Shown here: piece by piece, positions 1-64,000 of the stretch
Numbering within the stretch: position 1 is the stretch's first letter
Layout: every line of letters begins with the position of its first letter
Assembly: GCA_963754875.1 (NCBI GenBank)
Contig: CAVWHO010000008.1
Span: 379,066-443,065, forward strand
Length of the DNA stretch: 64,000 nucleotides
Reading direction: 5' to 3'
Source of the DNA: Nitrospirota bacterium
Lineage (GTDB): Bacteria; Nitrospirota; UBA9217
Position numbers and translations under genes: made by a program
Notes under the pieces: model-generated
Told to the model about the DNA's origin: nothing
Databases searched by the model: none
The model's input: the letters and a program-made list of their open reading frames with translations, nothing else

Positions 1-414
1 ACGCGTAATTTTTTATCTGTTCTAAATGAAAGTTCTTTCATCGTGCGAATATCCCGCCAGGGTTGTATGATATCGTGAAGCATCCTTGCACAATATGATA
101 ACCACGAACGTCATCATATTGTATCCCGTTGTATCCAGGAACGCAAGTTGAGCAAGAACAAAACATATATCCCCCGGAACATATGCAACCAAGTCCTGCT
201 TAGAAAGATGCTTGTAAAGCGATGTAATGTAATTACAGATTAGAATTAACGTCCCTACAATTTCAAATATCAGGATGACGAATATGCCCCTCCCTACAAA
301 ATACTCAATACCCAAGAGGAGCTCGTTACCAGAATATTCAAATATTGCTCAATTCTTCACCATAAACGTTATGATTTAAGGTGCCACATACTAGTAGGTT
401 GCATATCCATTATC

Positions 415-434
415 AATACCCCGCATGGGGTATT
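415..434. promoter_or_regulatory. Perfect dyad AATACCCC-GCAT-GGGGTATT, resembling a CsoR/RcnR-family operator
   Basis: 8-bp inverted repeat with C and G tracts in an AT-rich intergenic region; fits the TACCCC-N4-GGGGTA pattern. No regulator gene in the window. Confidence 0.35.
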
Positions 435-1146
435 TTAAGGGTACTTCGACACGAATATGCATAGGAGGTACATAATGTTAAAATCATCAAAATACCATCC
501 AATAGCTCAACGGGCACTACAATAATGCGTCATATACATTTACTAATAACGTTGTTTCGTTCCAAGATTGCAATATAAAGTTCTTATCCTCGTTTGACTT
601 TCCAACGACATGTGTAATGAAAAAGAATTAATAATCAGATATAGTTTATCTCCGTCCGCCTCTTCTTGTCAAGGCAGCCTTCGCAATGTATATAAACTGG
701 TTTATTCTGCTATATAGCAAAGAAATTGCAACAAGAAATTGTCTGCTATGGTCAACTTTTTTTCAACAATATCGAACTTCAGTTTCTAAGCTACCTATAT
801 CTATATGGAAAGATGAAGATCATGTCTAATAATAAAGGCTTTTCCAAAGTTTTTTTGTTGAGTTATCTTATGTTATTTAGAAAGAAAAGTCAACAACTCT
901 AAAAGGGTATTTTTAGGGTATACATATAAAATTCTAATTTTAAATGTAATTATATATATATTGCAACTATTTAAAATATATAGACAAACTCGTAAAAGGC
1001 TGGATGATTATGAGGGAAATGCTACTATTCGTAGCGCATATTATTTTTCCACATTAGCAGCCTTGTTCAATCTGCTATGTTATAAGTGTCATGAGACAAA
1101 AATTCCTTAGTCTCTTTTTAAAGGGTTACAGTCAATTTGCTACAGG

Positions 1147-1344
1147 GCATACGAAGTTCGAGACCTGGAATACATTCTCAGGCGGTTTCCACACTTTATG
1201 GAGCAAGTGTATAATTAAATGACTGCATTCATGACTGGATTACGTTCCCCCCTGCTGAATTCGAGGCAATGCTGATAAAACAAAACCAAAAAAAACTCTG
1301 TCCGGTTAGCTAAGCTAACTGTCCAAACTCAGGGGTGCAGTTCA
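1147..1344 (+). mobile_element. Degenerate IS3-family remnant (transposase C-terminus plus right terminal inverted repeat)
   Basis: Broken translation ...PHFMEQVYN/K*LHS*LDYVP/PAEFEAM resembles the IS3 OrfB end (YN.KRLHS.LGY.PP.EFE). It is followed by CTGTCCAAACTCAGGGGTGCAGTTCA (1319-1344), whose reverse complement TGAACTGCACCCC... is a typical IS3/IS150-group end. Confidence 0.7.
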
Positions 1345-1416
1345 ACAAGCGCCCCCCCCACAAACACATATTTAGTCGGTGGCGTCCAGATATTATTTAT
1401 TGCCATAATATATCTC

Positions 1417-2103
1417 TCAACGAAATAGATTGTATTTCATTATGCAATAAATGGCTCTGAATCCGTCTTTCCAGCCGATTTTTTTCCCTTCACCATAAGT
1501 CCTGCCGTAGTACGATATTCCTACTTCGTAAATACGACAACCTCTCTTCGCAATCTTTGCCGTTATCTCGGGCTCAAACCCAAATCGGTCTTCCTCGATT
1601 TTAATTGACTGAATAATCTCACGCTTGAATGCTTTATAGCACGTTTCCATATCGGTGAGGTTGATGTTTGTAAACATGTTTGACAGGAGCGTAAGAAGCC
1701 AGTTTCCTACAGAGTGCCAATAATATACAACGCGATGCGGCCGGCCCCCCATGAATCGCGAGCCGTACACCACATCCGCATTGTTCTGGATAAGAGGCTC
1801 CAACAGCAGTGGGTATTCCTGCGGATCGTACTCAAGATCGGAGTCTTGGATAATGACAAAATCACCGGTTGCTGCGGCAATCCCGGTGCGCAAGGCCGCC
1901 CCTTTGCCCCGATTGCGTTCATGCATCATAACACGGACATCATCACCACGAGCAAGTTTGCGAATGATATCACGGGTGCCGTCCCTGGAGCAGTCATCAA
2001 CGACAATGATCTCTTTATCCAGGTTAACATTCTTGACGCGGGTGATAAGCTGTTCGATGGTCGCCTTTTCGTTATAAACTGGAATAATGACTGACAATTT
2101 CAT
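1417..2103 (-). CDS. Glycosyltransferase family 2, DPM1-like polyprenol-phosphate sugar synthase
   Basis: [43 protein letters not shown] and FGFEPEIT motifs. Confidence 0.93.
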
Positions 2104-2742
2104 AGCCGCATCCTTTCCTTAATACGAATGAATCTCGCGCAGAGCACTGCGCATTCGTCCAGATCCGCTGCTAGACACAGGAACAGCTGATCACTGTCGA
2201 GGGTGACGTTACTCGCATAATCACCGCCGGCAATCCGCGCGGTATATGTTTTTTTGAGAGGCAAATAAATGCCCATTCCAAGGACATAAAGGTGTAGGCC
2301 AGAAGGCAAACGAAAATAATCATAGAGACGATATGAGCGCAAGTTTTAATATGCCGAAACAAATCGCCCTTGTGGCTGTTCGCGATGCTCAAGACTGTTT
2401 GTTTTAAAGAGTCACTGCTTTTGTTCTGCTAAAAGAAGACACTCAGAGTTTTTGACATCGTTACAGCAATAATAATAGTAAAAACATTAATTTTCGGTGT
2501 CTATAGATCCCATCACACCTCTTTTTTATGTACCGCGGCGGTTCTCTCTGAAGCACATTAACAAAAGTAAGACAATAGTGCAAGGGTAACGAAAAGAAGA
2601 TGGAAAGCGGCGCTCCTCCCCATGGTCGAGATGCGTTTACGATAAATCATCAAGACAATAAGCTGTTTTCTCTTGCAAAAAATTAAAAAACTGCTATACA
2701 TAAATGGGTATTTTTTAAAATAAATTGGGGATTGTTACGAAT

Positions 2743-5700
2743 ATGAGTCTCTTCGTCTTTGCCTTATTTTTTATTTCTGGGGCCTGTGGCCTCATCTATG
2801 AAGTTGTTTGGTCTCGAATGATGACGCTTATATTCGGGAGAAGCGTCCTGGCAGTGGGTACCGTCCTCGCTGCATTCATGTGGGGTCTCGCGATCGGGAG
2901 CTACCTGCTCGGAAAGTATGCCGACCGGAGCCGCAATCCGCTTCGTCTCTATGCCATCTACGAGATTGGAGTCGGGATTAGCGCATTTATTGCCTCGTTC
3001 CTCTTGATGCGCATAACCCCCATCTACGTATGGGTTCATGCAACCTTCGGGGACTATCCCGTGATGTTCATCGTGGTACGCTTTTTCATCGCCTTTGCGC
3101 TCCTTACACTGCCCACAGCCTTGATGGGAGCCACCCTCCCCCTCCTCTCCCGCGTCGTCGTTAAGCAGCTGTCGCGCGTCAGCCACGAGTTGGGCAGCCT
3201 CTACGCCATCAACACCGTGGGAGCGGTGGCCGGCAGTCTTCTCGCAGGCTTTTATCTTATCGGGCGCCTTGGTTTGCACGACACCGTAGCCGTAGCCGTT
3301 GTGGGTAACCTGGCTGTAGGCATAGTGGCGTGGTTTGCCTCATTTCGCACCGGCCCCGCAGGCGATAAAGTCGCGCAATCTTCGCCGGATACGTCGCCTG
3401 TGATACATATCGACATTGGTCGGTCCCGGAGCACCTTCCGGTTGGTTCTCCTTTCATTCGCCTTGTCGGGAGTGACGTCCTTTGCCTATGAAATTTTCTG
3501 GACGCGTTCGCTTGTCTTTTTGCTCGGCAACACGACCTATGCCTTTACGCTGATGCTCACGGCTTTTCTGCTGGGGATTGCGCTCGGAGGATACGGGATA
3601 CGGTTCCTTGCAGACATGGTGAAAGCCCCTCTACGGCTGTTCGCTGTAATCGAGATCCTTATCGGAGTCTTTTCAGCCATTGCCTTGCCCCTGCTTTTTC
3701 TTATCGTCAAGTCGGATGCCATACACGCCTTAATCCTTCGCTACTCCGCTCAACTCGATTTGCTAGCTGCATCTAACTTCTTGCTCTCCCTATCCCTCAT
3801 GCTCTTTCCAGCTACCCTGATCGGAGCGACGCTGCCCCTCATGGGCCGTATCTTCCTGTCTGATCTACAGCGTACCGGAACGACGGTTGGCAAGCTCTAC
3901 GCCGTCAACACGATCGGCAACGTCATTGGTGCGCTCCTGCCAGGGCTTGTTATCATGCCGATCATGGGAATTCAGAAAGGCATCCTCCTAATGGCAGCCC
4001 TCAACGTGGGTCTGGGCATCGCACTTTTCTTTTCCCAAGGGAAGCGCGCCATGATCTTCCTGTCCGCAACGGCTGTGGCCTTCGTTTTTTTTGCGCTCTT
4101 CCTTGTGCGGCTCCCCATAGCATTCCAGTTCCCGTCAGAGTATCAAAGACCGCGGGATGAGGTGCTCTATTATAAGGAAGGCGGCCTCGTGACCACGAAG
4201 GTCTGGACCAGTGCCGACTCGGGCTATAAAGTTATCAGCGTCGACGGGATCAACATCGGCGGGACCAGCGATTCCGATTACAAGCAGCAGCTCCTTGCCC
4301 ACTTGCCGAAGCTGCTCCTGAAATCCTACCGTTCGGAGCTGTCAATCGGACTCGGCTCCGGGATACTCGCTGGCGAAAGTGCCCGTCACTCCGCGTTGCG
4401 GAAAATTGTAAGCGTGGAAATATCGCAGGGTGTTGCTTCCGGAGCGGCATATTTCTCCGAAGCAAATTACAGCATTCTCCACGATCCTCGCGCGGTCATC
4501 GTCGTGGATGATGTGGTTGATTTTCTCGAAACGACGCCGGATCACTTCGACATCATATCGGCTGACGAAAAAACAACGGGGAAATACGCCACAAACTCTT
4601 TCTCGTACTCGAAGGAATACTATGCGATGCTGCAGAAACGGCTCGCCCCCGGAGGGCTTGTAATTCAATGGATGCCGACCGATCTTCCGCCGACGCAGTA
4701 TGCCCTCGCTCTAAGGACGTTCCTGGATTCGTTCCCACATGTTCAACTCTGGTATTTCCCTCCTATTGGACGGTTCACCATGTCGAATACGATCCTTGTC
4801 GGCTCGAACGATCCCGTGGACATGGATCCGTTATGGATGCGCCAAGCAATGGAACGGGAACCAGAAGCGTTCATGGGGATACGCAAATACGGTCTGACAA
4901 CCGCAGAGGCCGTCTTGGCACATTTCGTCGGGACCGAGGAAACGCTGCGCCGCGCACTCCCGCCCGGACCGGTGAATTCTTTTGATAAGCCTTATTACGA
5001 ATTTTACTCTCCCCGCGACTATGCCGTCCCCCCCAATGAGAGAACGCTCGTAAATCATTCCATGCTGACAGCGGTTCGCGGACCAGACTTCAACCGAATT
5101 GTGATGAAAGGAATCATCGGCCCGGAGGCGGGACGTCTGCAAGCGGCCTTCCAGGCCGAGGGGACCTTTCTCGACGGACACACCGCCCAGCTCCGGGGAA
5201 ATCCCTTTCCGGCGGTTATGGGACGCTATGACCAGGCCATCGGCCTTGCACCGTGGGACAGGAACCTGCGTAACGAAGTCGTCTCCTACCTCAATAGGGA
5301 ATACCTCAGCTTATATTTAAACGGCGATTATCCAGATGCCGCGGGCATTCTCCGTCAGGCCGCCGACTTATTCCCTGAGAGCTCAGATGTTCACGAAGAT
5401 TATGGATGGATACTCTGGAGGATAAACCAGTCCGATCTTGCGATGACGGAGCTTCAACGAGCCCTGGCGATGAACACGAAACTCATACCTCCGCGAAGAA
5501 TTCTAGCCTCGATATATGCATCACGAGGACAATCGGAACAGGCTATTGCTCAGTGGAAGACCGCACTCGCCCTTGACCCGAATAATGTCCCGACGCTCGT
5601 CGGTTACGGAATCTATCTTGCTGATCTGCGATCGAGCTCGGATGCCCTTGACTATGTCCGGAAGGCATATCGACTCGACTCTGAAGATCCCGAGGTGATC

Positions 5701-5835
5701 AATGCGTACGCCATCGTCACCTACGCGACCGGCAATATCAGCGAGGCGAGGCACATTGTTTTGAAGGGCGGCAACTACTACCATGGCAATCGGGATTTCG
5801 AAAAGATCCGGGCCGCGATCCTGAGCGGATCATAG
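2743..5835 (+). CDS. Fused membrane (MFS-like) / spermidine-synthase-like protein with C-terminal TPRs
   Basis: SGACGLIYEVVWSR and LYAINTVGAV repeated membrane halves, then IGLGSG..VEIS..DIISAD Rossmann motifs, then TPR-like helices. ATG 2743 preferred over TTG 2725. Confidence 0.88.
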   Translation: MSLFVFALFFISGACGLIYEVVWSRMMTLIFGRSVLAVGTVLAAFMWGLAIGSYLLGKYADRSRNPLRLYAIYEIGVGISAFIASFLLMRITPIYVWVHATFGDYPVMFIVVRFFIAFALLTLPTALMGATLPLLSRVVVKQLSRVSHELGSLYAINTVGAVAGSLLAGFYLIGRLGLHDTVAVAVVGNLAVGIVAWFASFRTGPAGDKVAQSSPDTSPVIHIDIGRSRSTFRLVLLSFALSGVTSFAYEIFWTRSLVFLLGNTTYAFTLMLTAFLLGIALGGYGIRFLADMVKAPLRLFAVIEILIGVFSAIALPLLFLIVKSDAIHALILRYSAQLDLLAASNFLLSLSLMLFPATLIGATLPLMGRIFLSDLQRTGTTVGKLYAVNTIGNVIGALLPGLVIMPIMGIQKGILLMAALNVGLGIALFFSQGKRAMIFLSATAVAFVFFALFLVRLPIAFQFPSEYQRPRDEVLYYKEGGLVTTKVWTSADSGYKVISVDGINIGGTSDSDYKQQLLAHLPKLLLKSYRSELSIGLGSGILAGESARHSALRKIVSVEISQGVASGAAYFSEANYSILHDPRAVIVVDDVVDFLETTPDHFDIISADEKTTGKYATNSFSYSKEYYAMLQKRLAPGGLVIQWMPTDLPPTQYALALRTFLDSFPHVQLWYFPPIGRFTMSNTILVGSNDPVDMDPLWMRQAMEREPEAFMGIRKYGLTTAEAVLAHFVGTEETLRRALPPGPVNSFDKPYYEFYSPRDYAVPPNERTLVNHSMLTAVRGPDFNRIVMKGIIGPEAGRLQAAFQAEGTFLDGHTAQLRGNPFPAVMGRYDQAIGLAPWDRNLRNEVVSYLNREYLSLYLNGDYPDAAGILRQAADLFPESSDVHEDYGWILWRINQSDLAMTELQRALAMNTKLIPPRRILASIYASRGQSEQAIAQWKTALALDPNNVPTLVGYGIYLADLRSSSDALDYVRKAYRLDSEDPEVINAYAIVTYATGNISEARHIVLKGGNYYHGNRDFEKIRAAILSGS

Positions 5836-5951
5836 GTTGCAATGAGAAAACTGAACATCATCGACGAACTGAAACCTATTTGCCAGATCTTGTGATGTTC
5901 TTCCCTGCATAAGTTGCCGTGATCCGCATGTCTTCCTGGTGATATAAACTC

Positions 5952-7766
5952 ATGAGATTATTGAGGTTGATCATGAACCGAAAGCAACATGTCAAATATT
6001 ATATTGCAGCTATCATTGCATTTATAACATTCATCGTATACCTGTCATCGCTTCAGAATAACTTCATTAACTGGGATGATGACCTGTATGTCTTAAATAA
6101 CGTTCACATACGTTCATTTGATCTTCATTTCCTTAAATGGCTGTTTTTTGATTTTTATGCATCCTACTGGGCACCCCTTACATGGACATCCCATGCTATG
6201 GATTATGCCATCTGGGGCCTGAATCCCTGGGGTCATCATCTCATGAACAATTTTTTCCATGCAGTAAATACCTTTTTTGTGGTAATTGTCGTAATAAAAC
6301 TTCTCGAGGCATGGAATGAAAAAGGGATGACAAAAATCTTTTCCGAGCGGGAAATGCTGACAGCGGCAGGGACCGTCGGTGTTTTATTCGGTCTTCATCC
6401 CCTGCATGTAGAATCGGCTGTCTGGGTCGCAGAGCGCAAGGACCTCTTGTGCGCCCTGTTCTTCCTTCTCAGCATTATTTCTTACATAGCTTATGTCCGT
6501 GGTGAAGACAACAGCGCTACGCGCAAAGCGCTGTTCTCTCGGTTTTCTTTTAACAAATACTATCTCATCACAATCGGTTTTTTCATTCTTGCCCTCCTCA
6601 GTAAACCAATGGCGGTTTCCCTGCCAGCGGTGCTTCTGATCCTTGACTGGTATCCTTTCCAAAAAATAAAATCTTCCGCCTCATTTTGGAAAGCAGTTAT
6701 CGAGAAAATTCCCTTTATTGCATTAAGTCTGGGGATGTCAGTCATCATCATACTCGCCCATAAAGCGGGAGGCGCCATCGCCCCCATAACCATGGTGCCC
6801 TTATCGACGCGGGCCATCGTCTCCGCCCATTCTCTCATCGCTTATATCGGAATGATGATATGGCCGCTGAATTTGCTCCCTGTGTATACATATCCGCCGG
6901 CATCAACTGTACTATCGTTGAAGTATCTTTCTTCAATCATATTCGTAATAGGAATTACCATCGCCTTTGTTGTTAAAGCGAAAAAAAATAGATTATGGCT
7001 GGCGGCCTGGTCATATTACACTATCACGCTCATTCCCGTACTCGGTATCGTGCAAGTAGGGCCACAAGCAATGGCAGACCGGTTTACGTATTTACCAAGC
7101 CTGGGTCCGTTTTTCCTCATCGGTTTGGCGGCAGCATGGATTGCAAAGCATGTATTTGCCGGTGCAGGGATGAACACTTTTGTCAAGGCTGTCATCATCG
7201 CGGCCGCATTTGTGATTTGTGCGGCTCTGTCATATGTAACCTACCAGCAGATCGGTATCTGGAAAAACGGAATTGAACTATGGACGTATGTTATTGACAG
7301 AGATCCGACAAGGGCATTCTTTGCATATAACAACCGCGGCGTTTGTTATGAAAATGCGGGCCAGATTGATAAGGCGGTCGAGGACTACCAGAAAACAATT
7401 GCTTTGAACCCAGGTGACGATCAGGCCTATTTCAATTTGGGAGTCATCTACCAAAAGGCCGGCGCACAGGATAAAGCGACAGAGTACTACAGTGATTCTC
7501 TCGCCATAAACCCGAATAGAGCGGAAGCTCTCCACAATCGAGGAGTAATCTATTCCCAAAACGGCCAACCTGATAAGGCTCTGGACGATTTCAATAGAGC
7601 CATCGCTTTGAATCCGGATATGGGCATTGCCTATTATAATCGTGCGACTCTTTATCTCAGGACAAACAGGCAGAATCTTGCCCTGTTGGACTTTCGAAAA
7701 GCCTGCGATTTGGGGAACAAAGATGCCTGTAGCACGCTGGCATCGGGAGAGTCTTCTTTCAAGTAG
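5952..7766 (+). CDS. TMTC-like GT-C membrane glycosyltransferase with C-terminal TPRs
   Basis: FINWDDDLYV loop, HPLHVESAVWVAERKDLL, LLSKPMAV and MADRFTYLPS motifs, followed by about 4 TPRs (AYNNRG, AYFNLG, ALHNRG, AYYNRA). Confidence 0.85.
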   Translation: MRLLRLIMNRKQHVKYYIAAIIAFITFIVYLSSLQNNFINWDDDLYVLNNVHIRSFDLHFLKWLFFDFYASYWAPLTWTSHAMDYAIWGLNPWGHHLMNNFFHAVNTFFVVIVVIKLLEAWNEKGMTKIFSEREMLTAAGTVGVLFGLHPLHVESAVWVAERKDLLCALFFLLSIISYIAYVRGEDNSATRKALFSRFSFNKYYLITIGFFILALLSKPMAVSLPAVLLILDWYPFQKIKSSASFWKAVIEKIPFIALSLGMSVIIILAHKAGGAIAPITMVPLSTRAIVSAHSLIAYIGMMIWPLNLLPVYTYPPASTVLSLKYLSSIIFVIGITIAFVVKAKKNRLWLAAWSYYTITLIPVLGIVQVGPQAMADRFTYLPSLGPFFLIGLAAAWIAKHVFAGAGMNTFVKAVIIAAAFVICAALSYVTYQQIGIWKNGIELWTYVIDRDPTRAFFAYNNRGVCYENAGQIDKAVEDYQKTIALNPGDDQAYFNLGVIYQKAGAQDKATEYYSDSLAINPNRAEALHNRGVIYSQNGQPDKALDDFNRAIALNPDMGIAYYNRATLYLRTNRQNLALLDFRKACDLGNKDACSTLASGESSFK

Positions 7767-7889
7767 GGAGTTAGCTCGTAAGAAGCCCCATCATCGCAGG
7801 GGTCCCACTACGTATTATCCCGAGAGCCTTTTTCAGATCATTTTTTGTTGAAATAAACGTCATACTGTTTTACATTGGAACAGGAGAAA

Positions 7890-8924
7890 ATGCAAAAGAT
7901 TGACTTTCCCGCCAGGATCAGATTACTGGCATTAACAGCTCTCATGGTTTTTATCTGGATCGTTTTGGGCATGGTGTATCTGGAGCGGTTCCTGCCGCCT
8001 TTTGATCGCCTTGAGCTGCAGCTGATGCCGTGGAAATCCGCAACCCCGTCCAGGGCAACCATTGATATGCGCCTTGCCATCATGCAGGATCAGTTGGACG
8101 CATCCAACAAAATTTCGAATTACGCTCTAGTAACCATGATCATCTCCTTTACCGCATTCAGCATTTATCTGTCGGTCATATACCAGCAAAAACAGCGGAG
8201 GGCGCGGGAAAACATGGTCCTCCTGCTCAAGAATCAGGAAATAGCCCGGCGTAACGAATTTATTCGCTATATTTCAGCCACAATCGGTCATGAATTCAAA
8301 AATAATCTCGGAAGAATCAAGCGAAGGATCGATCTTCTCTCCAACTTTCCCCAGGAAGCTAAAGAACGAATTGACGGCAATTTGGACAAATTATTTGCTG
8401 ATATCGACATCTTCAAAAAAATATCGGACGAGCGCGAGGCTGGCCTGGTTAATTTTCAAAAAACTGATCTCAAAGCCCTTCTGAACGATCTCACTGCTCA
8501 ATACAGCGATCTGGCCGAAATAGCGATCAACGACACCGTCTCGCTGCCAATGATCTACGCCGCTCCGCCCCTCTTAAAGACAGTATTCGAAAACATTTTG
8601 GATAACGCAGTCAAGTACAGAAAACCAGGCACACTCCGGGCCCGCGTGTTCGTGTCCTGTTCCATGGATAAGGACGGCAGTAGGAGATATGCTACGGTTT
8701 CGATCCGGGACGAAGGGATGGGGATGGACGAACAGCAGGCGGATCAATGTTTTTACAAGGGAAAAGGATCGGGTGAGAGCTGGGGACAAGGCCTGTATTT
8801 TACAAAATATGTCATTGGCCTGCATGCCGGAAGGATCAGAATCGGCAAGGAATATACCACGCCGGGCAAAGGCACGGAAATCATTATAAATCTGCCCTAC
8901 GTCGAGGAGGCGCTTGATGTTTAA
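7890..8924 (+). CDS. Sensor histidine kinase, two TM segments
   Basis: H-box IGHEFKNNL, N-box ENILDNAVKY, G1 DEGMG, G2 GQGLY. AGGAG RBS before ATG 7890. Confidence 0.9.
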   Translation: MQKIDFPARIRLLALTALMVFIWIVLGMVYLERFLPPFDRLELQLMPWKSATPSRATIDMRLAIMQDQLDASNKISNYALVTMIISFTAFSIYLSVIYQQKQRRARENMVLLLKNQEIARRNEFIRYISATIGHEFKNNLGRIKRRIDLLSNFPQEAKERIDGNLDKLFADIDIFKKISDEREAGLVNFQKTDLKALLNDLTAQYSDLAEIAINDTVSLPMIYAAPPLLKTVFENILDNAVKYRKPGTLRARVFVSCSMDKDGSRRYATVSIRDEGMGMDEQQADQCFYKGKGSGESWGQGLYFTKYVIGLHAGRIRIGKEYTTPGKGTEIIINLPYVEEALDV

Positions 8925-9807
8925 AGTGCTGGTCGCCGACGATGATTTCGAAGACCGCGAGCTCGTTAAGCTCGAAATTCAACGCACGCTCAGAAAAGAC
9001 GAGCCCGATCTCAGGTTTCATGAGGCAGTCAGCGTCCGGGACGCGGTCAACGCGCTGACGACCCAAATGTTCGACCTCATGACGCTCGACATTGAATTTG
9101 ACCGCATGACCGAAGGCATTGATGCCTTGCCGGAGCTGTTTGAAACCCATCCATCGCTGAATATCATCGTCATCAGCGGTAAGCTTGACAAAAGCGAGGT
9201 TTCGGAGCGTCTTTTTCGTTTCACGAAAGACAACGTTCTGAAAGGAAAACGCTGGGCCCGGCATTTCGACGTTCTCGACAAGAAAGACGACAAAACCGAG
9301 GCAATCCAGCGCGCGTACACATTCGCCTTGCAACAGCGGGAAGGCAGGAACAACATCCGGGAACTCTTTCTCCTGGCCGAATCCTATCTTGAAAAGAATA
9401 TGCTCGATAAATGCCTGGAGGTCTATCAAAAAATACAACTGCTTGCTCCCGGCGAGCGGGAGTCGCGGGAAAATATCGGCATTGTCAAGGGCGACGTGTC
9501 CGTCGAACAGGCATTGGATTATTTCCGGAACGGGGAAAAAGTCGTTGCCTCGCTTCTGCTCGGCTACCATATTGAAAACCGTCTGAGAGCTTTCACTACG
9601 CAGATACTCGGCCGGACGCTCCCAATCCTGTCCGATTGTCTGAAAGAGATGGAGCAGCAGCGCCGCATCAGTCACTTCAGGAAAGAGCTGTTCAGCGACC
9701 TGCTGGGGCTGCGTAACAGGGCCATTCATCAGCCGGCAAATATCTCCGAAGCGGAATTCAGGACCGCCTCGAAAAAACTGGGTCTCCTGGAGGAAGCCTC
9801 GGCATGA
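8917..9807 (+). CDS. Response regulator: receiver + helical linker + HEPN/DUF4145-like C-terminal domain
   Basis: VLVADDD, TLDIE and IVISG receiver motifs. C-terminal helical domain with ASLLLGYHIENRLR and an Rx4H motif (RNRAIH). Confidence 0.8.
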   Translation: MFKVLVADDDFEDRELVKLEIQRTLRKDEPDLRFHEAVSVRDAVNALTTQMFDLMTLDIEFDRMTEGIDALPELFETHPSLNIIVISGKLDKSEVSERLFRFTKDNVLKGKRWARHFDVLDKKDDKTEAIQRAYTFALQQREGRNNIRELFLLAESYLEKNMLDKCLEVYQKIQLLAPGERESRENIGIVKGDVSVEQALDYFRNGEKVVASLLLGYHIENRLRAFTTQILGRTLPILSDCLKEMEQQRRISHFRKELFSDLLGLRNRAIHQPANISEAEFRTASKKLGLLEEASA

Positions 9808-10448
9808 GTGGAAAATTTTTTTGGAAATATATGCCGCCGCTTGGCCCGATCCTTAGCCTGTTGCTTATCGGCTTGGTCCTCTTGAGCGCTATTCTCTACT
9901 ACCGCGCAGTCAAGATACAGAGGTTTCTCGAGCCTGCACTGGCCCTTTCCCAGCCGCGGAATGATTTCGCGAAAAACATCAACGCCCTCTTTCAGAAAGA
10001 ATTCGGGAAGGCCGGTGTAAGCGGCATCAACGTTCGGTCAAGTTCCATATTTATGGAAACGTCCGTGCTGTTTTCCCCGAATGGTGCTCCAAGAGCATCG
10101 GCTGAGGATTCCCTCAGGAAAATCGCCCGCATTTTTCATTCGCTGATGACAGACGAGCATGCACGGTCCGAGATCAATTTCATAATGATCATTGGCCACT
10201 ACCCTTCTAATGGGGTCACGACGGCAACCGCAATGGATAGGCTGAAAGTTCAGCATCTGACCGGGATCATCGAGGACACGCTGTTTCATGTCGAGCCCGA
10301 TCTTGCAAGGCCATATGCCTCATACTTTGCAGTTTCTGCACTGCCGGCAACATCAGCGGCTCAGGTTACTGCTGTGGAGTTTCGAATAGTACCTTCCGAT
10401 TACCTCCACATAGAGGTTTTGGAGAAACTGGAAAAATATTCTTATTAA
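9804..10448 (+). CDS. Single-TM protein with degenerate MotB/OmpA-like periplasmic domain
   Basis: N-terminal TM, then SVLFSPNGA..LRKIARIF..IMIIGH. ATGA overlap with the upstream gene. The canonical GHTD and LSxxRA residues are missing. Confidence 0.6.
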   Translation: MSGKFFWKYMPPLGPILSLLLIGLVLLSAILYYRAVKIQRFLEPALALSQPRNDFAKNINALFQKEFGKAGVSGINVRSSSIFMETSVLFSPNGAPRASAEDSLRKIARIFHSLMTDEHARSEINFIMIIGHYPSNGVTTATAMDRLKVQHLTGIIEDTLFHVEPDLARPYASYFAVSALPATSAAQVTAVEFRIVPSDYLHIEVLEKLEKYSY

Positions 10449-10549
10449 TCACATCGCAGCGGTATATCGGCCCCGGAGAGCAGGCATTCCTCTGTGATCG
10501 AAGATGTTATAGCTCTCGAGATGAGCTATGTTTTAATGAGTGAGAAATT

Positions 10550-11761
10550 ATGTTACGCATATTCAAAAACCATATCCTCCGCTTGAATAAAATACTTATA
10601 TTTATTGTTGGATTCATAGCCGTTCTCGTCATCGCGATTATAACGATGGTACGGTTCAACATTACCGGAAATTATGAAGGCATTTTCCTGCTCAAGGCCG
10701 AGAACGGCGCCCTTTTCGAGGTGCAGGATGACCTTTATCTTGGTGAAGAACAGCGTTATATCTGGGGCATTGATTTGGATGATTGGAAACAGTCGTTCAA
10801 TGATTCGGCCAGCGCTTTGGCGGCTGACAAGCCATCTCTCTACTATGAATGGAATGATAAAAAAGGAAATGGCTTCGTAAGAAATCACCTGCCCGGGGGA
10901 AAGCAGATACTTACCTGTTTCAGCAGGTTTGTTGACGACGGCGACGCGGAAGTCTCCGGCCTTTTCGTGGGAGGAGGGCTGCCTGAAGAGGTGCGGGAAA
11001 ACGATATAGTAAAGAAGAACGCAACAGGGATGGCATATTACGATGGTGGGAGGTGGTATCATATCTGGTGCAATGTCAACGAGGCGTTATCGAATTCCCG
11101 CCTTACTGCAATACCCCCGTCTTCATGGAAGTTCCTCGGAAGCAGGGTGCTCCATCACAATGCCGAGGACTTGATATTAGAGAGTTCCCATGAAGTCATC
11201 ATTGATGAAGTTCCTTTGCGTGTTAAAAGAATCGCGTATTTCAAGGCAGGAGAGCCTTATTTCATCCTTTCGATCAGGATTGAGAATGCTGGAGATCGAC
11301 CTGCAATATATTACTATAATTACGGAGATGAACCATGGTTGGGAAACTACGGGACGTCGGGCGGCAATGTCGGCTGGGCCTCGGACGGTGTTTCAAGATA
11401 TATATATAACTATAAGGGCCGACTCAATACAAAATTATTTCATACAGCTGGGTTATTCGATCTTGGAAATGATGCAATCGGCGAAGGACATGACTTCACA
11501 TTCACTGCCAATTTTATAACCTGGTATAGTGATGTAGAGCCGTTTGTATACTTTTCTAACGGCCCCTATGATTTCCCGCAGATAAACGAAAATAAAATAC
11601 CCCTTTCCAGCAATTCCAGATTTATAGGACTTCAGTGGGGGCCCCGAAAATTGCAACCAGGCCTGGCGGAAACATACACTCTTGCGATAGGGATGGCCGA
11701 ACTTGATCCCAAAAGCGGTTTCCCCGTCGAACCAAAGATGGACTTGAAACATTTCCCCTAG
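10550..11761 (+). CDS. Hypothetical membrane-anchored protein, beta-rich
   Basis: 403-aa ORF with an N-terminal TM and an aromatic/Gly-rich body; no motif recognised. Confidence 0.75.
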   Translation: MLRIFKNHILRLNKILIFIVGFIAVLVIAIITMVRFNITGNYEGIFLLKAENGALFEVQDDLYLGEEQRYIWGIDLDDWKQSFNDSASALAADKPSLYYEWNDKKGNGFVRNHLPGGKQILTCFSRFVDDGDAEVSGLFVGGGLPEEVRENDIVKKNATGMAYYDGGRWYHIWCNVNEALSNSRLTAIPPSSWKFLGSRVLHHNAEDLILESSHEVIIDEVPLRVKRIAYFKAGEPYFILSIRIENAGDRPAIYYYNYGDEPWLGNYGTSGGNVGWASDGVSRYIYNYKGRLNTKLFHTAGLFDLGNDAIGEGHDFTFTANFITWYSDVEPFVYFSNGPYDFPQINENKIPLSSNSRFIGLQWGPRKLQPGLAETYTLAIGMAELDPKSGFPVEPKMDLKHFP

Positions 11762-12278
11762 CGTTTTTCATTTTCATTTAGAGCACACTGCTTTTTTTTG
11801 AGACCCGTTATCCCGCGGCAATTTTGGCACGAATATCCTTATTCGCGTTTGGCTGGCTCGTGAGAAAGAGTTTACAATCCGTTACGTATCCTCCGGCTCG
11901 TTTTGTTTTTCCTTAATACCGCTAAATCAGAGTGAGGCTGCATGATCCGGATTTGACTTTCTTTCTCGCTGGTAATAGCATTCGTCGCGATTAATAGCTC
12001 CTGGCATCAAAATGCTTCCCCCGAGACACCCAAAAACGAGAACCATAGCGGATCGATTGTGCCGCCTTTTCGCTTTCCTCCCGTTTTTCTAGCTTTGTTT
12101 CTCAGTAATTATGCCATCACGCTAGTCAGCGTTATCATTGGTACCTCTGGATGGCTATGCTTAAAAAAACTGTTAAAACAACCGTCATGAGCGAACAATC
12201 AGACCACGGACCGCCTCTACGCAAGTCTTACTGCCGCGGTTCTGAGTCTACCCCTGAATGCGTTCCTTCCTTTAGTAG

Positions 12279-13184
12279 TTATTTACTTTCCACTTCCCTC
12301 ATGAAGATCTGGACGCGATTGTTGCCGCGATCGGCGATGAAAACATGACCCTTTCCATCAATACAAATATCAGCTGGATAGAAAAGTTCTCCTTCTTTCC
12401 ATCCCATCTTCAGCTTATTTCCTTGAAAAGAGCCATCTCTGCCAAAAACGACGACCCCTCCACCGTTCTGATCAACAAGATAGATGTTTTTCCGATCTAC
12501 GGCAAGAGCGGTTGGAAAGTTGACGTACGACTTCAATCCCGATACGAGCGGAGAAAAAACACCGGCATCGGGCGCTGCAGTATATAGCGAACCCGTCACG
12601 CTATTCAGAAGAAAAACCGTACCCTGTGGATCAACGGCCACGTCGGAGAAAAAGCCTCCAACCTGAGGATACTCTATCTGTTTCTGGAACTTCCCCTCCG
12701 GGCTCAGAATCAGTACCCGTGAGGATGCGATATCCAGAATATACAGATTATCTTTCGCATCGATTGCAAGACTTTTAGGAATCCACGATGGCCCGGGTCC
12801 AGGCAGGCCGAGCGCTTCGACATAACCCACGAACTCCCCTGTGGGTTTCAGGTGTACAATTCTATGCTGTCTTCCATCCAGCACGAAGATGTCCCCTTGG
12901 GTGTTTACTCGAATGCGCTGAGGATAGATGATTTGCGGAATTTTTATTTCCGTCCCCGCAACCATGACCTCGTCCTGCATGGTATATTGCTGGAGACGCC
13001 CGTGACCCGTATCGGCAACAGTGAGAACGGATTTATCGCTGCAGCCCACGCCCTCCGGCATGCTGATTCCCCCATCCTTTGCGTCTTTATAGAGGGACAC
13101 TTCATGTCTTAATGTCATCAGCTCAACGGCCTGCGCAGTAAAAGGAATCAGGAAGAGTATTATCATTGTTAAGATTTTCATCAT
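12279..13184 (-). CDS. Exported NHL-repeat beta-propeller protein (last gene of the nanowire cluster)
   Basis: Signal peptide MMKILTMIILFLIPFTAQA, repeats such as YPADICIDGKGHVFIADRGNNRVQIF, GAGAGG RBS. The ORF-track upstream extension overlaps the cytochrome gene. Confidence 0.88.
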   Translation of the reverse strand: MMKILTMIILFLIPFTAQAVELMTLRHEVSLYKDAKDGGISMPEGVGCSDKSVLTVADTGHGRLQQYTMQDEVMVAGTEIKIPQIIYPQRIRVNTQGDIFVLDGRQHRIVHLKPTGEFVGYVEALGLPGPGPSWIPKSLAIDAKDNLYILDIASSRVLILSPEGKFQKQIEYPQVGGFFSDVAVDPQGTVFLLNSVTGSLYTAAPDAGVFSPLVSGLKSYVNFPTALAVDRKNIYLVDQNGGGVVVFGRDGSFQGNKLKMGWKEGELFYPADICIDGKGHVFIADRGNNRVQIFMREVESK

Positions 13185-13188
13185 GGCA

Positions 13189-14478
13189 TCACCTCTCATG
13201 TGATGTGTGGCATTGCACACACATTTCCGTAGCTGTTGGATAGAGGAGCATATGTTGATTCGTTGTGCCGTGGGGGTCGTGGCAGCTTCCGCACTGGACG
13301 TAGGAGTTCGGATTCCGCGGGTCAATGACGCTTGCTCCTACAGGATGCGTAGAATGTTTTTTGAAATCATGACACGTTCCGCACAGCTCGAGCATGGTTG
13401 GTTGCACGAAGAGAAATACATTGTCGGAAGCATGCGGCGAATGACATGCGGTGCAGTCGCCGTCATTAACCGGCTGATGTTTTGTCGGAGATCGCTTCTG
13501 GCGCTCGATTGAATCTGCGTGACATTCACCGCAGAGGTCGGCCAGTTTTTTTCTCAGAAGCGGTTTTTCTTTTGATGCATGCGGGTTATGACAATGGAGA
13601 CATCCCGTCTTGTCCACGACAGGCCAATGGATCCGGTTCTTGTTGAGAACATCGTTGACCATATTGCTGTGGCACCCTTTGCACAACTCGATTCCGGCTT
13701 TTTTGGTTGCGAACGGTGTCGGCGAAGTTGGAGACTCATGGCACTGGCCGCACATCTTGCTGGCTACGGGCGGGTGAACGTTTGCATAGAGCACGCCCGC
13801 CCTGTCGGAACCGTGAGGATCATGGCAAGTCGTGCAACGTGCTTTTGCCACCGGATAGTTCATGTGCTGTCTTTTGAACGTCGGCACATCTGCCTTATGG
13901 CACGTAAGACAGAGCACCGGGACGGCTTTCTTCAACAAAGATACGGACTCTGCAGAGCCATGCGGGTTATGACAGTTAAGGCATCCTTTCTCGACAGGGC
14001 TATGCTTGAATTTTACGCTTTTTACCCTTTCAGCCATGTCCTTGTGGCACCCGAAACAGAGATCGTTCCCCGACGCCAAGAGGTTAAACCTGTATTTCGA
14101 AGCATGGGGATCGTGACACTTTACGCAATTCCCCTCCGACACGACTTTATGGGCACTAATAATTTTCTTGGGAATCACATTTTTATGGCACTTGAAACAT
14201 ATCTTGTTCGTGTCCGCTTCCAGCATCTTACCATAGGCAGACGCGTGGGGATTATGGCAGCCTGTGCATTCACCGGCCTTCACGGGCGTATGAACAAAAG
14301 GCTGCTTGAGCTTATCCTGAAAATCAACATGGCAAGTCAGGCAATTCTTACCTTGTGCCCCCGGCTTGAGCCGAAATTTATTTTGCTCGGCGCCCGCCGT
14401 CGCAGTGGCGCCAAAAACACATATTGCGATAAGCGCAAATAACTGCCAGTATCGCATCTTCACACCTTCTTTTTTCAT
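13189..14478 (-). CDS. 16-heme c-type cytochrome (doubled CxxCH repeat type)
   Basis: 16 CxxCH counted, in repeating H-P-V...CxxCHxPH...CxxCH units, with a signal peptide. Start is 14478 (AGGAG, ATGA overlap) or 14457. Confidence 0.95.
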   Translation of the reverse strand: MKKEGVKMRYWQLFALIAICVFGATATAGAEQNKFRLKPGAQGKNCLTCHVDFQDKLKQPFVHTPVKAGECTGCHNPHASAYGKMLEADTNKICFKCHKNVIPKKIISAHKVVSEGNCVKCHDPHASKYRFNLLASGNDLCFGCHKDMAERVKSVKFKHSPVEKGCLNCHNPHGSAESVSLLKKAVPVLCLTCHKADVPTFKRQHMNYPVAKARCTTCHDPHGSDRAGVLYANVHPPVASKMCGQCHESPTSPTPFATKKAGIELCKGCHSNMVNDVLNKNRIHWPVVDKTGCLHCHNPHASKEKPLLRKKLADLCGECHADSIERQKRSPTKHQPVNDGDCTACHSPHASDNVFLFVQPTMLELCGTCHDFKKHSTHPVGASVIDPRNPNSYVQCGSCHDPHGTTNQHMLLYPTATEMCVQCHTSHER

Positions 14479-16445
14479 CGTTTTTCTCCTATATGACAAT
14501 CCTCACACGACCGTGCAGCAAAAGGAGGATGGATATTTTCTTTGAACAGATTTGGGTCCTTCGAGCCATGCGGATCATGACAGGTCCGGCAATCTATGAC
14601 GGAAGCTTTGATGCCGATGTGGGCCTTCGCAAATGCACTGTCGTTCAGGTCATGGCAATCGCCGCATAATGCCGGGACCGGCTCGGTATTCAGTGCAGTT
14701 TCCTTTGAAAAATGCGGCAAATGGCATTGCAAACAATCGCCTGTTGCCGGGGGATGGGCCCGGCCGGCCTCAAGCTTTGACTTGATTTCTTTATGACAGA
14801 CCAAGCACAGATCGGGGCTTTGTGCCAGGAGAAGTTTGGACAGCTTCGACTTATGGGGGTTGTGGCACTTCGTGCACTGACCCGCCATCACCGGAGCATG
14901 CTTGCTAATCCCGGACTGGAGTCCTGTGTTTAACTTATCATGACACTGCATGCAGAGTCTATCCTGCTTGTCCACGATCATTCCGTCGATATCACTTGCG
15001 TGGGGATCATGGCAGATAAGACACTCTTTACTGGCGAATGGGGGATGGTTGGAGCCACCGACGGCTTCCTTCATGAAATCCCCGTGACACTGCAAACACA
15101 CCTCAGAACCCGGTGCTTTCAGAAGTTTTTCCTCAGACGACCCGTGAGGGTTGTGGCATTTGTTGCAGGCAGCCTGTTCAACGGGCTTATGGGTATTGGA
15201 TTTAGCGAATTTCCGTTCCTCATCAGTATGGCATGAATAGCATATCTTGTCCATCCTGTCGTTCAGCATGCCGACGAAGTTCGTACCATGAGGGTTATGG
15301 CAAGACAAGCACATGTCCTGAGCAAACGGCGGATGGACATCTTTAGCCTTGGTCAGTTCCTTCGTTTTTACATGGCAGGTGAAGCAGAGCTCCGAGCCTG
15401 TGACATTCAGGAGGTTCTTATTCTTTGCTGCATGGGGTGCATGGCATGACAAACATCCTTTCCCCTCGTTGAGTGCGGGATGTTGAAAGATCGGTTTCCC
15501 TTCCTGATGGCAGCTGTAACAAAGCTTGTTGCCTTTCTCCAAGAGTAGTTTTGGATTCTCCGAGGTATGCGCGCTATGACAGGAAAGGCACATGCCGCTT
15601 TTGAAGGGCATATGTTCCTCACTGCCGCCGCCCTTGAGTGTCGTTGCATCATGGCACTGCATGCAGAGATCTCCGCCGCTCTGGGTCGTTCCGAACGGCG
15701 TCTGTGACGTTGCTGGGTTATGACATGCATCGCAACTCATGGATACAAGGGGGTTGTGAACACTCGTTTTCAGGAGCTTCGGCTCAGACGATGAATGAGG
15801 GCTGTGACAGATCGAACAGCGTTTGCTGTCTACAGGGTATCCGCCATGCGCTTTTTTAAATGATGAGGCGCCGCTGTTATGGCAATCCAGGCAGAGAGCC
15901 GGGTCAGCCTTGACGAGAAGGTTATCCTGGTCAGAACTGTGGGGCACATGGCAGGCTGTACAACCGTCGGTCTTCAATACTTTATGGATGACTTTACCCT
16001 CGTAATTCTCCTTAGCGTGGCACTGGGTACAGACCGCCGTACCTTCCTCTTTGAGAAGATGTTTCCACGGGGAGGCATGGGGGTTGTGGCAATTTGTACA
16101 CAGCCCCTTCTGCACCGCTGTATGCACCTTTGCCTTGTCCAACCCTATTTTCCCTTTGTCGTGACATGTATAACAGAGAGCATTCCCGCGTTTCTTCAGG
16201 ATCAACGCGGGTACTCTGCCGTGCCGAAGGTGACAAGCTTCGCATTTTTTTTCTTTCACGACAGTGTGGATCTCTTTCATGCCGAAGTATTTGTCAGAAA
16301 ATTTTTTGTGGCAATCAAGACAGTCTTTCTGCGCAAATTTGAACTGAGCGGCCGCCGTACCAGCTAGAGCGATCGTGGCCAGCAGCAAAAATATGCCAAA
16401 TAGAGAAATTTTCATCTTTGAATGTATGGTAGACATGGTCCTCAA
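14475..16445 (-). CDS. 26-heme c-type cytochrome
   Basis: 26 CxxCH counted; signal peptide ending ALAGTAAA. Confidence 0.95.
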   Translation of the reverse strand: MRTMSTIHSKMKISLFGIFLLLATIALAGTAAAQFKFAQKDCLDCHKKFSDKYFGMKEIHTVVKEKKCEACHLRHGRVPALILKKRGNALCYTCHDKGKIGLDKAKVHTAVQKGLCTNCHNPHASPWKHLLKEEGTAVCTQCHAKENYEGKVIHKVLKTDGCTACHVPHSSDQDNLLVKADPALCLDCHNSGASSFKKAHGGYPVDSKRCSICHSPHSSSEPKLLKTSVHNPLVSMSCDACHNPATSQTPFGTTQSGGDLCMQCHDATTLKGGGSEEHMPFKSGMCLSCHSAHTSENPKLLLEKGNKLCYSCHQEGKPIFQHPALNEGKGCLSCHAPHAAKNKNLLNVTGSELCFTCHVKTKELTKAKDVHPPFAQDMCLSCHNPHGTNFVGMLNDRMDKICYSCHTDEERKFAKSNTHKPVEQAACNKCHNPHGSSEEKLLKAPGSEVCLQCHGDFMKEAVGGSNHPPFASKECLICHDPHASDIDGMIVDKQDRLCMQCHDKLNTGLQSGISKHAPVMAGQCTKCHNPHKSKLSKLLLAQSPDLCLVCHKEIKSKLEAGRAHPPATGDCLQCHLPHFSKETALNTEPVPALCGDCHDLNDSAFAKAHIGIKASVIDCRTCHDPHGSKDPNLFKENIHPPFAARSCEDCHIGEKR

Positions 16446-16456
16446 AATGGTCCTCC

Positions 16457-18235
16457 CTATTGATTATTTTCAGAACCTGCAATATAAATCTTGATATCAG
16501 CAGATTTCCTCAATTTTTGTATCCACTCTTCCAGAGACTTGCTCAGTGCGGATTTGAATACAATCGCCCGAATGTCCGCCTGAACCTGCTCGAAGGGTCT
16601 CTGCGTTGGCGGGATCACTTGCTGAACATGCAAAACATAATAGTCGCCTTGCGGACTTTCAAAGAGCCGGAAGTCGTCAGATCGAGCATCTGAAACGGCC
16701 GCCCTGACACCCTCTTCCAGTGAATCGATCGGCACTGGATTTTCATCAAAAGTAAGTAAGTCCTCGGTATTTGCAGACAGCTGGCCTTCGGCATTGGTCT
16801 TGATCCAGGCAAAGTCTGCGCCCTTTTTCAGCCTATCCAAAGCGGAAACAGCATCGTCCTTCTTACCGAACACCAAGCTGCGTATCTTCAGCGATTTCGC
16901 GGTCATGTACTCTCCGGCATGGTCCCGATAGTAGGTCCTCATTTCGTCCTCAGTCACATTAACATTGGGGACAAGAACATTCCCGATGAAAGCCCCGAAC
17001 AGGACGGATCGTTCATACTCCGTCATGATACTTTTATAGGCAGCCGTCTTGTCGAGCCCGCGTTTCAATGCCTCCGTATAAAACAGCTTTTTCTGCACGA
17101 GCTCCTCCAGCGTCTGCTGCTTAAGCGGGGCGAACTTATTGCGATCATAGTCCTTCACTCCATGGAACAGTTTATTCTCCAATGATTCGGACAGCTGCGC
17201 TACCAGGATCGGCTCCTCTCCCTTTATTTCAGCCACAATCCTTTGGTCTTTCATGAGTTTTTCGATACCGGGACCTTGTGGTCCGTAGTCCAGGCTCGTA
17301 AAAAGCTTTCCGTTCACTTTCGTATATTTTTTATACAATGCATTGTGATACTGTCTTAAGGCTTCTATCTTTTTATTTTCGAGTACCGACTGCCGGGCCT
17401 GCTCTTTCGCTTCGGAGCTTTCTTTAGTCTGTTTTTCCTCCAGCCGGAAGAAACCGAAGGCCGTTTTGCCACCCTTCGTAATCCTTCTGACAGAACTTAC
17501 CTCACCGGCTTTTATCGTGGACATTTCATTTACGAGTGCAGGCTCAAGATCGATCAATTTTAAGAACGTTCCTCCCTCCGTCCCTGTCGCCGTCTTGGCC
17601 TTAAGTGCTCCCGCAACGACATTGTCAAAGCTCTCGCCTCTTCGAATCGCATCTGAGGCTCTTTTCGCTTCCTTTTCACTCTTGAACAGCACATAGGTGA
17701 ATTTCACCTCCTGCACGGACGCTTGGTAAACCTTCTCTACTTCTTCGTCACTTGCTGTTACCGTTTTCGTAATCTCGTCCCGTAAGAGGCGTCTTAACGT
17801 AACATGTGAAAAATTATCAAGGTTGCTTTTTATTTCGGGAAGGTCGTGAAGACCGACAGCATTCGCCTCCTGAAGGATGAGCCTCGCATTGACCAGGTTC
17901 CCCAACAATTTCACCATATCCATTTTGGTTTTGGATGTGGCCGAGAGATCATCCTTCGATTCCACCATGTCTTTTTGATGGGTATCGGCAATGGCGTTTC
18001 TGAGATCTTCCAGGGTAATCGGCTCATTATTCACAACCGCGACCGCCACATCCGATCCAACAGAAGACAACAGAGGAATTTTCACCGAAACAAGGATTTT
18101 GCCTTCCTTTGTAACCGGCTTCAGTTCACTTCCTTTTTCTTCCCTGGGGGCCGTCTTCTGATCTGATGCAAAGCATGGCACAGCGGTCAGCAAAATGGCC
18201 AGCATGCTTGTTGATACGAGCAATCTCTTCTTCAT
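16457..18235 (-). CDS. Periplasmic SurA/PrsA-like chaperone with two parvulin-type PPIase modules (OscH-like by position)
   Basis: Signal peptide, VAVVNNEPITLEDL, two rotamase-like segments (RRGESFD, KKGADFAW) and C-terminal WIQKLRKSADIKIY. Confidence 0.85.
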   Translation of the reverse strand: MKKRLLVSTSMLAILLTAVPCFASDQKTAPREEKGSELKPVTKEGKILVSVKIPLLSSVGSDVAVAVVNNEPITLEDLRNAIADTHQKDMVESKDDLSATSKTKMDMVKLLGNLVNARLILQEANAVGLHDLPEIKSNLDNFSHVTLRRLLRDEITKTVTASDEEVEKVYQASVQEVKFTYVLFKSEKEAKRASDAIRRGESFDNVVAGALKAKTATGTEGGTFLKLIDLEPALVNEMSTIKAGEVSSVRRITKGGKTAFGFFRLEEKQTKESSEAKEQARQSVLENKKIEALRQYHNALYKKYTKVNGKLFTSLDYGPQGPGIEKLMKDQRIVAEIKGEEPILVAQLSESLENKLFHGVKDYDRNKFAPLKQQTLEELVQKKLFYTEALKRGLDKTAAYKSIMTEYERSVLFGAFIGNVLVPNVNVTEDEMRTYYRDHAGEYMTAKSLKIRSLVFGKKDDAVSALDRLKKGADFAWIKTNAEGQLSANTEDLLTFDENPVPIDSLEEGVRAAVSDARSDDFRLFESPQGDYYVLHVQQVIPPTQRPFEQVQADIRAIVFKSALSKSLEEWIQKLRKSADIKIYIAGSENNQ

Positions 18236-18333
18236 TATTTCTCCTCACTTTTCATGCTCCCCGCAACTGAGCAAAGTAAATTATCTCGAACAAACCGGCT
18301 GTGCACAGGGATGTCCGGTCCGCCAATCACTCC

Positions 18334-21300
18334 TTACCAGGTAGTCATCATCTTGACCGTACTGCGTACCATCTCCGCAACCATCGCGCTTGCCGTCTTG
18401 ATATTCCCCAATCCGAACAGGGTGACCCCATCGTCTCCTAGGCTTCGAGCTCTCTGAGGACCAGATGATCCTTTTACTGGTTTTTTCAATCAGCATCACG
18501 GAAAAAGTAACTTTCGGGCTCCTCCATTGTTCATCCCGATAGTCCAGGACTTTCCCCGTTAGGAATAGATCGGCATTGATATTTTCGATGAGGATATCGA
18601 TATCGGAAAGTGAAGCTCCTTCCTCCATGATGGTCCTTACGCTGAGAAGTTCCTGCCTCACTATAGCCGGATCGATTACGACAAAATCCTTCCGTTGCGC
18701 CAATTCTTTCACGAATTGCAGCATGACGACCTCTCCGGCGCCAGGTGTCTTACTTTGGTTGAAAAAAGGTATGGCCGCTATGGTGCGCCGTTTATCTCTG
18801 TTGATTATGCTCAGACTGTGTACTTTGTAGCGCCCGAGGGAGGCATTGGCAGGGCTCGACAGTTTCACATCCATCGCCTCAGCGGCCTCGACACCGTCAT
18901 CTCCTGGCATGAGAACAGTAATGATTGCACTTCGACTGCCCGCCTTGATTATAGCGGGATTCGGCGTGGCCGAGTAATCTAACGGTTTCTTCGTTGTACT
19001 ACTGATCGTAAACGGAATAATCACATCCTTGCCCGACAATGCCGACGATTCAATAGCAATAATTGCCGTTTTCGCTTCCCTGATGACGCGCTGATTTTCG
19101 GAAAGAAAGGATATTGTGGGCATGGGCGTGGTATTCACGATGGTATAGGTATGTGTTGTGACGCTTCCCAACACACTGTCGGCAGACTTCAACAGGCTTA
19201 CTTCGATGGTCTTGTTGTCATCGTAGATGCCGTGATTTACAATCTCAAGCTCGATGGTCTTTTCAGTCTCGCCCGGGGCGAAGGTCAGGCTGCTTCCCGC
19301 CATCGCGTAATCCTTCCCCTTGATTGCCGTCCCCCCGGTCACCGCGTACTCCACCGTCACCGGCTTGCCGCTCGCTGCGCCGAGCGCCACCTCGAACCGG
19401 GACTGCCCTACCTTGTCATCGCCCCGGGATTCCTTTCGGCTAAAGGACACCGTCGGCGCCGGATCGCTGTCGACGATGGTCACCGTGCTCTCTGTGCTCT
19501 TTCCCTGCGTCGCGTTCGTGGGGGCTCCCATGCTCACCACGACCGTCTTGTCGTCTTCGTTGATGCCGTTGTCCGTGACATCCACGGCAATCGTTGCGCT
19601 CTTTGTTCCCGCCTTGATCACGACCGGGCTCGCCGTAATCGTATAGTTGCCGGGAGTTTTCGCCGTTCCACTCACCTTGAACGGCACCGTCACGTCCTTG
19701 CCCGACAGGGCCGACAATTCGACAGCGATGGTCGCCGGTCCTCCGTTCTCCTTCGCCTGCTGGCTCGTTGACGTAAACGTCACTGCGGGCGCCGGGTCCG
19801 CATCAATGATGGCATAACTATGCATGGTCGTGCTTCCGAGAACGGCCCCTTTCGGATTTTTGAGGCCGACCTCAATGGTCCTGTTATCCGCATTCAGCCC
19901 GTCATCCCTGATCCCAAGCTCGATGGTCTTTACCGTTTCCCCCGGGGCAAAGGTCAGGGTCTGGGCACCGTCCTTCAGCGTGTAGTTCGTCTCGCGGACG
20001 GCGGTGCCACCCGTGACGGCATATTCTACCGTCGTCAACTTGCCGCTCGCTGCGCTTAGAGTCACCTCAAGCCGGGCGGGACTTACCTTCTCGTCCCCGT
20101 ACGAACTGGGGAGCGTGAATGACACCGTGGGCATGGGCGTGGTATTCACGATGGTATAGGTATGTGTTGTGACGTTTCCCAACACACTGTCGGCAGACTT
20201 CAACAGGCTTACTTCGACGGTCTTGTTGTCATCGTAGATGCCGTGATTTACAATCTCAAGCTCGACGGTCTTTTCAGTCTCGCCCGGGGCGAAGGTCAGG
20301 CTGCTTCCCGCCACCGCGTAATCCTTCCCCTTGATTGCCGTCCCCCCGGTCACCGCGTACTCCACCGTCACCGGCTTGCCGCTCGCTGCGCCGAGCGCCA
20401 CCTCGAACCGGGCCTGCCCTACCTTGTCATCGCCCCGGGATTCCTTTCGGCTAAAGGACACCGTCGGCGCCGGATCGCTGTCGACGATGGTCACCGTGCT
20501 CTCTGTGCTCTTTCCCTGCGTCGCGTTCGTGGGGGCTCCCATGCTCACCACGACCGTCTTGTCGTCTTCGTTGATGCCGTTGTCCGTGACATCCACGGCA
20601 ATCGTTGCGCTCTTTGTTCCCGCCTTGATCACGACCGGGCTCGCCGTAATCGTATAGTTGCCGGGAGTTTTCGCCGTTCCACTCACCTTGAACGGCACCG
20701 TCACGTCCTTGCCCGACAGGGCCGACAATTCAACTGCGATGGTCGCCGCTCCTCCGTTCTCCTTCGTCTGCTGGCTCGTTGACGTAAACGTCACTGCGGG
20801 CACCGGATCGCTGTCGACGATGGTCACCGTGCTCTCTGTGCTCTTTCCCCGCGTCGCGTTCGTGGGGACTCCCATGGCCATCACTACCGTCCGGGCCTCT
20901 TCGTTGATCTTATTGTCGACCGGGCTTACCATAATCGCCGCGCTTTTCGTTCCCGCCTTGATCATGACCGGGCTCGCCGTAATCGTATAGTTTCCGGGAG
21001 TTTTCGCCGTCCCGCTTACCGTGAACGGCACCGTCACGTCCTTGCCCGACGGGGCCGACAATTCGACAGCGATGGTCGCCGGTCCACCGTTCTCCTTTGC
21101 CTGCTGGCTCGCTGCAGTGAAAGCCACAGAAGGCATGGGTGTCGTATTCATGATAGTATAGCTATGCGTGGTTATCGCGCCTATCACGGCATTCTTTGCA
21201 CGTTTCAAGCTCACGACGACTATTTTATCGTCATTATTGATGCCATGATTAACAATACCCAGTTCTATGAATTTGTTCGTTTCGCCGGGGGCGAACGTCA

Positions 21301-24154
21301 GCGAATCTGTCTTGGCTGTATAATCTTTTCCGCTAATAGCCGTGCCACCTGTGAACGCGTACTCCACTGTTACCGGTTTTCCGCTCACTGCCCCGAGCGA
21401 CACCTCCAGCCGGGCCGGGTTCGTCTTCTCATCCCCGCTCGAAACCGCGTGCATGAACGCCACCGCGGGCATGGGCGTGGTGTTCACGATAGTATGGCTG
21501 TGCGTCGTAGCTCCCCCCAGTATGGCGTTTTTTGCGCTCTTCAGGCTCACGTCCACCGTCTTATTGTCGTCGTAGATCCCATCGTTCTTGATGTCGAGCT
21601 CAATCTCCTGTTTTGTCTCGCCCGGGGCGAAGGTCAGGCTGCTTCCCGCCATCGCGTAATCCTTCCCCTTGATTGCCGTCCCCCCGGTCACCGCGTACTC
21701 CACCGTCACCGGCTTGCCGCTCGCTGCGCCGAGCGCCACCTCGAACCGGGCCTGCCCTACCTTGTCATCGCCCCGGGATTCCTTTCGGCTAAAGGACACC
21801 GTCGGCGCCGGATCGCTGTCGACGATGGTCACCGTGCTCTCTGTGCTCTTTCCCTGCGTCGCGTTCGTGGGGGCTCCCATGCTCACCACGACCGTCTTGT
21901 CGTCTTCGTTGATGCCGTTGTCCGTGACATCCACGGCAATCGTTGCGCTCTTTGTTCCCGCCTTGATCACGACCGGGCTCGCCGTAATCGTATAGTTGCC
22001 GGGAGTTTTCGCCGTTCCACTCACCTTGAACGGCACCGTCACGTCCTTGCCCGACAGGGCCGACAATTCGACAGCGATGGTCGCCGGTCCTCCGTTCTCC
22101 TTCGCCTGCTGGCTCGTTGACGTAAACGTCACTGCGGGCGCCGGGTCCGCATCAATGATGGCATAACTATGCATGGTCGTGCTTCCGAGAACGGCCCCTT
22201 TCGGATTTTTGAGGCCGACCTCAATGGTCCTGTTATCCGCATTCAGCCCGTCATCCCTGATCCCAAGCTCGATGGTCTTTACCGTTTCCCCCGGGGCAAA
22301 GGTCAGGGTCTGGGCACCGTCCTTCAGCGTGTAGTTCGTCTCGCGGACGGCGGTGCCACCCGTGACGGCATATTCTACCGTCGTCAACTTGCCGCTCGCT
22401 GCGCTTAGAGTCACCTCAAGCCGGGCGGGACTTACCTTCTCGTCCCCGTACGAACTGGGGAGCGTGAATGACACCGTGGGCATGGGCGTGGTATTCACGA
22501 TGGTATAGGTATGTGTTGTGACGTTTCCCAACACACTGTCGGCAGACTTCAACAGGCTTACTTCGACGGTCTTGTTGTCATCGTAGATGCCGTGATTTAC
22601 AATCTCAAGCTCGACGGTCTTTTCAGTCTCGCCCGGGGCGAAGGTCAGGCTGCTTCCCGCCATCGCGTAATCCTTCCCCTTGATTGCCGTCCCCCCGGTC
22701 ACCGCGTACTCCACCGTCACCGGCTTGCCGCTCGCTGCGCCGAGCGCCACCTCGAACCGGGCCTGCCCTACCTTGTCATCGCCCTGGGATTCCTTTCGGC
22801 TAAAGGACACCGTCGGCGCCGGATCGCTGTCGACGATGGTCACCGTGCTCTCTGTGCTCTTTCCCTGCGTCGCGTTCGTGGGGGCTCCCATGCTCACCAC
22901 GACCGTCTTGTCGTCTTCGTTGATGCCGTTGTCCGTGACATCCACGGCAATCGTTGCGCTCTTTGTTCCCGCCTTGATCACGACCGGACTCGCCGTAATC
23001 GTATAGTTGCCGGGAGTTTTCGCCGTTCCACTCACCTTGAACGGCACCGTCACGTCCTTGCCCGACAGGGCCGACAATTCAACTGCGATGGTCGCCGCTC
23101 CTCCGTTCTCCTTCGCCTGCTGGCTCGTTGACGTAAACGTCACTGCGGGCACCGGATTCGTATTAATAATGGTATAAGTATGCACCGCGGTACGCCCTAA
23201 TAGCGCATTCGTCGGGTTCTTGAGGCTTACCTCGATAGTCTTGCTGTCCGCATTCAGACCGTCATTAAGGATGTCTATATTTATGTCCTTGACAGTCTCG
23301 CTGGGTGCAAATGTCAATGTCCCGTCCTGCAATTTATACTTGATGCCGCGGACGGCGGTACCGCCCGTTACAGCATACTCCACGGTCACTGGCCGAGCAT
23401 TAACCGAACTGAGCGCTACCTCGAGTCTCGCAGGGCTTGTCTTATCAGTGCCGCTGGAACGCTTCAGAACAAAATTTACGATATTCTCACGAAAGTCCGT
23501 TCCCAGGCTCGGGGAGCGGTACACGGACCGCGGTTTGAAATCGATCCTTCCGCCCTCGCCATCGGCCGTTTTTCCCGCCGCAAACGTTTCCAGGGACCCT
23601 GAAAGCTGACGGACTGCTTTCTGCAACAGTACTTTGGGGTCATGAATCACGCCGAGTCCAAGAATCCCGGGAGAATCGTCACCTGCCAGGCCCACGCTAT
23701 CGGCCCACAATACACGAGGATTATCTGTTGCGGCCAGGAGCCTGACTGCCATGGAAATCCGGGGAACGCCGTCTGCATTGTAGGACTCCACCGTGGCAAG
23801 GAGAATGGCGTCGGCCCCAACCTCTCTTTTGAATGCCTCAGCAGTAGCTGCATCCACCCCCATTGAAGGGCGAAAACGATGATTCGACAGGATCGATTTA
23901 ATCGGCGCTTCATCGAGGACGTCGACCCGCTGCGATTTCAATTGTTGCGTCAGTGCTTGCCGGATATCTTCTTCAGGAATGGCCGAATTACTCCTGTTTT
24001 CAATAGGAAGGACGACGATGCGAAGTCTGGTTGCGTCGTCTGGCACGATCTTCCCTGCCGGTCCTTTCACCATCGAACACCCGGTCAGTAACACCAAACC
24101 GGTAAAAAAAACGGCTGCAATCGTTCTATTTAAAAAGCTTTTTGATAAGATCAT
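18334..24154 (-). CDS. Giant lipoprotein: CsgG-like domain + 14 Calx-beta-like repeats + CsgG-like domain (OscG-like by position), with an apparent frameshift near 18445
   Basis: Lipobox LLTGC; IVVLPIENRS and IAAIPFFNQS domains; repeats with VTVEYAVTGGTA..DY..LTFAPGET. The shifted frame gives LGDDGVTLFGLGNIKTA..TTW* (stop 18334), mirroring AGDDSPGILGLG in domain 1. Confidence 0.85.
19113..23156. repeat. Near-identical intragenic repeats: 1011-bp three-domain unit and a larger block duplicated at 2349-bp offset
   Basis: TGGTATAGGTATGTGTTGTGACG recurs at 19141, 20152 and 22501. Shadow ORFs repeat at 19151/20162/22511 and 19820/22169. Confidence 0.95.
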
Positions 24155-24695
24155 CGACAGCCTTTTCCGTTATATCGTTCATAAGCGTTCCTCCTCCGCC
24201 GAAAAGCCGGTCCGTGACGCCTATGCCGCCCTGAGTTGAGGAAGCAGACCATATAATTCTGCCCGTCTGCGTTTCAATCATCTGCAGGTTCAAGGAAATA
24301 GCGTTCGAAGCGGCGGAGCCGGATCTCACTTCGCCATACTCTTTCACGACGCCCGTTATCACTGCATCCACCTTAACAACGCTTGAGAACTTTATTGCCT
24401 CATCGGTGGAGGGTGCCGTCGGATCGGCCAATCCCAGTCGCGTGATACCCCGCTTCACTTCACCGACAGGGATTACGTAGAAAGCGCCGGTAGCCAAAAG
24501 CCTGGTCATTAAAACTTCCCTCACCCGGTCACTAGCGCTCTGCTCCTTCGACTGGTTAGCAAGGGGCATAACCGCAACATTCTGGATCACCCCAAAGTCC
24601 ATGTTCGGATCCCGAAAGACGCCGGCACTTTTGTGAGCGCATGCAGTCAGCGAAATAGCCATTAATAGCAGCACAATAGTTCTCTTGACATTCAT
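24126..24695 (-). CDS. Small CsgG-like lipoprotein (OscF-like by position)
   Basis: Lipobox SLTAC; VAVMPLANQS, VDAVITGVVKEYG and LQMIETQTGRIIWSAS motifs. Confidence 0.85.
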   Translation of the reverse strand: MNVKRTIVLLLMAISLTACAHKSAGVFRDPNMDFGVIQNVAVMPLANQSKEQSASDRVREVLMTRLLATGAFYVIPVGEVKRGITRLGLADPTAPSTDEAIKFSSVVKVDAVITGVVKEYGEVRSGSAASNAISLNLQMIETQTGRIIWSASSTQGGIGVTDRLFGGGGTLMNDITEKAVDDLIKKLFK

Positions 24696-24715
24696 TACTC
24701 CCCCCCCCTCTTCAG

Positions 24716-26986
24716 TTAAAAAAATAGCATCAACGAAGCGGTCGTGATCCTCGTCGTAGACTGCTGCACATCGGTGATGTCATCCTCCGTTACATAGGCA
24801 ACTTGTGCATAGGACCGCCCTGCCATAAGCCATCGGATACTCGATGTCAGCACCCTGGTGGTAGAATTGCTTTCTGTCATCAGTCCCTCGTTGTAGGAGA
24901 TGCCTAACTGGAGTTTCCCCCCTTGGAAAGGTGACCAACTCACCCCGTAACTCTTTGTCCTGTTGCGTCGGTATGCCGATGAAGTTGTCCCCATGGACCC
25001 GGCGAGGTACAGGGTATTGAACGGGGAATACGCCAGACTCATATCCTCCTGATCGACCGGCGTTGTCGAATCCGGTAATCCGCCGCCCGACTGTTCAATT
25101 ACCGAATGGGAGGTCGAATAGGTAATCGTCATTGTTTTTAGAGGTGCCAAACTGGCTCCGAAAGTATAGAGCGAAGTGGTACTCTTCCTTTTGTCCTCAG
25201 GGACCTGAACACTAACCCCCCCGTTTAGATAGATAGAAAAATTCCGGTACAGATCCGCATTATTGTTCAGAAATACAGAATTTGTACTAGTACGACCGAC
25301 AAATGATTCGTGGGTCGAGCCGCTGTATATAAGACTGTCTCTCAATGTGCTCAGAGGAACTGCTTGGAGTGATGTATTATATGCATAGGTGACCGCGTTC
25401 CCCTCCGTTGGATCGAAGGTATCCGACCGTTCAGCATGCGCCAGACCGGAGAAAATATTGTTGAATCGATGGGAGACTGACAGGCCATTCGTAATTGATG
25501 AATTCCTTGCCGTTGAATTCCCGTTATTTGTGCTTTGATTCAAATAGGTAAAATCGTAAAACAAGGCAGGACTGCTCAAAAGCATGACCCGGGTGCCTAC
25601 GGCGGAATTCTCGATGGTCCCCGCACTCGTTCTTGTCATGCCTGTTGCGGTAGACTGATTCAGGAATGCCTTGAGTTCGGTCACATATATGCCCGGATAG
25701 AGCAACGCTTCTCCGACTGGAGAAAGAGGACTCACGACGACCTTTATGTATTGCGTCGTCACGTCCGGGATGGCCAGCTCAAATCGGCCGACTCCCAGCA
25801 GTGGGGCATAGGGCTCGTAGGTGGCCGGCATGACCGAAGTATACAAAACCCAGGTCTGGTTATCCGAGCTCGTGTAGATATCCATCTTAAAGGAGTTGGG
25901 CACTGTCGGATTATCGCTCAGATAGGCCGGGGAGCCGGTATTATTGACGGAATATACCCACAGCTCAAGATTGTTCAGCTCCGATGCAGTCCCGAACCTG
26001 ATTCCGATATTGCGTGGTGCGGTGTCCAGCGGCCATGCTGAAGACCCGATATTGATTGCATTGTTCATGGTTCCTTGCACATCGTTGTCTATCAACCCCG
26101 GAAGCGAATGGAGCGAAATATTTTCGGGGACCGTGTTGCTGACAAAAAGGCCGTCAAAGGCGAACACAGGCGTAAGTATTTGTCCGGATGCCCCCGTTGT
26201 CATGAAGTCGGTCGAGACAAGGGAAGCATAATAGCTTGCCGAAAATGAAACCCGGCCGTCAAAAAAAGCATCACCATAAGCGACCCGCCCGCTGTTCGTT
26301 ACCGTCTTCGTCTCCGTATCGTTGACCTTGTCCCGGGCATCAACGTAGTGCCCGTCATATGTCGTGGAGAGGTTTTTCCAGTCATACCGCAAACGCAGCC
26401 ACCCGTCATCGGTTACTGTATTCTGACTCATATGCTCCTTATCGTAGGAAAGAGTTTGGATCGCTCTTAGGTCCAACGTCGGCAGAGATTCAGGCATCCA
26501 TCGAAGGTAGCCGCTATAGCTCTCATTTATGGTCGTCGTTTTCGGCGAGCCTGCTACTCCCGTTTCGGTAATCATCGAATTATAGTTCCCTGATGCGGTG
26601 TACAAAGGGGTTTTCATCGTAAGATCGACATACGGTCTTTCTAGTGTAGTAGTGGATGAGATCTTTGACGCATCAGTTTTATCGGTGATATCGGTTCTGG
26701 TCCTCTGGAGAAGGCCGGAAGCATACAACCGGAGGTTTGGAGACAATAATTTATCAAGGATGAGATTGTATTCGTCAACGAATGAATTAATATCGGAGTT
26801 GGAAGCAGTGCCTGTGGAATCCTTGGAAGCGGTATCAAGATGAGTGTACGTCAACCCCACATGACCACTCAGTTCATCAGCCAGGGCCGGCCGAAGCACA
26901 ATCCCCGGAAAAAGTACCGTCCATAAGCACCCTAGAAAACAACAGGCCATCCATCCGTTTTGGTTATGTTGTCCCGAGAACCCCAT
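24716..26986 (-). CDS. Predicted outer-membrane beta-barrel protein with central insertion domain (OscE-like by position)
   Basis: Signal peptide, amphipathic Thr/Ser/Tyr-rich strands, C-terminal Phe. Central segment YTSSDNQTW..TTQYIKVVV. Confidence 0.75.
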   Translation of the reverse strand: MGFSGQHNQNGWMACCFLGCLWTVLFPGIVLRPALADELSGHVGLTYTHLDTASKDSTGTASNSDINSFVDEYNLILDKLLSPNLRLYASGLLQRTRTDITDKTDASKISSTTTLERPYVDLTMKTPLYTASGNYNSMITETGVAGSPKTTTINESYSGYLRWMPESLPTLDLRAIQTLSYDKEHMSQNTVTDDGWLRLRYDWKNLSTTYDGHYVDARDKVNDTETKTVTNSGRVAYGDAFFDGRVSFSASYYASLVSTDFMTTGASGQILTPVFAFDGLFVSNTVPENISLHSLPGLIDNDVQGTMNNAINIGSSAWPLDTAPRNIGIRFGTASELNNLELWVYSVNNTGSPAYLSDNPTVPNSFKMDIYTSSDNQTWVLYTSVMPATYEPYAPLLGVGRFELAIPDVTTQYIKVVVSPLSPVGEALLYPGIYVTELKAFLNQSTATGMTRTSAGTIENSAVGTRVMLLSSPALFYDFTYLNQSTNNGNSTARNSSITNGLSVSHRFNNIFSGLAHAERSDTFDPTEGNAVTYAYNTSLQAVPLSTLRDSLIYSGSTHESFVGRTSTNSVFLNNNADLYRNFSIYLNGGVSVQVPEDKRKSTTSLYTFGASLAPLKTMTITYSTSHSVIEQSGGGLPDSTTPVDQEDMSLAYSPFNTLYLAGSMGTTSSAYRRNRTKSYGVSWSPFQGGKLQLGISYNEGLMTESNSTTRVLTSSIRWLMAGRSYAQVAYVTEDDITDVQQSTTRITTASLMLFF

Positions 26987-27000
26987 TCTCCTGTTCTATC

Positions 27001-28413
27001 CTATCGTTCACCCATCATGGCCACCCATGAAGGAGAACCACTGACATCAATATCGGAAATGCTTTTTCCGCTGATCAGATTGACGACCGTGAGGACCTTC
27101 CGGTCGGGAATAAGCATATAGAGATTATCATTATCGTTATCGATCGTCATGAAATTTACCCATCCCTTCGTCGGGATGTATTCTACAGGAGTAACCGCAA
27201 GTGGGTCATACACCGTGACCACTGAGTCATATTTTTTACCCACGTAAATGCGATCAGTCCGGGTATCCACCTTGATAGAGCTCACTCCCAGTCCTATAAA
27301 ATCCCGACGCACCAGAGAGAAGGACTCGGGGTTGATCGTATAAAGGTACGGATAAGATGCGTGGATTACATAGAGCCGGTCCCCGTTGCGATTGAACTGT
27401 CCTCTCAAAGGTTCGGGCCCTGTCGCAATCGTTCCCATGACTGCCCTGCCGGCGATATCGATAACCGATATATTGTCGGAATGGTTGTTAAAGACATAAG
27501 CTTTCCTGCCGGTTTTTTCGATCAGAATGGAGCATGGCCGGTTACCTACGGGGATCCTGGTTACCTCCATCCGAAGTCCGGTGTCAATGATGCTTACCAT
27601 ATTGGAACCGGAATCCACCGCCAACAGTGTGCGTCCGTCCGGCGTGAGGACCAGTTCTTGGGGTTCATCTCCCCGGATCAGCACGATCCTGTCCAGGACA
27701 GTCCCGTCTGCGACGTCGATCACCTCAATTGCGTCTTCATCGCTCAATGCCGCATATGCCATCTGATGCGTTTGGTCAACAACCATGCCTCGGGGGCCGG
27801 CTCCCGTAGCGATTACCCCTATTGCCTCCATTTTCACCTTATCGAACACCGTGATCGTATTCAAACCAACGTTCGTAACATAGCCGGTAACTCCAGGGAC
27901 GGGAGTCGGAGGGGTGTATATGAAAAACGCCGGACTGAAATGGTATCCGTCAGGTATGGATTCACTAAATTTTAATTTGAGGGAAAGCACATATGCCTTT
28001 TTCCGCTCCACCTTGAACATAAATTCCCTCTTGCTCGGCGCCTCAGGGACCAGGAGAGCGGCTTCGCCGTTCGCCGTTTCGAGCGAGGCTTTCTTGGTCT
28101 GGAAAAAGAATCCCTGGTAGGATCCCACCGGCAACCGGCCCTGTGCAATCAACCGCTGTCTTGCCATATCGTTTTTATTAAAATCGCTCACCAGGAGCGC
28201 AAGCGGGAATGCGACGCCGTCGTCCCGCACAGCCGAGATCCCTTCAAAAGAAAATTTGAGCCGCTCATCCGGCTTCTCAAATGGCTGGACATAGAGAAAC
28301 ACTTCCCCTTCATCCTCAAGCGCTGGCTCAGTTTTTAGCGGGAGCGATTGACATCCTGTAACTACCAGCAAGGCAACAAAAAGAATTTTTTTTATCCAGG
28401 CAGCCGTCTTCAT
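27001..28413 (-). CDS. YVTN/YncE-type beta-propeller lipoprotein (OscD-like by position)
   Basis: Lipobox VVTGC; GYVTNVGLNTITVFD and IPVGNRP repeats; ATGA overlap with the upstream cytochrome stop. Confidence 0.87.
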   Translation of the reverse strand: MKTAAWIKKILFVALLVVTGCQSLPLKTEPALEDEGEVFLYVQPFEKPDERLKFSFEGISAVRDDGVAFPLALLVSDFNKNDMARQRLIAQGRLPVGSYQGFFFQTKKASLETANGEAALLVPEAPSKREFMFKVERKKAYVLSLKLKFSESIPDGYHFSPAFFIYTPPTPVPGVTGYVTNVGLNTITVFDKVKMEAIGVIATGAGPRGMVVDQTHQMAYAALSDEDAIEVIDVADGTVLDRIVLIRGDEPQELVLTPDGRTLLAVDSGSNMVSIIDTGLRMEVTRIPVGNRPCSILIEKTGRKAYVFNNHSDNISVIDIAGRAVMGTIATGPEPLRGQFNRNGDRLYVIHASYPYLYTINPESFSLVRRDFIGLGVSSIKVDTRTDRIYVGKKYDSVVTVYDPLAVTPVEYIPTKGWVNFMTIDNDNDNLYMLIPDRKVLTVVNLISGKSISDIDVSGSPSWVAMMGER

Positions 28414-29699
28414 GGGAGAACTCCTGTGTGACACTTATGGCAGAGCGTATCCTGATTGAGGGCGAATCGACTTTCTGTTATTCCGTCATAGGCCATTTGT
28501 GCTTCAAGTTCGGTGCGTCCCTGCCCATAGGGTTGATAGGGTTGGCCTTGCTGCGCATACAATCCGTTGGAAACGATGAAGTCCGTTGTCGTATTCCATC
28601 GCGTAGCCCCGTCCCAACCCGAAGCATGCGCCCGGTGGCACGTGAGACACATCACCTGGGCGTTTACGGAATCCGGTCCGACGAGATAGGAATCATCGTT
28701 CTTCGCATGGGATTTGAGCACGGCATAGCTGGCGGTTCCCTCTTCAAAGGGGACGAGGGAAAGGTACGACATGGTCGAGATCCCGGTGAGATCGCCCGTT
28801 TTAAGGTAAGCGTTATAGTTGCCGCTGTCCGTGAAACCGAGCTTGGCAATGCTTCCTACGGGATGAATTGTCGCTGTTGTCGATGTCGGGGAGCTGAAAA
28901 TCTTGTGCATCGTCGTATGGCAGTTCTGACACCACTCGGACATTCCCGACCCATAAGCCACCCGGGTCTGCGTTACCGCCTCGGATCTGTTGTACACATC
29001 CGGCGCAACCGCAGCAGGCGGGTCGTACGTAAAAGGAATGCTGCCAGGAAGGGATTTAGGCTGATAATTTTCCCCACCCAACATCCGATAGACGCCTACG
29101 GAATAACCGATTTGCGGGTCGGGACTGCTTGCATAGGAACCCGAGCTTTGAATTGCGCTGCCGCTCGTGGTGATCGTACCATCGACATTTCTGCGATATT
29201 GGCCGTGGGGATCGTGACAGCTGATACAAGCGAGGCTCGTCGACGGATAGGTCCCCTCGGGAGCCGTTAAATTTGTCACATCGGCCATATAGGAATAATC
29301 GGCAGCCGTGATGTTGTGGCCGTGTCTTTCCCCGTGGCTGTAGAGCGGCGCCTGCGTTGCATCGGGGACCCAGAAATAGTCCTTTTTGAGCCATCCAAAA
29401 TCACCGCCCGGGGTAATCTGCCGGGGCGGCAGACCGGGGAGCAAATCGGAGGAAGCGGTACTCACAAAGAAATAGGTCGGGCCGACGGCTCCCGCTCGCT
29501 CGTGGCAATTGAGGCAGACCGAACTGGCATCAGAGGCGATTAAGAGGCTTTTCGAGGACAGATCAGAACCATTATGCATGGAGTGGCAGGCATCGCAAGG
29601 ACCAACGCCGCCATTGTGAAAAGCAAAGACTGCCCCTGCAAACGTAAGCATGACCGTGAGGAGCGTCAGTGCAACGAGTGCCGTTTTTCGGAACTTCAT
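28410..29699 (-). CDS. OmcS-family hexaheme cytochrome c, second paralog
   Basis: 6 CxxCH; mature start FHNGGVGPCDACHSMH; TPGGDFGWLKK, GMSEWCQNCH and CLTCHRAHASG motifs. Start codon uncertain (29699-29756). Confidence 0.92.
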   Translation of the reverse strand: MKFRKTALVALTLLTVMLTFAGAVFAFHNGGVGPCDACHSMHNGSDLSSKSLLIASDASSVCLNCHERAGAVGPTYFFVSTASSDLLPGLPPRQITPGGDFGWLKKDYFWVPDATQAPLYSHGERHGHNITAADYSYMADVTNLTAPEGTYPSTSLACISCHDPHGQYRRNVDGTITTSGSAIQSSGSYASSPDPQIGYSVGVYRMLGGENYQPKSLPGSIPFTYDPPAAVAPDVYNRSEAVTQTRVAYGSGMSEWCQNCHTTMHKIFSSPTSTTATIHPVGSIAKLGFTDSGNYNAYLKTGDLTGISTMSYLSLVPFEEGTASYAVLKSHAKNDDSYLVGPDSVNAQVMCLTCHRAHASGWDGATRWNTTTDFIVSNGLYAQQGQPYQPYGQGRTELEAQMAYDGITESRFALNQDTLCHKCHTGVLP

Positions 29700-29822
29700 C
29701 AGTAGGTAAAAATTCCTCATAACCATCTGCGTGCCGCATACCAATCGCGAGCGCATTACTATACCATTGAATTGTTCACGAGAGAATAAAAAAATGCATG
29801 AGAATATATATTATAATGGCAG

Positions 29823-29856
29823 AAAAAAGGAGGGCCGGCAATCCTGTCGGCCCTCC
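29823..29856 (-). terminator. Intrinsic terminator directly after omcS
   Basis: Minus strand GGAGGGCCGACA-GGAT-TGCCGGCCCTCC followed by TTTTTT. Confidence 0.85.
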
Positions 29857-29889
29857 CGGTTTAACATAAATCTACACACCTAGCAACCA

Positions 29890-31125
29890 TTAGTCTTTTG
29901 CATGGCACTTGTTGCAGAGAGACCGCTGGTAGCTGGAAAAGGACGCCACGGTCCTGCCATAGTAGGCAGCCTGGGCTTCCGCGGCGGTCTGGCCGCGAGA
30001 TACCTGCGCGAACGCGCTGTTGGTGACCATAAATTCGCTGTCGTTAAACCATCTCGTCATGTGATCGAAACCTGAGGCATGTGCACGATGGCAGCTGAGG
30101 CACATGACCTGCGAATTTGAATCCGCACCAGTATCGGGTGCGCCCAGAGCTTTGGCCTGGGTTCTAAGCGTCACCAGTGCATTCAGCTGGCCGCCTGTGC
30201 CGCCTACTTCGAACGGGACCAGTGAGTTGTATGCCGAAGCGACAATGCCGGTCATGTTGCCCGACATCTTATAGGCATTATAATTGTTGATCTGGTCGGT
30301 CGTGAACTTACCATCAGTGCTGACCGGGTGCGAATGCTTGGTGGAGGTGCCTGAAAGCATGTCAGGATGGCAGGTCGCGCACCACTCGGACATACCGGAG
30401 CCGTAGGCAACGCGAAGCTGCGTCGAGTCGGTTTCCGCAACGTTGTAGGTGCCCGGTGCAACGGCAACAGGCGGATTCGCCGAGAAGGTAACACCACGTG
30501 AGGCATCGCCGAGTCCGCGGAGCAGACGATACACACCGATTGCCTGGCCGGCAGCCGGCGTGGCGCTGGTGTTGTACGAGCCGGACCCGATGATCGGCGC
30601 CCCGCCCGTAGAAAAGGTCAAATTCGACATAATACGGTTACGGCCGTGGTTGTCATGGCAGCTGTTGCAGGCGAGATTCCCGGCTGAGAACGTGCCACCA
30701 GGCGCTGTCGTGTTGATCGTATCCGGGCCAAAACCAAAGTCGCCCGCAACGATGTTGTGACCATGTGTAGAGCCAAGGTCGCTGTTTGCGGCGTTGCGTA
30801 CGACAAAGAAATAATCTTTCTTCAACCATGCGAAGTCGCCGCCGGGGGTATAGTTAAGAGGAGCGACGCCCGCGGCCGGTAAGGGCCACGTCAGTTCGTG
30901 ATAGCTGCCTGTTGCCGCGTTTGCGTGGCAGGACAAGCAGGTGGAACTCGGATCCCCGCCAACCAGCAGCGCGTTCGTGGTTGCACCATCTTGGCCATCG
31001 TGAATATTGTGACAACCCGTACACTCGGCGACACCGCCGCTATGGAACGCAAAACTTACGGTGCAGAGGCCGAATATAAAGGCGACCGCAACAGCAATGA
31101 CAAAGCTTAATTTAACAATCTTCAT
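29890..31125 (-). CDS. omcS: OmcS-like hexaheme nanowire cytochrome
   Basis: Mature N-terminus FHSGGVAECTGCHNIH, GHNIVAGD, GMSEWCATCH, CLSCHRAHASGFD and C-terminus YQRSLCNKCHAKD, all as in Geobacter OmcS; 6 CxxCH; AGGAGG RBS before ATG 31125. Confidence 0.92.
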   Translation of the reverse strand: MKIVKLSFVIAVAVAFIFGLCTVSFAFHSGGVAECTGCHNIHDGQDGATTNALLVGGDPSSTCLSCHANAATGSYHELTWPLPAAGVAPLNYTPGGDFAWLKKDYFFVVRNAANSDLGSTHGHNIVAGDFGFGPDTINTTAPGGTFSAGNLACNSCHDNHGRNRIMSNLTFSTGGAPIIGSGSYNTSATPAAGQAIGVYRLLRGLGDASRGVTFSANPPVAVAPGTYNVAETDSTQLRVAYGSGMSEWCATCHPDMLSGTSTKHSHPVSTDGKFTTDQINNYNAYKMSGNMTGIVASAYNSLVPFEVGGTGGQLNALVTLRTQAKALGAPDTGADSNSQVMCLSCHRAHASGFDHMTRWFNDSEFMVTNSAFAQVSRGQTAAEAQAAYYGRTVASFSSYQRSLCNKCHAKD

Positions 31126-31150
31126 GAACATCCTCCTATTAAATGATGTG

Positions 31151-31229
31151 CTCCGGCAGCCCGGCCGTCCTGAGTTCAGGACCCGTAGACTTTGTGTCCC
31201 CACCTTGCGATGGGTTTACCCGTTCGGAG
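31151..31229 (-). ncRNA. GEMM-I (c-di-GMP-I class) riboswitch aptamer in the omcS leader
   Basis: Minus strand CTCCGAACGGGTAAACCCATCGCAAGGTGGGGACACAAAGTCTACGGGTCCTGAACTCAGGACGGCCGGGCTGCCGGAG: P1 CTCCG/CGGAG, P2 with GCAA tetraloop, GACACAAAG junction, P3 and conserved 3' TGCCG. Confidence 0.9.
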
Positions 31230-31357
31230 GATTGCATTGCATCGGCAATGCCGACAAATTGAGAAACTAACAGCTACCTCGTGCTTCTTAACGCTTTGTA
31301 CTATTCTGTATTTCCTCTATCCGACGCCACCCCCTTTCTTTTTATAAGATAGTGTTT

Positions 31358-32333
31358 TCATTCGTAGGACATTCTGAAAACACTGACACCCCGCATGCCC
31401 GCCTGGATGACATAAAGATTATTGTTGCCGTCCATGGCCAGATCAGATGGGATCACTAAATTTTGCGGATTTTTCCCGCGATAGCCGAATTCCGTAACGA
31501 AATTTAAGTTGTTATCAAAGACGGAGACAACGCATCTCAATTTGTCGGACACTACATAGTTCCCCCGGTTGTCCGCTATGATCCCTGAAACAATGCCGAA
31601 TTTCCCAGGTCCGCTGCCCGCCGCACCGAAACTCGCCATAGTACCGTCGGGAGAGAGTCGGTAGGCGCTGAAAAAAACGGGAATCGTGAACAGGATGTTT
31701 CCGTTCTTGTCCAGAGTGAAACCATCCATCTCGACGGATCCTTCGTCCTTCTTCTTAATTTCGAGCTTCGGTGTCAGATCGTAGTTTTTCAATACTAGAC
31801 CCGTTGCATCGGCAACAATGATCTTCAGGGTCCAGAGTATCGGCAAAATAAAAACGCCCTTCCCGATAAAGCATGCGGGTCGGCAAAAAATCAGCAAAAC
31901 CAGCGGGCAGGTTCTTAATCTCAAAACGCTCCAGTGGTTCCGCCCGGTAGGTAGAACGGATAATTTCATACGATTTGGAATCAACTCCGCTCTTATACGA
32001 AAGAGTCAGGATATGACCCTGTTCATCAACTGCGACATCGGCGATCAGGCCGAGTCTCATGTCATTATTAAAACGATCTATCTCGATCCCAACACTATTG
32101 AAAACGGTTAATACATTCGAGCACAAAACGTAAATCTCATTCCTTGTCGGGTCAGCGAATACCCGTCCGCCTTCAGACCGGATGGGACCGGTTACGTCGG
32201 CAAGGGGATAAAGGAAATGGGCAGCTATAGACGATCCGGTTGACGCTGTTGCGGAAAATGCCTGCATCAACAGACAGAGACAAACAAGAAGAGCAACCGA
32301 TAACAGGTTATTTTTAAATATTCTGGTAGCCAT
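31358..32333 (-). CDS. Exported NHL/6-bladed beta-propeller protein upstream of omcS, split by a frameshift near 31835
   Basis: ORF 31755-32333 (signal peptide ... GRFYFADTL) continues in ORF 31358-31984 (TLKIIVADATG ... FGAAGSGPGKFG ... LVIPSDLAMDG). Removing one base joins them. Confidence 0.8.
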
Positions 32334-32359
32334 ATTCAGCCTCTTGCAGAAAGTTAATT

Positions 32360-32375
32360 TGCATAAGGGATGCCA
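32360..32375 (-). promoter_or_regulatory. Sigma54 -24/-12 promoter for the NHL-omcS operon
   Basis: Minus strand TGGCAT-CCCTT-ATGCA (GG-N10-GC), 27 bp upstream of the start codon. Confidence 0.7.
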
Positions 32376-32579
32376 TTGTCGGGGCAGTTAGTAAGTTAAT
32401 TAAAACAAGCCATTATGTTTGGGAGGAAATGCATGCGAGTGGGGATATTGGTGAATTTACTAAGACGGTTGGTGTTTTTTCTGATTCAAGCTGGCATCCT
32501 TTTCCCCGGGGAGAACGGAAAAAAGGATGCCACTAAACTCATATGTTAAGCCCTCACAAGAAATGACGGAAGAGCTCAG

Positions 32580-32713
32580 TAGCAGTCTTTTTAAAAACCT
32601 CTTGCACCCTTTGACAGGCTCAGGGCAAACGGGTGGAAACGTTGAAGATTGGCTTTTATCGGTTCGTAGTGAGCCTGCCGGAACACTTAAAACACTTTTT
32701 CAACAGCTTAGTA
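32580..32713. mobile_element. Degenerate MITE/REP-like element
   Basis: Imperfect ends TAGCAGTCTTTTTAAAAA / TTTTTCAACAGCTTAGTA (12/18 match) enclosing an inverted pair CCCTTTGACAGGCTCAGGGCAAAC and GTTCGTAGTGAGCCTGCCGGAAC. Confidence 0.45.
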
Positions 32714-32840
32714 GGAATGGGATGCCCGGTCGGTTGGCGGGAATGTGTTGGCAAAGGCTGCTGAGGATTTATATCGTGCCTAGTCTACGTTAGACCGTAA
32801 GATACGGCAACTATTCTACTCTACCGATAAAGTTTGAGCC

Positions 32841-33761
32841 CTAGCGAGGACTGCTACTCTTGACCTCGCCCAGCTTTTTATAGGCACCCTCGAGGTAATG
32901 GCGCGCCCCGGCGTGTCCTGGTTCAATCTGCAATGCAGTCTGGAACTCTCTGATAGCGTCGTCCATGCGTCCCTCATACTGAAAAGCCAAACCAAGGTTT
33001 TTGTGCACTTCGGCGTTTCGGGGTCCCAATGCGAGGGCCTGCTGAAAAGCGCTGATGGCGTCATCAAAGCGGCCTTGTTTCGCATAAACAATCCCCAGGT
33101 TGTTATATGCCTCGGCACCCTGGGGCTGGCTTTTTATCGCTTCCTGGAATTCAGCAATGGCCTCCCGGAAAATCACCCTGTTCCCGTACAGGAGCCCCAG
33201 GTTGTTGTGGGCCTCGGCGTAGTCGGGCTTGGACCTGATTGCTGCCCGATATTCCCGCACTGCGTCTTCGAGCAGACCCTGCGCTTCAAAGGCGATGCCG
33301 AGATTGTAATGCGCAGCGGCATTCGCGGGGTCTGATTGCAGAGCACGCTGAAATTCACGGAGCGCCTCACTCACCTGCCCCTGCTTGACATAGATGATCC
33401 CCAGATTGGTGTGCGCTCCGGCATCTTCCGGGTCTTCACGGAGCACGGATTGAAACTCCCCAAACGCCTCTTCGAAGCGGCCCAGCTTTCCATAGATGCT
33501 TCCGAGATTGTTTTGCGCTCTAACCGCATTGGGGTCATTAAAGCCGGCCGGCACTGCCCTGATCGCGGTCTGGTATTCCCTGATCGCCTCTTCGTAACGC
33601 CCGGAACGGTCGTAATAGTGGCCCAGATTATAATGAGGCCGGGTTTTTGTCGGACTTTTCTCCACCGTATCAGACCACAGCCGCTGTTCATCCAGCCACG
33701 TTATATTCCTCACGAATGTCGCAGTAGTCAACAAAAGGAGTATCCCGGCGACGGTGGACAT
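32841..33761 (-). CDS. Membrane-anchored TPR protein resembling the C-terminal half of TMTC-type proteins
   Basis: One TM, TFVRNITWLDEQRLWSDTVEKSP, then about 7 TPRs (HYNLG, QNNLG, HTNLG...). Start uncertain. Confidence 0.85.
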   Translation of the reverse strand: MSTVAGILLLLTTATFVRNITWLDEQRLWSDTVEKSPTKTRPHYNLGHYYDRSGRYEEAIREYQTAIRAVPAGFNDPNAVRAQNNLGSIYGKLGRFEEAFGEFQSVLREDPEDAGAHTNLGIIYVKQGQVSEALREFQRALQSDPANAAAHYNLGIAFEAQGLLEDAVREYRAAIRSKPDYAEAHNNLGLLYGNRVIFREAIAEFQEAIKSQPQGAEAYNNLGIVYAKQGRFDDAISAFQQALALGPRNAEVHKNLGLAFQYEGRMDDAIREFQTALQIEPGHAGARHYLEGAYKKLGEVKSSSPR

Positions 33762-33858
33762 CCTCACGAGCGTGTTGACATTTCCCCCTTTGTCCCTGGT
33801 AGACCCCGGGCCTGGCGCCTCTTTTGCGCTCCCTCCCCCTGGCGGAAAGCACTCTGCT

Positions 33859-36800
33859 CTACGACCCATGATATGCCTGCACTTTCGCCCTAATGTCGTC
33901 CTGGATCCTTTCCATCGTAATTCCCTCAGCGGGGTACTCCTGCCCCTGACTGCGGCTCAATTCCGCTTGCCTGCGGTAGGTGGTTTGAATAACAAGGAAT
34001 ACGTCTTGTACGAATTTCCGTATTTGCGAGTTGAGGTCCGGACCGGAGAGATACGCCTGACCAAAAATCTTTTTCGCGGCATTGTCAACAAAGATGACGG
34101 CCGCCCTTTCTTCGCCTGCCCGCACGATCACGGCGGAAATTTCGATAACTACGTTCTCCCCGCCGGCGCTTCGCAGGGGAAACGGTATTTTTTGAAGCAG
34201 CGCCGGGACATGCGACTGCGCTTCGAGATATTCTTTATGAAGAAACCGTCCCGGCGCAAACTCCGGGTATTTTTTGTCCGATTCCGCCAGGTAAATCCTG
34301 AACTCCGGTTCGTCGTCGTGTCCCCCGATGAACAACGCTCGCGCGCGGTCTTCAATCATGGCGGCCGACGCGTTCGAGTTCCACTTTCTCATCTGCGCTT
34401 CTCGAAATTTTCCCTGCGCTTCAGGAACGAGATAGGGAAGAATGCTCTCCCGGTATCGGGCTATGACAGAGAGATTGTATCCCATGGTATTTATGCCGAC
34501 GGAAGCGGGGGTGGAGAATTCGAGATATAAATTATCGTCGGTATTGATCACGCCGCCGGAACTGAACGCCGCCATTGCATTTGTCCCCATGACAAAGTAG
34601 CTGAGAAAGTCCGTCGCTGAACCCATGGATACCTGCTCAAGATCATTGAGAAGGGGAGGATAAGATATGCGTCGTTCCAGCTCTTTTTCATCTATGATGA
34701 TCGGGGAATTGCTCCCGATGAGTTCCACATCATGCGCCGTCAGCCATGCCATCGTATATCTAAAATGCAGAGAGAACGTCCTCACAATGGATTTCAAGTC
34801 TTCTACTTTCAGCTCGTAGATCGGCAACCACTGGCACATAATGCCATCAGGCAGGAGATGCTCGGAAGCTATCCTAAAATACTCGTCAGTATAAAGATAT
34901 CCCGACCCCTGGGTCCAGGGATGAATCGGGTCCGCAGTGATCACGTCGTACTTGTTCTTCGTGGTCATCAAAAAGTTCCGGCCGTCATTGAATATAATTT
35001 TGAGTTTCGGGTTGTCGAGAACGTAGTGGTTGTATTTGCCGAAGGTTCTGGCGCAGCCCGTAACGTTCGGTTCTATCTCCGCGAGGGTGAGGTCTTTCAC
35101 GCTCGGATGGATCGAAACAGCTCCAGCGGTCATTCCGGTTCCGAGGCCGACGACAAGCACTTTTTGCGGATTTTTGTGGAGCAGCATCGGAAGATGACCA
35201 AGAGCCAACTGGCACTGCCGGTCGCCGAGTGATGCCGATGCAACGACCTTTCCGTTGACCAGTACCGCCTGGTTGCCTCCCTTTACTTTGATTGAGCTGA
35301 TGGTCGAATTCACCCCTTCATGGTAATAGAGCACATCGGTGTTCGCGATGGCATCCTGTTTCTTTTCCGGTGTGTCATAAGCTGCCGGCAAGTTGTTCTG
35401 GAAAATGGCGAAAAACTTGGCATCCCATACTCTCAAGGTGTTGTGACTGGTCATAAGAAACAGGAGAGATGCCAGCGTCAGAACTCCGCAGGCAATGCTC
35501 ATGACTTTGCTGTTCTTAGTACTGAGGATGATGAGAAGTCCGGCCCCGATATTAACGACGGTCAGAAATTGAAGGGACCGTTCAAGGCCCAAGAGGTAGA
35601 TCAAGACAAAACCGCTCACGGCCGACCCCAAAATCGAACCAACAGTGTTGTATGCCAGAACATTCCCGACTGCATAGCCGATTCTTTTTCTGTAATGAGC
35701 GATGACCGTGCCCGCCAGGGGAAATGCCGACCCCATAAAAAAAGCCGGAACGAACATATAAGAAAAAGCAAGCGTCATATTTGCCCATTGACGGGCATCA
35801 AAAACGCTCATTCCCCGGGATAAATAAAATGAGTTTAACGAAAGGGCATGGACCGGAAGATCGCGGATATTAATCGTTACAAAAAGCGCTGTAACGCCTA
35901 TAATGCACTGTACGATCCCGAAGCGAAGGGTCCGGCTTAATATCTCATTCTTGACCGAGGGGAATAATCTGTGGAAGAGTCCATAGGACCCGCTGCCGAA
36001 GGCGATGCCGGCCAGAAAGGCAACGAGCATGATCGTAAAACCGTACACGCTTGTGCCGATGGTCAGGGTAAGGATCCTGGTCCAAAGGACCTCATAGCCG
36101 AGGGCGCAGAAACCGCTGACACCGATACCCAAGAGAACCATTTTCACAGGATAAGCGTAAGTTAGTGTATTTTTTTCGTCCTCTTCCCTGACCACATTCT
36201 CCTCAGCATTTTTTTCGAAATTATCATTTCCCTGCATTGAATTGTCATGAATAGCTGATGCGCGTCCCGATAAGAGTACGGCGGCAAACCCGACCAGCAT
36301 ATTCATCACGATTGCCGTATGCAGGGTCATGCTGACCGAATAGAGCCGGAGCAGATAAAATCCGGCCGTCATCGTCCCTGCAACGGCCCCCAGGGTATTG
36401 AAGCCATACAGGAGGGACAGTTGCGTCCCCATTTTCACGGAGTTTCTTGAGACAAACCGCGTCAGGACCGGAAGGGTCCCGCCCATGAGTGTTGTGGGAA
36501 CGAGCAATGCGAAGACGGAGAAGGCAGCTCGCACCAATGTGAGATACAAACGGTGATCCTCGTGTCCCTGGGCCAGGTAGATATAAACGGAAGGATAGAT
36601 TTTCATCAAACCGCTAAATGCCAGCGCCGAAAGGGCAATGCCGATCTCAAGATACCCGTACAATCGCAGCGGTTTCTTTATCCGGTCAACGGATCTGCCG
36701 ATGGCATAGCTGCCGAGTGCCAGCCCTGCCATGAAGACCGATAAGACGACGGTGACTGCCAGATGAGTGCCGCCGAAAATAAGGCTCAAAGAGCGCACCC

Positions 36801-36882
36801 ATACGACTTCGTACATCAGCGATGCCGAGCCTGAAAGGAAAAAAAGAGCGTATACCAATCCTAACGTTAAATAAAAGTACAT
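33859..36882 (-). CDS. Fused membrane (MFS-like) / spermidine-synthase-like protein
   Basis: SGSASLMYEVVWVR, LYGFNTLGA, VGLGTGMT, AEIEPNV, NDGRNFL, DVITADP and NTDDNLYLEF motifs; GGAGGAG RBS before ATG 36882. Confidence 0.9.
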   Translation of the reverse strand: MYFYLTLGLVYALFFLSGSASLMYEVVWVRSLSLIFGGTHLAVTVVLSVFMAGLALGSYAIGRSVDRIKKPLRLYGYLEIGIALSALAFSGLMKIYPSVYIYLAQGHEDHRLYLTLVRAAFSVFALLVPTTLMGGTLPVLTRFVSRNSVKMGTQLSLLYGFNTLGAVAGTMTAGFYLLRLYSVSMTLHTAIVMNMLVGFAAVLLSGRASAIHDNSMQGNDNFEKNAEENVVREEDEKNTLTYAYPVKMVLLGIGVSGFCALGYEVLWTRILTLTIGTSVYGFTIMLVAFLAGIAFGSGSYGLFHRLFPSVKNEILSRTLRFGIVQCIIGVTALFVTINIRDLPVHALSLNSFYLSRGMSVFDARQWANMTLAFSYMFVPAFFMGSAFPLAGTVIAHYRKRIGYAVGNVLAYNTVGSILGSAVSGFVLIYLLGLERSLQFLTVVNIGAGLLIILSTKNSKVMSIACGVLTLASLLFLMTSHNTLRVWDAKFFAIFQNNLPAAYDTPEKKQDAIANTDVLYYHEGVNSTISSIKVKGGNQAVLVNGKVVASASLGDRQCQLALGHLPMLLHKNPQKVLVVGLGTGMTAGAVSIHPSVKDLTLAEIEPNVTGCARTFGKYNHYVLDNPKLKIIFNDGRNFLMTTKNKYDVITADPIHPWTQGSGYLYTDEYFRIASEHLLPDGIMCQWLPIYELKVEDLKSIVRTFSLHFRYTMAWLTAHDVELIGSNSPIIIDEKELERRISYPPLLNDLEQVSMGSATDFLSYFVMGTNAMAAFSSGGVINTDDNLYLEFSTPASVGINTMGYNLSVIARYRESILPYLVPEAQGKFREAQMRKWNSNASAAMIEDRARALFIGGHDDEPEFRIYLAESDKKYPEFAPGRFLHKEYLEAQSHVPALLQKIPFPLRSAGGENVVIEISAVIVRAGEERAAVIFVDNAAKKIFGQAYLSGPDLNSQIRKFVQDVFLVIQTTYRRQAELSRSQGQEYPAEGITMERIQDDIRAKVQAYHGS

Positions 36883-36907
36883 GGTTACCCTCTCCTCCCT
36901 GATGCCA

Positions 36908-37729
36908 TCAAGTTGAGGAAACACTCATCGGTCGGACATATGGTAATGAGAAAACCTGATCGGAAACTGAAGCTTTGTGGACAGCATCCTGATGCGGACC
37001 TTGCCGTATGCAGGAGGAGTAATCAGCCGTCGAACTCCTGTTTATTTTTTTTAACATAGCAGAAAAATGCCATTCTGGACGAAGAAGGCTTCTAATAATG
37101 GGAATGTGGGCGTATATCTGGATACCGATATTCATTTTTTTTATTTCAAAGTTCAGTTCCTCACAGAGTTGTTTGAAATATGCAATTGTAAAATATTTTT
37201 CCGGCAAAGGAACGCCGTATCCCCAATTGCCGACGAAATCCATAATTTTAAGCATCCACCTCGAGTAACATGAATATTCAAAGCTATCCTTGATGATAAC
37301 AATTTTCCCGATCCTGTGTGCTTCTTTCAATAAATGCACAGCATTTGAATTCGCATGGTGAAGCGCGTCGCAGAACAAGACTATATCTACGGAATCATCA
37401 TCGAAAGGCAAGTCCTTGCCGTTAAATTTCCGATAGTTGCTCCACTTCGCACTCTGCCTAAGGTGCTCGGGCAAATCATAGATGTCCAAGCATTCCCAGA
37501 CAGTTCCGGGGACATGTTCTGCAATTCGCTCCTGGATCCCGAGGTCTCCGCAGCCAACGTCCAAGCACCTGACATTTTTATTATCGCCTACCAGTTCTTT
37601 AAAATAGATCGTGAGTTGATCAGACAGGACGTCTATCCTTTTGGCATGAGATATTTTCCCATGAATAACATTGAGCGCCCTATGAACAAAGTTTAATTCG
37701 TGGCTGGTTTTAGCAATGGGAGAACTCAT
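36908..37729 (-). CDS. Class I SAM-dependent methyltransferase
   Basis: LDVGCGD, LPFDDDSVDIVLFCDALHH and LLKEAHRIG motifs. Confidence 0.88.
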   Translation of the reverse strand: MSSPIAKTSHELNFVHRALNVIHGKISHAKRIDVLSDQLTIYFKELVGDNKNVRCLDVGCGDLGIQERIAEHVPGTVWECLDIYDLPEHLRQSAKWSNYRKFNGKDLPFDDDSVDIVLFCDALHHANSNAVHLLKEAHRIGKIVIIKDSFEYSCYSRWMLKIMDFVGNWGYGVPLPEKYFTIAYFKQLCEELNFEIKKMNIGIQIYAHIPIIRSLLRPEWHFSAMLKKINRSSTADYSSCIRQGPHQDAVHKASVSDQVFSLPYVRPMSVSST

Positions 37730-37952
37730 AAGGCCCCTTCTGAAGTACGATTGCTCTCGCTTCCCCTCGGTTATTTAAAGCTTATCAGGAATACAGTCAA
37801 TTCAGCAGCATTTAGCCATTTTAAGACAGATGGTAATAATGTTATTTATTTCTTCAGGAGAATCCTGTACCGCTATGAGCATTTTCAACGACAGCGTCAC
37901 TTGACAATTCATCAAGCATGCTCGGAACCTCACTCTTTATCAGACATGCGTG

Positions 37953-39449
37953 CTAAGGTGATGTTGTCCCCAGGTCAAACAGCGTCCACGTTTCTGTGGC
38001 AAGAAGCGTCCGCACTCCCGCCTGAGAAACCAATTGAGAGAATAGTTTGTCTGCCTTCGGTGAGCTGAAGCCGAGCACGTACCGTGCCCCAAAACGGCGT
38101 CGGATCAATTCAGCGGAGCCGTCAGGAGGCTCGTGGCATATTTGATACCAGAGACGGTAGCGTTCCGGGTCTTGTTTATATAAAAAAGTCGGGTCAAGAC
38201 CCACAATAAAACGACGGTCTGGCAGTGTCAACATGTACAATCCGGTGAATTCCCAATCAGTGGTGAATACTTGTGCCCCCTTGGGAATTTGCTGCTGAAG
38301 AAAAGATGCGACATCCTGAGGCATAAAATTCTGGCGCTTTGACAGCCCCATAAAAAATCCAGAGCCGACCCAGATGAGGTAGATCATCGAAACGCAGAGA
38401 ACCGCGTGTGGAAGGAAACGCCATTTTATCGAGCGCGATGCGAGTGCCATAGCTGCAACGGAAAAAGGAACATAATATTCAGAAAAACGCGCTGACCTTA
38501 TGGTGAGAACACAAAAACCCAGTGCCGCGAGCGCAAATGCAAGGGTCACCCTGTCATTTCGTCTGTTTTTCCATGCAATGATGCTCGCCGTAATGGTCAT
38601 AAGCACGCTGAAGAGCAGACCTTGGATCCACGCAGGAAAGGGGTAGGGTTTAAGCTCGTTAATCTGGTCAAATCCAACCTTGCTGCCCCAACTTTGCTGA
38701 AAGAGCAAATCGACCATTTCCATCCAGTTAATGCTTACTAGATTTGCGGCATTGGGGTGGATGGCTATGCCCGCGGCAATCCCTCCAGCTGCTACGGCTG
38801 CAGGCTTCCACTGAACCCGGCCCCCTGACAGGAAACGTGCCGCTTCTGCGGCCATAAGGAGCAAAAATGGGAGTTGCCAGTACGCAACATAGGCCCAGGG
38901 ATAAATCATCGACACTGCAGCAAGGACCAAGAATCTGCCTTGCAACGCTGCCAACAGAAACAGGAGCCCCAAAGGAATAGACAGAAGATGAGGTCTCACA
39001 AGAACAAAGCGAAAGAGGAAAATGACCGAACCCGACAAACAAATCAGAGTCCACAGGCCGGGGTAACGCACATTTTCTGTGCGTAAGAGGTAATACACGG
39101 TCAAGAGCAATGTTGTGCCAGCCAGTGTGCCGACAATCTGTGACGCAGTAATCCAGTCGAGACCGGCAAAAGGAACGAAAAGCAGATGAAAGAGAAGTTC
39201 CTTATCTGCGTAATGGCTGGCCATCCAGCTAAAGGGGGTCCAGGGGAAAGCTTTGAGGAACCCATGACTCCTTATAAGCTGGCCTACGGCGGCATGGTAG
39301 GCAGTGTCGTCGTCCCAGGGATAGGCAATATTGAACTGAAGGCCAGCAGCAATCATCAAAAATAGAAAGGCCCAACCAACGATAGACCAGCGGCTCATCT
39401 GGAATTGTTTTGCATATCGCGCTCTTAGATCACCGATTAATTCTGCCAT
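37953..39449 (-). CDS. Polytopic membrane protein, probable GT-C-fold glycosyltransferase
   Basis: About 11 TM segments, acidic first loop (YPWDDDTAYH), RPHLLS, soluble C-terminal domain; next to a GT2 gene. Confidence 0.65.
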   Translation of the reverse strand: MAELIGDLRARYAKQFQMSRWSIVGWAFLFLMIAAGLQFNIAYPWDDDTAYHAAVGQLIRSHGFLKAFPWTPFSWMASHYADKELLFHLLFVPFAGLDWITASQIVGTLAGTTLLLTVYYLLRTENVRYPGLWTLICLSGSVIFLFRFVLVRPHLLSIPLGLLFLLAALQGRFLVLAAVSMIYPWAYVAYWQLPFLLLMAAEAARFLSGGRVQWKPAAVAAGGIAAGIAIHPNAANLVSINWMEMVDLLFQQSWGSKVGFDQINELKPYPFPAWIQGLLFSVLMTITASIIAWKNRRNDRVTLAFALAALGFCVLTIRSARFSEYYVPFSVAAMALASRSIKWRFLPHAVLCVSMIYLIWVGSGFFMGLSKRQNFMPQDVASFLQQQIPKGAQVFTTDWEFTGLYMLTLPDRRFIVGLDPTFLYKQDPERYRLWYQICHEPPDGSAELIRRRFGARYVLGFSSPKADKLFSQLVSQAGVRTLLATETWTLFDLGTTSP

Positions 39450-39483
39450 GGTATACAACAACCCCTAACATCTCCAGAAAAGG

Positions 39484-40677
39484 TCATTCTATGTTTCTCT
39501 GAATTAGTGCTTCATTGACTTTACTTCCTGCAGTGCTGCTGGTCTTGAGAAACAAAACCGAAAGCATGAAGCCGTTAAAAAGAGCCTGCCCTGATATCGT
39601 GATAAGAGAAAGCGCCGGAATAACCCGCCTCATGGTCACCCGATAATCGAGGTCAGGAAAACCGGCCCGGTACCAATCCCAGAAGGTCACAAAAAAGACA
39701 ATGATTCCGACCAATCCAACTGCCAGGCCGACCGCGAGAAGTTTTTCAAGAGTGAGTTTTTTCAACTTCTCGACAAAAGCGGCATTGGTCGGAAGGATGC
39801 CAAAAAGATAGGCATATAATTTCGCGAAGAGTCCCGTGAAAACGGTCTGGATTCCGAGAACTGCCAGAAAAGCCATGGTGAGAAGCGTATGCACGTCGAG
39901 GTTGGCCCTGCCTACGCGTATCGGACCGTGAAGCAGCAGCATGACAAGAAAAAGGGCAGCCATTACGAGAGTAAGCCCGGGGTACATAAACAGCCAATTC
40001 GGAGCGTATAGGAGCATAAAACGAAGATGACGCCAGCCGTCACGTATGCGTCTGAGATGGGGAGGTCGGTTTCGACCATCCTTGTATAGAGTAATCGGGA
40101 CCTCGGTCATTTTAAGGTTATTTAGCCTGCTCTTGATAACTTGCTCCGACGCCCACTCCATGCCGGTCGTGACCAGTCCGATGCCGAGGACTTTATCACG
40201 TCTGAACGATCGCATTCCGCAATGAAAATCACTCATCTGTATATCAAAAAAAAGTCTGCCGATAAAGGTGAGAACGGGGTTGCCGAGGTAACGGTTCAGC
40301 GCCGGCATCGCTTTCGGCATAATGGTCCCTTTTATACGCGTTCCCATGCAAACATCATAACCTTCCTCGAGTTTTTGCAACAAGGAATAAGCCTCGTCAA
40401 AGTGGTAGCTGTCGTCACTGTCCGCCATGATGATGTATTCACCCCTTGCCTGTTCAATTCCATATTGCAACGCCGCACCATAACCTCGTATCGGGCAATG
40501 GACAACTCTCGCACCGAGATTCTGAGCAATTTCTCGGCTGCCGTCCGTTGAACCGTTGTCCGACACTAATACTTCTCCTTCAATTTTGTATTTTTCAATG
40601 AGATTTTTAGCTCTTTGGATACACGTCGGCAATGTTACCGCTTCATTCAAGCAGGGCATGAGGATAGAAAGCTTCAT
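39484..40677 (-). CDS. GT2 polyprenol-phosphate sugar synthase with C-terminal TM helices
   Basis: SILMPCLNEA, SDNGSTDGS, RGYGAAL, MADSDDSY, SDFHCGMR and DGWRHLRFML motifs. Confidence 0.92.
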   Translation of the reverse strand: MKLSILMPCLNEAVTLPTCIQRAKNLIEKYKIEGEVLVSDNGSTDGSREIAQNLGARVVHCPIRGYGAALQYGIEQARGEYIIMADSDDSYHFDEAYSLLQKLEEGYDVCMGTRIKGTIMPKAMPALNRYLGNPVLTFIGRLFFDIQMSDFHCGMRSFRRDKVLGIGLVTTGMEWASEQVIKSRLNNLKMTEVPITLYKDGRNRPPHLRRIRDGWRHLRFMLLYAPNWLFMYPGLTLVMAALFLVMLLLHGPIRVGRANLDVHTLLTMAFLAVLGIQTVFTGLFAKLYAYLFGILPTNAAFVEKLKKLTLEKLLAVGLAVGLVGIIVFFVTFWDWYRAGFPDLDYRVTMRRVIPALSLITISGQALFNGFMLSVLFLKTSSTAGSKVNEALIQRNIE

Positions 40678-40793
40678 AAAATAGCCACCTCGTTAGTTCG
40701 GCGATAAAAAACGGCTTTTCATTACCGGTCGGGCAGACGTTTCAAGTTGGATGGGCAGTGACATTGAAAAGCTCTGAATTATAAATCTCTATA

Positions 40794-40809
40794 CGCAATA
40801 TAAATGCCA
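40794..40809 (-). promoter_or_regulatory. Sigma54 -24/-12 promoter for the GT2 / GT-C / MTase / spermidine-synthase-like / TPR operon
   Basis: Minus strand TGGCAT-TTATA-TTGCG. Confidence 0.72.
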
Positions 40810-41000
40810 AAATAAAAGACGGTTTCATAAACATAAATACAAGCATTTGTATATAAAGAATTTTATTGTTATGTTTCAAGTTGGTAAAATGACCGAACGC
40901 AACAGGGAATTTCACCATAAATACTCGTCAATTCTTGTCAAAAAAGATTCAGTATGCATAAATCAGTGGGAAAAAGAACATATTTAAAACATTAGTAAAA

Positions 41001-41016
41001 TGGCATGGTTATTGCT
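41001..41016 (+). promoter_or_regulatory. Sigma54 -24/-12 promoter for REC-PilZ copy 1
   Basis: TGGCAT-GGTTA-TTGCT. Confidence 0.75.
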
Positions 41017-41085
41017 TTTGTGGCAATTATAATAAAATATAATTAAAATTAATTTTTTTTTAAGGATGACAACAACCACGATCAT

Positions 41086-41805
41086 ATGAAAAAATATTTT
41101 TTAGTTGTTGACGACGAGGACTTAATTCGCCACTCACTTTCTGTGGCATTTCACGACAGCGAACGAGAAGTAATAACAGCGGCGGCCCGGGAATCGGCAT
41201 TCAAGGCAATCAGCGAAAACCGATTCGACCTCTGTTTTCTGGACATGCATCTTCCGGACATCAACGGCCTCGAGATCATGAAAATGCTCCGCGATGTTTC
41301 TCCTCAGACGCGGATCATCATGATGACGGAAAGCGGAATCACTGACGCAATCATGAAAGAGGTCCGCGAAAACGCGCACTGTCTGATTTCCAAGCCCTTT
41401 GAACTGGAACAGGTGAAGGCCCTGGTCGGCCGTGTCCTTTCCATGGGAAAGAACCCGCACCAGGAGGATAGCATAGCGGCCGAAAGCGAAATGTCCTCGC
41501 TTCAATGGATCAGCGATGACAACCGAAAACACCGGCGGAAGCCGATCGCCAATAGCATCACCTGTTACGCGGTCGCGCCGCATGGCGACATGACCGCCAC
41601 GCTCGTCACCGCCAACATTCTCGATATCAGTGAAACAGGTATGGGCATCGTTACCGACTGCAAGCTGCAGCCGGGGTACCTTATCCGATTGAGCGATGCG
41701 CCGGTACACGGCAGAGGTGTAGTCCGATGGAGTGAAGACGCCGGTGCCGTGGCCGCGTACCGGGCGGGAATTCAATTCGTATCGCCCGAAAACGTTCCGC
41801 AATAA
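41086..41805 (+). CDS. Response regulator, receiver + PilZ domain (copy 1)
   Basis: LVVDDE, FLDMHLPD and SKPF receiver motifs; PilZ motifs RKHRR and DISETG; ends YRAGIQF. Confidence 0.88.
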   Translation: MKKYFLVVDDEDLIRHSLSVAFHDSEREVITAAARESAFKAISENRFDLCFLDMHLPDINGLEIMKMLRDVSPQTRIIMMTESGITDAIMKEVRENAHCLISKPFELEQVKALVGRVLSMGKNPHQEDSIAAESEMSSLQWISDDNRKHRRKPIANSITCYAVAPHGDMTATLVTANILDISETGMGIVTDCKLQPGYLIRLSDAPVHGRGVVRWSEDAGAVAAYRAGIQFVSPENVPQ

Positions 41806-41924
41806 TTAATCAATATTGTACGGCCCGAACTCCATCAACGGGTACCAACGCGGGGGTACGCAGGTCTGATACACTCACGAGATAGGTACTGAATCAGCAG
41901 CGATATTATGCCGAGAGAGTCGCT

Positions 41925-42083
41925 TTCTGCGGGGACGGCCTAGGGCATCACGACGAACGTCCATCTCGTCAAGCCGGGACGCTTCATAAGGCTTAAGATA
42001 CATGATAGTAAGCACATCCGGGGCACCGTGCTGTAGGGAACGTCCGCGAGCGACTGCTAGAGGCGGGGATTCAGTTCATATAG
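41925..42083 (+). pseudogene. Decayed stand-alone PilZ gene, paralog of 45581-45931
   Basis: Broken translation FCGDGLG/ITTNVHLVKPGRFIRLK..HIRGTVL*../AGIQFI* aligns with LCRDGIGIRTNVLLEPGRIIRLK..IHGIVRW..AGIQFV. Confidence 0.7.
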
Positions 42084-42268
42084 CCTGAATCGGACAAGCC
42101 GGTACCATTACTTCATCAACAGCCGATACGAGAGAGCGCGCAGACACACGGTTCAAGAAGGCATCTCTTCCATTCCCGAGCTTTCTGCCTGACCGGAAAA
42201 GCGCGGCGAGCGTTGTATGACGACACAGTCGAGCCCCCCCAGCTCCGCAAAAACTTTTGCCGGCCAGA

Positions 42269-43657
42269 TCATTCCAAACCCAACTTTTTCACCTGATAAC
42301 GGAAAGCGTCATAACTGAGACCCAGGAGTTTCGCCGCCTGTGTTTTATTTTTATTCGTTCGATCGAGCGCCTGAACGATGAGATCCTTTTCCAGATCGTC
42401 AAGAGATATGCCCTGCGCCGGGAGCGAGACCCGTCCCTCAGGGGAGTGCGTGGTAATCCCCGCGCTGCTGGTCAGCCAGTTCGGCAGATGCTCGGGCACG
42501 ATCTCCTCCGCTCCTTCAAGAACTACGAGCCGCTCCAACAGGTTCCTCAGCTCCCTGATGTTCCCCGGCCATTCGTAGGAGGTAAGAATCTTCTCCGCCT
42601 CGGGAGAAATAGTAGTCATGGATTTTCGTTGATACCGCGTCGTGAACTGGGACAGGAAATGCTGCGCGATGCGCGGAATATCGTCCTGACGCTCCCGCAG
42701 CGGCGGTATGTGCAGGTAGAACGTGCTCAGCCGGAAAAACAAATCCATCCTGAACGTCCCCTGGTCCACTGCTTCCGCCAGGTTTCTGTTCGTCGTGGCG
42801 ATCACGGTGACATCAATCGGGATTTCTTCGCTCCCGCCCACGGGCCGCACAGTCCGCTCTTCCAGCACCCGGAGCAGTTTGCCCTGAAGGGTGTGTTTCA
42901 TGTCGCCGATTTCATCAAGAAGGATGGAGCCCCCCTGCGCCATCTCGAACAACCCCTTCTTGTCCGATTTTGCGTCGGTAAACGACCCTTTCTCATACCC
43001 GAACAATTCGCTCTCCAGGAGCGTTTCCGGGAGGGCTGCGCAGTTGACCTTGATGAACGGGGCAAAACCGCTCCCGGAGGCTTCATGAATCATGCGATGG
43101 GCATAACGCGCGAACAGCTCCTTCCCCGTCCCGCTCTCCCCGGTGATCAGCACCGTTGAGACGGAAGCCTCGGCCATTCTTGCGATTTTCGACTTCAGTT
43201 CCTGGACCACCTTCGACTCGCCGACAATCTCTTTCTCGAAGATCTCGGATTGCACCTTCCGCAGATAGACGACTTCCTTTTTCAACTTTCCTTTTTCAAT
43301 GATGTTCTGAAGGACGATTTTCACCTCATCGACATTGAACGGCTTCGTGAGATAATCCGCGGCGCCCAGTTTCATGGCCTTCACCGCCGTCTCCGCCGTA
43401 TCGTCGGCTGTCACCATGACCACCTGGGTGGGAAGCTCCTGCTTGACGATCTCCTGCAGGACATCGATGCCGCTCTGATCGACGATCCGGATATCGAGCA
43501 GGACTACGGCGGGCGACCAGGATTTTATCTTGCTCACGATGCCGTCGGCAGTGGTCGCGGTCCGCACCTCATACCCGTTGCTTTTAAGCAACCGGGAGAG
43601 CATCGAGACAATAAGCTCGTCATCATCGATGAGGTAAATTTTCGGCTGGTCCTTCAT
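42269..43657 (-). CDS. Sigma54-dependent NtrC-family response regulator (REC-AAA+-HTH)
   Basis: LITGESGTGKE, ESELFGYEKGSFTDA, LLDEIGD, WPGNIREL and C-terminal HTH. Start 43657 preferred. Confidence 0.95.
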   Translation of the reverse strand: MKDQPKIYLIDDDELIVSMLSRLLKSNGYEVRTATTADGIVSKIKSWSPAVVLLDIRIVDQSGIDVLQEIVKQELPTQVVMVTADDTAETAVKAMKLGAADYLTKPFNVDEVKIVLQNIIEKGKLKKEVVYLRKVQSEIFEKEIVGESKVVQELKSKIARMAEASVSTVLITGESGTGKELFARYAHRMIHEASGSGFAPFIKVNCAALPETLLESELFGYEKGSFTDAKSDKKGLFEMAQGGSILLDEIGDMKHTLQGKLLRVLEERTVRPVGGSEEIPIDVTVIATTNRNLAEAVDQGTFRMDLFFRLSTFYLHIPPLRERQDDIPRIAQHFLSQFTTRYQRKSMTTISPEAEKILTSYEWPGNIRELRNLLERLVVLEGAEEIVPEHLPNWLTSSAGITTHSPEGRVSLPAQGISLDDLEKDLIVQALDRTNKNKTQAAKLLGLSYDAFRYQVKKLGLE

Positions 43658-44699
43658 GGGGCCGTCATCCTTTCCGAAGTTATTGCCGGGAGACTGAGAT
43701 GCACTGTGGCTCCCCGCTTGGGAAGTGGGGAGAGGGTTGCGAGAACAAGTACCGGTCTTCACCCTTTTTACCTTACCCGAATAACCCGAAACCTAAAAAA
43801 CCTCGATATAATAACGTAAGACGGGAAGGCTGTCAACAAAATGCTGATTTGTGTCAACCCAACGCGCTGATTTGCGAAACAAAAATGAGGGAGAGGAGAA
43901 CTGACAACTACAAATTCCTATTTTTTCGGATTTTGCGCAATGCAGCTAAACCATAATCTTTTCCATAATGAATGAACCAGCGGGAATATGTCCCCGAGAT
44001 GATGGCAAAACGTTCGGCAAAATCGTGCATACTGGTGTCCGACCTGCTCCGGCGCATACCTCCATGTCTTTGCTAAATCCATCGGTATGTCCGGACCTGT
44101 CCGGGCGCCGAATTCCCCGGCCCTTTTTGCGTCAAGACAGATTGGCCCTGAGGATCCTTTTTTCGAGGGGACATATCCGGATTGACACAGGCACCGGCCG
44201 GTGGCATTGAACCAGGGCAACTTTGGCACCGATCTGCGACCGCTGCCTCCACAAGTCAAACAGTCCCTATGCCTATCATAACGATATTGTATATGGTTGC
44301 GGGTTGCGAAATTTTTCCCACAATCGCGATATCCAATGGGCCTTTCAGGATCGGCAATGGAGCCCCTTCCGGCAAGAGCGAAGGCTGTTTCCAATAACGA
44401 GACCTCCCGTCTGCACCTGACGTTTACGAGCGGTAACGCGAGTGTCGGGCGTGCAAATAGCGTACAGACATAAACGAGTGCAGGGCGCGGTTTACTAGGC
44501 ATTATCCACCTAACAAGAGCCGGGCGGATGCAAGTCGTGGGATTCAATAATACGCAATTACAGTGAATAACCGGCGCCTCGGTGATTTCACCACATTTAT
44601 TAAGCAAGTTTACCCATCAGAATAAAAAAGCGGAGAAAAAATATGCCCAATTGATTGATTAGTCAGGGGACTGGATTTTAAGGTGTAGATAGTGGAGAA

Positions 44700-44715
44700 T
44701 GGCACGGTAATTGCT
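44700..44715 (+). promoter_or_regulatory. Sigma54 -24/-12 promoter for REC-PilZ copy 2
   Basis: TGGCAC-GGTAA-TTGCT, a consensus match. Confidence 0.8.
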
Positions 44716-44782
44716 TTTTAAATCTAACTCAGAAGAGTGAGGATGGGATAACATTCATTGGTGAAAAAATAAAAACCGGTAA

Positions 44783-45520
44783 TTGCTCATTATGAAATCA
44801 ATATTGGTCGTTGATGACGAATATCTGTTGCGCTATTCACTCTCTTCGATATTCAAAAATGAAGAGACCGAAGTAACGACTGCCGCCGATGGGGCCTCGG
44901 CATTGCATGCGATCAATTCGGGCAGTTTCGATTTGTGCCTTCTCGATGTCCAGCTTCCCGACATGAGCGGTCTCGATATCATGAAAAAGCTCAGGCACAT
45001 CTCGCCTCGGACCATCATCGTCATTATGACAGGAAGTGACCCTTCCCATGCAATGATGAAATCCATTCAAGACAATGCACACTGCCTGATATCCAAATCC
45101 TTCGATTTACTTCAAGTTAAAGCGCTTGTAGACTTGTTCGTCAGTAAGGAGCCTCTGAACCTGCATAAGAGCGCCGCGATCAAGGACCAGATTTCATTTA
45201 TCACCTGGCTCGCCGATGACATAAGAAAACATATACGGAAACCGATTGCCGACAGCATAAGCTACTGGGCGCTCCCCCCGCAGAGCGATAAGCCCGCGGC
45301 ACTGCTCACTGCCGATGTGCTTGATATCAGTGAAATGGGTATGTGCGTTCTGACGGATTACGAACTGATGCCGGGGCACATCCTGATGTTGAACGACCCT
45401 CCATCGCAAAACAGGGCAGTTGTCCGATGGAGTAAATTTTCCGGCACAACACGCTCATACCGAGCCGGACTTCAATTCGTCGCATCGGAGTTCGTTCCTG
45501 GCGACAAGAATGTATCGTAG
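44783..45520 (+). CDS. Response regulator, receiver + PilZ domain (copy 2)
   Basis: ILVVDDE and LLDVQLPD receiver motifs; PilZ motifs RKHIR and DISEMG; clear paralog of 41086-41805. Confidence 0.88.
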   Translation: MLIMKSILVVDDEYLLRYSLSSIFKNEETEVTTAADGASALHAINSGSFDLCLLDVQLPDMSGLDIMKKLRHISPRTIIVIMTGSDPSHAMMKSIQDNAHCLISKSFDLLQVKALVDLFVSKEPLNLHKSAAIKDQISFITWLADDIRKHIRKPIADSISYWALPPQSDKPAALLTADVLDISEMGMCVLTDYELMPGHILMLNDPPSQNRAVVRWSKFSGTTRSYRAGLQFVASEFVPGDKNVS

Positions 45521-45580
45521 CAACCCAAGCTCCGGTTATTTGCATCACAGCTGCGACAAGCACGCGCGTCAGGGGGACAG

Positions 45581-45931
45581 ATGGGAAGGCATTTAGATGT
45601 AAACGCATATATCAGTTCCCTACTACGCGGCATCGCTGACGAGAAGAGAATCCATGACCGGCAGCCGTTTACCAATAAAGTCAATTACATAGTCCTCTCT
45701 GCAGAAACAGAATTCGATGGTCAGGGGCACTTCGCAGTTACAGTCGACCTCTGCAGGGATGGTATCGGTATCAGAACGAATGTACTGCTGGAGCCGGGAC
45801 GTATCATACGGCTCAAAAACGACAGGGAAAACATTCATGGCATTGTCCGGTGGATAAGGCCTGACAAGAATCGCGGAGAACTTTATCGGGCAGGAATTCA
45901 ATTCGTGGAACGCATGAACAACGTATCGTAA
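45581..45931 (+). CDS. Stand-alone PilZ-domain protein
   Basis: EKRIHDR (RxxxR), DLCRDG, GIVRW and YRAGIQF motifs. Confidence 0.8.
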   Translation: MGRHLDVNAYISSLLRGIADEKRIHDRQPFTNKVNYIVLSAETEFDGQGHFAVTVDLCRDGIGIRTNVLLEPGRIIRLKNDRENIHGIVRWIRPDKNRGELYRAGIQFVERMNNVS

Positions 45932-45955
45932 ACGGAAAATTCTTCATGCCGGCTG

Positions 45956-47785
45956 TCATCCCGGCGTCGCCGACTTGCTCTCTATTGCTGGAAGGTTAAT
46001 CCGCACCAGAGCGCCTCTCTCCACATTGTTTTCGATGCGGATGCTTCCTCCGTGATCTTCGACCAGCCGTTTGGTAATCGCAAGCCCCAGCCCCGTCCCT
46101 TTCGGTTTTGTTGTGAAGAATGGCTTGAACATCTGATTCGCCGTCGCAGTATCGAATCCCGCCCCCGTATCGGATATATCGATTTGGACAGTGTATAAGG
46201 CCTGGTTGAATGCTGTTTTAAAGGTAATCGTCCCGCCTTCCGGCATTGCATCAACAGCGTTCAGAATCAAGTTCATGAATATTTGATGCAGTTGCATCGG
46301 GTCGGCGAGGGTCAGAGGCAGATTTTCTTCAAGGTCCTTGACAATTTGGATCCCGTCCCGTAAGCAGGCCTGGCCATGCAGAGCGAGACTGGAGACGGTT
46401 TCCAGGACGACATTCACGTCGGTATCGGTCAACTGCGCTTGAGGCGGCTTGGCAAAATTCAGGAGGCCCTTCATCAGGAGCTCAATGCGCTTGATCTCAT
46501 CAATCACCTTTTTCACAATGACTCTGTCGTCTGTTGACAGGCATTGCGCTTCCAAAAGCATCTGGATCGCCAGCTTAATGCCTGCAAGAGGGTTTTTTAT
46601 TTCATGAGCCAGGCCGGTGGCCAGTTCTCCCGAAATTCGTATCTGTTGTGCTCTTTGAAGCGCCTCCTCCGCCAATTTTCTCTCGGTAATGTCACGGTCA
46701 ATAGCGAGGATATATTTATTCTTGCAGATATCAAATACGCCGACTCCTATTTCCACAGGGAATATCGTGCCGTCTTTTTTGCGATGATTGATCTCTGATC
46801 GGACCCACTGCCCCCCCAATATTCGTTCAGTACGCATTGTGTATCCCAGCAAAGCATCCGGTGCGAGCAGTTCCGTAACATCCATCGTCTGGAGCTCTTC
46901 GACGGAATAGCCATGCATCGCTGCCGCGGCCGGGTTTGCCTGAAGGATCCTCCCAATACGGCCACCTTCTCTGTCGAGTACGAGAATGGCGTCTGCTGCG
47001 CTCTCGAACAAATGACGATAGCGCGCTTCACTCTCCTCCATTGCCCGCATATTGTCCCTGAGAGACAACGCCATCTCGTTAAAAGACACGGCAAGTTCGG
47101 AGAATTCGTCCTTAAGCCCGCTGACCCGGTAATCCAGTTCGCCCCCTTTTAATTTTCTTGTTGCATTGAGGAGCTTGGTAATCGGTTGCGTAAAACTCCT
47201 GGCTGCCAATATGCCGAATAGTGCAATGAAGAGCGGGCCGGCGGACACAATAAAAATAACAACGGCTCTTGTACGGTTTTCTTCCCGCAGGGCGTGTTCG
47301 GTCCGTCTTTCGAGGATCTCCTTGGTAAGGATAATCATTGATTCGACGTTATCGGTCAGTGATTCTCCGATCACACGGGCCCGGACCCGCTCCGTCTGGC
47401 GCTCGCTGTCGCCAATGCTTCGGTCCAACACCGTTCTTACAGCAGCGCTGTATTTATCGGTCTGGAGCTGCAAGTCCCGGAGCCGCATCAGCACATTTTC
47501 TTCATGGTGACACCCGGTACATAACTTGATCGAATCAGTCATTTTTTGCACATGTCTCTCAACACTAGCGCGAGACACCGGGAGCATTGTTCTTTGTGAA
47601 AACAAGTCCGCCTCGACTGACCGAATGTTCAGCAGGAGGTCTTCCCGAAGGCTTTCAACCCTATGCAGCATGACCAAGTGACGGAAACTCGACTCCATGT
47701 TGCTGATTTTGAAGAGCAGATAGGCCCCGCCGACAACAGCGAATATGCAAGCTATGCTCAAAAATATGATAATTTTCTTTTTCAT
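45956..47785 (-). CDS. Sensor histidine kinase with periplasmic CxxCH, HAMP and PAS domains
   Basis: CTGCH between two TM segments; HAMP; PAS (ANPAAAAMHGYS); LAHEIKNPL; FFTTKPKGTGLGL. Confidence 0.93.
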   Translation of the reverse strand: MKKKIIIFLSIACIFAVVGGAYLLFKISNMESSFRHLVMLHRVESLREDLLLNIRSVEADLFSQRTMLPVSRASVERHVQKMTDSIKLCTGCHHEENVLMRLRDLQLQTDKYSAAVRTVLDRSIGDSERQTERVRARVIGESLTDNVESMIILTKEILERRTEHALREENRTRAVVIFIVSAGPLFIALFGILAARSFTQPITKLLNATRKLKGGELDYRVSGLKDEFSELAVSFNEMALSLRDNMRAMEESEARYRHLFESAADAILVLDREGGRIGRILQANPAAAAMHGYSVEELQTMDVTELLAPDALLGYTMRTERILGGQWVRSEINHRKKDGTIFPVEIGVGVFDICKNKYILAIDRDITERKLAEEALQRAQQIRISGELATGLAHEIKNPLAGIKLAIQMLLEAQCLSTDDRVIVKKVIDEIKRIELLMKGLLNFAKPPQAQLTDTDVNVVLETVSSLALHGQACLRDGIQIVKDLEENLPLTLADPMQLHQIFMNLILNAVDAMPEGGTITFKTAFNQALYTVQIDISDTGAGFDTATANQMFKPFFTTKPKGTGLGLAITKRLVEDHGGSIRIENNVERGALVRINLPAIESKSATPG

Positions 47786-48279
47786 CGTAGTATGAGAACT
47801 AAATCAGTTGCCAATATCGACATCGGGCACCAACGACGATGTATGTTCGGTACTGTAATCACGTGAGGAGTATTTATAGAATTCCGATACCCGGAACTCT
47901 CTCGGAATCGATATTGCCATCGATTGTTTTGCAGAGATAGTGGTTGGGTCAAGCGCCGGTAACTGCACAGTCAGTATACTTTTTCAAGGTAAAAGACTGA
48001 ATTATCATAACTCAAGAGCTTGATACTGTCAACAAAATGCTAAACCATTTGTCAATTCTTTTCAACTGTGCCTCTTCCCCTTAAACAATTAATTGCATAA
48101 AAGTTAAAAAATCTATAGCGTTACATCCTGACAATGTTGTTAGGGGCGTCATTCTCAAAACTCGTCGTATTTTCTTGATATTAGACAGGAGGGGCTAAAA
48201 AAGGATCAGCTCAAAACTCAGGTAGAAGTTCTTGGACGTGCTTCTCTCAAGCAAGATTAGAATATTTCTTTTTCTAAGT

Positions 48280-48696
48280 TCAGACAGCACTCAAATGCTG
48301 CGCTATTTTGTCGGAAAGACTGTTCCTATACTCTCTGATCTTTGAAATCAGTTCTTCATAGTCAACAGGCTTTTCAAAGAATGCATCAGCGCCGGCAGCA
48401 AGAAATTCTCTTTCCTTCATTTCGCAGCTTAACCCAACGATAAATGAATCGGCGAAGCGGTAACGCATTAATTTCGCGAAATCAGCCCCGTTCATTACCG
48501 GCATGCTATAATCCGTCACAATTACGTCAAAGTGCCGTTTTCGAGAGATGAGTAATGCATCAGATGGATTGTTACAGTTTGATACGACATAACCTTCCTC
48601 TTCCAATAGCCGCTGCAGGATGGTACCGAAAAGTTCTTCATCATCTACTATCAATATCGATTTTCTAGTTTTCATATCTTTTATACGGGCACACAT
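48280..48696 (-). CDS. Single-domain response regulator
   Basis: ILIVDDE, VTDYSMPVMNG and FEKPV motifs. The start may be the downstream Met (MKTRK). Confidence 0.85.
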   Translation of the reverse strand: MCARIKDMKTRKSILIVDDEELFGTILQRLLEEEGYVVSNCNNPSDALLISRKRHFDVIVTDYSMPVMNGADFAKLMRYRFADSFIVGLSCEMKEREFLAAGADAFFEKPVDYEELISKIREYRNSLSDKIAQHLSAV

Positions 48697-48766
48697 CTTT
48701 TATCCCGCAGCCTCCTTATTTTCCCAGACTTCTCAAGCTGCCTATGTAATATATCTCTTTTCAATC

Positions 48767-49138
48767 TCAGAGACTCTCTGTTACTGCCTGCAGAAGGCAT
48801 TCCGGTGTAAATGGCTTCCTGAGATAACTAATGTCCTTTGAATGCATCCCCTGATGGACGATAAAATCATCGGGGTATCCTGACATGAAAATTATTTTAA
48901 TTTTCGGGTGCCAGGATCGGATGACGCGAGCAAGTTCATTACCGTTCAATCTCGGCATGACGACATCAAGCAGCAGCACATCGATTGGATCAGACGAAGA
49001 GTCAATCAGCCTTAAGGCCTCTACTCCGTCACGCGCATGAAAAACGCGAAAGTCCATCGTTCCGAGGGCATGGTCTACATACTCACGAATCGTGGGATCA
49101 TCATCCACAACGAGTATCTTCAGCCCTTCCTTTTCCAT
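48767..49138 (-). CDS. Single-domain response regulator
   Basis: ILVVDDD, LLDVVMPRLNG, FMSGY and LRKPF motifs. The AT-rich upstream ORF extension is judged spurious. Confidence 0.85.
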   Translation of the reverse strand: MEKEGLKILVVDDDPTIREYVDHALGTMDFRVFHARDGVEALRLIDSSSDPIDVLLLDVVMPRLNGNELARVIRSWHPKIKIIFMSGYPDDFIVHQGMHSKDISYLRKPFTPECLLQAVTESL

Positions 49139-49596
49139 TAAAGAAGCTTTTTTTATTCCGTAATTGATAAGCACCTCCCTAATAATAAAATTTAATTTTG
49201 TTAATCCAAAATAAAGCATAAAATATGCCAATATTTTTTCGCAATTACCATTACTTGGAAAATTGAACGGTAACATTATGAAATATAAGGTTATTATTAA
49301 TATTAGAGCTTTATTAATTGTCATAGTAAATATTATTTCATTCAAATTATCAAGAGCATATGTCAATAAATTGTCAATATAATCTGCATAAAATGAGCAA
49401 GTGGAGCCCCCTGGCAGGAGCCGGGGCATTGCACGCCGCAGGGGATTCGCAACAAGAGATGAGCAAAAAACGCAGTAAGCAGCCGTAGGCTTTACAAAAA
49501 CGCCACAGCTTTTATTTTAAAGGTTGTGCTTCAAAATTCCGATAAGATCATTGTACTGCAGGGGGACAGAGCAGCCGTCGAAAAACTGGGAGAGCC

Positions 49597-51591
49597 ATGA
49601 TGAAACTGAACAATGTATCACTGCGTTGGCAAACCGCCCTTCCGATCATTTTCTTAGTTACCATCGGGATGGCAGTGACTATTGCCATAATGGGGTCCAA
49701 AACAAAGGACATTGTAATCGAAGAAATAAAGCACTCAGGTCTCGAGGGCTGCCGGGACACCGTACTGAATGCTTTGACCACAATGATGATTACGGGGGAT
49801 TATGGGGCCTCGCTGGAGTCCTTCCTCGAACAGATGAAAAAAATAGCAGACGTTAAAGTCGTGCGGACAGACAATGTGGACAGGGACTTTCCGGCTGGAC
49901 AGGGCAAATCATACAACTACCCTTCAGATGCAATCGAGAAGGAGGTCGTCTCCCAGGGCGTGGAACGGGTGGTGATAGAAGGAGATTATATTCGCGGCGT
50001 TTATCCCTATACGGCCAGAAGCAATTTCATGGGGAAGAACTGTCTTTCCTGCCACAAGGTGAAGGAAGGAGACGTCCTGGGAGGAGTGAGCATTAGAATC
50101 CCCATTTCGCGATCTTTGGGCAGAATACAGGCTCTTCAGCACACGTTCCTGATCTTCGGTCTTGCGGGTATCGGTGCCATGATCGTTCTCATCTTCGCGG
50201 TGGTGAATTACACGCTCAAACCGCTCGTAAAATTCATCGGTGACCTCGGCGAAGTAAGCCGTAAATATTCCGATATGGACATTTCGTACAAAGGGGGAAA
50301 TGAAATATCCCATGTGTCCGACAACGTCTCAAAACTTGTCCGCCATTTAAGTACGATGGTCAACACGGTTTTGTTCACAACGAGCAAAACACTCCCCCTC
50401 GTCGATATTCTTAACAGTATAGTGAACAAAACTTCGCGGGGCGTTAAAAAACAGACAGAGCAGTCCGTTCAAATCGCAACCGCATCCGAAGAGATGAGCC
50501 AGAGCATCGGCGACATTTCACGAAACGCGGCAATTGCGGCCGATACCTCGACGAGGGCTCTCACGATCGCCACCAAAGGTAAAGAAATAACCGATCACGT
50601 CGTTACAAGCGTCCTCGAGGTGCACAAATCGTCTGTAGAACTTTCCAGGATGGTTGAAAAGCTCAATAACCGCGTAGAAGAAATCGGCGGCATTGCTATC
50701 CTGATCAAGAACATAGCTGATCAGACAAACCTGCTGGCCCTGAATGCAGCTATTGAAGCTGCACGTGCAGGAGAACAAGGCAGAGGATTTGCCGTCGTTG
50801 CCGACGAAGTAAGGAAACTCGCGGAGAGGACCATTAAGGCGACAGATGAAATCTCCGGGAAAATTGAGACCGTTCAGACGGAATCCCATCAGACGGCCGC
50901 GTTTATGGTGGATGCTACGACCAGATCGGCAGGGGCAGCGGAAAGCATAGGGAGCGTCGGCGATTCACTTAATTCGATACTCAACGAAATCCATAAAGTA
51001 AAGGATGAAGTAACAAAGATCGCGGTGGCTGTGGAAGAGCAGTCGGCAACGACAGAAGAAGTCACTAAAAATATTGAGGCGACTTCCTCAATCGCCCAGG
51101 AGATCGAAAAACTGGCGGACCATGTAGCCGCAGAGGTGACGAAGCTCGCCGCCGTTGCTGACGAACTGAGGGTCACCACAGCAGGCGTGAGGACGCAAGG
51201 CGGTGCGGCAATCATGCTCGAACTGGCAAAAAATGACCATCGGGGATTTGTCAAAAAAATCGCTTTCTGCCTGCAAGGAGAGCTATCTTTGGACCAGAAC
51301 CAGTTGCCTGACCACCATACCTGTCGGTTCGGGAAATGGTACGACAAAGAAGGTTTGAAAATATGTGGACAGCTGGCAGGCTACAAAACACTTGAAGGGC
51401 CGCATGAAAAAATACATAACCTGGCAAAGCAAGCTGTTGCGGCTAATAATGCAGGCAACAAGGCACGAGCAGAGCAGCTGTACACGGAATTAGAATCAGT
51501 GTCTCAACACGTGATTTCTAATATTAACAATTTAAAAGATGAATGCATGGAAGACGCTGAAGCTGACCCACTGCTCGCAGATAAAAGGTAG
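49597..51591 (+). CDS. Methyl-accepting chemotaxis protein with periplasmic heme-c sensor and C-terminal CZB domain
   Basis: CLSCH in the periplasmic domain; [41 protein letters not shown] motifs [12 protein letters not shown] and HEKIH. Confidence 0.95.
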
Positions 51592-51626
51592 CGACTCAAT
51601 TAGCACATTTGCACTCGACTTTAAGT

Positions 51627-51676
51627 GCGGCCTCCGGCGGGTTTTCTGTAATTCACTCGAACCCGCCGGAGGTCGC
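51627..51676. terminator. 17-bp inverted repeat between convergent genes (bidirectional terminator or REP-like)
   Basis: GCGGCCTCCGGCGGGTT ... AACCCGCCGGAGGTCGC. Confidence 0.6.
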
Positions 51677-51692
51677 ATCCCGACGTTTGAGC

Positions 51693-54390
51693 CTACTTCG
51701 CCATCTCCCGGAGCGTGTCTTCCAACTCCTTCAGATACTTCCCGTACCCCGTCCAGTCCTCTTTCCGGATCGCCTCCCGAGCCTTGCGCAGTTGCTCCAA
51801 AGCCCTGGCGCTCAGCTCTTTGGGCTGCAGTACGACCGTTGTTGCTGCGCCTTTCTCAGCCATGCGCATGCTCGGCAGCGTGCCGGAGAATAATCGCTGT
51901 ATCGCGGCCTCGAGCGTTTCTTCCATCACCACGTCGTCTCCATATGCAACGATGACCCGGCGGAGTTCCGGCAGGCCCCCCTTGTCGGTTGCCACAAGGT
52001 AGAGGGGCTGCACGTAGATGAGCGAGTCCTCGATCGGGAACGATGAGGAGGCTCCCGCGGATCACATCGGAGCCGTGCTGGCCCCAGAGTGTCAGCTGCT
52101 GCGAGATGTAGGCGTCCTGGTCGATTCGCGCGTCGATCTGCCGCGGCCCGAAGACCAGACGGTCGCGCGGGAAGGTATACACAATGACCTGGCCGTAGTT
52201 CTCTCCGTCGCAGCGCGCCGCCATCCACGCGGCCAGGTTGTCGCGCTTCGACGGCGTAAAGGGCAGGAGCAGGATGAACTCTTCCGCCTGATGGCCCGGG
52301 AGCTTCGTGATCTGGTAATAGGGGTCCATGACCTTCTGGCGGTATGACGGCACCTCCCAGAGGTCTTCCTTGTTGTAAAACACCGCGGGGTCCGTCATAT
52401 GGAACGTCTTGAACATCTGGGCCTGGATCTGGAGCAGCGCCCGCGGATAGCGTATGTGCCTCCTCAGGTCAGCCGGCATCTCGGCGACGGGCTTAAAGAG
52501 CGTCGGGAAGACCGCGGCATAGGTCTTTGCCATGATGTCCTTCTGGTCCACAACATAGAACACGACGCTGCCGTCATAGGCGTCCACGACCACCTTGACC
52601 GAGTTGCGGAGATAGTTGACCCCATTCTGCAGCGGCTTTGAATAGGGCAGGTTGCTGCTCTGCGTGTACGCGTCGATGATCCAGGACAATTTTCCGTCGT
52701 CGCCAATGACCATGTAGGGATCGGGATCAAAGGACAGGAACGGCGCGATCTCCCTCACCCGCTTTATAATAGTGCGGTTATAGAGGATCCGGCTTTCGTT
52801 CGTCACTTCGCTGGACAGGAAGATATTGAAGTTTCCGAAGTAGACAGCATAGAGGAGCCGCGACAGGACCGACGTGAGCCGGACGCCCCCGTTGCCGGAG
52901 TAGACCGTGTAGACGTTCTCATTGGTAGTCGGGTAGCTGAACTCCTTCGTCTTGGTATTCACGATCACGTAGTCGTTCGGGCTCTCGCCGTAGTATATTT
53001 CGGGACGGGTCACCTGCGGCCCCGCACTGGTGGCCGGAGGGATGTCCTTGATGTAGAACTCGGGCAGGCCTTCCTTGGTGATGCCGCTCACCGGCCCCAG
53101 AGCCAGGCCGAAGCCGTGGGTGAAGACGAGTCGCTCGTTGATCCATGACTTTCCCGGAAGATCTGCGTAGGACAGTTCCCGCGGGGAGAGCGCAACCTGC
53201 CGGTAATCGCCGTTCACCGTATAGCGGTCGTTGTCCACATCGCGGAAATGGTAGTACGTCCGGATCTGCTGCAACTGGCTATAGGTCTTGAGAAGCGGCT
53301 CTTCGTCCCAGAGCCGGATGTTCTGGATCGAGGAAAGGTTCTTCCGAATGTCCGTAAAGGTCAGCTGTTTGTTCGCGGCAAAGGGCTGCATCTCTATATT
53401 CTCCAGGCCGTAGCCGAGGCGGGTGAACTTAATGTGGTTCGCAAGATACGGCTGTTCCAGCACACTCTCGTTCGGCGAGACCTGGAAGTTTTGTATCGCA
53501 GCGGGATAGACCTTCAGCCCCAGAAAGTATGCTGCTGCAAACACGACGAGGGTGATCAGCGGTACGGAGAGGGATCGGTGCGTGGCAAAGAGGGAGACCA
53601 CGATTGCCGTTGCAATTGCGAGCACTGCCATGACAGCGAGCATCACGAGACGGACGTGCACGTCAGTGTACGAGGCTCCGTACAGGACGCCGTGTTCGCT
53701 GAAGAGCAGGCCGTACCGGTCAAGGAAAAAGCTGTAGGCGAGGCTCAAAAGGAACAGCGATACCAGGACACCGAGGTGCCGCTTCATGGAGGGGGCCGCG
53801 GAAATGAACCTGTTGGATATCACGAGGCCGCCCCGCAGCAGATAGACCGCCGCTACCAGGATAGCGGCGATAAGGAGGAGGCTGCGCACCATGGTGTTCA
53901 TTGAGTCGATAAAAGGATATTGGAAGAGAAAAAACGAGATGTCCCTGCCGAAGAGCGGATCAGCGAGGCCCGCGGGCATACGGTTCAGAAACAGGAGCGC
54001 CTGGTCCCAGTACTGCATGCCGATGGAAAAGGCGATCAGGGACCCGGCGAGCGCCACGAGAAGCGAGACCCCGTTCAGCACACGGTTCAGATCAATGTGC
54101 TGCAACTGCGGTATGTTTTCCCATATCGGATTCACCATGCCGAGCGGGAGCCTGTGCTTCCCCGCAATGAGGAGATTGATGAAGAGGATGAGAAAGGTTA
54201 TCGCCCCAAAAGCGAGCCCGATCAGCAGCTTTGCCTCGTAGGTCTTGGTGAAGATCGCTTCAAAGCCGACCTCGCGGAAGAACTGCCAGTCCACCAGGAA
54301 GGAAACGGCCTCCCGTGCACCGGCAAGAAGAATAAACGCCACACCAACAGCCGAGATGAGTAATATGTTCCTCGGTATTTTTTTGATCAT
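51693..54390 (-). CDS. UPF0182 family membrane protein, with an apparent frameshift near 52037
   Basis: DPLFGRDISFFLF, GASYTDVH, NIRLWD, QLQQIRTYY, LVFTHGFG and NYLRNSVKVVVDAYDG motifs. Removing one C restores GSLLIVPIEDSLIYVQPLYL and joins ORF 51693-52013. Confidence 0.9.
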
Positions 54391-54451
54391 TGCGCCCCCC
54401 TCTTTTCTTCTATCCGGAGACAATTTGCGACCGATTCGTTTCCTTTTTGCA

Positions 54452-54856
54452 TCACCGATCTGTTTTGACCTCAAATAATGCAATGCCGGCAATAGCTTTA
54501 ATGACCTCAAAATGCCGGTCCAGTGTCAGCATTGTTACTTTATTTTCCTTTGCCGCAACTGCCAGGTAACAATCGGAAAGTCCGATCGATTTGCCTTTTC
54601 GTAACAACGCATGAGACAATTCGCCGGCTGCCTGCCACAGATCGATTGACTCGTCGAGAAACTCAAAGACATGCCTGAAGTCACGCAGGATCGAAAGCTC
54701 CTTTTCCGACTTCGCACCCTGGATAAGTTCTGCCAAAACAATCCCGGCGCAGCAGACCCGCTTGTCATCCATAAGGCCGGAAACAGTGCTGTGCCAGGGC
54801 TCTTTCTTTTTGAAGAACTCGATCCATACGGATGTATCCACCAATACCTTATCCAA
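54452..54856 (-). CDS. vapC: PIN-domain toxin
   Basis: VLVDTSVWIEFF, VLAELIQG, SDCYLA and TLDRHF motifs. Confidence 0.9.
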   Translation of the reverse strand: MDKVLVDTSVWIEFFKKKEPWHSTVSGLMDDKRVCCAGIVLAELIQGAKSEKELSILRDFRHVFEFLDESIDLWQAAGELSHALLRKGKSIGLSDCYLAVAAKENKVTMLTLDRHFEVIKAIAGIALFEVKTDR

Positions 54857-55058
54857 GTCTCTTATCTCCGTGCCTGAGCCGGTCCGCTGATTTCGTAAAC
54901 TCCATGTTCCCGGCCATGGTCTTGATCCGTTCCTGCTTTTTCATCCTGATCTCGTCTCGGATAGCTGTAATAACGGCATCGGTCTTGCTCTTTGCCTTGA
55001 TCTCGGACATTAACTCCTCCAGCAACATACTGGGCAATGTTATGGTTGTTCTTGACAT
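54849..55058 (-). CDS. vapB: VapB-type antitoxin
   Basis: RTTITL..LLEELM..KSKTDAV ribbon-helix-helix-like pattern; overlaps the vapC start; GGAGG RBS. Confidence 0.85.
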   Translation of the reverse strand: MSRTTITLPSMLLEELMSEIKAKSKTDAVITAIRDEIRMKKQERIKTMAGNMEFTKSADRLRHGDKRLG

Positions 55059-55267
55059 ATAAACCTCCACTATTTATATGCTATAAGTTATCATAAAAAT
55101 ACCTCTATTTCAAGCATAATACATACCTCCTGTCTGTATCGTTCCATCGTCCGCACATCTTCTGTAATCGGCGTAAGTTTCGATATCATCTTATGGATAT
55201 CAAGAACAAAATCTCGAAATATTTTATGCCTCCCTCTCGACAGTCCGGCTTATGTTAGAATCAGAGC

Positions 55268-57730
55268 ATGGAGATATCGGCCGGCAATAAAAGCGCCATT
55301 CTGAGGATCATATTCGCCGCCTCGTTCGCGAGTCTTTCCTATGAATTGGCGCTCATGCGCATCTTTTCCATCTCTCTCTGGTACCACTTCGCATTCATGG
55401 TCATCAGCATCGCCATGCTGGGTATCGGCGCGAGCGGGAGTGTACTTTCTGTCGTTCCCCGCCTTAAAGACAATCGCCTCCTCCCGCTCTACGCGTTCCT
55501 GCTCGCAATCAGCATTCCTGCTTCCTATCTTCTTGCCAATGTTGTCCCCTTCGATCCGGCGCGGCTTTCCTGGGACAGGTTGCAGCTCCTTGCCGTCAGT
55601 CTCTACTACGTCATCCTCTGCGTTCCCTTTTTCTGCTTCGGACTGATCGTCTCCACTGCCTATTCCACTCAATCGCACGCTGCAAACGCTATTTACGCAT
55701 CGGACCTCCTGGGAGCCGGCGCCGGGGCCCTTGTCATGATCTGGCTTCTTTCCCTCGGCGGGCCCGAAGCGAGTGTACTCATCGTTTCCATACTCCTTGC
55801 CACTACGCTTCTCTACCGTCCCGTCGACTGGATGATCCGGTTGGTTTCCCTCCTGTTGATAGCCGTGAACATGGGCGTCCTTTTTCTCAACCCATCCTTT
55901 CTCCAGACCAGGATGTCTCCCTACAAGCCCTTTTCGCTTGCCCTGCAAACCCCCGGCGCTGAACACCTAAGCACGGTGTACGGCCCGTACTCGCGTGTCG
56001 ATCTGTTTAAAAGCCCGTCGATACGGTTCGCACCGGGCCTGAGCTTTACCTATCTCGACCCGCTGCCCGAGCAGATCGGTATTGCCGTTGACGCAGGCGA
56101 CATCTATGCCATGACCGATGATACAGACAAAAGCAGACTCGCCTTCATCCGGTCCCTTCCTTCCAGCCTGGCCTACCGGATGCAAAAAAACCAGGACGTT
56201 CTCATTATCGAGCCGAAGGCCGGCCTCGCGCTGCTCACGGCCCGGCAGTTCGGGGCCAGGACGATATCTGCCGTTGATTCGAATCCTCTTCTCCTTCGCG
56301 TGATGAAGGAATACGGTCGCACGCATGCTGCGCCTGTTTATGAGCACCAGGTGTGGGCCGGGCTGGCGCGGACGTGGCTTGCCGGATCAAACAGAGCCTT
56401 CGACCTGATCGACCTCTCGCTCATGGGCTCATGGCCTTCCGCAGCCTTTGGATTTGCAGAAGACTATCGGTTTACCATTGAGGCGTTCGAGCAGTATCTG
56501 GCCCACTTGAAACCCGAAGGGTTCCTCTCCCTTAATCTTTATATCATTCCGCCTCCGAGAACGGAACTTCGCCTCCTTGCGACCCTCGCCCGGTCTGCGG
56601 AATCGTCCGGCATCACCGATCTCTCCCGCAATGTGGCTGCCGTGCGAAGCTGGGACACCCTGACCGTACTCATGAAACGATCGCCGATGACCAGAGAAGA
56701 CATTCGACGGATCAAGACCTTCGCGCACGAGAAAAGGTTCGACCTCGTTTACTATCCCGGCATGAGGCCGGAGGAAAGCAACGTCTATATCAAGCAGACG
56801 GGAAATGAGTATGCTGGGGCTTTCCAACTCCTGGTGAACAGGGAGACCCGGGACCGGTTCATGGCGGATTACCTCTTCGACATTCGGCCTGTCTCCGATG
56901 AACAGCCCTTCTTCCATTATTACCTGAAGATCGGGAATATGAAGGCGATCTATCGCGTCATGGGAAAGAAGTGGCAGTACTTCATCGAAGAGGGCTACCT
57001 CCTGCCCGTCCTCTTTGTTCAGGTGCTCGTTGTGAGCGCGATTTTGATCCTCCTGCCGCTCATCAAGCTGAGAAGGAAGGGGGCAGCAACCGCAAGAAAT
57101 AATACCTTCAGCACACTCTCCTACTTCGCTCTGCTCGGCATAGCCTATCTGTTCGTCGAGATCGCATTCATCCAAAAAATGATACTCAGCCTCGAAAACC
57201 CGTCGTATGCGGCAAGCACGGTCATTGCGTCAATCCTGATCAGCTCCGGTATGGGAAGCGCATTGAGCGGCCGTATAAGGCTGCTGAGCAATCCCCGTAT
57301 CCTTCTCGTTCTGGCAAGCATTACGTTTGCTTACAGCCTTCTCTTGCCCGCGATTATCGGGACCATGAACCATTATCCGCTGATGACAAAGATCGCCCTC
57401 TCTTTTATCATCGTCATGCCTGCGGGCATCCTCATGGGGATTCCCTTCCCGCTCGGCATTTCGGTCGTCGGTTCGTCTAATCCTGATCTCATCCCCTGGG
57501 CGTGGGCCGTGAACGGCTGCTTTTCGGTGATCGCCCCCGTCCTCGCTATCATGCTCGCCTTGTCTGCGGGATATCATACAGTTCTGCTTACGGGTGCAGC
57601 GGCTTATCTGACCGCTTTTTGGGTGGCCCGGCAGGAACCGGATGGCGACGGAGAGACGCGGAAAAAGTCCGGATCGGTGTTGACCCAACGCGCGAAAAGC
57701 AAAACTTTTTTCGGCAGGATTACAGGATAA
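55268..57730 (+). CDS. Membrane spermidine-synthase-like / SAM-binding protein (TM-enzyme-TM architecture)
   Basis: ELALMRIFSISLWYHFAFMVISIAMLG, YASDLLGAG, YLAHLKPEG, SDEQPFF and IPWAWAVNGCFSV motifs. Confidence 0.85.
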   Translation: MEISAGNKSAILRIIFAASFASLSYELALMRIFSISLWYHFAFMVISIAMLGIGASGSVLSVVPRLKDNRLLPLYAFLLAISIPASYLLANVVPFDPARLSWDRLQLLAVSLYYVILCVPFFCFGLIVSTAYSTQSHAANAIYASDLLGAGAGALVMIWLLSLGGPEASVLIVSILLATTLLYRPVDWMIRLVSLLLIAVNMGVLFLNPSFLQTRMSPYKPFSLALQTPGAEHLSTVYGPYSRVDLFKSPSIRFAPGLSFTYLDPLPEQIGIAVDAGDIYAMTDDTDKSRLAFIRSLPSSLAYRMQKNQDVLIIEPKAGLALLTARQFGARTISAVDSNPLLLRVMKEYGRTHAAPVYEHQVWAGLARTWLAGSNRAFDLIDLSLMGSWPSAAFGFAEDYRFTIEAFEQYLAHLKPEGFLSLNLYIIPPPRTELRLLATLARSAESSGITDLSRNVAAVRSWDTLTVLMKRSPMTREDIRRIKTFAHEKRFDLVYYPGMRPEESNVYIKQTGNEYAGAFQLLVNRETRDRFMADYLFDIRPVSDEQPFFHYYLKIGNMKAIYRVMGKKWQYFIEEGYLLPVLFVQVLVVSAILILLPLIKLRRKGAATARNNTFSTLSYFALLGIAYLFVEIAFIQKMILSLENPSYAASTVIASILISSGMGSALSGRIRLLSNPRILLVLASITFAYSLLLPAIIGTMNHYPLMTKIALSFIIVMPAGILMGIPFPLGISVVGSSNPDLIPWAWAVNGCFSVIAPVLAIMLALSAGYHTVLLTGAAAYLTAFWVARQEPDGDGETRKKSGSVLTQRAKSKTFFGRITG

Positions 57731-57859
57731 ATTCCGATGAAAGCCCAAAAGTTTTTAGCATCCAGTTCATCCTGTTATGCTGGCGAAGGTTTTGGTTTTG
57801 TTTCATCGGTCTGAGGCTGAGCCTCGCTAATCTTTATCCGGAAAGAACGGCATGTACGT

Positions 57860-58345
57860 ATGGATATACACTATTTGGCGGATCGCCGAGAAGTAATATC
57901 GATTCTTGCTGCCTGGATATACAACGAGTGGTCATATCTGTATCCAGAGATGACGCAGCAGGATGTCGTAAACTTTTTACTGGAGAGGATTAATAAAGAG
58001 AAACTCCCCCTTACTCTCGTGGCCTTCGAAGCTGGAAAACCCGTAGGTACGGTGTCACTGAGGACATTTGAGATGGAAACGAGAAGAGACCTGCTGCACT
58101 GGCTTACCAGTCTCTACGTCATTAAACCCTGGAGGAGAAAGGGGGTTGGCTCAAGTTTGGTAAAGGCTGCGGAAAAAAAAGCCGTTGAATTAGAGATAAA
58201 CAAACTGTTTCTCTTCACAACTGATATCGCTCTTCCCGAGCACTTCTATTCAAAATTAGGCTGGAACGTAAAAGAAAAAACAACCTATCACTCATATCCG
58301 GTTATCATTATGGAAAAAGACATTTACCGCAACCTGAGGAAGTAA
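57860..58345 (+). CDS. GNAT family N-acetyltransferase
   Basis: WLTSLYVIKPWRRKGVGSSLV and FYSKLGW motifs. Confidence 0.9.
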   Translation: MDIHYLADRREVISILAAWIYNEWSYLYPEMTQQDVVNFLLERINKEKLPLTLVAFEAGKPVGTVSLRTFEMETRRDLLHWLTSLYVIKPWRRKGVGSSLVKAAEKKAVELEINKLFLFTTDIALPEHFYSKLGWNVKEKTTYHSYPVIIMEKDIYRNLRK

Positions 58346-58389
58346 TCATAGTTTTACGAGAAGCTAAGTTTCATAAATTCACGGGAAAG

Positions 58390-59565
58390 ATGGAACAAAA
58401 AGCCTCCAAGATTCTGGTCCGGGACATCATGCTTGAGTTTGCCGATCTGACCGGGCTGTCATCTACACGGGAAGCGCCTCGGCGCTACTTATGGACTGAC
58501 GCTTTTGCCGTCTGCAACTTCCTCGAGCTTTATCGTCAAACGAATGATGAGCTCTACAAGCAGCTCGCTCTACGCCTCGTCGAGCAGGTCCAAAACGTAC
58601 TCGGACGACACCGTGACGATGACCCGCGAACCGGCTGGATCAGCGGTCTCAATGAAAAAGAGGGCGCCATGCACCCCACGCGGGGCGGGTTACGGATCGG
58701 AAAGGGAATGAACGAACGCAAGCGCGATGATCCGTATGATGAACAACGGGAATGGGACCGGGACGGACAGTACTATCATTACCTGACGAAATGGATGCAC
58801 GCTCTCAATCGGATAAGCCGGGTCACGGGAGATGCGACCTTCAACAGATGGGCGATAGAGCTTGCAAAAACGGCGCATGCCGGGTTTACCTACGCTCCAG
58901 CGTCCGGAGGCAGGAAACGCATGTACTGGAAGATGAGCATTGACCTCTCCTATCCTCTCATATCATCGATGGGGCATCACGATCCTCTCGACGGGCTCAT
59001 CACCTACCTCCAACTTCAGGCGACTGCGGCAAAAGCTTCTGAAAAATCTGCACGGCTCGACCTCAGCGCAGAGATTACCGACATGGCCCCTATGTGTGAA
59101 GGGCTACGGTGGGAAACAGATGACCCCCTTGGCATCGGCGAGCTCTTGAGCACCGCATACAAACTGGCTCAATTGATACTCATCGAAGGTCTTGAGCGGA
59201 CAGACCTTCTGGACGTTCTCCTGGGTTCTTCCCTGGTCAGCCTGCAGTCCTATGCGAGCAGTGCCCCCTTAAAGCTTCCTGCTCAATACCGGCTTGCATT
59301 TCGGGAGTTGGGATTGTCCATTGGATTACACGCAAATGAGAGGTTGCTGGGACTGATCAAACAAACACCACGCGATTTCAACGGGAAACATCGGCTGCAA
59401 TCGCAATCCGAAAGCCTGATGCAGTATATGCCTCTCAGTGATGGGATCGAGACGTATTGGCTTGACCCCTCAAACAGACAAGCGAGCGGATGGACGGCGC
59501 ATCGTGATATAAACATGGTAATGCTGGCAACCAGTCTGGCCCCGGACGGATATCTCTCACTGTAA
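58390..59565 (+). CDS. Conserved hypothetical protein, helical
   Basis: 391-aa ORF with motif-like blocks RRYLWTDAFAV, DGQYYHYLTKWMHAL and MYWKMSIDLS. Confidence 0.8.
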   Translation: MEQKASKILVRDIMLEFADLTGLSSTREAPRRYLWTDAFAVCNFLELYRQTNDELYKQLALRLVEQVQNVLGRHRDDDPRTGWISGLNEKEGAMHPTRGGLRIGKGMNERKRDDPYDEQREWDRDGQYYHYLTKWMHALNRISRVTGDATFNRWAIELAKTAHAGFTYAPASGGRKRMYWKMSIDLSYPLISSMGHHDPLDGLITYLQLQATAAKASEKSARLDLSAEITDMAPMCEGLRWETDDPLGIGELLSTAYKLAQLILIEGLERTDLLDVLLGSSLVSLQSYASSAPLKLPAQYRLAFRELGLSIGLHANERLLGLIKQTPRDFNGKHRLQSQSESLMQYMPLSDGIETYWLDPSNRQASGWTAHRDINMVMLATSLAPDGYLSL

Positions 59566-59586
59566 TAGGTCGTGCGAGAAAGAGTT

Positions 59587-60315
59587 CTATTTCTTCCGTA
59601 TCTCTCCCGTCATCGGCACGAAGGCAACAGGGCACACCTGTTCAACGTCAAGCTCGTTGTTCCGTTTTGTCGCGAGGGTAAGCGTCTGGAAGTAGACCGT
59701 GCTGCCGAGCGGCACGATGAGCCTGCCGCCTTCTTTGAGCTGTCTGACAAGCGGCGGAGGGATATGGTTGGCCGCAGCCGTTATAATGATCGCATCGAAG
59801 GGCGCCTGACTTTCCCAGCCGAAGTACCCGTCACCGAATTTAATTGTAACGTTCCGATACCCGAGCTCAGCGAGGGTCTTTGTCGCCCTGTCAACAAGAG
59901 GCCGGCGTATCTCGATGGTATAGACCTCTTTCGCGATCAGAGCCAGCACCGCAGCCTGGTAGCCTGACCCTGTCCCGATCTCCAGCACCCGGTCAGCAGG
60001 TCTGAGCCGCAGGACTTCGGTCATGAGAGCAACGACATAAGGCTGTGAGATCGTCTGGCCTTCCCCGATCGGCAGGGGATGGTCTCCGTATGCCCGGCTT
60101 CGGTACGATGCATCCACGAACAAATGCCTCGGCACCTTCCCCATCACATTGAGAACTACCGGATCTTTTATGCCTCGCTCTCTGATGTCCTGCTCAACCA
60201 TCTGCTGTCGCTTGCGTGCAAACTGGTCCCCGGCAAAGGAGGGGACAAAGGAAAGAAAGAGAATGATAAGGGAAAAGACCGGAATTTGTAAAGCGAGTTT
60301 CGAGGATACGGTCAT
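59587..60315 (-). CDS. pcm: Protein-L-isoaspartate O-methyltransferase with signal-peptide-like N-terminus
   Basis: [44 protein letters not shown] and FVPM motifs. Confidence 0.93.
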
Positions 60316-60726
60316 AGACGCATCACCTCCCGTCTAATTATGGCATAATCGAAGGAAGAGGATTTTTTTCGGGTGCTCTAAAGCGATCTAACGAGGTGTG
60401 CGATGGACAGTGGAACATTTTCTCAACAGGAAGATGCACTATAGGGCTCTTTGTAAATGTATTATTGCAACTGCAGTGTATTGATGACTCTTTCGACCTT
60501 TAGATGGTTTTTTGTTATTATAGTGATAGAGGAATATGTTCGACGAATTGAAGCAGGACATGCCGGCAATCATTAAGAACGTCATTGACCGGCAGCCCGC
60601 GGTTGTGGCAGCGCATGTTCGCAAAAGATTTTTTCCTAGTGCAGGGGACAGAAGTGCGATGGATCGTTTACTCGATTTGCGGCGAGTTTTTAATTGTCCG
60701 AAAAAGAAAGGACAGAGAGACGGAAA

Positions 60727-61254
60727 ATGGAAAACACATCTTTTTTCGACGATGAAGCCGGCGAAAAAGCCCGGAACAGATATCGTTTGGCCATCTTCCT
60801 GAAATTGCTGTGGACCTCGCTGACGCTCTTATCGTTGCTCGTTGTGCTGCTTTCCTTGGCTATCTTCCTGGGGTGGTGGGCGTTTATCCTTCCTTGCTTG
60901 ATCGGCCTTCTGGCCGGCATCTCTATTACTGCAGGAGTTTTGACCTCACTCCAGAATAGGGCTTTGATCACACTTGTCTTGGGTGTGCTGACGCTGCCTG
61001 GCTTGGCCGTTTATTTAAGCATCATGGCCGTGAACAGTCCCCGGTCATTCGACGCCGCAAGCTCGGCGCTGCTGCCCTTTACGGTCTTTGCGCTGGCCGC
61101 TCTCATCGGAGGTCTCAGCATCGTGAAGATATGGCAGAACTTGCCGGTCAAGGAAAGAAATAAAGATGAGGAAAAAGAACCGGTCCCGGTTTTGACACAG
61201 GCAAAGAAGGAGCATGCGAGCCATGAAGAGTCTGATCTCGACAAAGCTGCTTAA
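60727..61254 (+). CDS. Hypothetical 4-5 TM membrane protein heading the ATP synthase operon
   Basis: Hydrophobic ORF overlapping the next gene; ATG 60727 or TTG 60694. Confidence 0.65.
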   Translation: MENTSFFDDEAGEKARNRYRLAIFLKLLWTSLTLLSLLVVLLSLAIFLGWWAFILPCLIGLLAGISITAGVLTSLQNRALITLVLGVLTLPGLAVYLSIMAVNSPRSFDAASSALLPFTVFALAALIGGLSIVKIWQNLPVKERNKDEEKEPVPVLTQAKKEHASHEESDLDKAA

Positions 61255-61423
61255 GATCGTCGCCATTTGGTCGTTGATCCCCAGTTACATTGTGGCCGGT
61301 GGCGCCATCGGATATGGTCTGGACAAATGGCTCACCACCTTTCCTTATCTTACCGGAGCCGGCATCCTGGTCGCTTTTAGCTTTGCCGTCCGTGACATGA
61401 TGCGGCTTAAGAAAGAATGGTAA
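61214..61423 (+). CDS. AtpZ/AtpQ-type small ATP synthase accessory protein
   Basis: GGAIGYGLDKWLTTFPYL motif, two TM segments, directly before atpB. Confidence 0.8.
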   Translation: MRAMKSLISTKLLKIVAIWSLIPSYIVAGGAIGYGLDKWLTTFPYLTGAGILVAFSFAVRDMMRLKKEW

Positions 61424-61444
61424 TTGGAGGCCGGAGGCGGATCC

Positions 61445-62152
61445 ATGTCTGAGACCTTGCGGCATTTGATGCCCTATATCGTCATCTTCAATTTCGCTCT
61501 GGTGGCGCTGGTCTTGATCGCGCTGGCCTTCGTGGCGACCCGACGGAAACCGTCTGAAGTTCCCGATGCGATCCAGAACGTCGCAGAATATGTCCTGGAG
61601 TGGTTTGTGCAGCAGGCCCGGGACATGCGCCCCGACGGAGTATCGGTGATCGCACCGTTCCTCGCCAGTCTGTTCCTGTTCATCTTGTGCTCCAATCTTT
61701 TGTCAGTCCTGTCGTTCCCGATCATAAACATCCCGCCGACGTCGTATTACAGCGGGACATTGACGCTGGCCCTGATCGCCGTTATCGGGGTCTTGGTCAT
61801 CAGCGCCCGATTCAAAGGCGTTTTCAGCGCTCTCAAGCATCTCTTCTGGCCCAATCCGCTCCAGATCATTTCCGAGGTCGGTCATACCCTTTCGCTCTCC
61901 CTCCGGCTGTTCGGCAATATCGGCGGGGAATTCATAGTCGCCCTGCTGGTCGTCAAGGCGGCTCCCTACGGTATACCCCTGATTATTCACGCCCTGGGCC
62001 TGATACCGGCCTTTATTCAGCCGCTGGTCTTCACCCTCCTGACGGCGAACTTTCTGGCTGAAGCCATCCATACCGAAGAGAATAAATTTCAAAAGGAAAA
62101 ACGTCAGGAGGTTACATCAGTCAAAACGCCGTCTTCCGGGCCAACACGGTAA
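61445..62152 (+). CDS. atpB: F-type ATP synthase subunit a
   Basis: IQNVAE, SLFLFILCSNLL, LSLSLRLFGNI (essential Arg) and FIQPLVFTLL motifs. Confidence 0.93.
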   Translation: MSETLRHLMPYIVIFNFALVALVLIALAFVATRRKPSEVPDAIQNVAEYVLEWFVQQARDMRPDGVSVIAPFLASLFLFILCSNLLSVLSFPIINIPPTSYYSGTLTLALIAVIGVLVISARFKGVFSALKHLFWPNPLQIISEVGHTLSLSLRLFGNIGGEFIVALLVVKAAPYGIPLIIHALGLIPAFIQPLVFTLLTANFLAEAIHTEENKFQKEKRQEVTSVKTPSSGPTR

Positions 62153-62188
62153 GAGACAAGAAGAGACCTTCAGAAAGGGGGAAGCTCA

Positions 62189-62416
62189 ATGCAAGCAATC
62201 CTCATGATATTCGTCCCGACACTGACCATCGTCCCGGCAGCCATCGCCGCGGCATTTGCCATGAGAAAAATCTCTCATGCGGCCATCGAGGGCATGACGA
62301 GACAGCCGGAAATAGCACCCCAGCTGTTTACCGCCATGCTTGTCGCCATGGCTCTGGTCGAAGCCCTGGTGATCTACTGCCTGGTCATCGCGCTGATGGT
62401 GGCGGCAAAGATCTAG
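62189..62416 (+). CDS. atpE: F-type ATP synthase subunit c
   Basis: RQPE loop; ion-binding Glu58 in ALVEALVIY. Confidence 0.93.
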   Translation: MQAILMIFVPTLTIVPAAIAAAFAMRKISHAAIEGMTRQPEIAPQLFTAMLVAMALVEALVIYCLVIALMVAAKI

Positions 62417-62443
62417 ACTGACCGGGACCGAAGGAGCCGGTAT

Positions 62444-62950
62444 ATGAATCTCAATCCTTTGGAGCAACTGAATCTGATCACCATGGCGGCGATAGCGGCC
62501 ATCTTTCTGGCGACCTTCTTTATCTTGAAAACGGTGCTTTTCACCCCCTTGATCGACGTGATGGAAAAAAGGGCCGGCAAGCTGGAGAGATCGCGCGCGA
62601 GGTATCAGGAAGCCGGCGTATTGACAGAGCAGGCACAGGAAGAAGCTGCGAGGATCGCGGCCGAGGCAGCGGAAACAGCAGCGCATCTTTCCGAAGAGGT
62701 CAAGGGAGAGTTCACCAGAATTCGGGAGTCAAAACGCGCTCTGGCCAATGCCGAGGCGGAAAGAATCCTTGCCAGCGGACGGGAAGAGGTTGCGCGTCTC
62801 AAGGGATTGGAGCAGGCCCGGCTGAAAGAGCATCTCCTGACGTGCAGCAAGCAGACACTGGTCAAGATGATCCCCACAGTGGATGAGGAAGCTCTCCGGC
62901 TGGTAGTCAACCGGGTTCTTACGGCCAGAGGAGCGGCAAAGCAATCATGA
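62444..62950 (+). CDS. atpF: ATP synthase subunit b'
   Basis: N-terminal TM, LFTPLIDVMEKR, coiled coil. Confidence 0.8.
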   Translation: MNLNPLEQLNLITMAAIAAIFLATFFILKTVLFTPLIDVMEKRAGKLERSRARYQEAGVLTEQAQEEAARIAAEAAETAAHLSEEVKGEFTRIRESKRALANAEAERILASGREEVARLKGLEQARLKEHLLTCSKQTLVKMIPTVDEEALRLVVNRVLTARGAAKQS

Positions 62951-63483
62951 AAGAACTGATCCAGGAAGTGCTCCGCCAGATCACCGGGGAACCATTGATT
63001 TTTACGGTCGAGCTCGTGCAATTTATTCTGCTCGTCCTCATCATCCGGTTTCTCCTTCCCCGGATTGTGGGGACCGCTCTCAAAGAGAGGAGCAAACGCA
63101 TTGCCGCTGAGGTGGAAAAGGCCGATCAAGCGGATGCGGCATATGCGAAAGCCGGACAACAGGCCGCTGCACTGATAGTTGCGGCCTGTGCGGAAGCCGG
63201 GAGGACCATCGAGGCAGCGAGGACAGCCTCGCAGGAAGAGCGCCGGGCCGGGCTGGACCGGGCGGAACAGGAAGCCAACGCGATCCTTCTCCAGGCCGGA
63301 CAAGCCATCGAGACCGAAAAAGAACGGGTGGCCAGCGAGGCGTCCGAACAGCTGGTCACGCTCATCACGCTCGTCACCCGTCGCTTTATCGAAGAATCAC
63401 TGACGGAAAGCGAGCGCCGGGCAGTGACGCAAAAGCTGATTCTCGCCAGCCTGGACGAGATGGAAGGCACCGCATCCCGTTAG
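62947..63483 (+). CDS. atpF: ATP synthase subunit b
   Basis: QFILLVLII TM, LKERSKRIA, Ala/Glu-rich coiled coil. Confidence 0.85.
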   Translation: MKELIQEVLRQITGEPLIFTVELVQFILLVLIIRFLLPRIVGTALKERSKRIAAEVEKADQADAAYAKAGQQAAALIVAACAEAGRTIEAARTASQEERRAGLDRAEQEANAILLQAGQAIETEKERVASEASEQLVTLITLVTRRFIEESLTESERRAVTQKLILASLDEMEGTASR

Positions 63484-63525
63484 TGAGCACCATACGACAT
63501 AGTACAGGTGAAGGGCACTGCAACC

Positions 63526-64000
63526 ATGGAACAGAACCGGCATAAGCGTGAAGAGTCCGCCCTGGGCTCCCTCTTAAAAGGCCTGCGCGAACCCGTTGTT
63601 CTCCTCGAAACCCAGATCCCCCTTGATCCCCTCCTCGTCGATCAACTCAAGTCAAAGCTGTCGGCTGTTGCAGGAAGAGAGCTCTCGATCGACGTAAAAG
63701 TAAATCCGCGTCTGGATGTCGGCGCCCGGCTGATTTTAGGAGGAGAGAAAAAACTCGACCTCGATCTCCGGCGGAAACTCCTGGAAGACCTGGAATCACA
63801 ATTTGCGGCGCTAAAACGAGAGGGCCTGACGACAATCGAAGAGACGGCCGCGCACCTGACGAGGATCATCGAGAACACGGAGCCGAGGCTCCGTGTCGAA
63901 GAACTGACCGACATTGGGGAAGTCCTCCAGGTCGGCGATGGCATTGCGATCGTTTCCGGACTGCGGGGAGTAGGTTCTCAGGAACTCGTCCGTTTTCAGC
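63526..64000 (+). CDS. atpA: ATP synthase subunit alpha with N-terminal delta-like extension (runs off the window)
   Basis: My translation is open from ATG 63526 to the window end and reaches DIGEVLQVGDGIAIVSGLRGVGSQELVRF. It is absent from the ORF track because there is no stop codon. Confidence 0.88.
   Translation, partial: MEQNRHKREESALGSLLKGLREPVVLLETQIPLDPLLVDQLKSKLSAVAGRELSIDVKVNPRLDVGARLILGGEKKLDLDLRRKLLEDLESQFAALKREGLTTIEETAAHLTRIIENTEPRLRVEELTDIGEVLQVGDGIAIVSGLRGVGSQELVRFQ

Follow-up and report, generated by a model that had tools for sequence, protein, structure and literature searches.

Organization of the locus

The window, a 64,000-nucleotide stretch of DNA from a Nitrospirota bacterium, carries an osc-like cluster in which an eight-gene block follows genes for OmcS-like hexaheme cytochromes. 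The genes of the cluster are as follows.

12279..13325, minus strand: NHL beta-propeller protein, with which the eight-gene block ends
13189..14499, minus strand: oscJ-like 16-heme cytochrome
14475..16445, minus strand: oscI-like 26-heme cytochrome
16457..18235, minus strand: oscH-like SurA/PPIase chaperone
18334..24154, minus strand: oscG-like gene, 1939 aa without an extra base (1957 aa, to 18281, as assembled)
24126..24695, minus strand: oscF-like single PelC-like lipoprotein, 189 aa, overlapping the oscG start
24716..26986, minus strand: oscE-like barrel of the outer membrane, for which 28 strands are predicted; residues ~268-446 form an inserted domain
27001..28434, minus strand: oscD-like beta-propeller protein, 477 aa
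28410..29756, minus strand: OmcS-like hexaheme cytochrome (6ef8, E 1.7e-124; 6 CXXCH)
29890..31203, minus strand: second OmcS-like hexaheme cytochrome, sharing 43% identity with the first
31358..32333, minus strand: beta-propeller gene upstream of the hexahemes, at what we take to be the oscA position, interrupted by one extra base at ~31834

The gene of interest lies between the oscF-like and oscH-like genes. Its identification as oscG, already proposed in the original prediction, is supported by gene order and by the homology of its terminal domains to array-free OscG. The Geobacter sulfurreducens OscG protein occupies the same slot in an eight-gene block after OmcS-like hexahemes, and likewise has two homologous domains and a lipoprotein signal. 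Counting within GSU2500-2493 (with oscC as GSU2501, oscI as GSU2495 and oscJ as GSU2494), its gene would be GSU2497, a locus annotated as a lipoprotein in the accessible part of PMC3495685. The eight-gene osc block is described in the available portions of PMC12977616 and PMC13194489, the latter of which proposes OscE, OscF and OscG for OmcS secretion. In fold, OscE is most similar to chain B of the Mtr complex.

The oscG-like gene itself comprises the following features.

24077..24154, minus strand: signal peptide and lipobox LLTG-C (Cys26), predicted from sequence
23564..24028, minus strand: PelC-like domain 1, about residues 43-197
23486..23539, minus strand: first strand of domain 2 and entry linker, residues 206-223 (hhalign 99%; structural model)
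18800..23485, minus strand: 14 Calx-beta repeats, residues 224-1785, in the order X-A-B-C-A-B'-D-A'-A-B-C-A-B-E
18444: extra base causing a frameshift, missing in X1, X2 and X3 contigs
18334..18799, minus strand: body of PelC-like domain 2, last ~35 codons in the other frame as assembled

Reading frame and assembly

As assembled, the open reading frame begins with an ATG at 24154, runs to 18281 on the minus strand and encodes 1957 amino acids, but one extra base at ~18444 shifts the frame of its last ~35 codons. This base is missing in five contigs from sequencing runs X1, X2 and X3 (two studies), which are all three of the runs that cover the position, X5 having no coverage there. Without it, the protein is 1939 amino acids long and ends at 18334, the stop of the second frame. 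If the base is an error, the intact protein would have 1939 residues and the end originally predicted at 18334.

Contigs bridge both junctions of the insert (X1 #7 and X3 #22; X1 #3 and X2 #11 and #12), and so the insert is not chimeric. None of the contigs from the runs examined spans the whole array, and the figure of 14 copies is the assembly's count. Together with the frameshift near the end of the gene, this might suggest an assembly artefact or a dead gene, an explanation that is already largely refuted and that we consider extremely improbable. The junctions are bridged in two studies, the base at ~18444 is missing from every covering run, and the second extra base nearby, at ~31834, behaves alike in that it is missing in X1-X3. 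Moreover, intact homologs with arrays are known; one of them, P0154, has 14 repeats. We conclude that the presence of an OscG protein with an array of Calx-beta repeats, 14 as assembled, is confirmed.

Composition of the Calx-beta array

An identity matrix reproduces exactly the repeat order that had been predicted, and the lipobox is found at residues 22-26, where it constitutes a predicted lipoprotein export signal. Thirteen repeats are 111-114 amino acids long, in keeping with the expected length of about 110-114, and only the last falls short at 107. Within types, the A copies are 98-100% identical, the B copies 96-98% and the C copies 100%, with A' at 79-81% and B' at 82%. The array also contains a 1616-bp duplication that is 98.2% identical at an offset of 2349 bp. 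The Calx-beta assignment is borne out by a Pfam scan (PF03160, 530 bits, E 6e-162), in which 13 of the 14 repeats pass the curated cut-off, and by a match to NCX1 CBD12 (E 1.7e-11). A profile search of the genome returned no Calx-beta matches other than these repeats. Only Calx-beta and LpoB exceed Pfam cut-offs in this protein; the same scan revealed no adhesive tip domain, and no adhesin family in NCBIfam was matched.

The proposal that the repeats form a stalk stiffened by Ca2+ fared less well, in that a D-x-D ligand pair is kept at only 7 of the 13 repeat junctions. We compared the repeats with nine NCX1 CBD1 positions whose numbering and role as Ca2+ ligands we assume. Five of the nine are acidic in the A and C types and one to three in B, B', D and X, compared with seven to eight in a relative (P0069), suggesting that the calcium ligands of this array are partly eroded.

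Like the Calx-beta domains (CBD) of the Na/Ca exchanger and the Ig-repeat extenders of adhesins (MpAFP region II, SiiE, LapA), the array consists of tandem beta-sandwiches of ~112 amino acids with recent internal duplication. Unlike them, it is tied at both ends in a loop and has acidic residues at only 1-5 of the nine assumed ligand positions. Large RTX/BIg adhesins also carry many tandem Ig-like extenders, but neither a distal ligand-binding tip nor an RTX or type I secretion region was detected in the window OscG protein, which ends in a PelC-like domain.

The array interrupts a PelC-like domain

The two tandem terminal domains are homologous to array-free OscG at the same position in other clusters, with 37-47% identity over domain 1. 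Their best match in both sequence and fold is PelC of the PelBC exopolysaccharide export system (PDB 9h80, 5t10, 5t11, 5t0z), which shares the fold over the whole domain. PelC, the closest solved relative, forms a ring in the periplasm beneath its barrel (PMC12141448). In contrast to PelC, OscG is a tandem of two domains with a separate paralog, OscF, and can carry Ig-like arrays, which are absent from PelC. Furthermore, the OscE barrel is predicted to have 28 strands versus 16 in the Pel system, and the neighbours of OscG are cytochromes, a chaperone and propellers rather than a pel operon.

The original prediction described a CsgG-like secretion channel. The CsgG curli channel does have the same alpha/beta core fold, but it fits OscG worse than PelC does (rmsd 4.2-6.1), the ~154-residue OscG domain being aligned over ~203 CsgG residues. 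Each CsgG subunit contributes two long membrane-spanning hairpins, whereas the model of an array-free homolog (P0002) has no long hairpins with which to build its own barrel, its longest strands being 10-11 residues and all in the core. The barrel is instead probably the neighbouring OscE. The TraT surface-exclusion lipoprotein, which forms its own helical membrane barrel, is likewise a weaker match than PelC. These comparisons recast OscEFG as a putative PelBC-like barrel-plus-ring system, in place of a channel of the CsgG type.

The repeats had been placed between the two domains, but they are inserted ~15 residues inside domain 2, in a loop. Residues 206-223 align with the stretch that directly follows the lipid Cys in OscF and PelC (hhalign 99%), and residues 206-375 of the model correspond to PelC 19-172. 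The first strand of domain 2 lies proximal to the insert, and it is conserved in arrayed members. In a complex prediction made with P0032 in place of the window protein, and with an alignment mostly of uninterrupted homologs, the two domains associate even as separate chains. This favorable result may stem from the resemblance to PelC rings of known structure.

Given the insertion inside domain 2 and the predicted binding of the two domains, the array is probably a loop rather than the 55-nm spacer first proposed, with about half that reach. An extended arrangement, in which some 55 nm separate domain 2 from the lipid anchor, or in which two rings or cells are linked through pairing of domain 2 with domain 1 of a different chain, is improbable in our view. 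The short linkers between repeats do suggest an extended chain, an insert of two domains (the commonest minimal form) may not close a tight hairpin, and the complex prediction is blind to the difference between pairing in cis and domain swapping in trans. However, the conserved proximal strand and the predicted binding argue against this arrangement, as do MBG and PKD arrays, which precede domain 1 and leave both domains adjacent.

Distribution and variation among relatives

Arrayed OscG is not unique to this window. Calx-beta repeats, in 2-25 copies, occur in 13 of the 21 oscG-bearing genomes of the family, and within one genus the copy number is 0, 2, at least 2 or 14. Homologs with such repeats, which the original prediction did not expect to be routine, are thus routine in the family but not across bacteria, where they are found in 13 of the best 150 homolog clusters. 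Calx-beta, PKD-like or MBG arrays are carried by 59 of these 150 clusters, and in all 59 the array is placed directly before a domain's first core strand. Array-free OscG proteins have ~360-450 amino acids, as had been supposed of the protein that received the insertion. Geobacteraceae loci (L095, L097-L099, L101) encode an array-free protein of 430-452 amino acids, stop to stop, with only 50-69 extra residues between its domains compared to ~1560 residues of Calx-beta repeats here. In the literature covered (Shen et al. 2025 excepted), we found no paper on arrayed OscG or its Ig-like array variation.

The range of copy numbers, from none to 14 in a single genus and as many as 25 family-wide, makes it unlikely that the array measures envelope width, and hence that it guides the filament through a thick envelope as suggested. 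Perhaps the array is instead a near-neutral accordion, in which a Calx-beta pair in a tolerant loop has grown by unequal recombination with no selected function. Recent near-identical duplications, eroded Ca2+ ligands in this lineage and a patchy spread on the tree fit this explanation. We nevertheless think it has little chance of being correct, since three unrelated domain types have been recruited to the equivalent site, long arrays are kept although they burden each chain with 150-300 kDa, and no arrays were seen on the paralog OscF among the relatives examined. Taken together, the variation suggests that the array is an exchangeable attachment of the nanowire pore.

A proposed looped arm at the nanowire pore

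We favor a model in which the OscG protein contributes two PelC-like ring domains at the OscE barrel and bears a Calx-beta arm in the first loop of domain 2, likely pointing away from the cell. We assign this model a probability of roughly 0.45. OscE would be the membrane pore, and domains 1 and 2 of OscG, predicted to lack membrane hairpins, would pack side by side as ring subunits. Because domain 1 is predicted to bind domain 2 even as a separate chain, both ends of the array would return to the ring. The insertion site probably lies on the membrane-distal face, since the strand preceding it is extended and begins at the position of the lipid Cys. At an assumed length of 4-4.5 nm for each Calx-beta domain, the arm would reach at most about 25-30 nm. 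Most homologs lack the arm, so it is presumably dispensable for export, and its length would shift by recombination between near-identical units. Junctions of the A and C types may be stiffened by Ca2+, with B-type junctions serving as hinges.

The same looped arm could instead belong to a PelC-type ring under the outer membrane, as a periplasmic scaffold or fence that makes room for OscH and the 26- and 16-heme cytochromes, or as a peptidoglycan anchor. We regard this as a serious but somewhat less probable alternative, consistent with the periplasmic location of PelC, the best match, and with array-bearing members that are not lipidated. Weighing against it, a range of 0-25 domains among close kin fits no fixed compartment, and it would be difficult to accommodate loops of 20-25 domains on each subunit. 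Moreover, Calx-beta, MBG and PKD-like domains are mostly known from surface proteins. We slightly favor the outside as the side of the membrane that the arm faces.

Two observations run counter to a surface location, namely that the solved relative is periplasmic and that several arrayed OscG proteins lack the lipobox Cys (3 of 13 Calx-beta representatives, as well as P0061 and L079), which by default would place them in the periplasm. No signal for export to the surface was identified for OscG; the genome encodes four secretins, which only leave such a route open. The lack of an adhesive tip domain likewise weighs against our favored model.

Implications

If the ring of our favored model lies on the outer face, several arms might form a collar round the base of the nanowire, which could brace it or keep the site of export in contact with minerals, matrix or other cells; these are the least certain steps of the model. 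A bolder version is rather unlikely. It holds that OscG is a modular surface collar whose interchangeable Calx-beta, MBG and PKD-like arms, of up to 25 domains, were acquired repeatedly across several phyla, grip minerals or partner cells where the wire exits, and possibly cross-link the rings of neighbouring cells by domain swapping.

The secretion and anchoring of OmcS nanowires are still termed speculative in the accessible portions of PMC12307469 and PMC13712944. Ig-like arrays are present in roughly two-fifths of the closest OscG clusters, and their natural insertion reveals a loop able to accommodate up to ~2800 additional residues. An epitope or EM tag could readily be placed in this loop in G. 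sulfurreducens, and the array is a large built-in landmark for cryo-ET; either would settle on which side of the outer membrane OscG resides. If the surface-collar reading is true, then a single machine would combine attachment with electron export.

The oscG-like gene and its cluster

The features discussed here are as follows.

18281-24154, minus strand: oscG-like gene, 1957 aa as assembled
24716-26986, minus strand: gene for a predicted OscE-like barrel
28410-29756, minus strand: second hexaheme cytochrome in reading order, matching OmcS (PDB 6ef8, E 1.7e-124)
31358-32333, minus strand: propeller gene upstream of the hexahemes
32841-33869, minus strand: TPR protein
1417-7766 and 32841-40677: cluster flanks

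On the minus strand, two hexaheme cytochromes (43% identical to each other) are followed in reading order by a propeller protein, a 756-aa protein, a 189-aa lipoprotein and the oscG-like gene, 3′ of which lie a SurA/PPIase chaperone, a 26-heme cytochrome, a 16-heme cytochrome and an NHL propeller. The eight-gene block GSU2500-2493 has been linked to OmcS secretion (PMC12977616), and a secretory role is proposed for its OscE, OscF and OscG products, with a folding role for OscH (PMC13194489). The window cluster is a block of this type with the oscG-like gene in the OscG position, which supports the original identification of the product as the osc lipoprotein. Named close homologs indicate that the organism probably belongs to the Nitrospirota.

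The predicted OscE-like barrel carries a beta-rich domain of ~180 aa after strand 11, which has no Pfam or NCBIfam match; strand parity would place it on the extracellular side. Both flanks hold glycosyltransferase family 2 genes, fused MFS/spermidine-synthase genes and TPR-repeat membrane proteins; the TPR protein at 32841-33869 looks like the 604-aa membrane-TPR type at 5952-7766 reduced to its C-terminal portion and is possibly truncated.

The OscG-like protein has a lipobox (LLTG-C, residues 22-26) and 14 repeats at residues 224-1785, 13 of 111-114 aa and the last of 107 aa. A repeat identity matrix reproduces the predicted unit order X-A-B-C-A-B'-D-A'-A-B-C-A-B-E, and the Calx-beta assignment holds on a Pfam scan (530 bits; cut-off passed by 13/14 repeats); a whole-genome search with this profile finds no match beyond the array repeats. 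We would guess that the Thr-rich repeats are a glycosylation target. The array DNA contains a 1616-bp duplication (98.2% identity, copies 2349 bp apart) whose copies differ in 23 codons, 11 silently and 12 not. Of the 23 differences, 18 cluster in one patch. This pattern is consistent with a duplication that is recent and has undergone recombination.

At the gene end first proposed, 18334, lies the stop codon of a different frame from that of the assembled ORF, and this different frame does read as the conserved family end. One base at ~18444 is missing in five contigs of sequencing runs X1, X2 and X3 (two studies; X5 lacks coverage there), and an extra base at ~31834, which splits the propeller gene, is absent from X1-X3 contigs (X4 has no contig there). 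Both bases are therefore probably single-base assembly errors, in which case the intact protein would have 1939 aa. These runs carry relatives rather than the same strain, so either site may instead hold a strain-specific mutation. Contigs bridge both insert junctions, and the gene is thus not chimeric; no contig crosses the whole array, so the count of 14 comes from this one assembly. An assembly artefact as the source of the insert is highly improbable.

The array lies inside the second PelC-like domain

Residues 206-375 of the predicted model superpose on PelC 19-172, starting at the lipid Cys, and an alignment of OscF with domain 2 likewise begins at the OscF Cys (hhalign, 99%). As a result, domain 2 starts upstream of the insert, and its first strand precedes the array. 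The array starts at the same site with the same unit type in 20/20 Calx-bearing proteins examined and ends with the other unit type in all 16 complete ones.

For P0032, a relative with five repeats, complex prediction with domain 1 and the domain 2 body as separate chains scores 0.82 (best control, 0.14), above a mark reached by 116/157 solved complexes and 2/215 mismatched pairs, with at least 56% of contacts common between runs and partner pLDDT of at least 71. This supports binding of domain 1 to domain 2, although the score may stem from likeness to PelC rings and is also compatible with domain swapping. The original prediction envisaged a 55-nm spacer. With the insert inside domain 2 and the two domains predicted to bind, the simplest geometry would instead be a loop that leaves the ring and returns to it, reaching 25-30 nm at most, given the usual length per repeat domain. 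An extended or swapped spacer appears quite unlikely.

The repeats match NCX1 CBD12. At the nine positions scored for calcium, which we take to be the CBD1 ligand positions, A and C units are acidic at five, terminal D-x-D included, B-like units at one to three and some relatives' repeats at seven or eight. Since D-x-D is kept at 7/13 junctions, the proposed calcium stiffening is plausible for about half of them and not for the rest.

Spread of arrays among OscG homologs

The original prediction depended on homologs not routinely containing the Calx repeats. Of the 64 genomes in the window's order, which all belong to a single family, 21 have an oscG-like gene, and in these Calx repeats are routine: 13 bear Calx arrays, three MBG arrays and five are plain, one of these (G030) as scored from two partial contigs. 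Across bacteria they are not, since the best 150 of 531 homolog clusters (E up to 1e-30) comprise 90 plain, 42 PKD-like, 13 Calx, four MBG and one other, with 1-10 PKD-like or 2-14 Calx domains per array. A search limited to long proteins returned 33 (17 PKD-like, 13 MBG, 3 Calx).

Calx repeats per genome; all arrays of at least 20 repeats are frameshift-broken as assembled
G000 (window's own), 14; G007, at least 2; G008, 2; G016, at least 4; G024, 25
G061, 4; G062, 20; G065, 20-21; G067, at least 3
G069, 8; G079, 20; G081, 7; G087, 5

G062 has, beside its clustered 20-repeat copy, a second copy with four repeats (L107:6504-9053), within 18 kb of which no osc neighbours were detected.

Among 69 named-genome loci, 68 of them classifiable, none of the 68 has a Calx array, eight have a single PKD-like domain, and L079, whose cluster is full, has a long PKD-like array. 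Five loci from Geobacteraceae or Desulfuromonadales have 50-69 extra residues between the OscG domains. MBG and PKD-like arrays come after the signal peptide and before the first core strand of domain 1, a site equivalent to that of the Calx arrays in domain 2. On the core tree (FastTree, 169 rows), the Calx label takes six changes and PKD 28; a single Calx clade is weakly rejected.

Several further forms were observed. The locus L089:8862-11489 and protein P0029 (precomputed PF00261 and PF24125 matches) each have a C-terminal extension of ~280 aa, a fourth kind of OscG appendage. L103:9611-11308 combines one PKD-like domain with a 118-aa Cys-/Asp-rich insert between domains that has a DxDxDG-like motif. 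Geobacteraceae-type L095, L097, L099 and L101 have a 66-69-aa insert directly before domain 2, and their N-termini resemble cleavable signal peptides more than clear lipoboxes. Weak domain 1 matches (E 1e-4 to 1e-6) at L016 (G038), L014 (G047), L012 (G029), L013 (G017) and L015 (G033) are probably other PelC/LpoB-like proteins.

Orientation and significance of the array

We infer that the array would be a dispensable arm of variable length on the membrane-distal face of the ring. Whether it faces the surface or the periplasm is nearly even. A surface collar, to which we give a probability of roughly 45%, is favored because array length varies freely among close kin, because the domains are of adhesin type, because arrays are restricted to OscG (none was found on OscF, where 58/66 hit ORFs are 159-254 aa and the eight longer ones are upstream read-through or OscG cross-hits), and because TraT forms an extracellular ring (PMC11733297). 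Despite these points, a periplasmic scaffold is a realistic possibility, given the homology to PelC and the existence of members without the lipobox Cys (P0130, P0147, P0154, P0061, L079). A neutral array seems rather improbable.

We found no papers joining Calx-beta with OmcS or describing a long OscG in the literature covered, which excludes the primary osc paper and its supplements. The oscG-like gene is a variant of a known secretion machine. What is new here is the predicted PelC assignment, the insert site inside domain 2 and the proposed loop geometry, together with the apparent convergence of three array types on an equivalent site in OscG.

Follow-up and report, generated by a model that had tools for sequence, protein, structure and literature searches.

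A G20 c-di-GMP-I riboswitch in the leader of a Nitrospirota omcS homolog: predicted translational ON control and variation of the ligand base among orthologs

The omcS cluster and its leader aptamer

The window, a 64-kb stretch of DNA from a Nitrospirota bacterium, carries a homolog of the multiheme cytochrome gene omcS at 29890-31125 (-). Its 411-aa product has six CxxCH motifs, a signal peptide-like N terminus and full-length homology to PDB 6EF8 (phmmer, E 9.8e-96), features that identify it as an OmcS cytochrome. It matches at 48% the OmcS of genome G850, which is treated here as G. sulfurreducens because, over 407 residues, the mature part of its protein shows no difference from 6EF8 and because it holds 17 GEMM-I matches, the number reported for that species (PMC6456294). 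From homology and cluster synteny, we infer that the window protein could polymerise into a conductive filament. A second OmcS/OmcT-like hexaheme cytochrome gene, recognised by sequence comparison, lies at 28410-29756 (-) and has a leader without a riboswitch; it too has a homolog near omcS in G850.

Several neighbors correspond to genes of the G. sulfurreducens omcS cluster. Upstream of omcS is a beta-propeller gene (31358-32333, -) that is split into two frames in the assembly, matches the gene upstream of G. sulfurreducens omcS at 38-39% and has a weak Pfam SBBP match; the gene is whole in G. sulfurreducens, and other frameshifts of the source genome resemble assembly errors. A membrane protein with a spermidine-synthase domain (33859-36924, -; PF01564) matches a protein of that cluster at 47% over 1014 aa, a sigma-54 response regulator and a histidine kinase (42269-47785, -; Pfam) match their counterparts there at 45% and 35%, and a downstream propeller matches at 41%. 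The cluster extends through 18281-24154 (-) and 12279-18235 (-), and it also carries a PPIase, two large cytochromes with doubled CXXCH motifs, an NHL protein and a 1957-aa protein in which 13 Calx-beta repeats stand between two LpoB/CsgG-like ends. Homologs of omcS were detected at E 1e-40 in 24 of 64 genomes of the host class (the family comprises the same 64 genomes) and at E 1e-50 in 32 of 401 genomes of the phylum sample, and none was found in the plasmids and viral contigs searched. The group names Desulfobacterota and Geobacterales are used as inferred from protein likeness. An SD-like element of extended form (AAGGAGGTG or AAGGGGGTG) lies some 150-200 nt upstream of omcS in the window (31326-31337, -), in many other omcS leaders and in G. 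sulfurreducens; it has no long ORF and is possibly an mRNA 5' stabiliser or a short upstream ORF.

GEMM-I riboswitches and their association with omcS have been known since 2007. In the window, the c-di-GMP-I aptamer RF01051 is the sole Rfam match (cmscan), at 31152-31230 (-), with 56.9 bits against a gathering threshold of 35, an E-value of 1.8e-8 and coverage of model positions 1-87 of 87. This is the Infernal/Rfam check that the earlier note had proposed, and it confirmed the note's description of a GEMM-I aptamer with G20, G21-C46, U22-A45 and C92 (positions in Vc2 numbering). The aptamer belongs to the G21-U22 subfamily. G20, the base that reads G-alpha in the known aptamer (PMC6140456), is at 31220 (-), and the segment C44-A45-C46-A47 occupies 31193-31196 (-). 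G21 (31219) pairs with C46 (31194) and U22 (31218) with A45 (31195), while A47 (31193), judging by the known aptamer, would intercalate in the ligand. C92 (31156, -), the Watson-Crick partner of G-beta, is C in 83 of 84 omcS leaders, and positions 21, 22 and 47 are invariant in 46 orthologs. P1 is formed, according to sequence and folding, by CTCCG (31225-31229, -) and CGGAG (31151-31155, -). An assembly error at G20 is ruled out, as contigs of three other sequencing runs (X1, X2 and X3) cover 31220 and agree there, with no alternative letter listed, whereas a fourth run, X4, contributed no contig; in the three runs with contigs, the remaining pocket bases are likewise unchanged.

The 3' end of the aptamer is 26 nt upstream of the omcS ATG, a 5' regulatory position. 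Directly 5' of the aptamer, folding gives a small GC hairpin (31241-31255, -) that recurs in omcS leaders, whether or not they contain an aptamer. The score, together with G20, A47, C92 and G21-C46, places the RNA in the c-di-GMP-I family. It differs from GEMM-Ib cGAMP riboswitches both in having G rather than A at 31220 and in combining G21-C46 with the absence of a terminator, whereas the 13 classical copies of G. sulfurreducens have C21/G46 in the lower P2 and a terminator platform. The window aptamer is also assigned to RF01051 and not to c-di-GMP-I-GGC (RF03167, gathering 59), although several of its orthologs score higher on RF03167 than on RF01051. The window RNA is a genuine and ordinary RF01051 member, orthologous to the known omcS switch.

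One departure from the family, absent from the earlier note, concerns the J1/2 junction. The window aptamer has four nucleotides (AACG) before G20, with C at position 18, whereas J1/2 is five nucleotides long in Vc2 and in 68 of 88 orthologs and four in 8 of 88; the five-nucleotide length is no absolute mark of the family, as the model still matches. Since Vc2 contacts its ligand through C17, A18 and G19 (PMC5049679), affinity of the window aptamer may be lower. Taken further, this would make the aptamer weak or non-binding and the leader a mostly ligand-blind translational brake or an RNA stability element. Such a reading would fit the report that Vc2 acts through RNA stability (bioRxiv 10.1101/617340), as well as the existence of decayed or aptamer-free omcS leaders: L016 keeps a riboswitch remnant from which the P2/P3 interior is lost, and L008, L080, L084, L086, L092 and L094 retain only the small GCCGG hairpin, from which it follows that the switch was lost repeatedly. 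We regard it as unlikely for the window copy, in which every core base is kept and the pocket is the same in the contigs of three other runs; moreover, the same AACG-G junction recurs in two other genera (G049 and G050).

Other GEMM-I copies and leaders depart from the common form in their own ways. In the source genome, a G20 riboswitch (G000:C21:200191-200270, -) is parted from a surface-protein gene by a transposase-like ORF, and another copy (G000:C13:106508-106584, +) seems to miss a few bases of the 3' strand of P3, through decay or an assembly error. The intervening ORF is presumably an IS200-like transposase.

A predicted translational ON platform

The sequence ATCCTCC (31226-31232, -), which overlaps the 5' strand of P1, is complementary to the SD region of omcS, GGAGGAT (31130-31136, -), which lies four bases ahead of the start codon (ATG at 31125). 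This complementarity had been pointed out in the earlier note, and the minimum free energy (MFE) structure of the 166-nt leader indeed pairs the two segments (z -2.9; 2 of 200 shuffles equally good). Because P1 itself dictates four of the seven anti-SD bases in this leader, the P1 3' strand and the SD sharing GGAG, the 7-bp match in a single leader is modest evidence; it is conservation among orthologs that lifts the match above chance.

For this comparison, 88 distinct omcS-linked leaders were gathered and 84 analysed, with L209, L240, L308 and L311 dropped as their P1 could not be parsed; the resulting counts describe conservation and not probability, since kin are not independent. The first anti-SD position beyond P1 can pair with the SD in 81 of 84 leaders and with the 3' side of P1 in 9, and two positions further out the figures are 74 and 9 of 84. 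The outer anti-SD:SD pairs vary in type (AT 57, CG 6, GT 3, TG 3, TA 3, GC 2 among the 84 leaders), a pattern of covariation that supports the helix. Eleven leaders came solely from search patterns requiring an anti-SD; of the 73 that did not, 68 have at least six of the seven positions paired. The median probability that the SD is unpaired rises from 0.008 in the free RNA to 0.43 with P1 forced, at a median cost of 4.7 kcal/mol. In the window leader it rises from 0.05 to 0.35, and the cost of 3.0 kcal/mol would be within reach of ligand binding.

The folding results are not uniform across the family. In 64 of 84 leaders the free SD is unpaired with a probability below 0.1, while the other 20 are not strongly closed; a strict open/closed cut holds for just 9 of 36 leaders, and a comparison of cognate with swapped duplexes was marginal (352 of 10,000 permutations as low) and is given no weight. 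Two alternative start codons were discarded: a GTG at 31203 lies in the aptamer and an ATG at 31131 lies in the SD. No terminator-like site was found between aptamer and ATG in the window leader, a U6 run occurs in 2 of 84 omcS leaders, and a Sigma-70 scan gave no signal above shuffles.

P1 and the anti-SD:SD helix are mutually exclusive, as the same 5' strand masks the SD and forms P1, and both are conserved with covariation. A translational ON switch is therefore the best reading of the omcS leader, and one that conservation and covariation support well; the geometry proposed for the window in the earlier note is thus a property of the 84 leaders as a group. In the absence of ligand, ATCCTCC is predicted to sequester the omcS SD, an expectation in line with folding, conservation and covariation. 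Ligand held between G20, A47 and C92 would stabilise P1, and P1, by taking up the 5' strand, would release the SD for the ribosome. The alternative is OFF control or control at transcription. Vc2, the best-known translational GEMM-I riboswitch, is described as an OFF switch (PMC9262584), and in the window leader a weak local SD hairpin persists after P1 formation, leaving the SD open just 35% of the time. Nevertheless, such a switch is very improbable here, given that the SD is masked by the same strand that forms the 5' side of P1 and that no terminator was found.

The anti-SD type of riboswitch is not confined to omcS, as it also precedes genes for non-OmcS secreted proteins whose N terminus reads GSPHNF or GSSHDF (L177, L184, L187, L200 and L229). 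A further observation concerns omcS paralogs without GEMM-I in G098 and G137 (L095, L097 and L098), where a different two-hairpin motif stands just before the SD and is repeated before several copies; Rfam gave no match in L043.

The ligand base in omcS leaders

Position 20 is the ligand-reading base of the aptamer. Wild-type Vc2 (G20) has an affinity for c-di-GMP in the pM range and binds cGAMP at 10 uM, while its G20A variant binds both ligands, at 53 and 120 nM (PMC6140456). By analogy with the wild-type affinities, the proposal that G20 in the window predicts a preference for c-di-GMP is supported. Selectivity also depends on other features, namely the lower P2 and the stability of P1 (PMC9262584; PMC6140456). 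Vc2, the RF01051 type example from Vibrio cholerae, shares with the window aptamer G20, G21-C46, A47, C92 and the three-way junction; the window aptamer differs in its U22-A45 pair, its shorter J1/2 and its predicted ON rather than OFF action.

The closest known system is the omcS riboswitch of G. sulfurreducens (GSUR3014, which lies upstream of GSU2504). Both RNAs precede the same gene in the same cluster and share G21-U22/A45-C46, A47, C92, a near-identical P2, an anti-SD overlapping P1 and the lack of a terminator. In the G. sulfurreducens leader (L305), the anti-SD ATTTCCTCC pairs over 9 bp with GGAGGAAAT. The same gene, the syntenic cluster and the near-identical P2 identify the window element, at the level of sequence, as an ortholog of this riboswitch, and its G21-U22 aptamer, its anti-SD over P1 and its syntenic OmcS-family gene place it in the omcS-leader subfamily. 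The two differ in that the G. sulfurreducens copy has A20 and a five-nucleotide J1/2, against G20 and four nucleotides in the window, and in that the former has been reported as sensitive to c-di-GMP as well as cGAMP (PMC6456294), whereas the window copy is predicted to be selective for c-di-GMP.

Among the 17 GEMM-I switches of G. sulfurreducens, 13 are A20-C21-U22, three are G20-G21-U22 and that of omcS alone is A20-G21-U22; it is also the only one with an SD directly behind the aptamer, while 15 others have a T run downstream. Judged by its sequence, the switch on Geobacter omcS belongs to the G21-U22 subfamily, as a form with A20, and is not a classical GEMM-Ib. Hence the earlier description of it as a cGAMP-selective GEMM-Ib riboswitch with A20 stands only for the base itself: the report of a response to both ligands speaks against selectivity, and its lower P2 puts it in the other subfamily. 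Classical GEMM-Ib switches (Gs1761/pgcA, Gm0970, pilM) have the same fold and also control extracellular electron-transfer genes, but they carry A20-C21 (13 of 17 in G. sulfurreducens) and mostly terminators, in contrast to the G20-G21-U22 and anti-SD of the window RNA.

The anti-SD also leads us to predict translational ON control of omcS in G. sulfurreducens. The omcST genes gave the smallest effect of the cGAMP regulon in that species, and in a gacA deletion omcS mRNA changed from 22 to 15 (q = 1), compared with 668 to 93 for pgcA (PMC6456294 and its supplement file 6); a flat omcS mRNA is as expected of translational control. Counting against activation by c-di-GMP, low c-di-GMP has been reported to raise omcS expression in G. 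sulfurreducens (PMC12285248, citing another paper).

Across the 84 omcS leaders, position 20 is G in 51, A in 29 and C in 4 (G 49, A 21 and C 3 among the 73 from searches with no anti-SD requirement). G20 is thus the majority state, and the window copy is the common form, not a unique rewiring. This leaves the claim of a different wiring peculiar to this host unsupported, all the more since a G20 omcS leader occurs even in G814, of the Geobacter order, alongside nine classical cGAMP-type switches. The C20 aptamers (L091 in G004, L173, L281/L307 in G660 and L303 in G840) have C92 kept. Near relatives differ: G20 in G041 and in G375 stands against A20 in G047, the two omcS paralogs of G052 have one G20 and one A20, and the congeneric G007 has A20. 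Within the order that includes G660, 10 of 239 genomes gave 13 pattern matches: ten A20, two C20 and one G20.

On a tree of 46 OmcS proteins of at least 300 aa with leaders (LG+G4), position 20 needs 14 changes, of which the starred branches force eight, and a common origin of all A20 forms was rejected (A20 clade, p-AU 4e-51). Long branches meet near the root, and no ancestral state of position 20 is claimed. Thus A20 forms would have arisen or reverted repeatedly in omcS leaders. A metagenome scan in which position 20 and the anti-SD were left free gave at least 120 loci, 111 of them distinct. Among the matches listed, a sister subfamily whose 5' strand reads TTTCCG has G20 in 41 cases and A20 in one, while the anti-SD type has G20 in 33, A20 in 14 and C20 in 2; position-20 variation is specific to anti-SD leaders in that comparison (41 of 42 G20 against 33 of 49).

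Second messengers in the source genome and the reading of base 20

The source genome, 90% complete, holds seven GEMM-I matches, four with G20 and three with A20, two of the latter with the classical A20-C21 signature. The earlier note had suggested a search for Hypr-type GGDEF cGAMP synthases. None of the 28 GGDEF matches of the source genome is of the GacA type (Ser with GGDE[F/Y]), but two have the Hypr serine, and one of these is a GSU1937-like candidate with Ser and GGDDF. This HAMP protein (G000:C21:95525-96908, +; L314) is the best match of a HAMP/Ser/GGDDF protein of G. sulfurreducens, to which its cyclase domain is 48% alike (E 8e-66). From the description in PMC8835794, which reports GSU1937 as an active second cGAMP synthase, we infer that this G. 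sulfurreducens protein is GSU1937. The source-genome copy resembles GSU1937 in Ser and GGDDF and differs in being split in the assembly by one extra base, which is absent from related contigs in all four of four runs; G003 has an intact homolog. On these sequence features it is the likely cGAMP synthase candidate of the source genome. Several genomes have a second HAMP-GGDDF copy in which Asn replaces Ser at the signature site (paralogs L330, L342-L345 and L333). No SMODS/CD-NTase family match was found in the 90% complete source genome.

The other Hypr-serine protein, a GAF-GGDEF protein (G000:C16:84190-85113, -; L125), reads NDRYGHLEGS and GGEEF, with two extra residues before GGEEF. In translation searches, such a Ser/GGEEF GAF protein was present in 17 of 22 class genomes (L113-L124, L127, L128, L131, L132, L136 and L137). 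The Ser/GGEEF pairing has been reported to be inactive and absent from nature (PMC6456294), and this protein is, by its sequence, a conserved natural counter-example to the second of these statements.

The two dinucleotides, c-di-GMP as well as cGAMP, are therefore plausible messengers in the host, in which case G20 could matter. Nearby PilZ proteins had been cited as support for c-di-GMP, but this argument is rejected: the genes at 41521-41799 and 45581-45931 lie 10-14 kb from the aptamer, and the 4.3-Mb genome has 29 PilZ matches. A cGAMP response of the RNA in vivo despite G20, alone or alongside c-di-GMP and within a host cGAMP regulon, would draw on the GSU1937-like enzyme, on the three A20 switches and on the dependence of selectivity on more than base 20. 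Set against the 10 uM at which G20 Vc2 binds cGAMP, and with no G20 cGAMP-selective aptamer in the sections of the literature consulted, it appears distinctly improbable.

With these comparisons, the leader is best explained as a GEMM-I ortholog of the Geobacter omcS switch that would act as a translational ON switch, respond to c-di-GMP and discriminate against cGAMP, a reading to which we give a probability of about 0.72. By analogy with the G. sulfurreducens copy, A20 omcS leaders are likely bispecific, and the real contrast between G20 and A20 is then likely one between c-di-GMP only and c-di-GMP or cGAMP.

What the variation at base 20 means is a separate matter. One account holds that position 20 drifts near-neutrally between G and A, that c-di-GMP is the working ligand of all omcS leaders and that A20 merely tolerates cGAMP, with no rewiring relative to Geobacter. 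It is compatible with the ON mechanism and competes only with the idea of different wiring. What makes it a serious rival is that position 20 tracks neither the cGAMP-synthase candidates nor the A20 switches of relatives: of 19 class genomes, translation showed the Ser/GGDDF enzyme in 14, alongside G20, A20 and C20 leaders, and classical GEMM-Ib copies occur in 6, four of which have a G20 omcS leader. The sample is small and related, and no statistic is claimed for it. In addition, position 20 changes about as often as position 19 (14 and 16 times on the 46-protein tree), the G. sulfurreducens A20 copy is reported to be bispecific, and C20 occurs in 4 of 84 leaders. Neutral drift sits less easily with the near-constancy of G20 in the TTTCCG subfamily among the matches listed, with the preponderance of A20 in the order of G660, with the G19 that precedes A20 in 26 of 31 leaders, and with the orders of magnitude in c-di-GMP affinity that Vc2 loses when G20 becomes A (PMC6140456). 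We place it somewhat short of even odds.

Selection offers another account of the variation, put forward tentatively and with more doubt than belief. Base 20 would be a selected tuning knob of one old translational ON switch shared by the omcS genes of Nitrospirota and of Desulfobacterota-type bacteria, G. sulfurreducens among them. Lineages and tandem paralogs would toggle between G20 (c-di-GMP only), A20 (either ligand, reached via a G19-G20 intermediate like the window copy) and an uncharacterised C20. The literature search returned neither an omcS translational platform nor repeated base-20 changes; its scope did not extend to the 2015 primary papers (Kellenberger, Nelson, Ren), the 2017 variant-riboswitch paper or Smith 2010, which may already describe this platform or omcS copies with G20.

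The window copy is ordinary when taken alone, and its value comes from the family comparison of omcS leaders. If omcS is gated at translation, the response of its mRNA, the weakest in the cGAMP regulon, would be accounted for, and RNA-seq would understate the control that second messengers exert on nanowires. Natural G20, A20 and C20 versions on one gene provide a series for the evolution of ligand specificity, which also bears on whether cGAMP signalling works in Nitrospirota. If base 20 is indeed a tuning knob, G20 would detach the synthesis of nanowires from the cGAMP regulon in a host that likely makes cGAMP and carries A20 switches at other loci.
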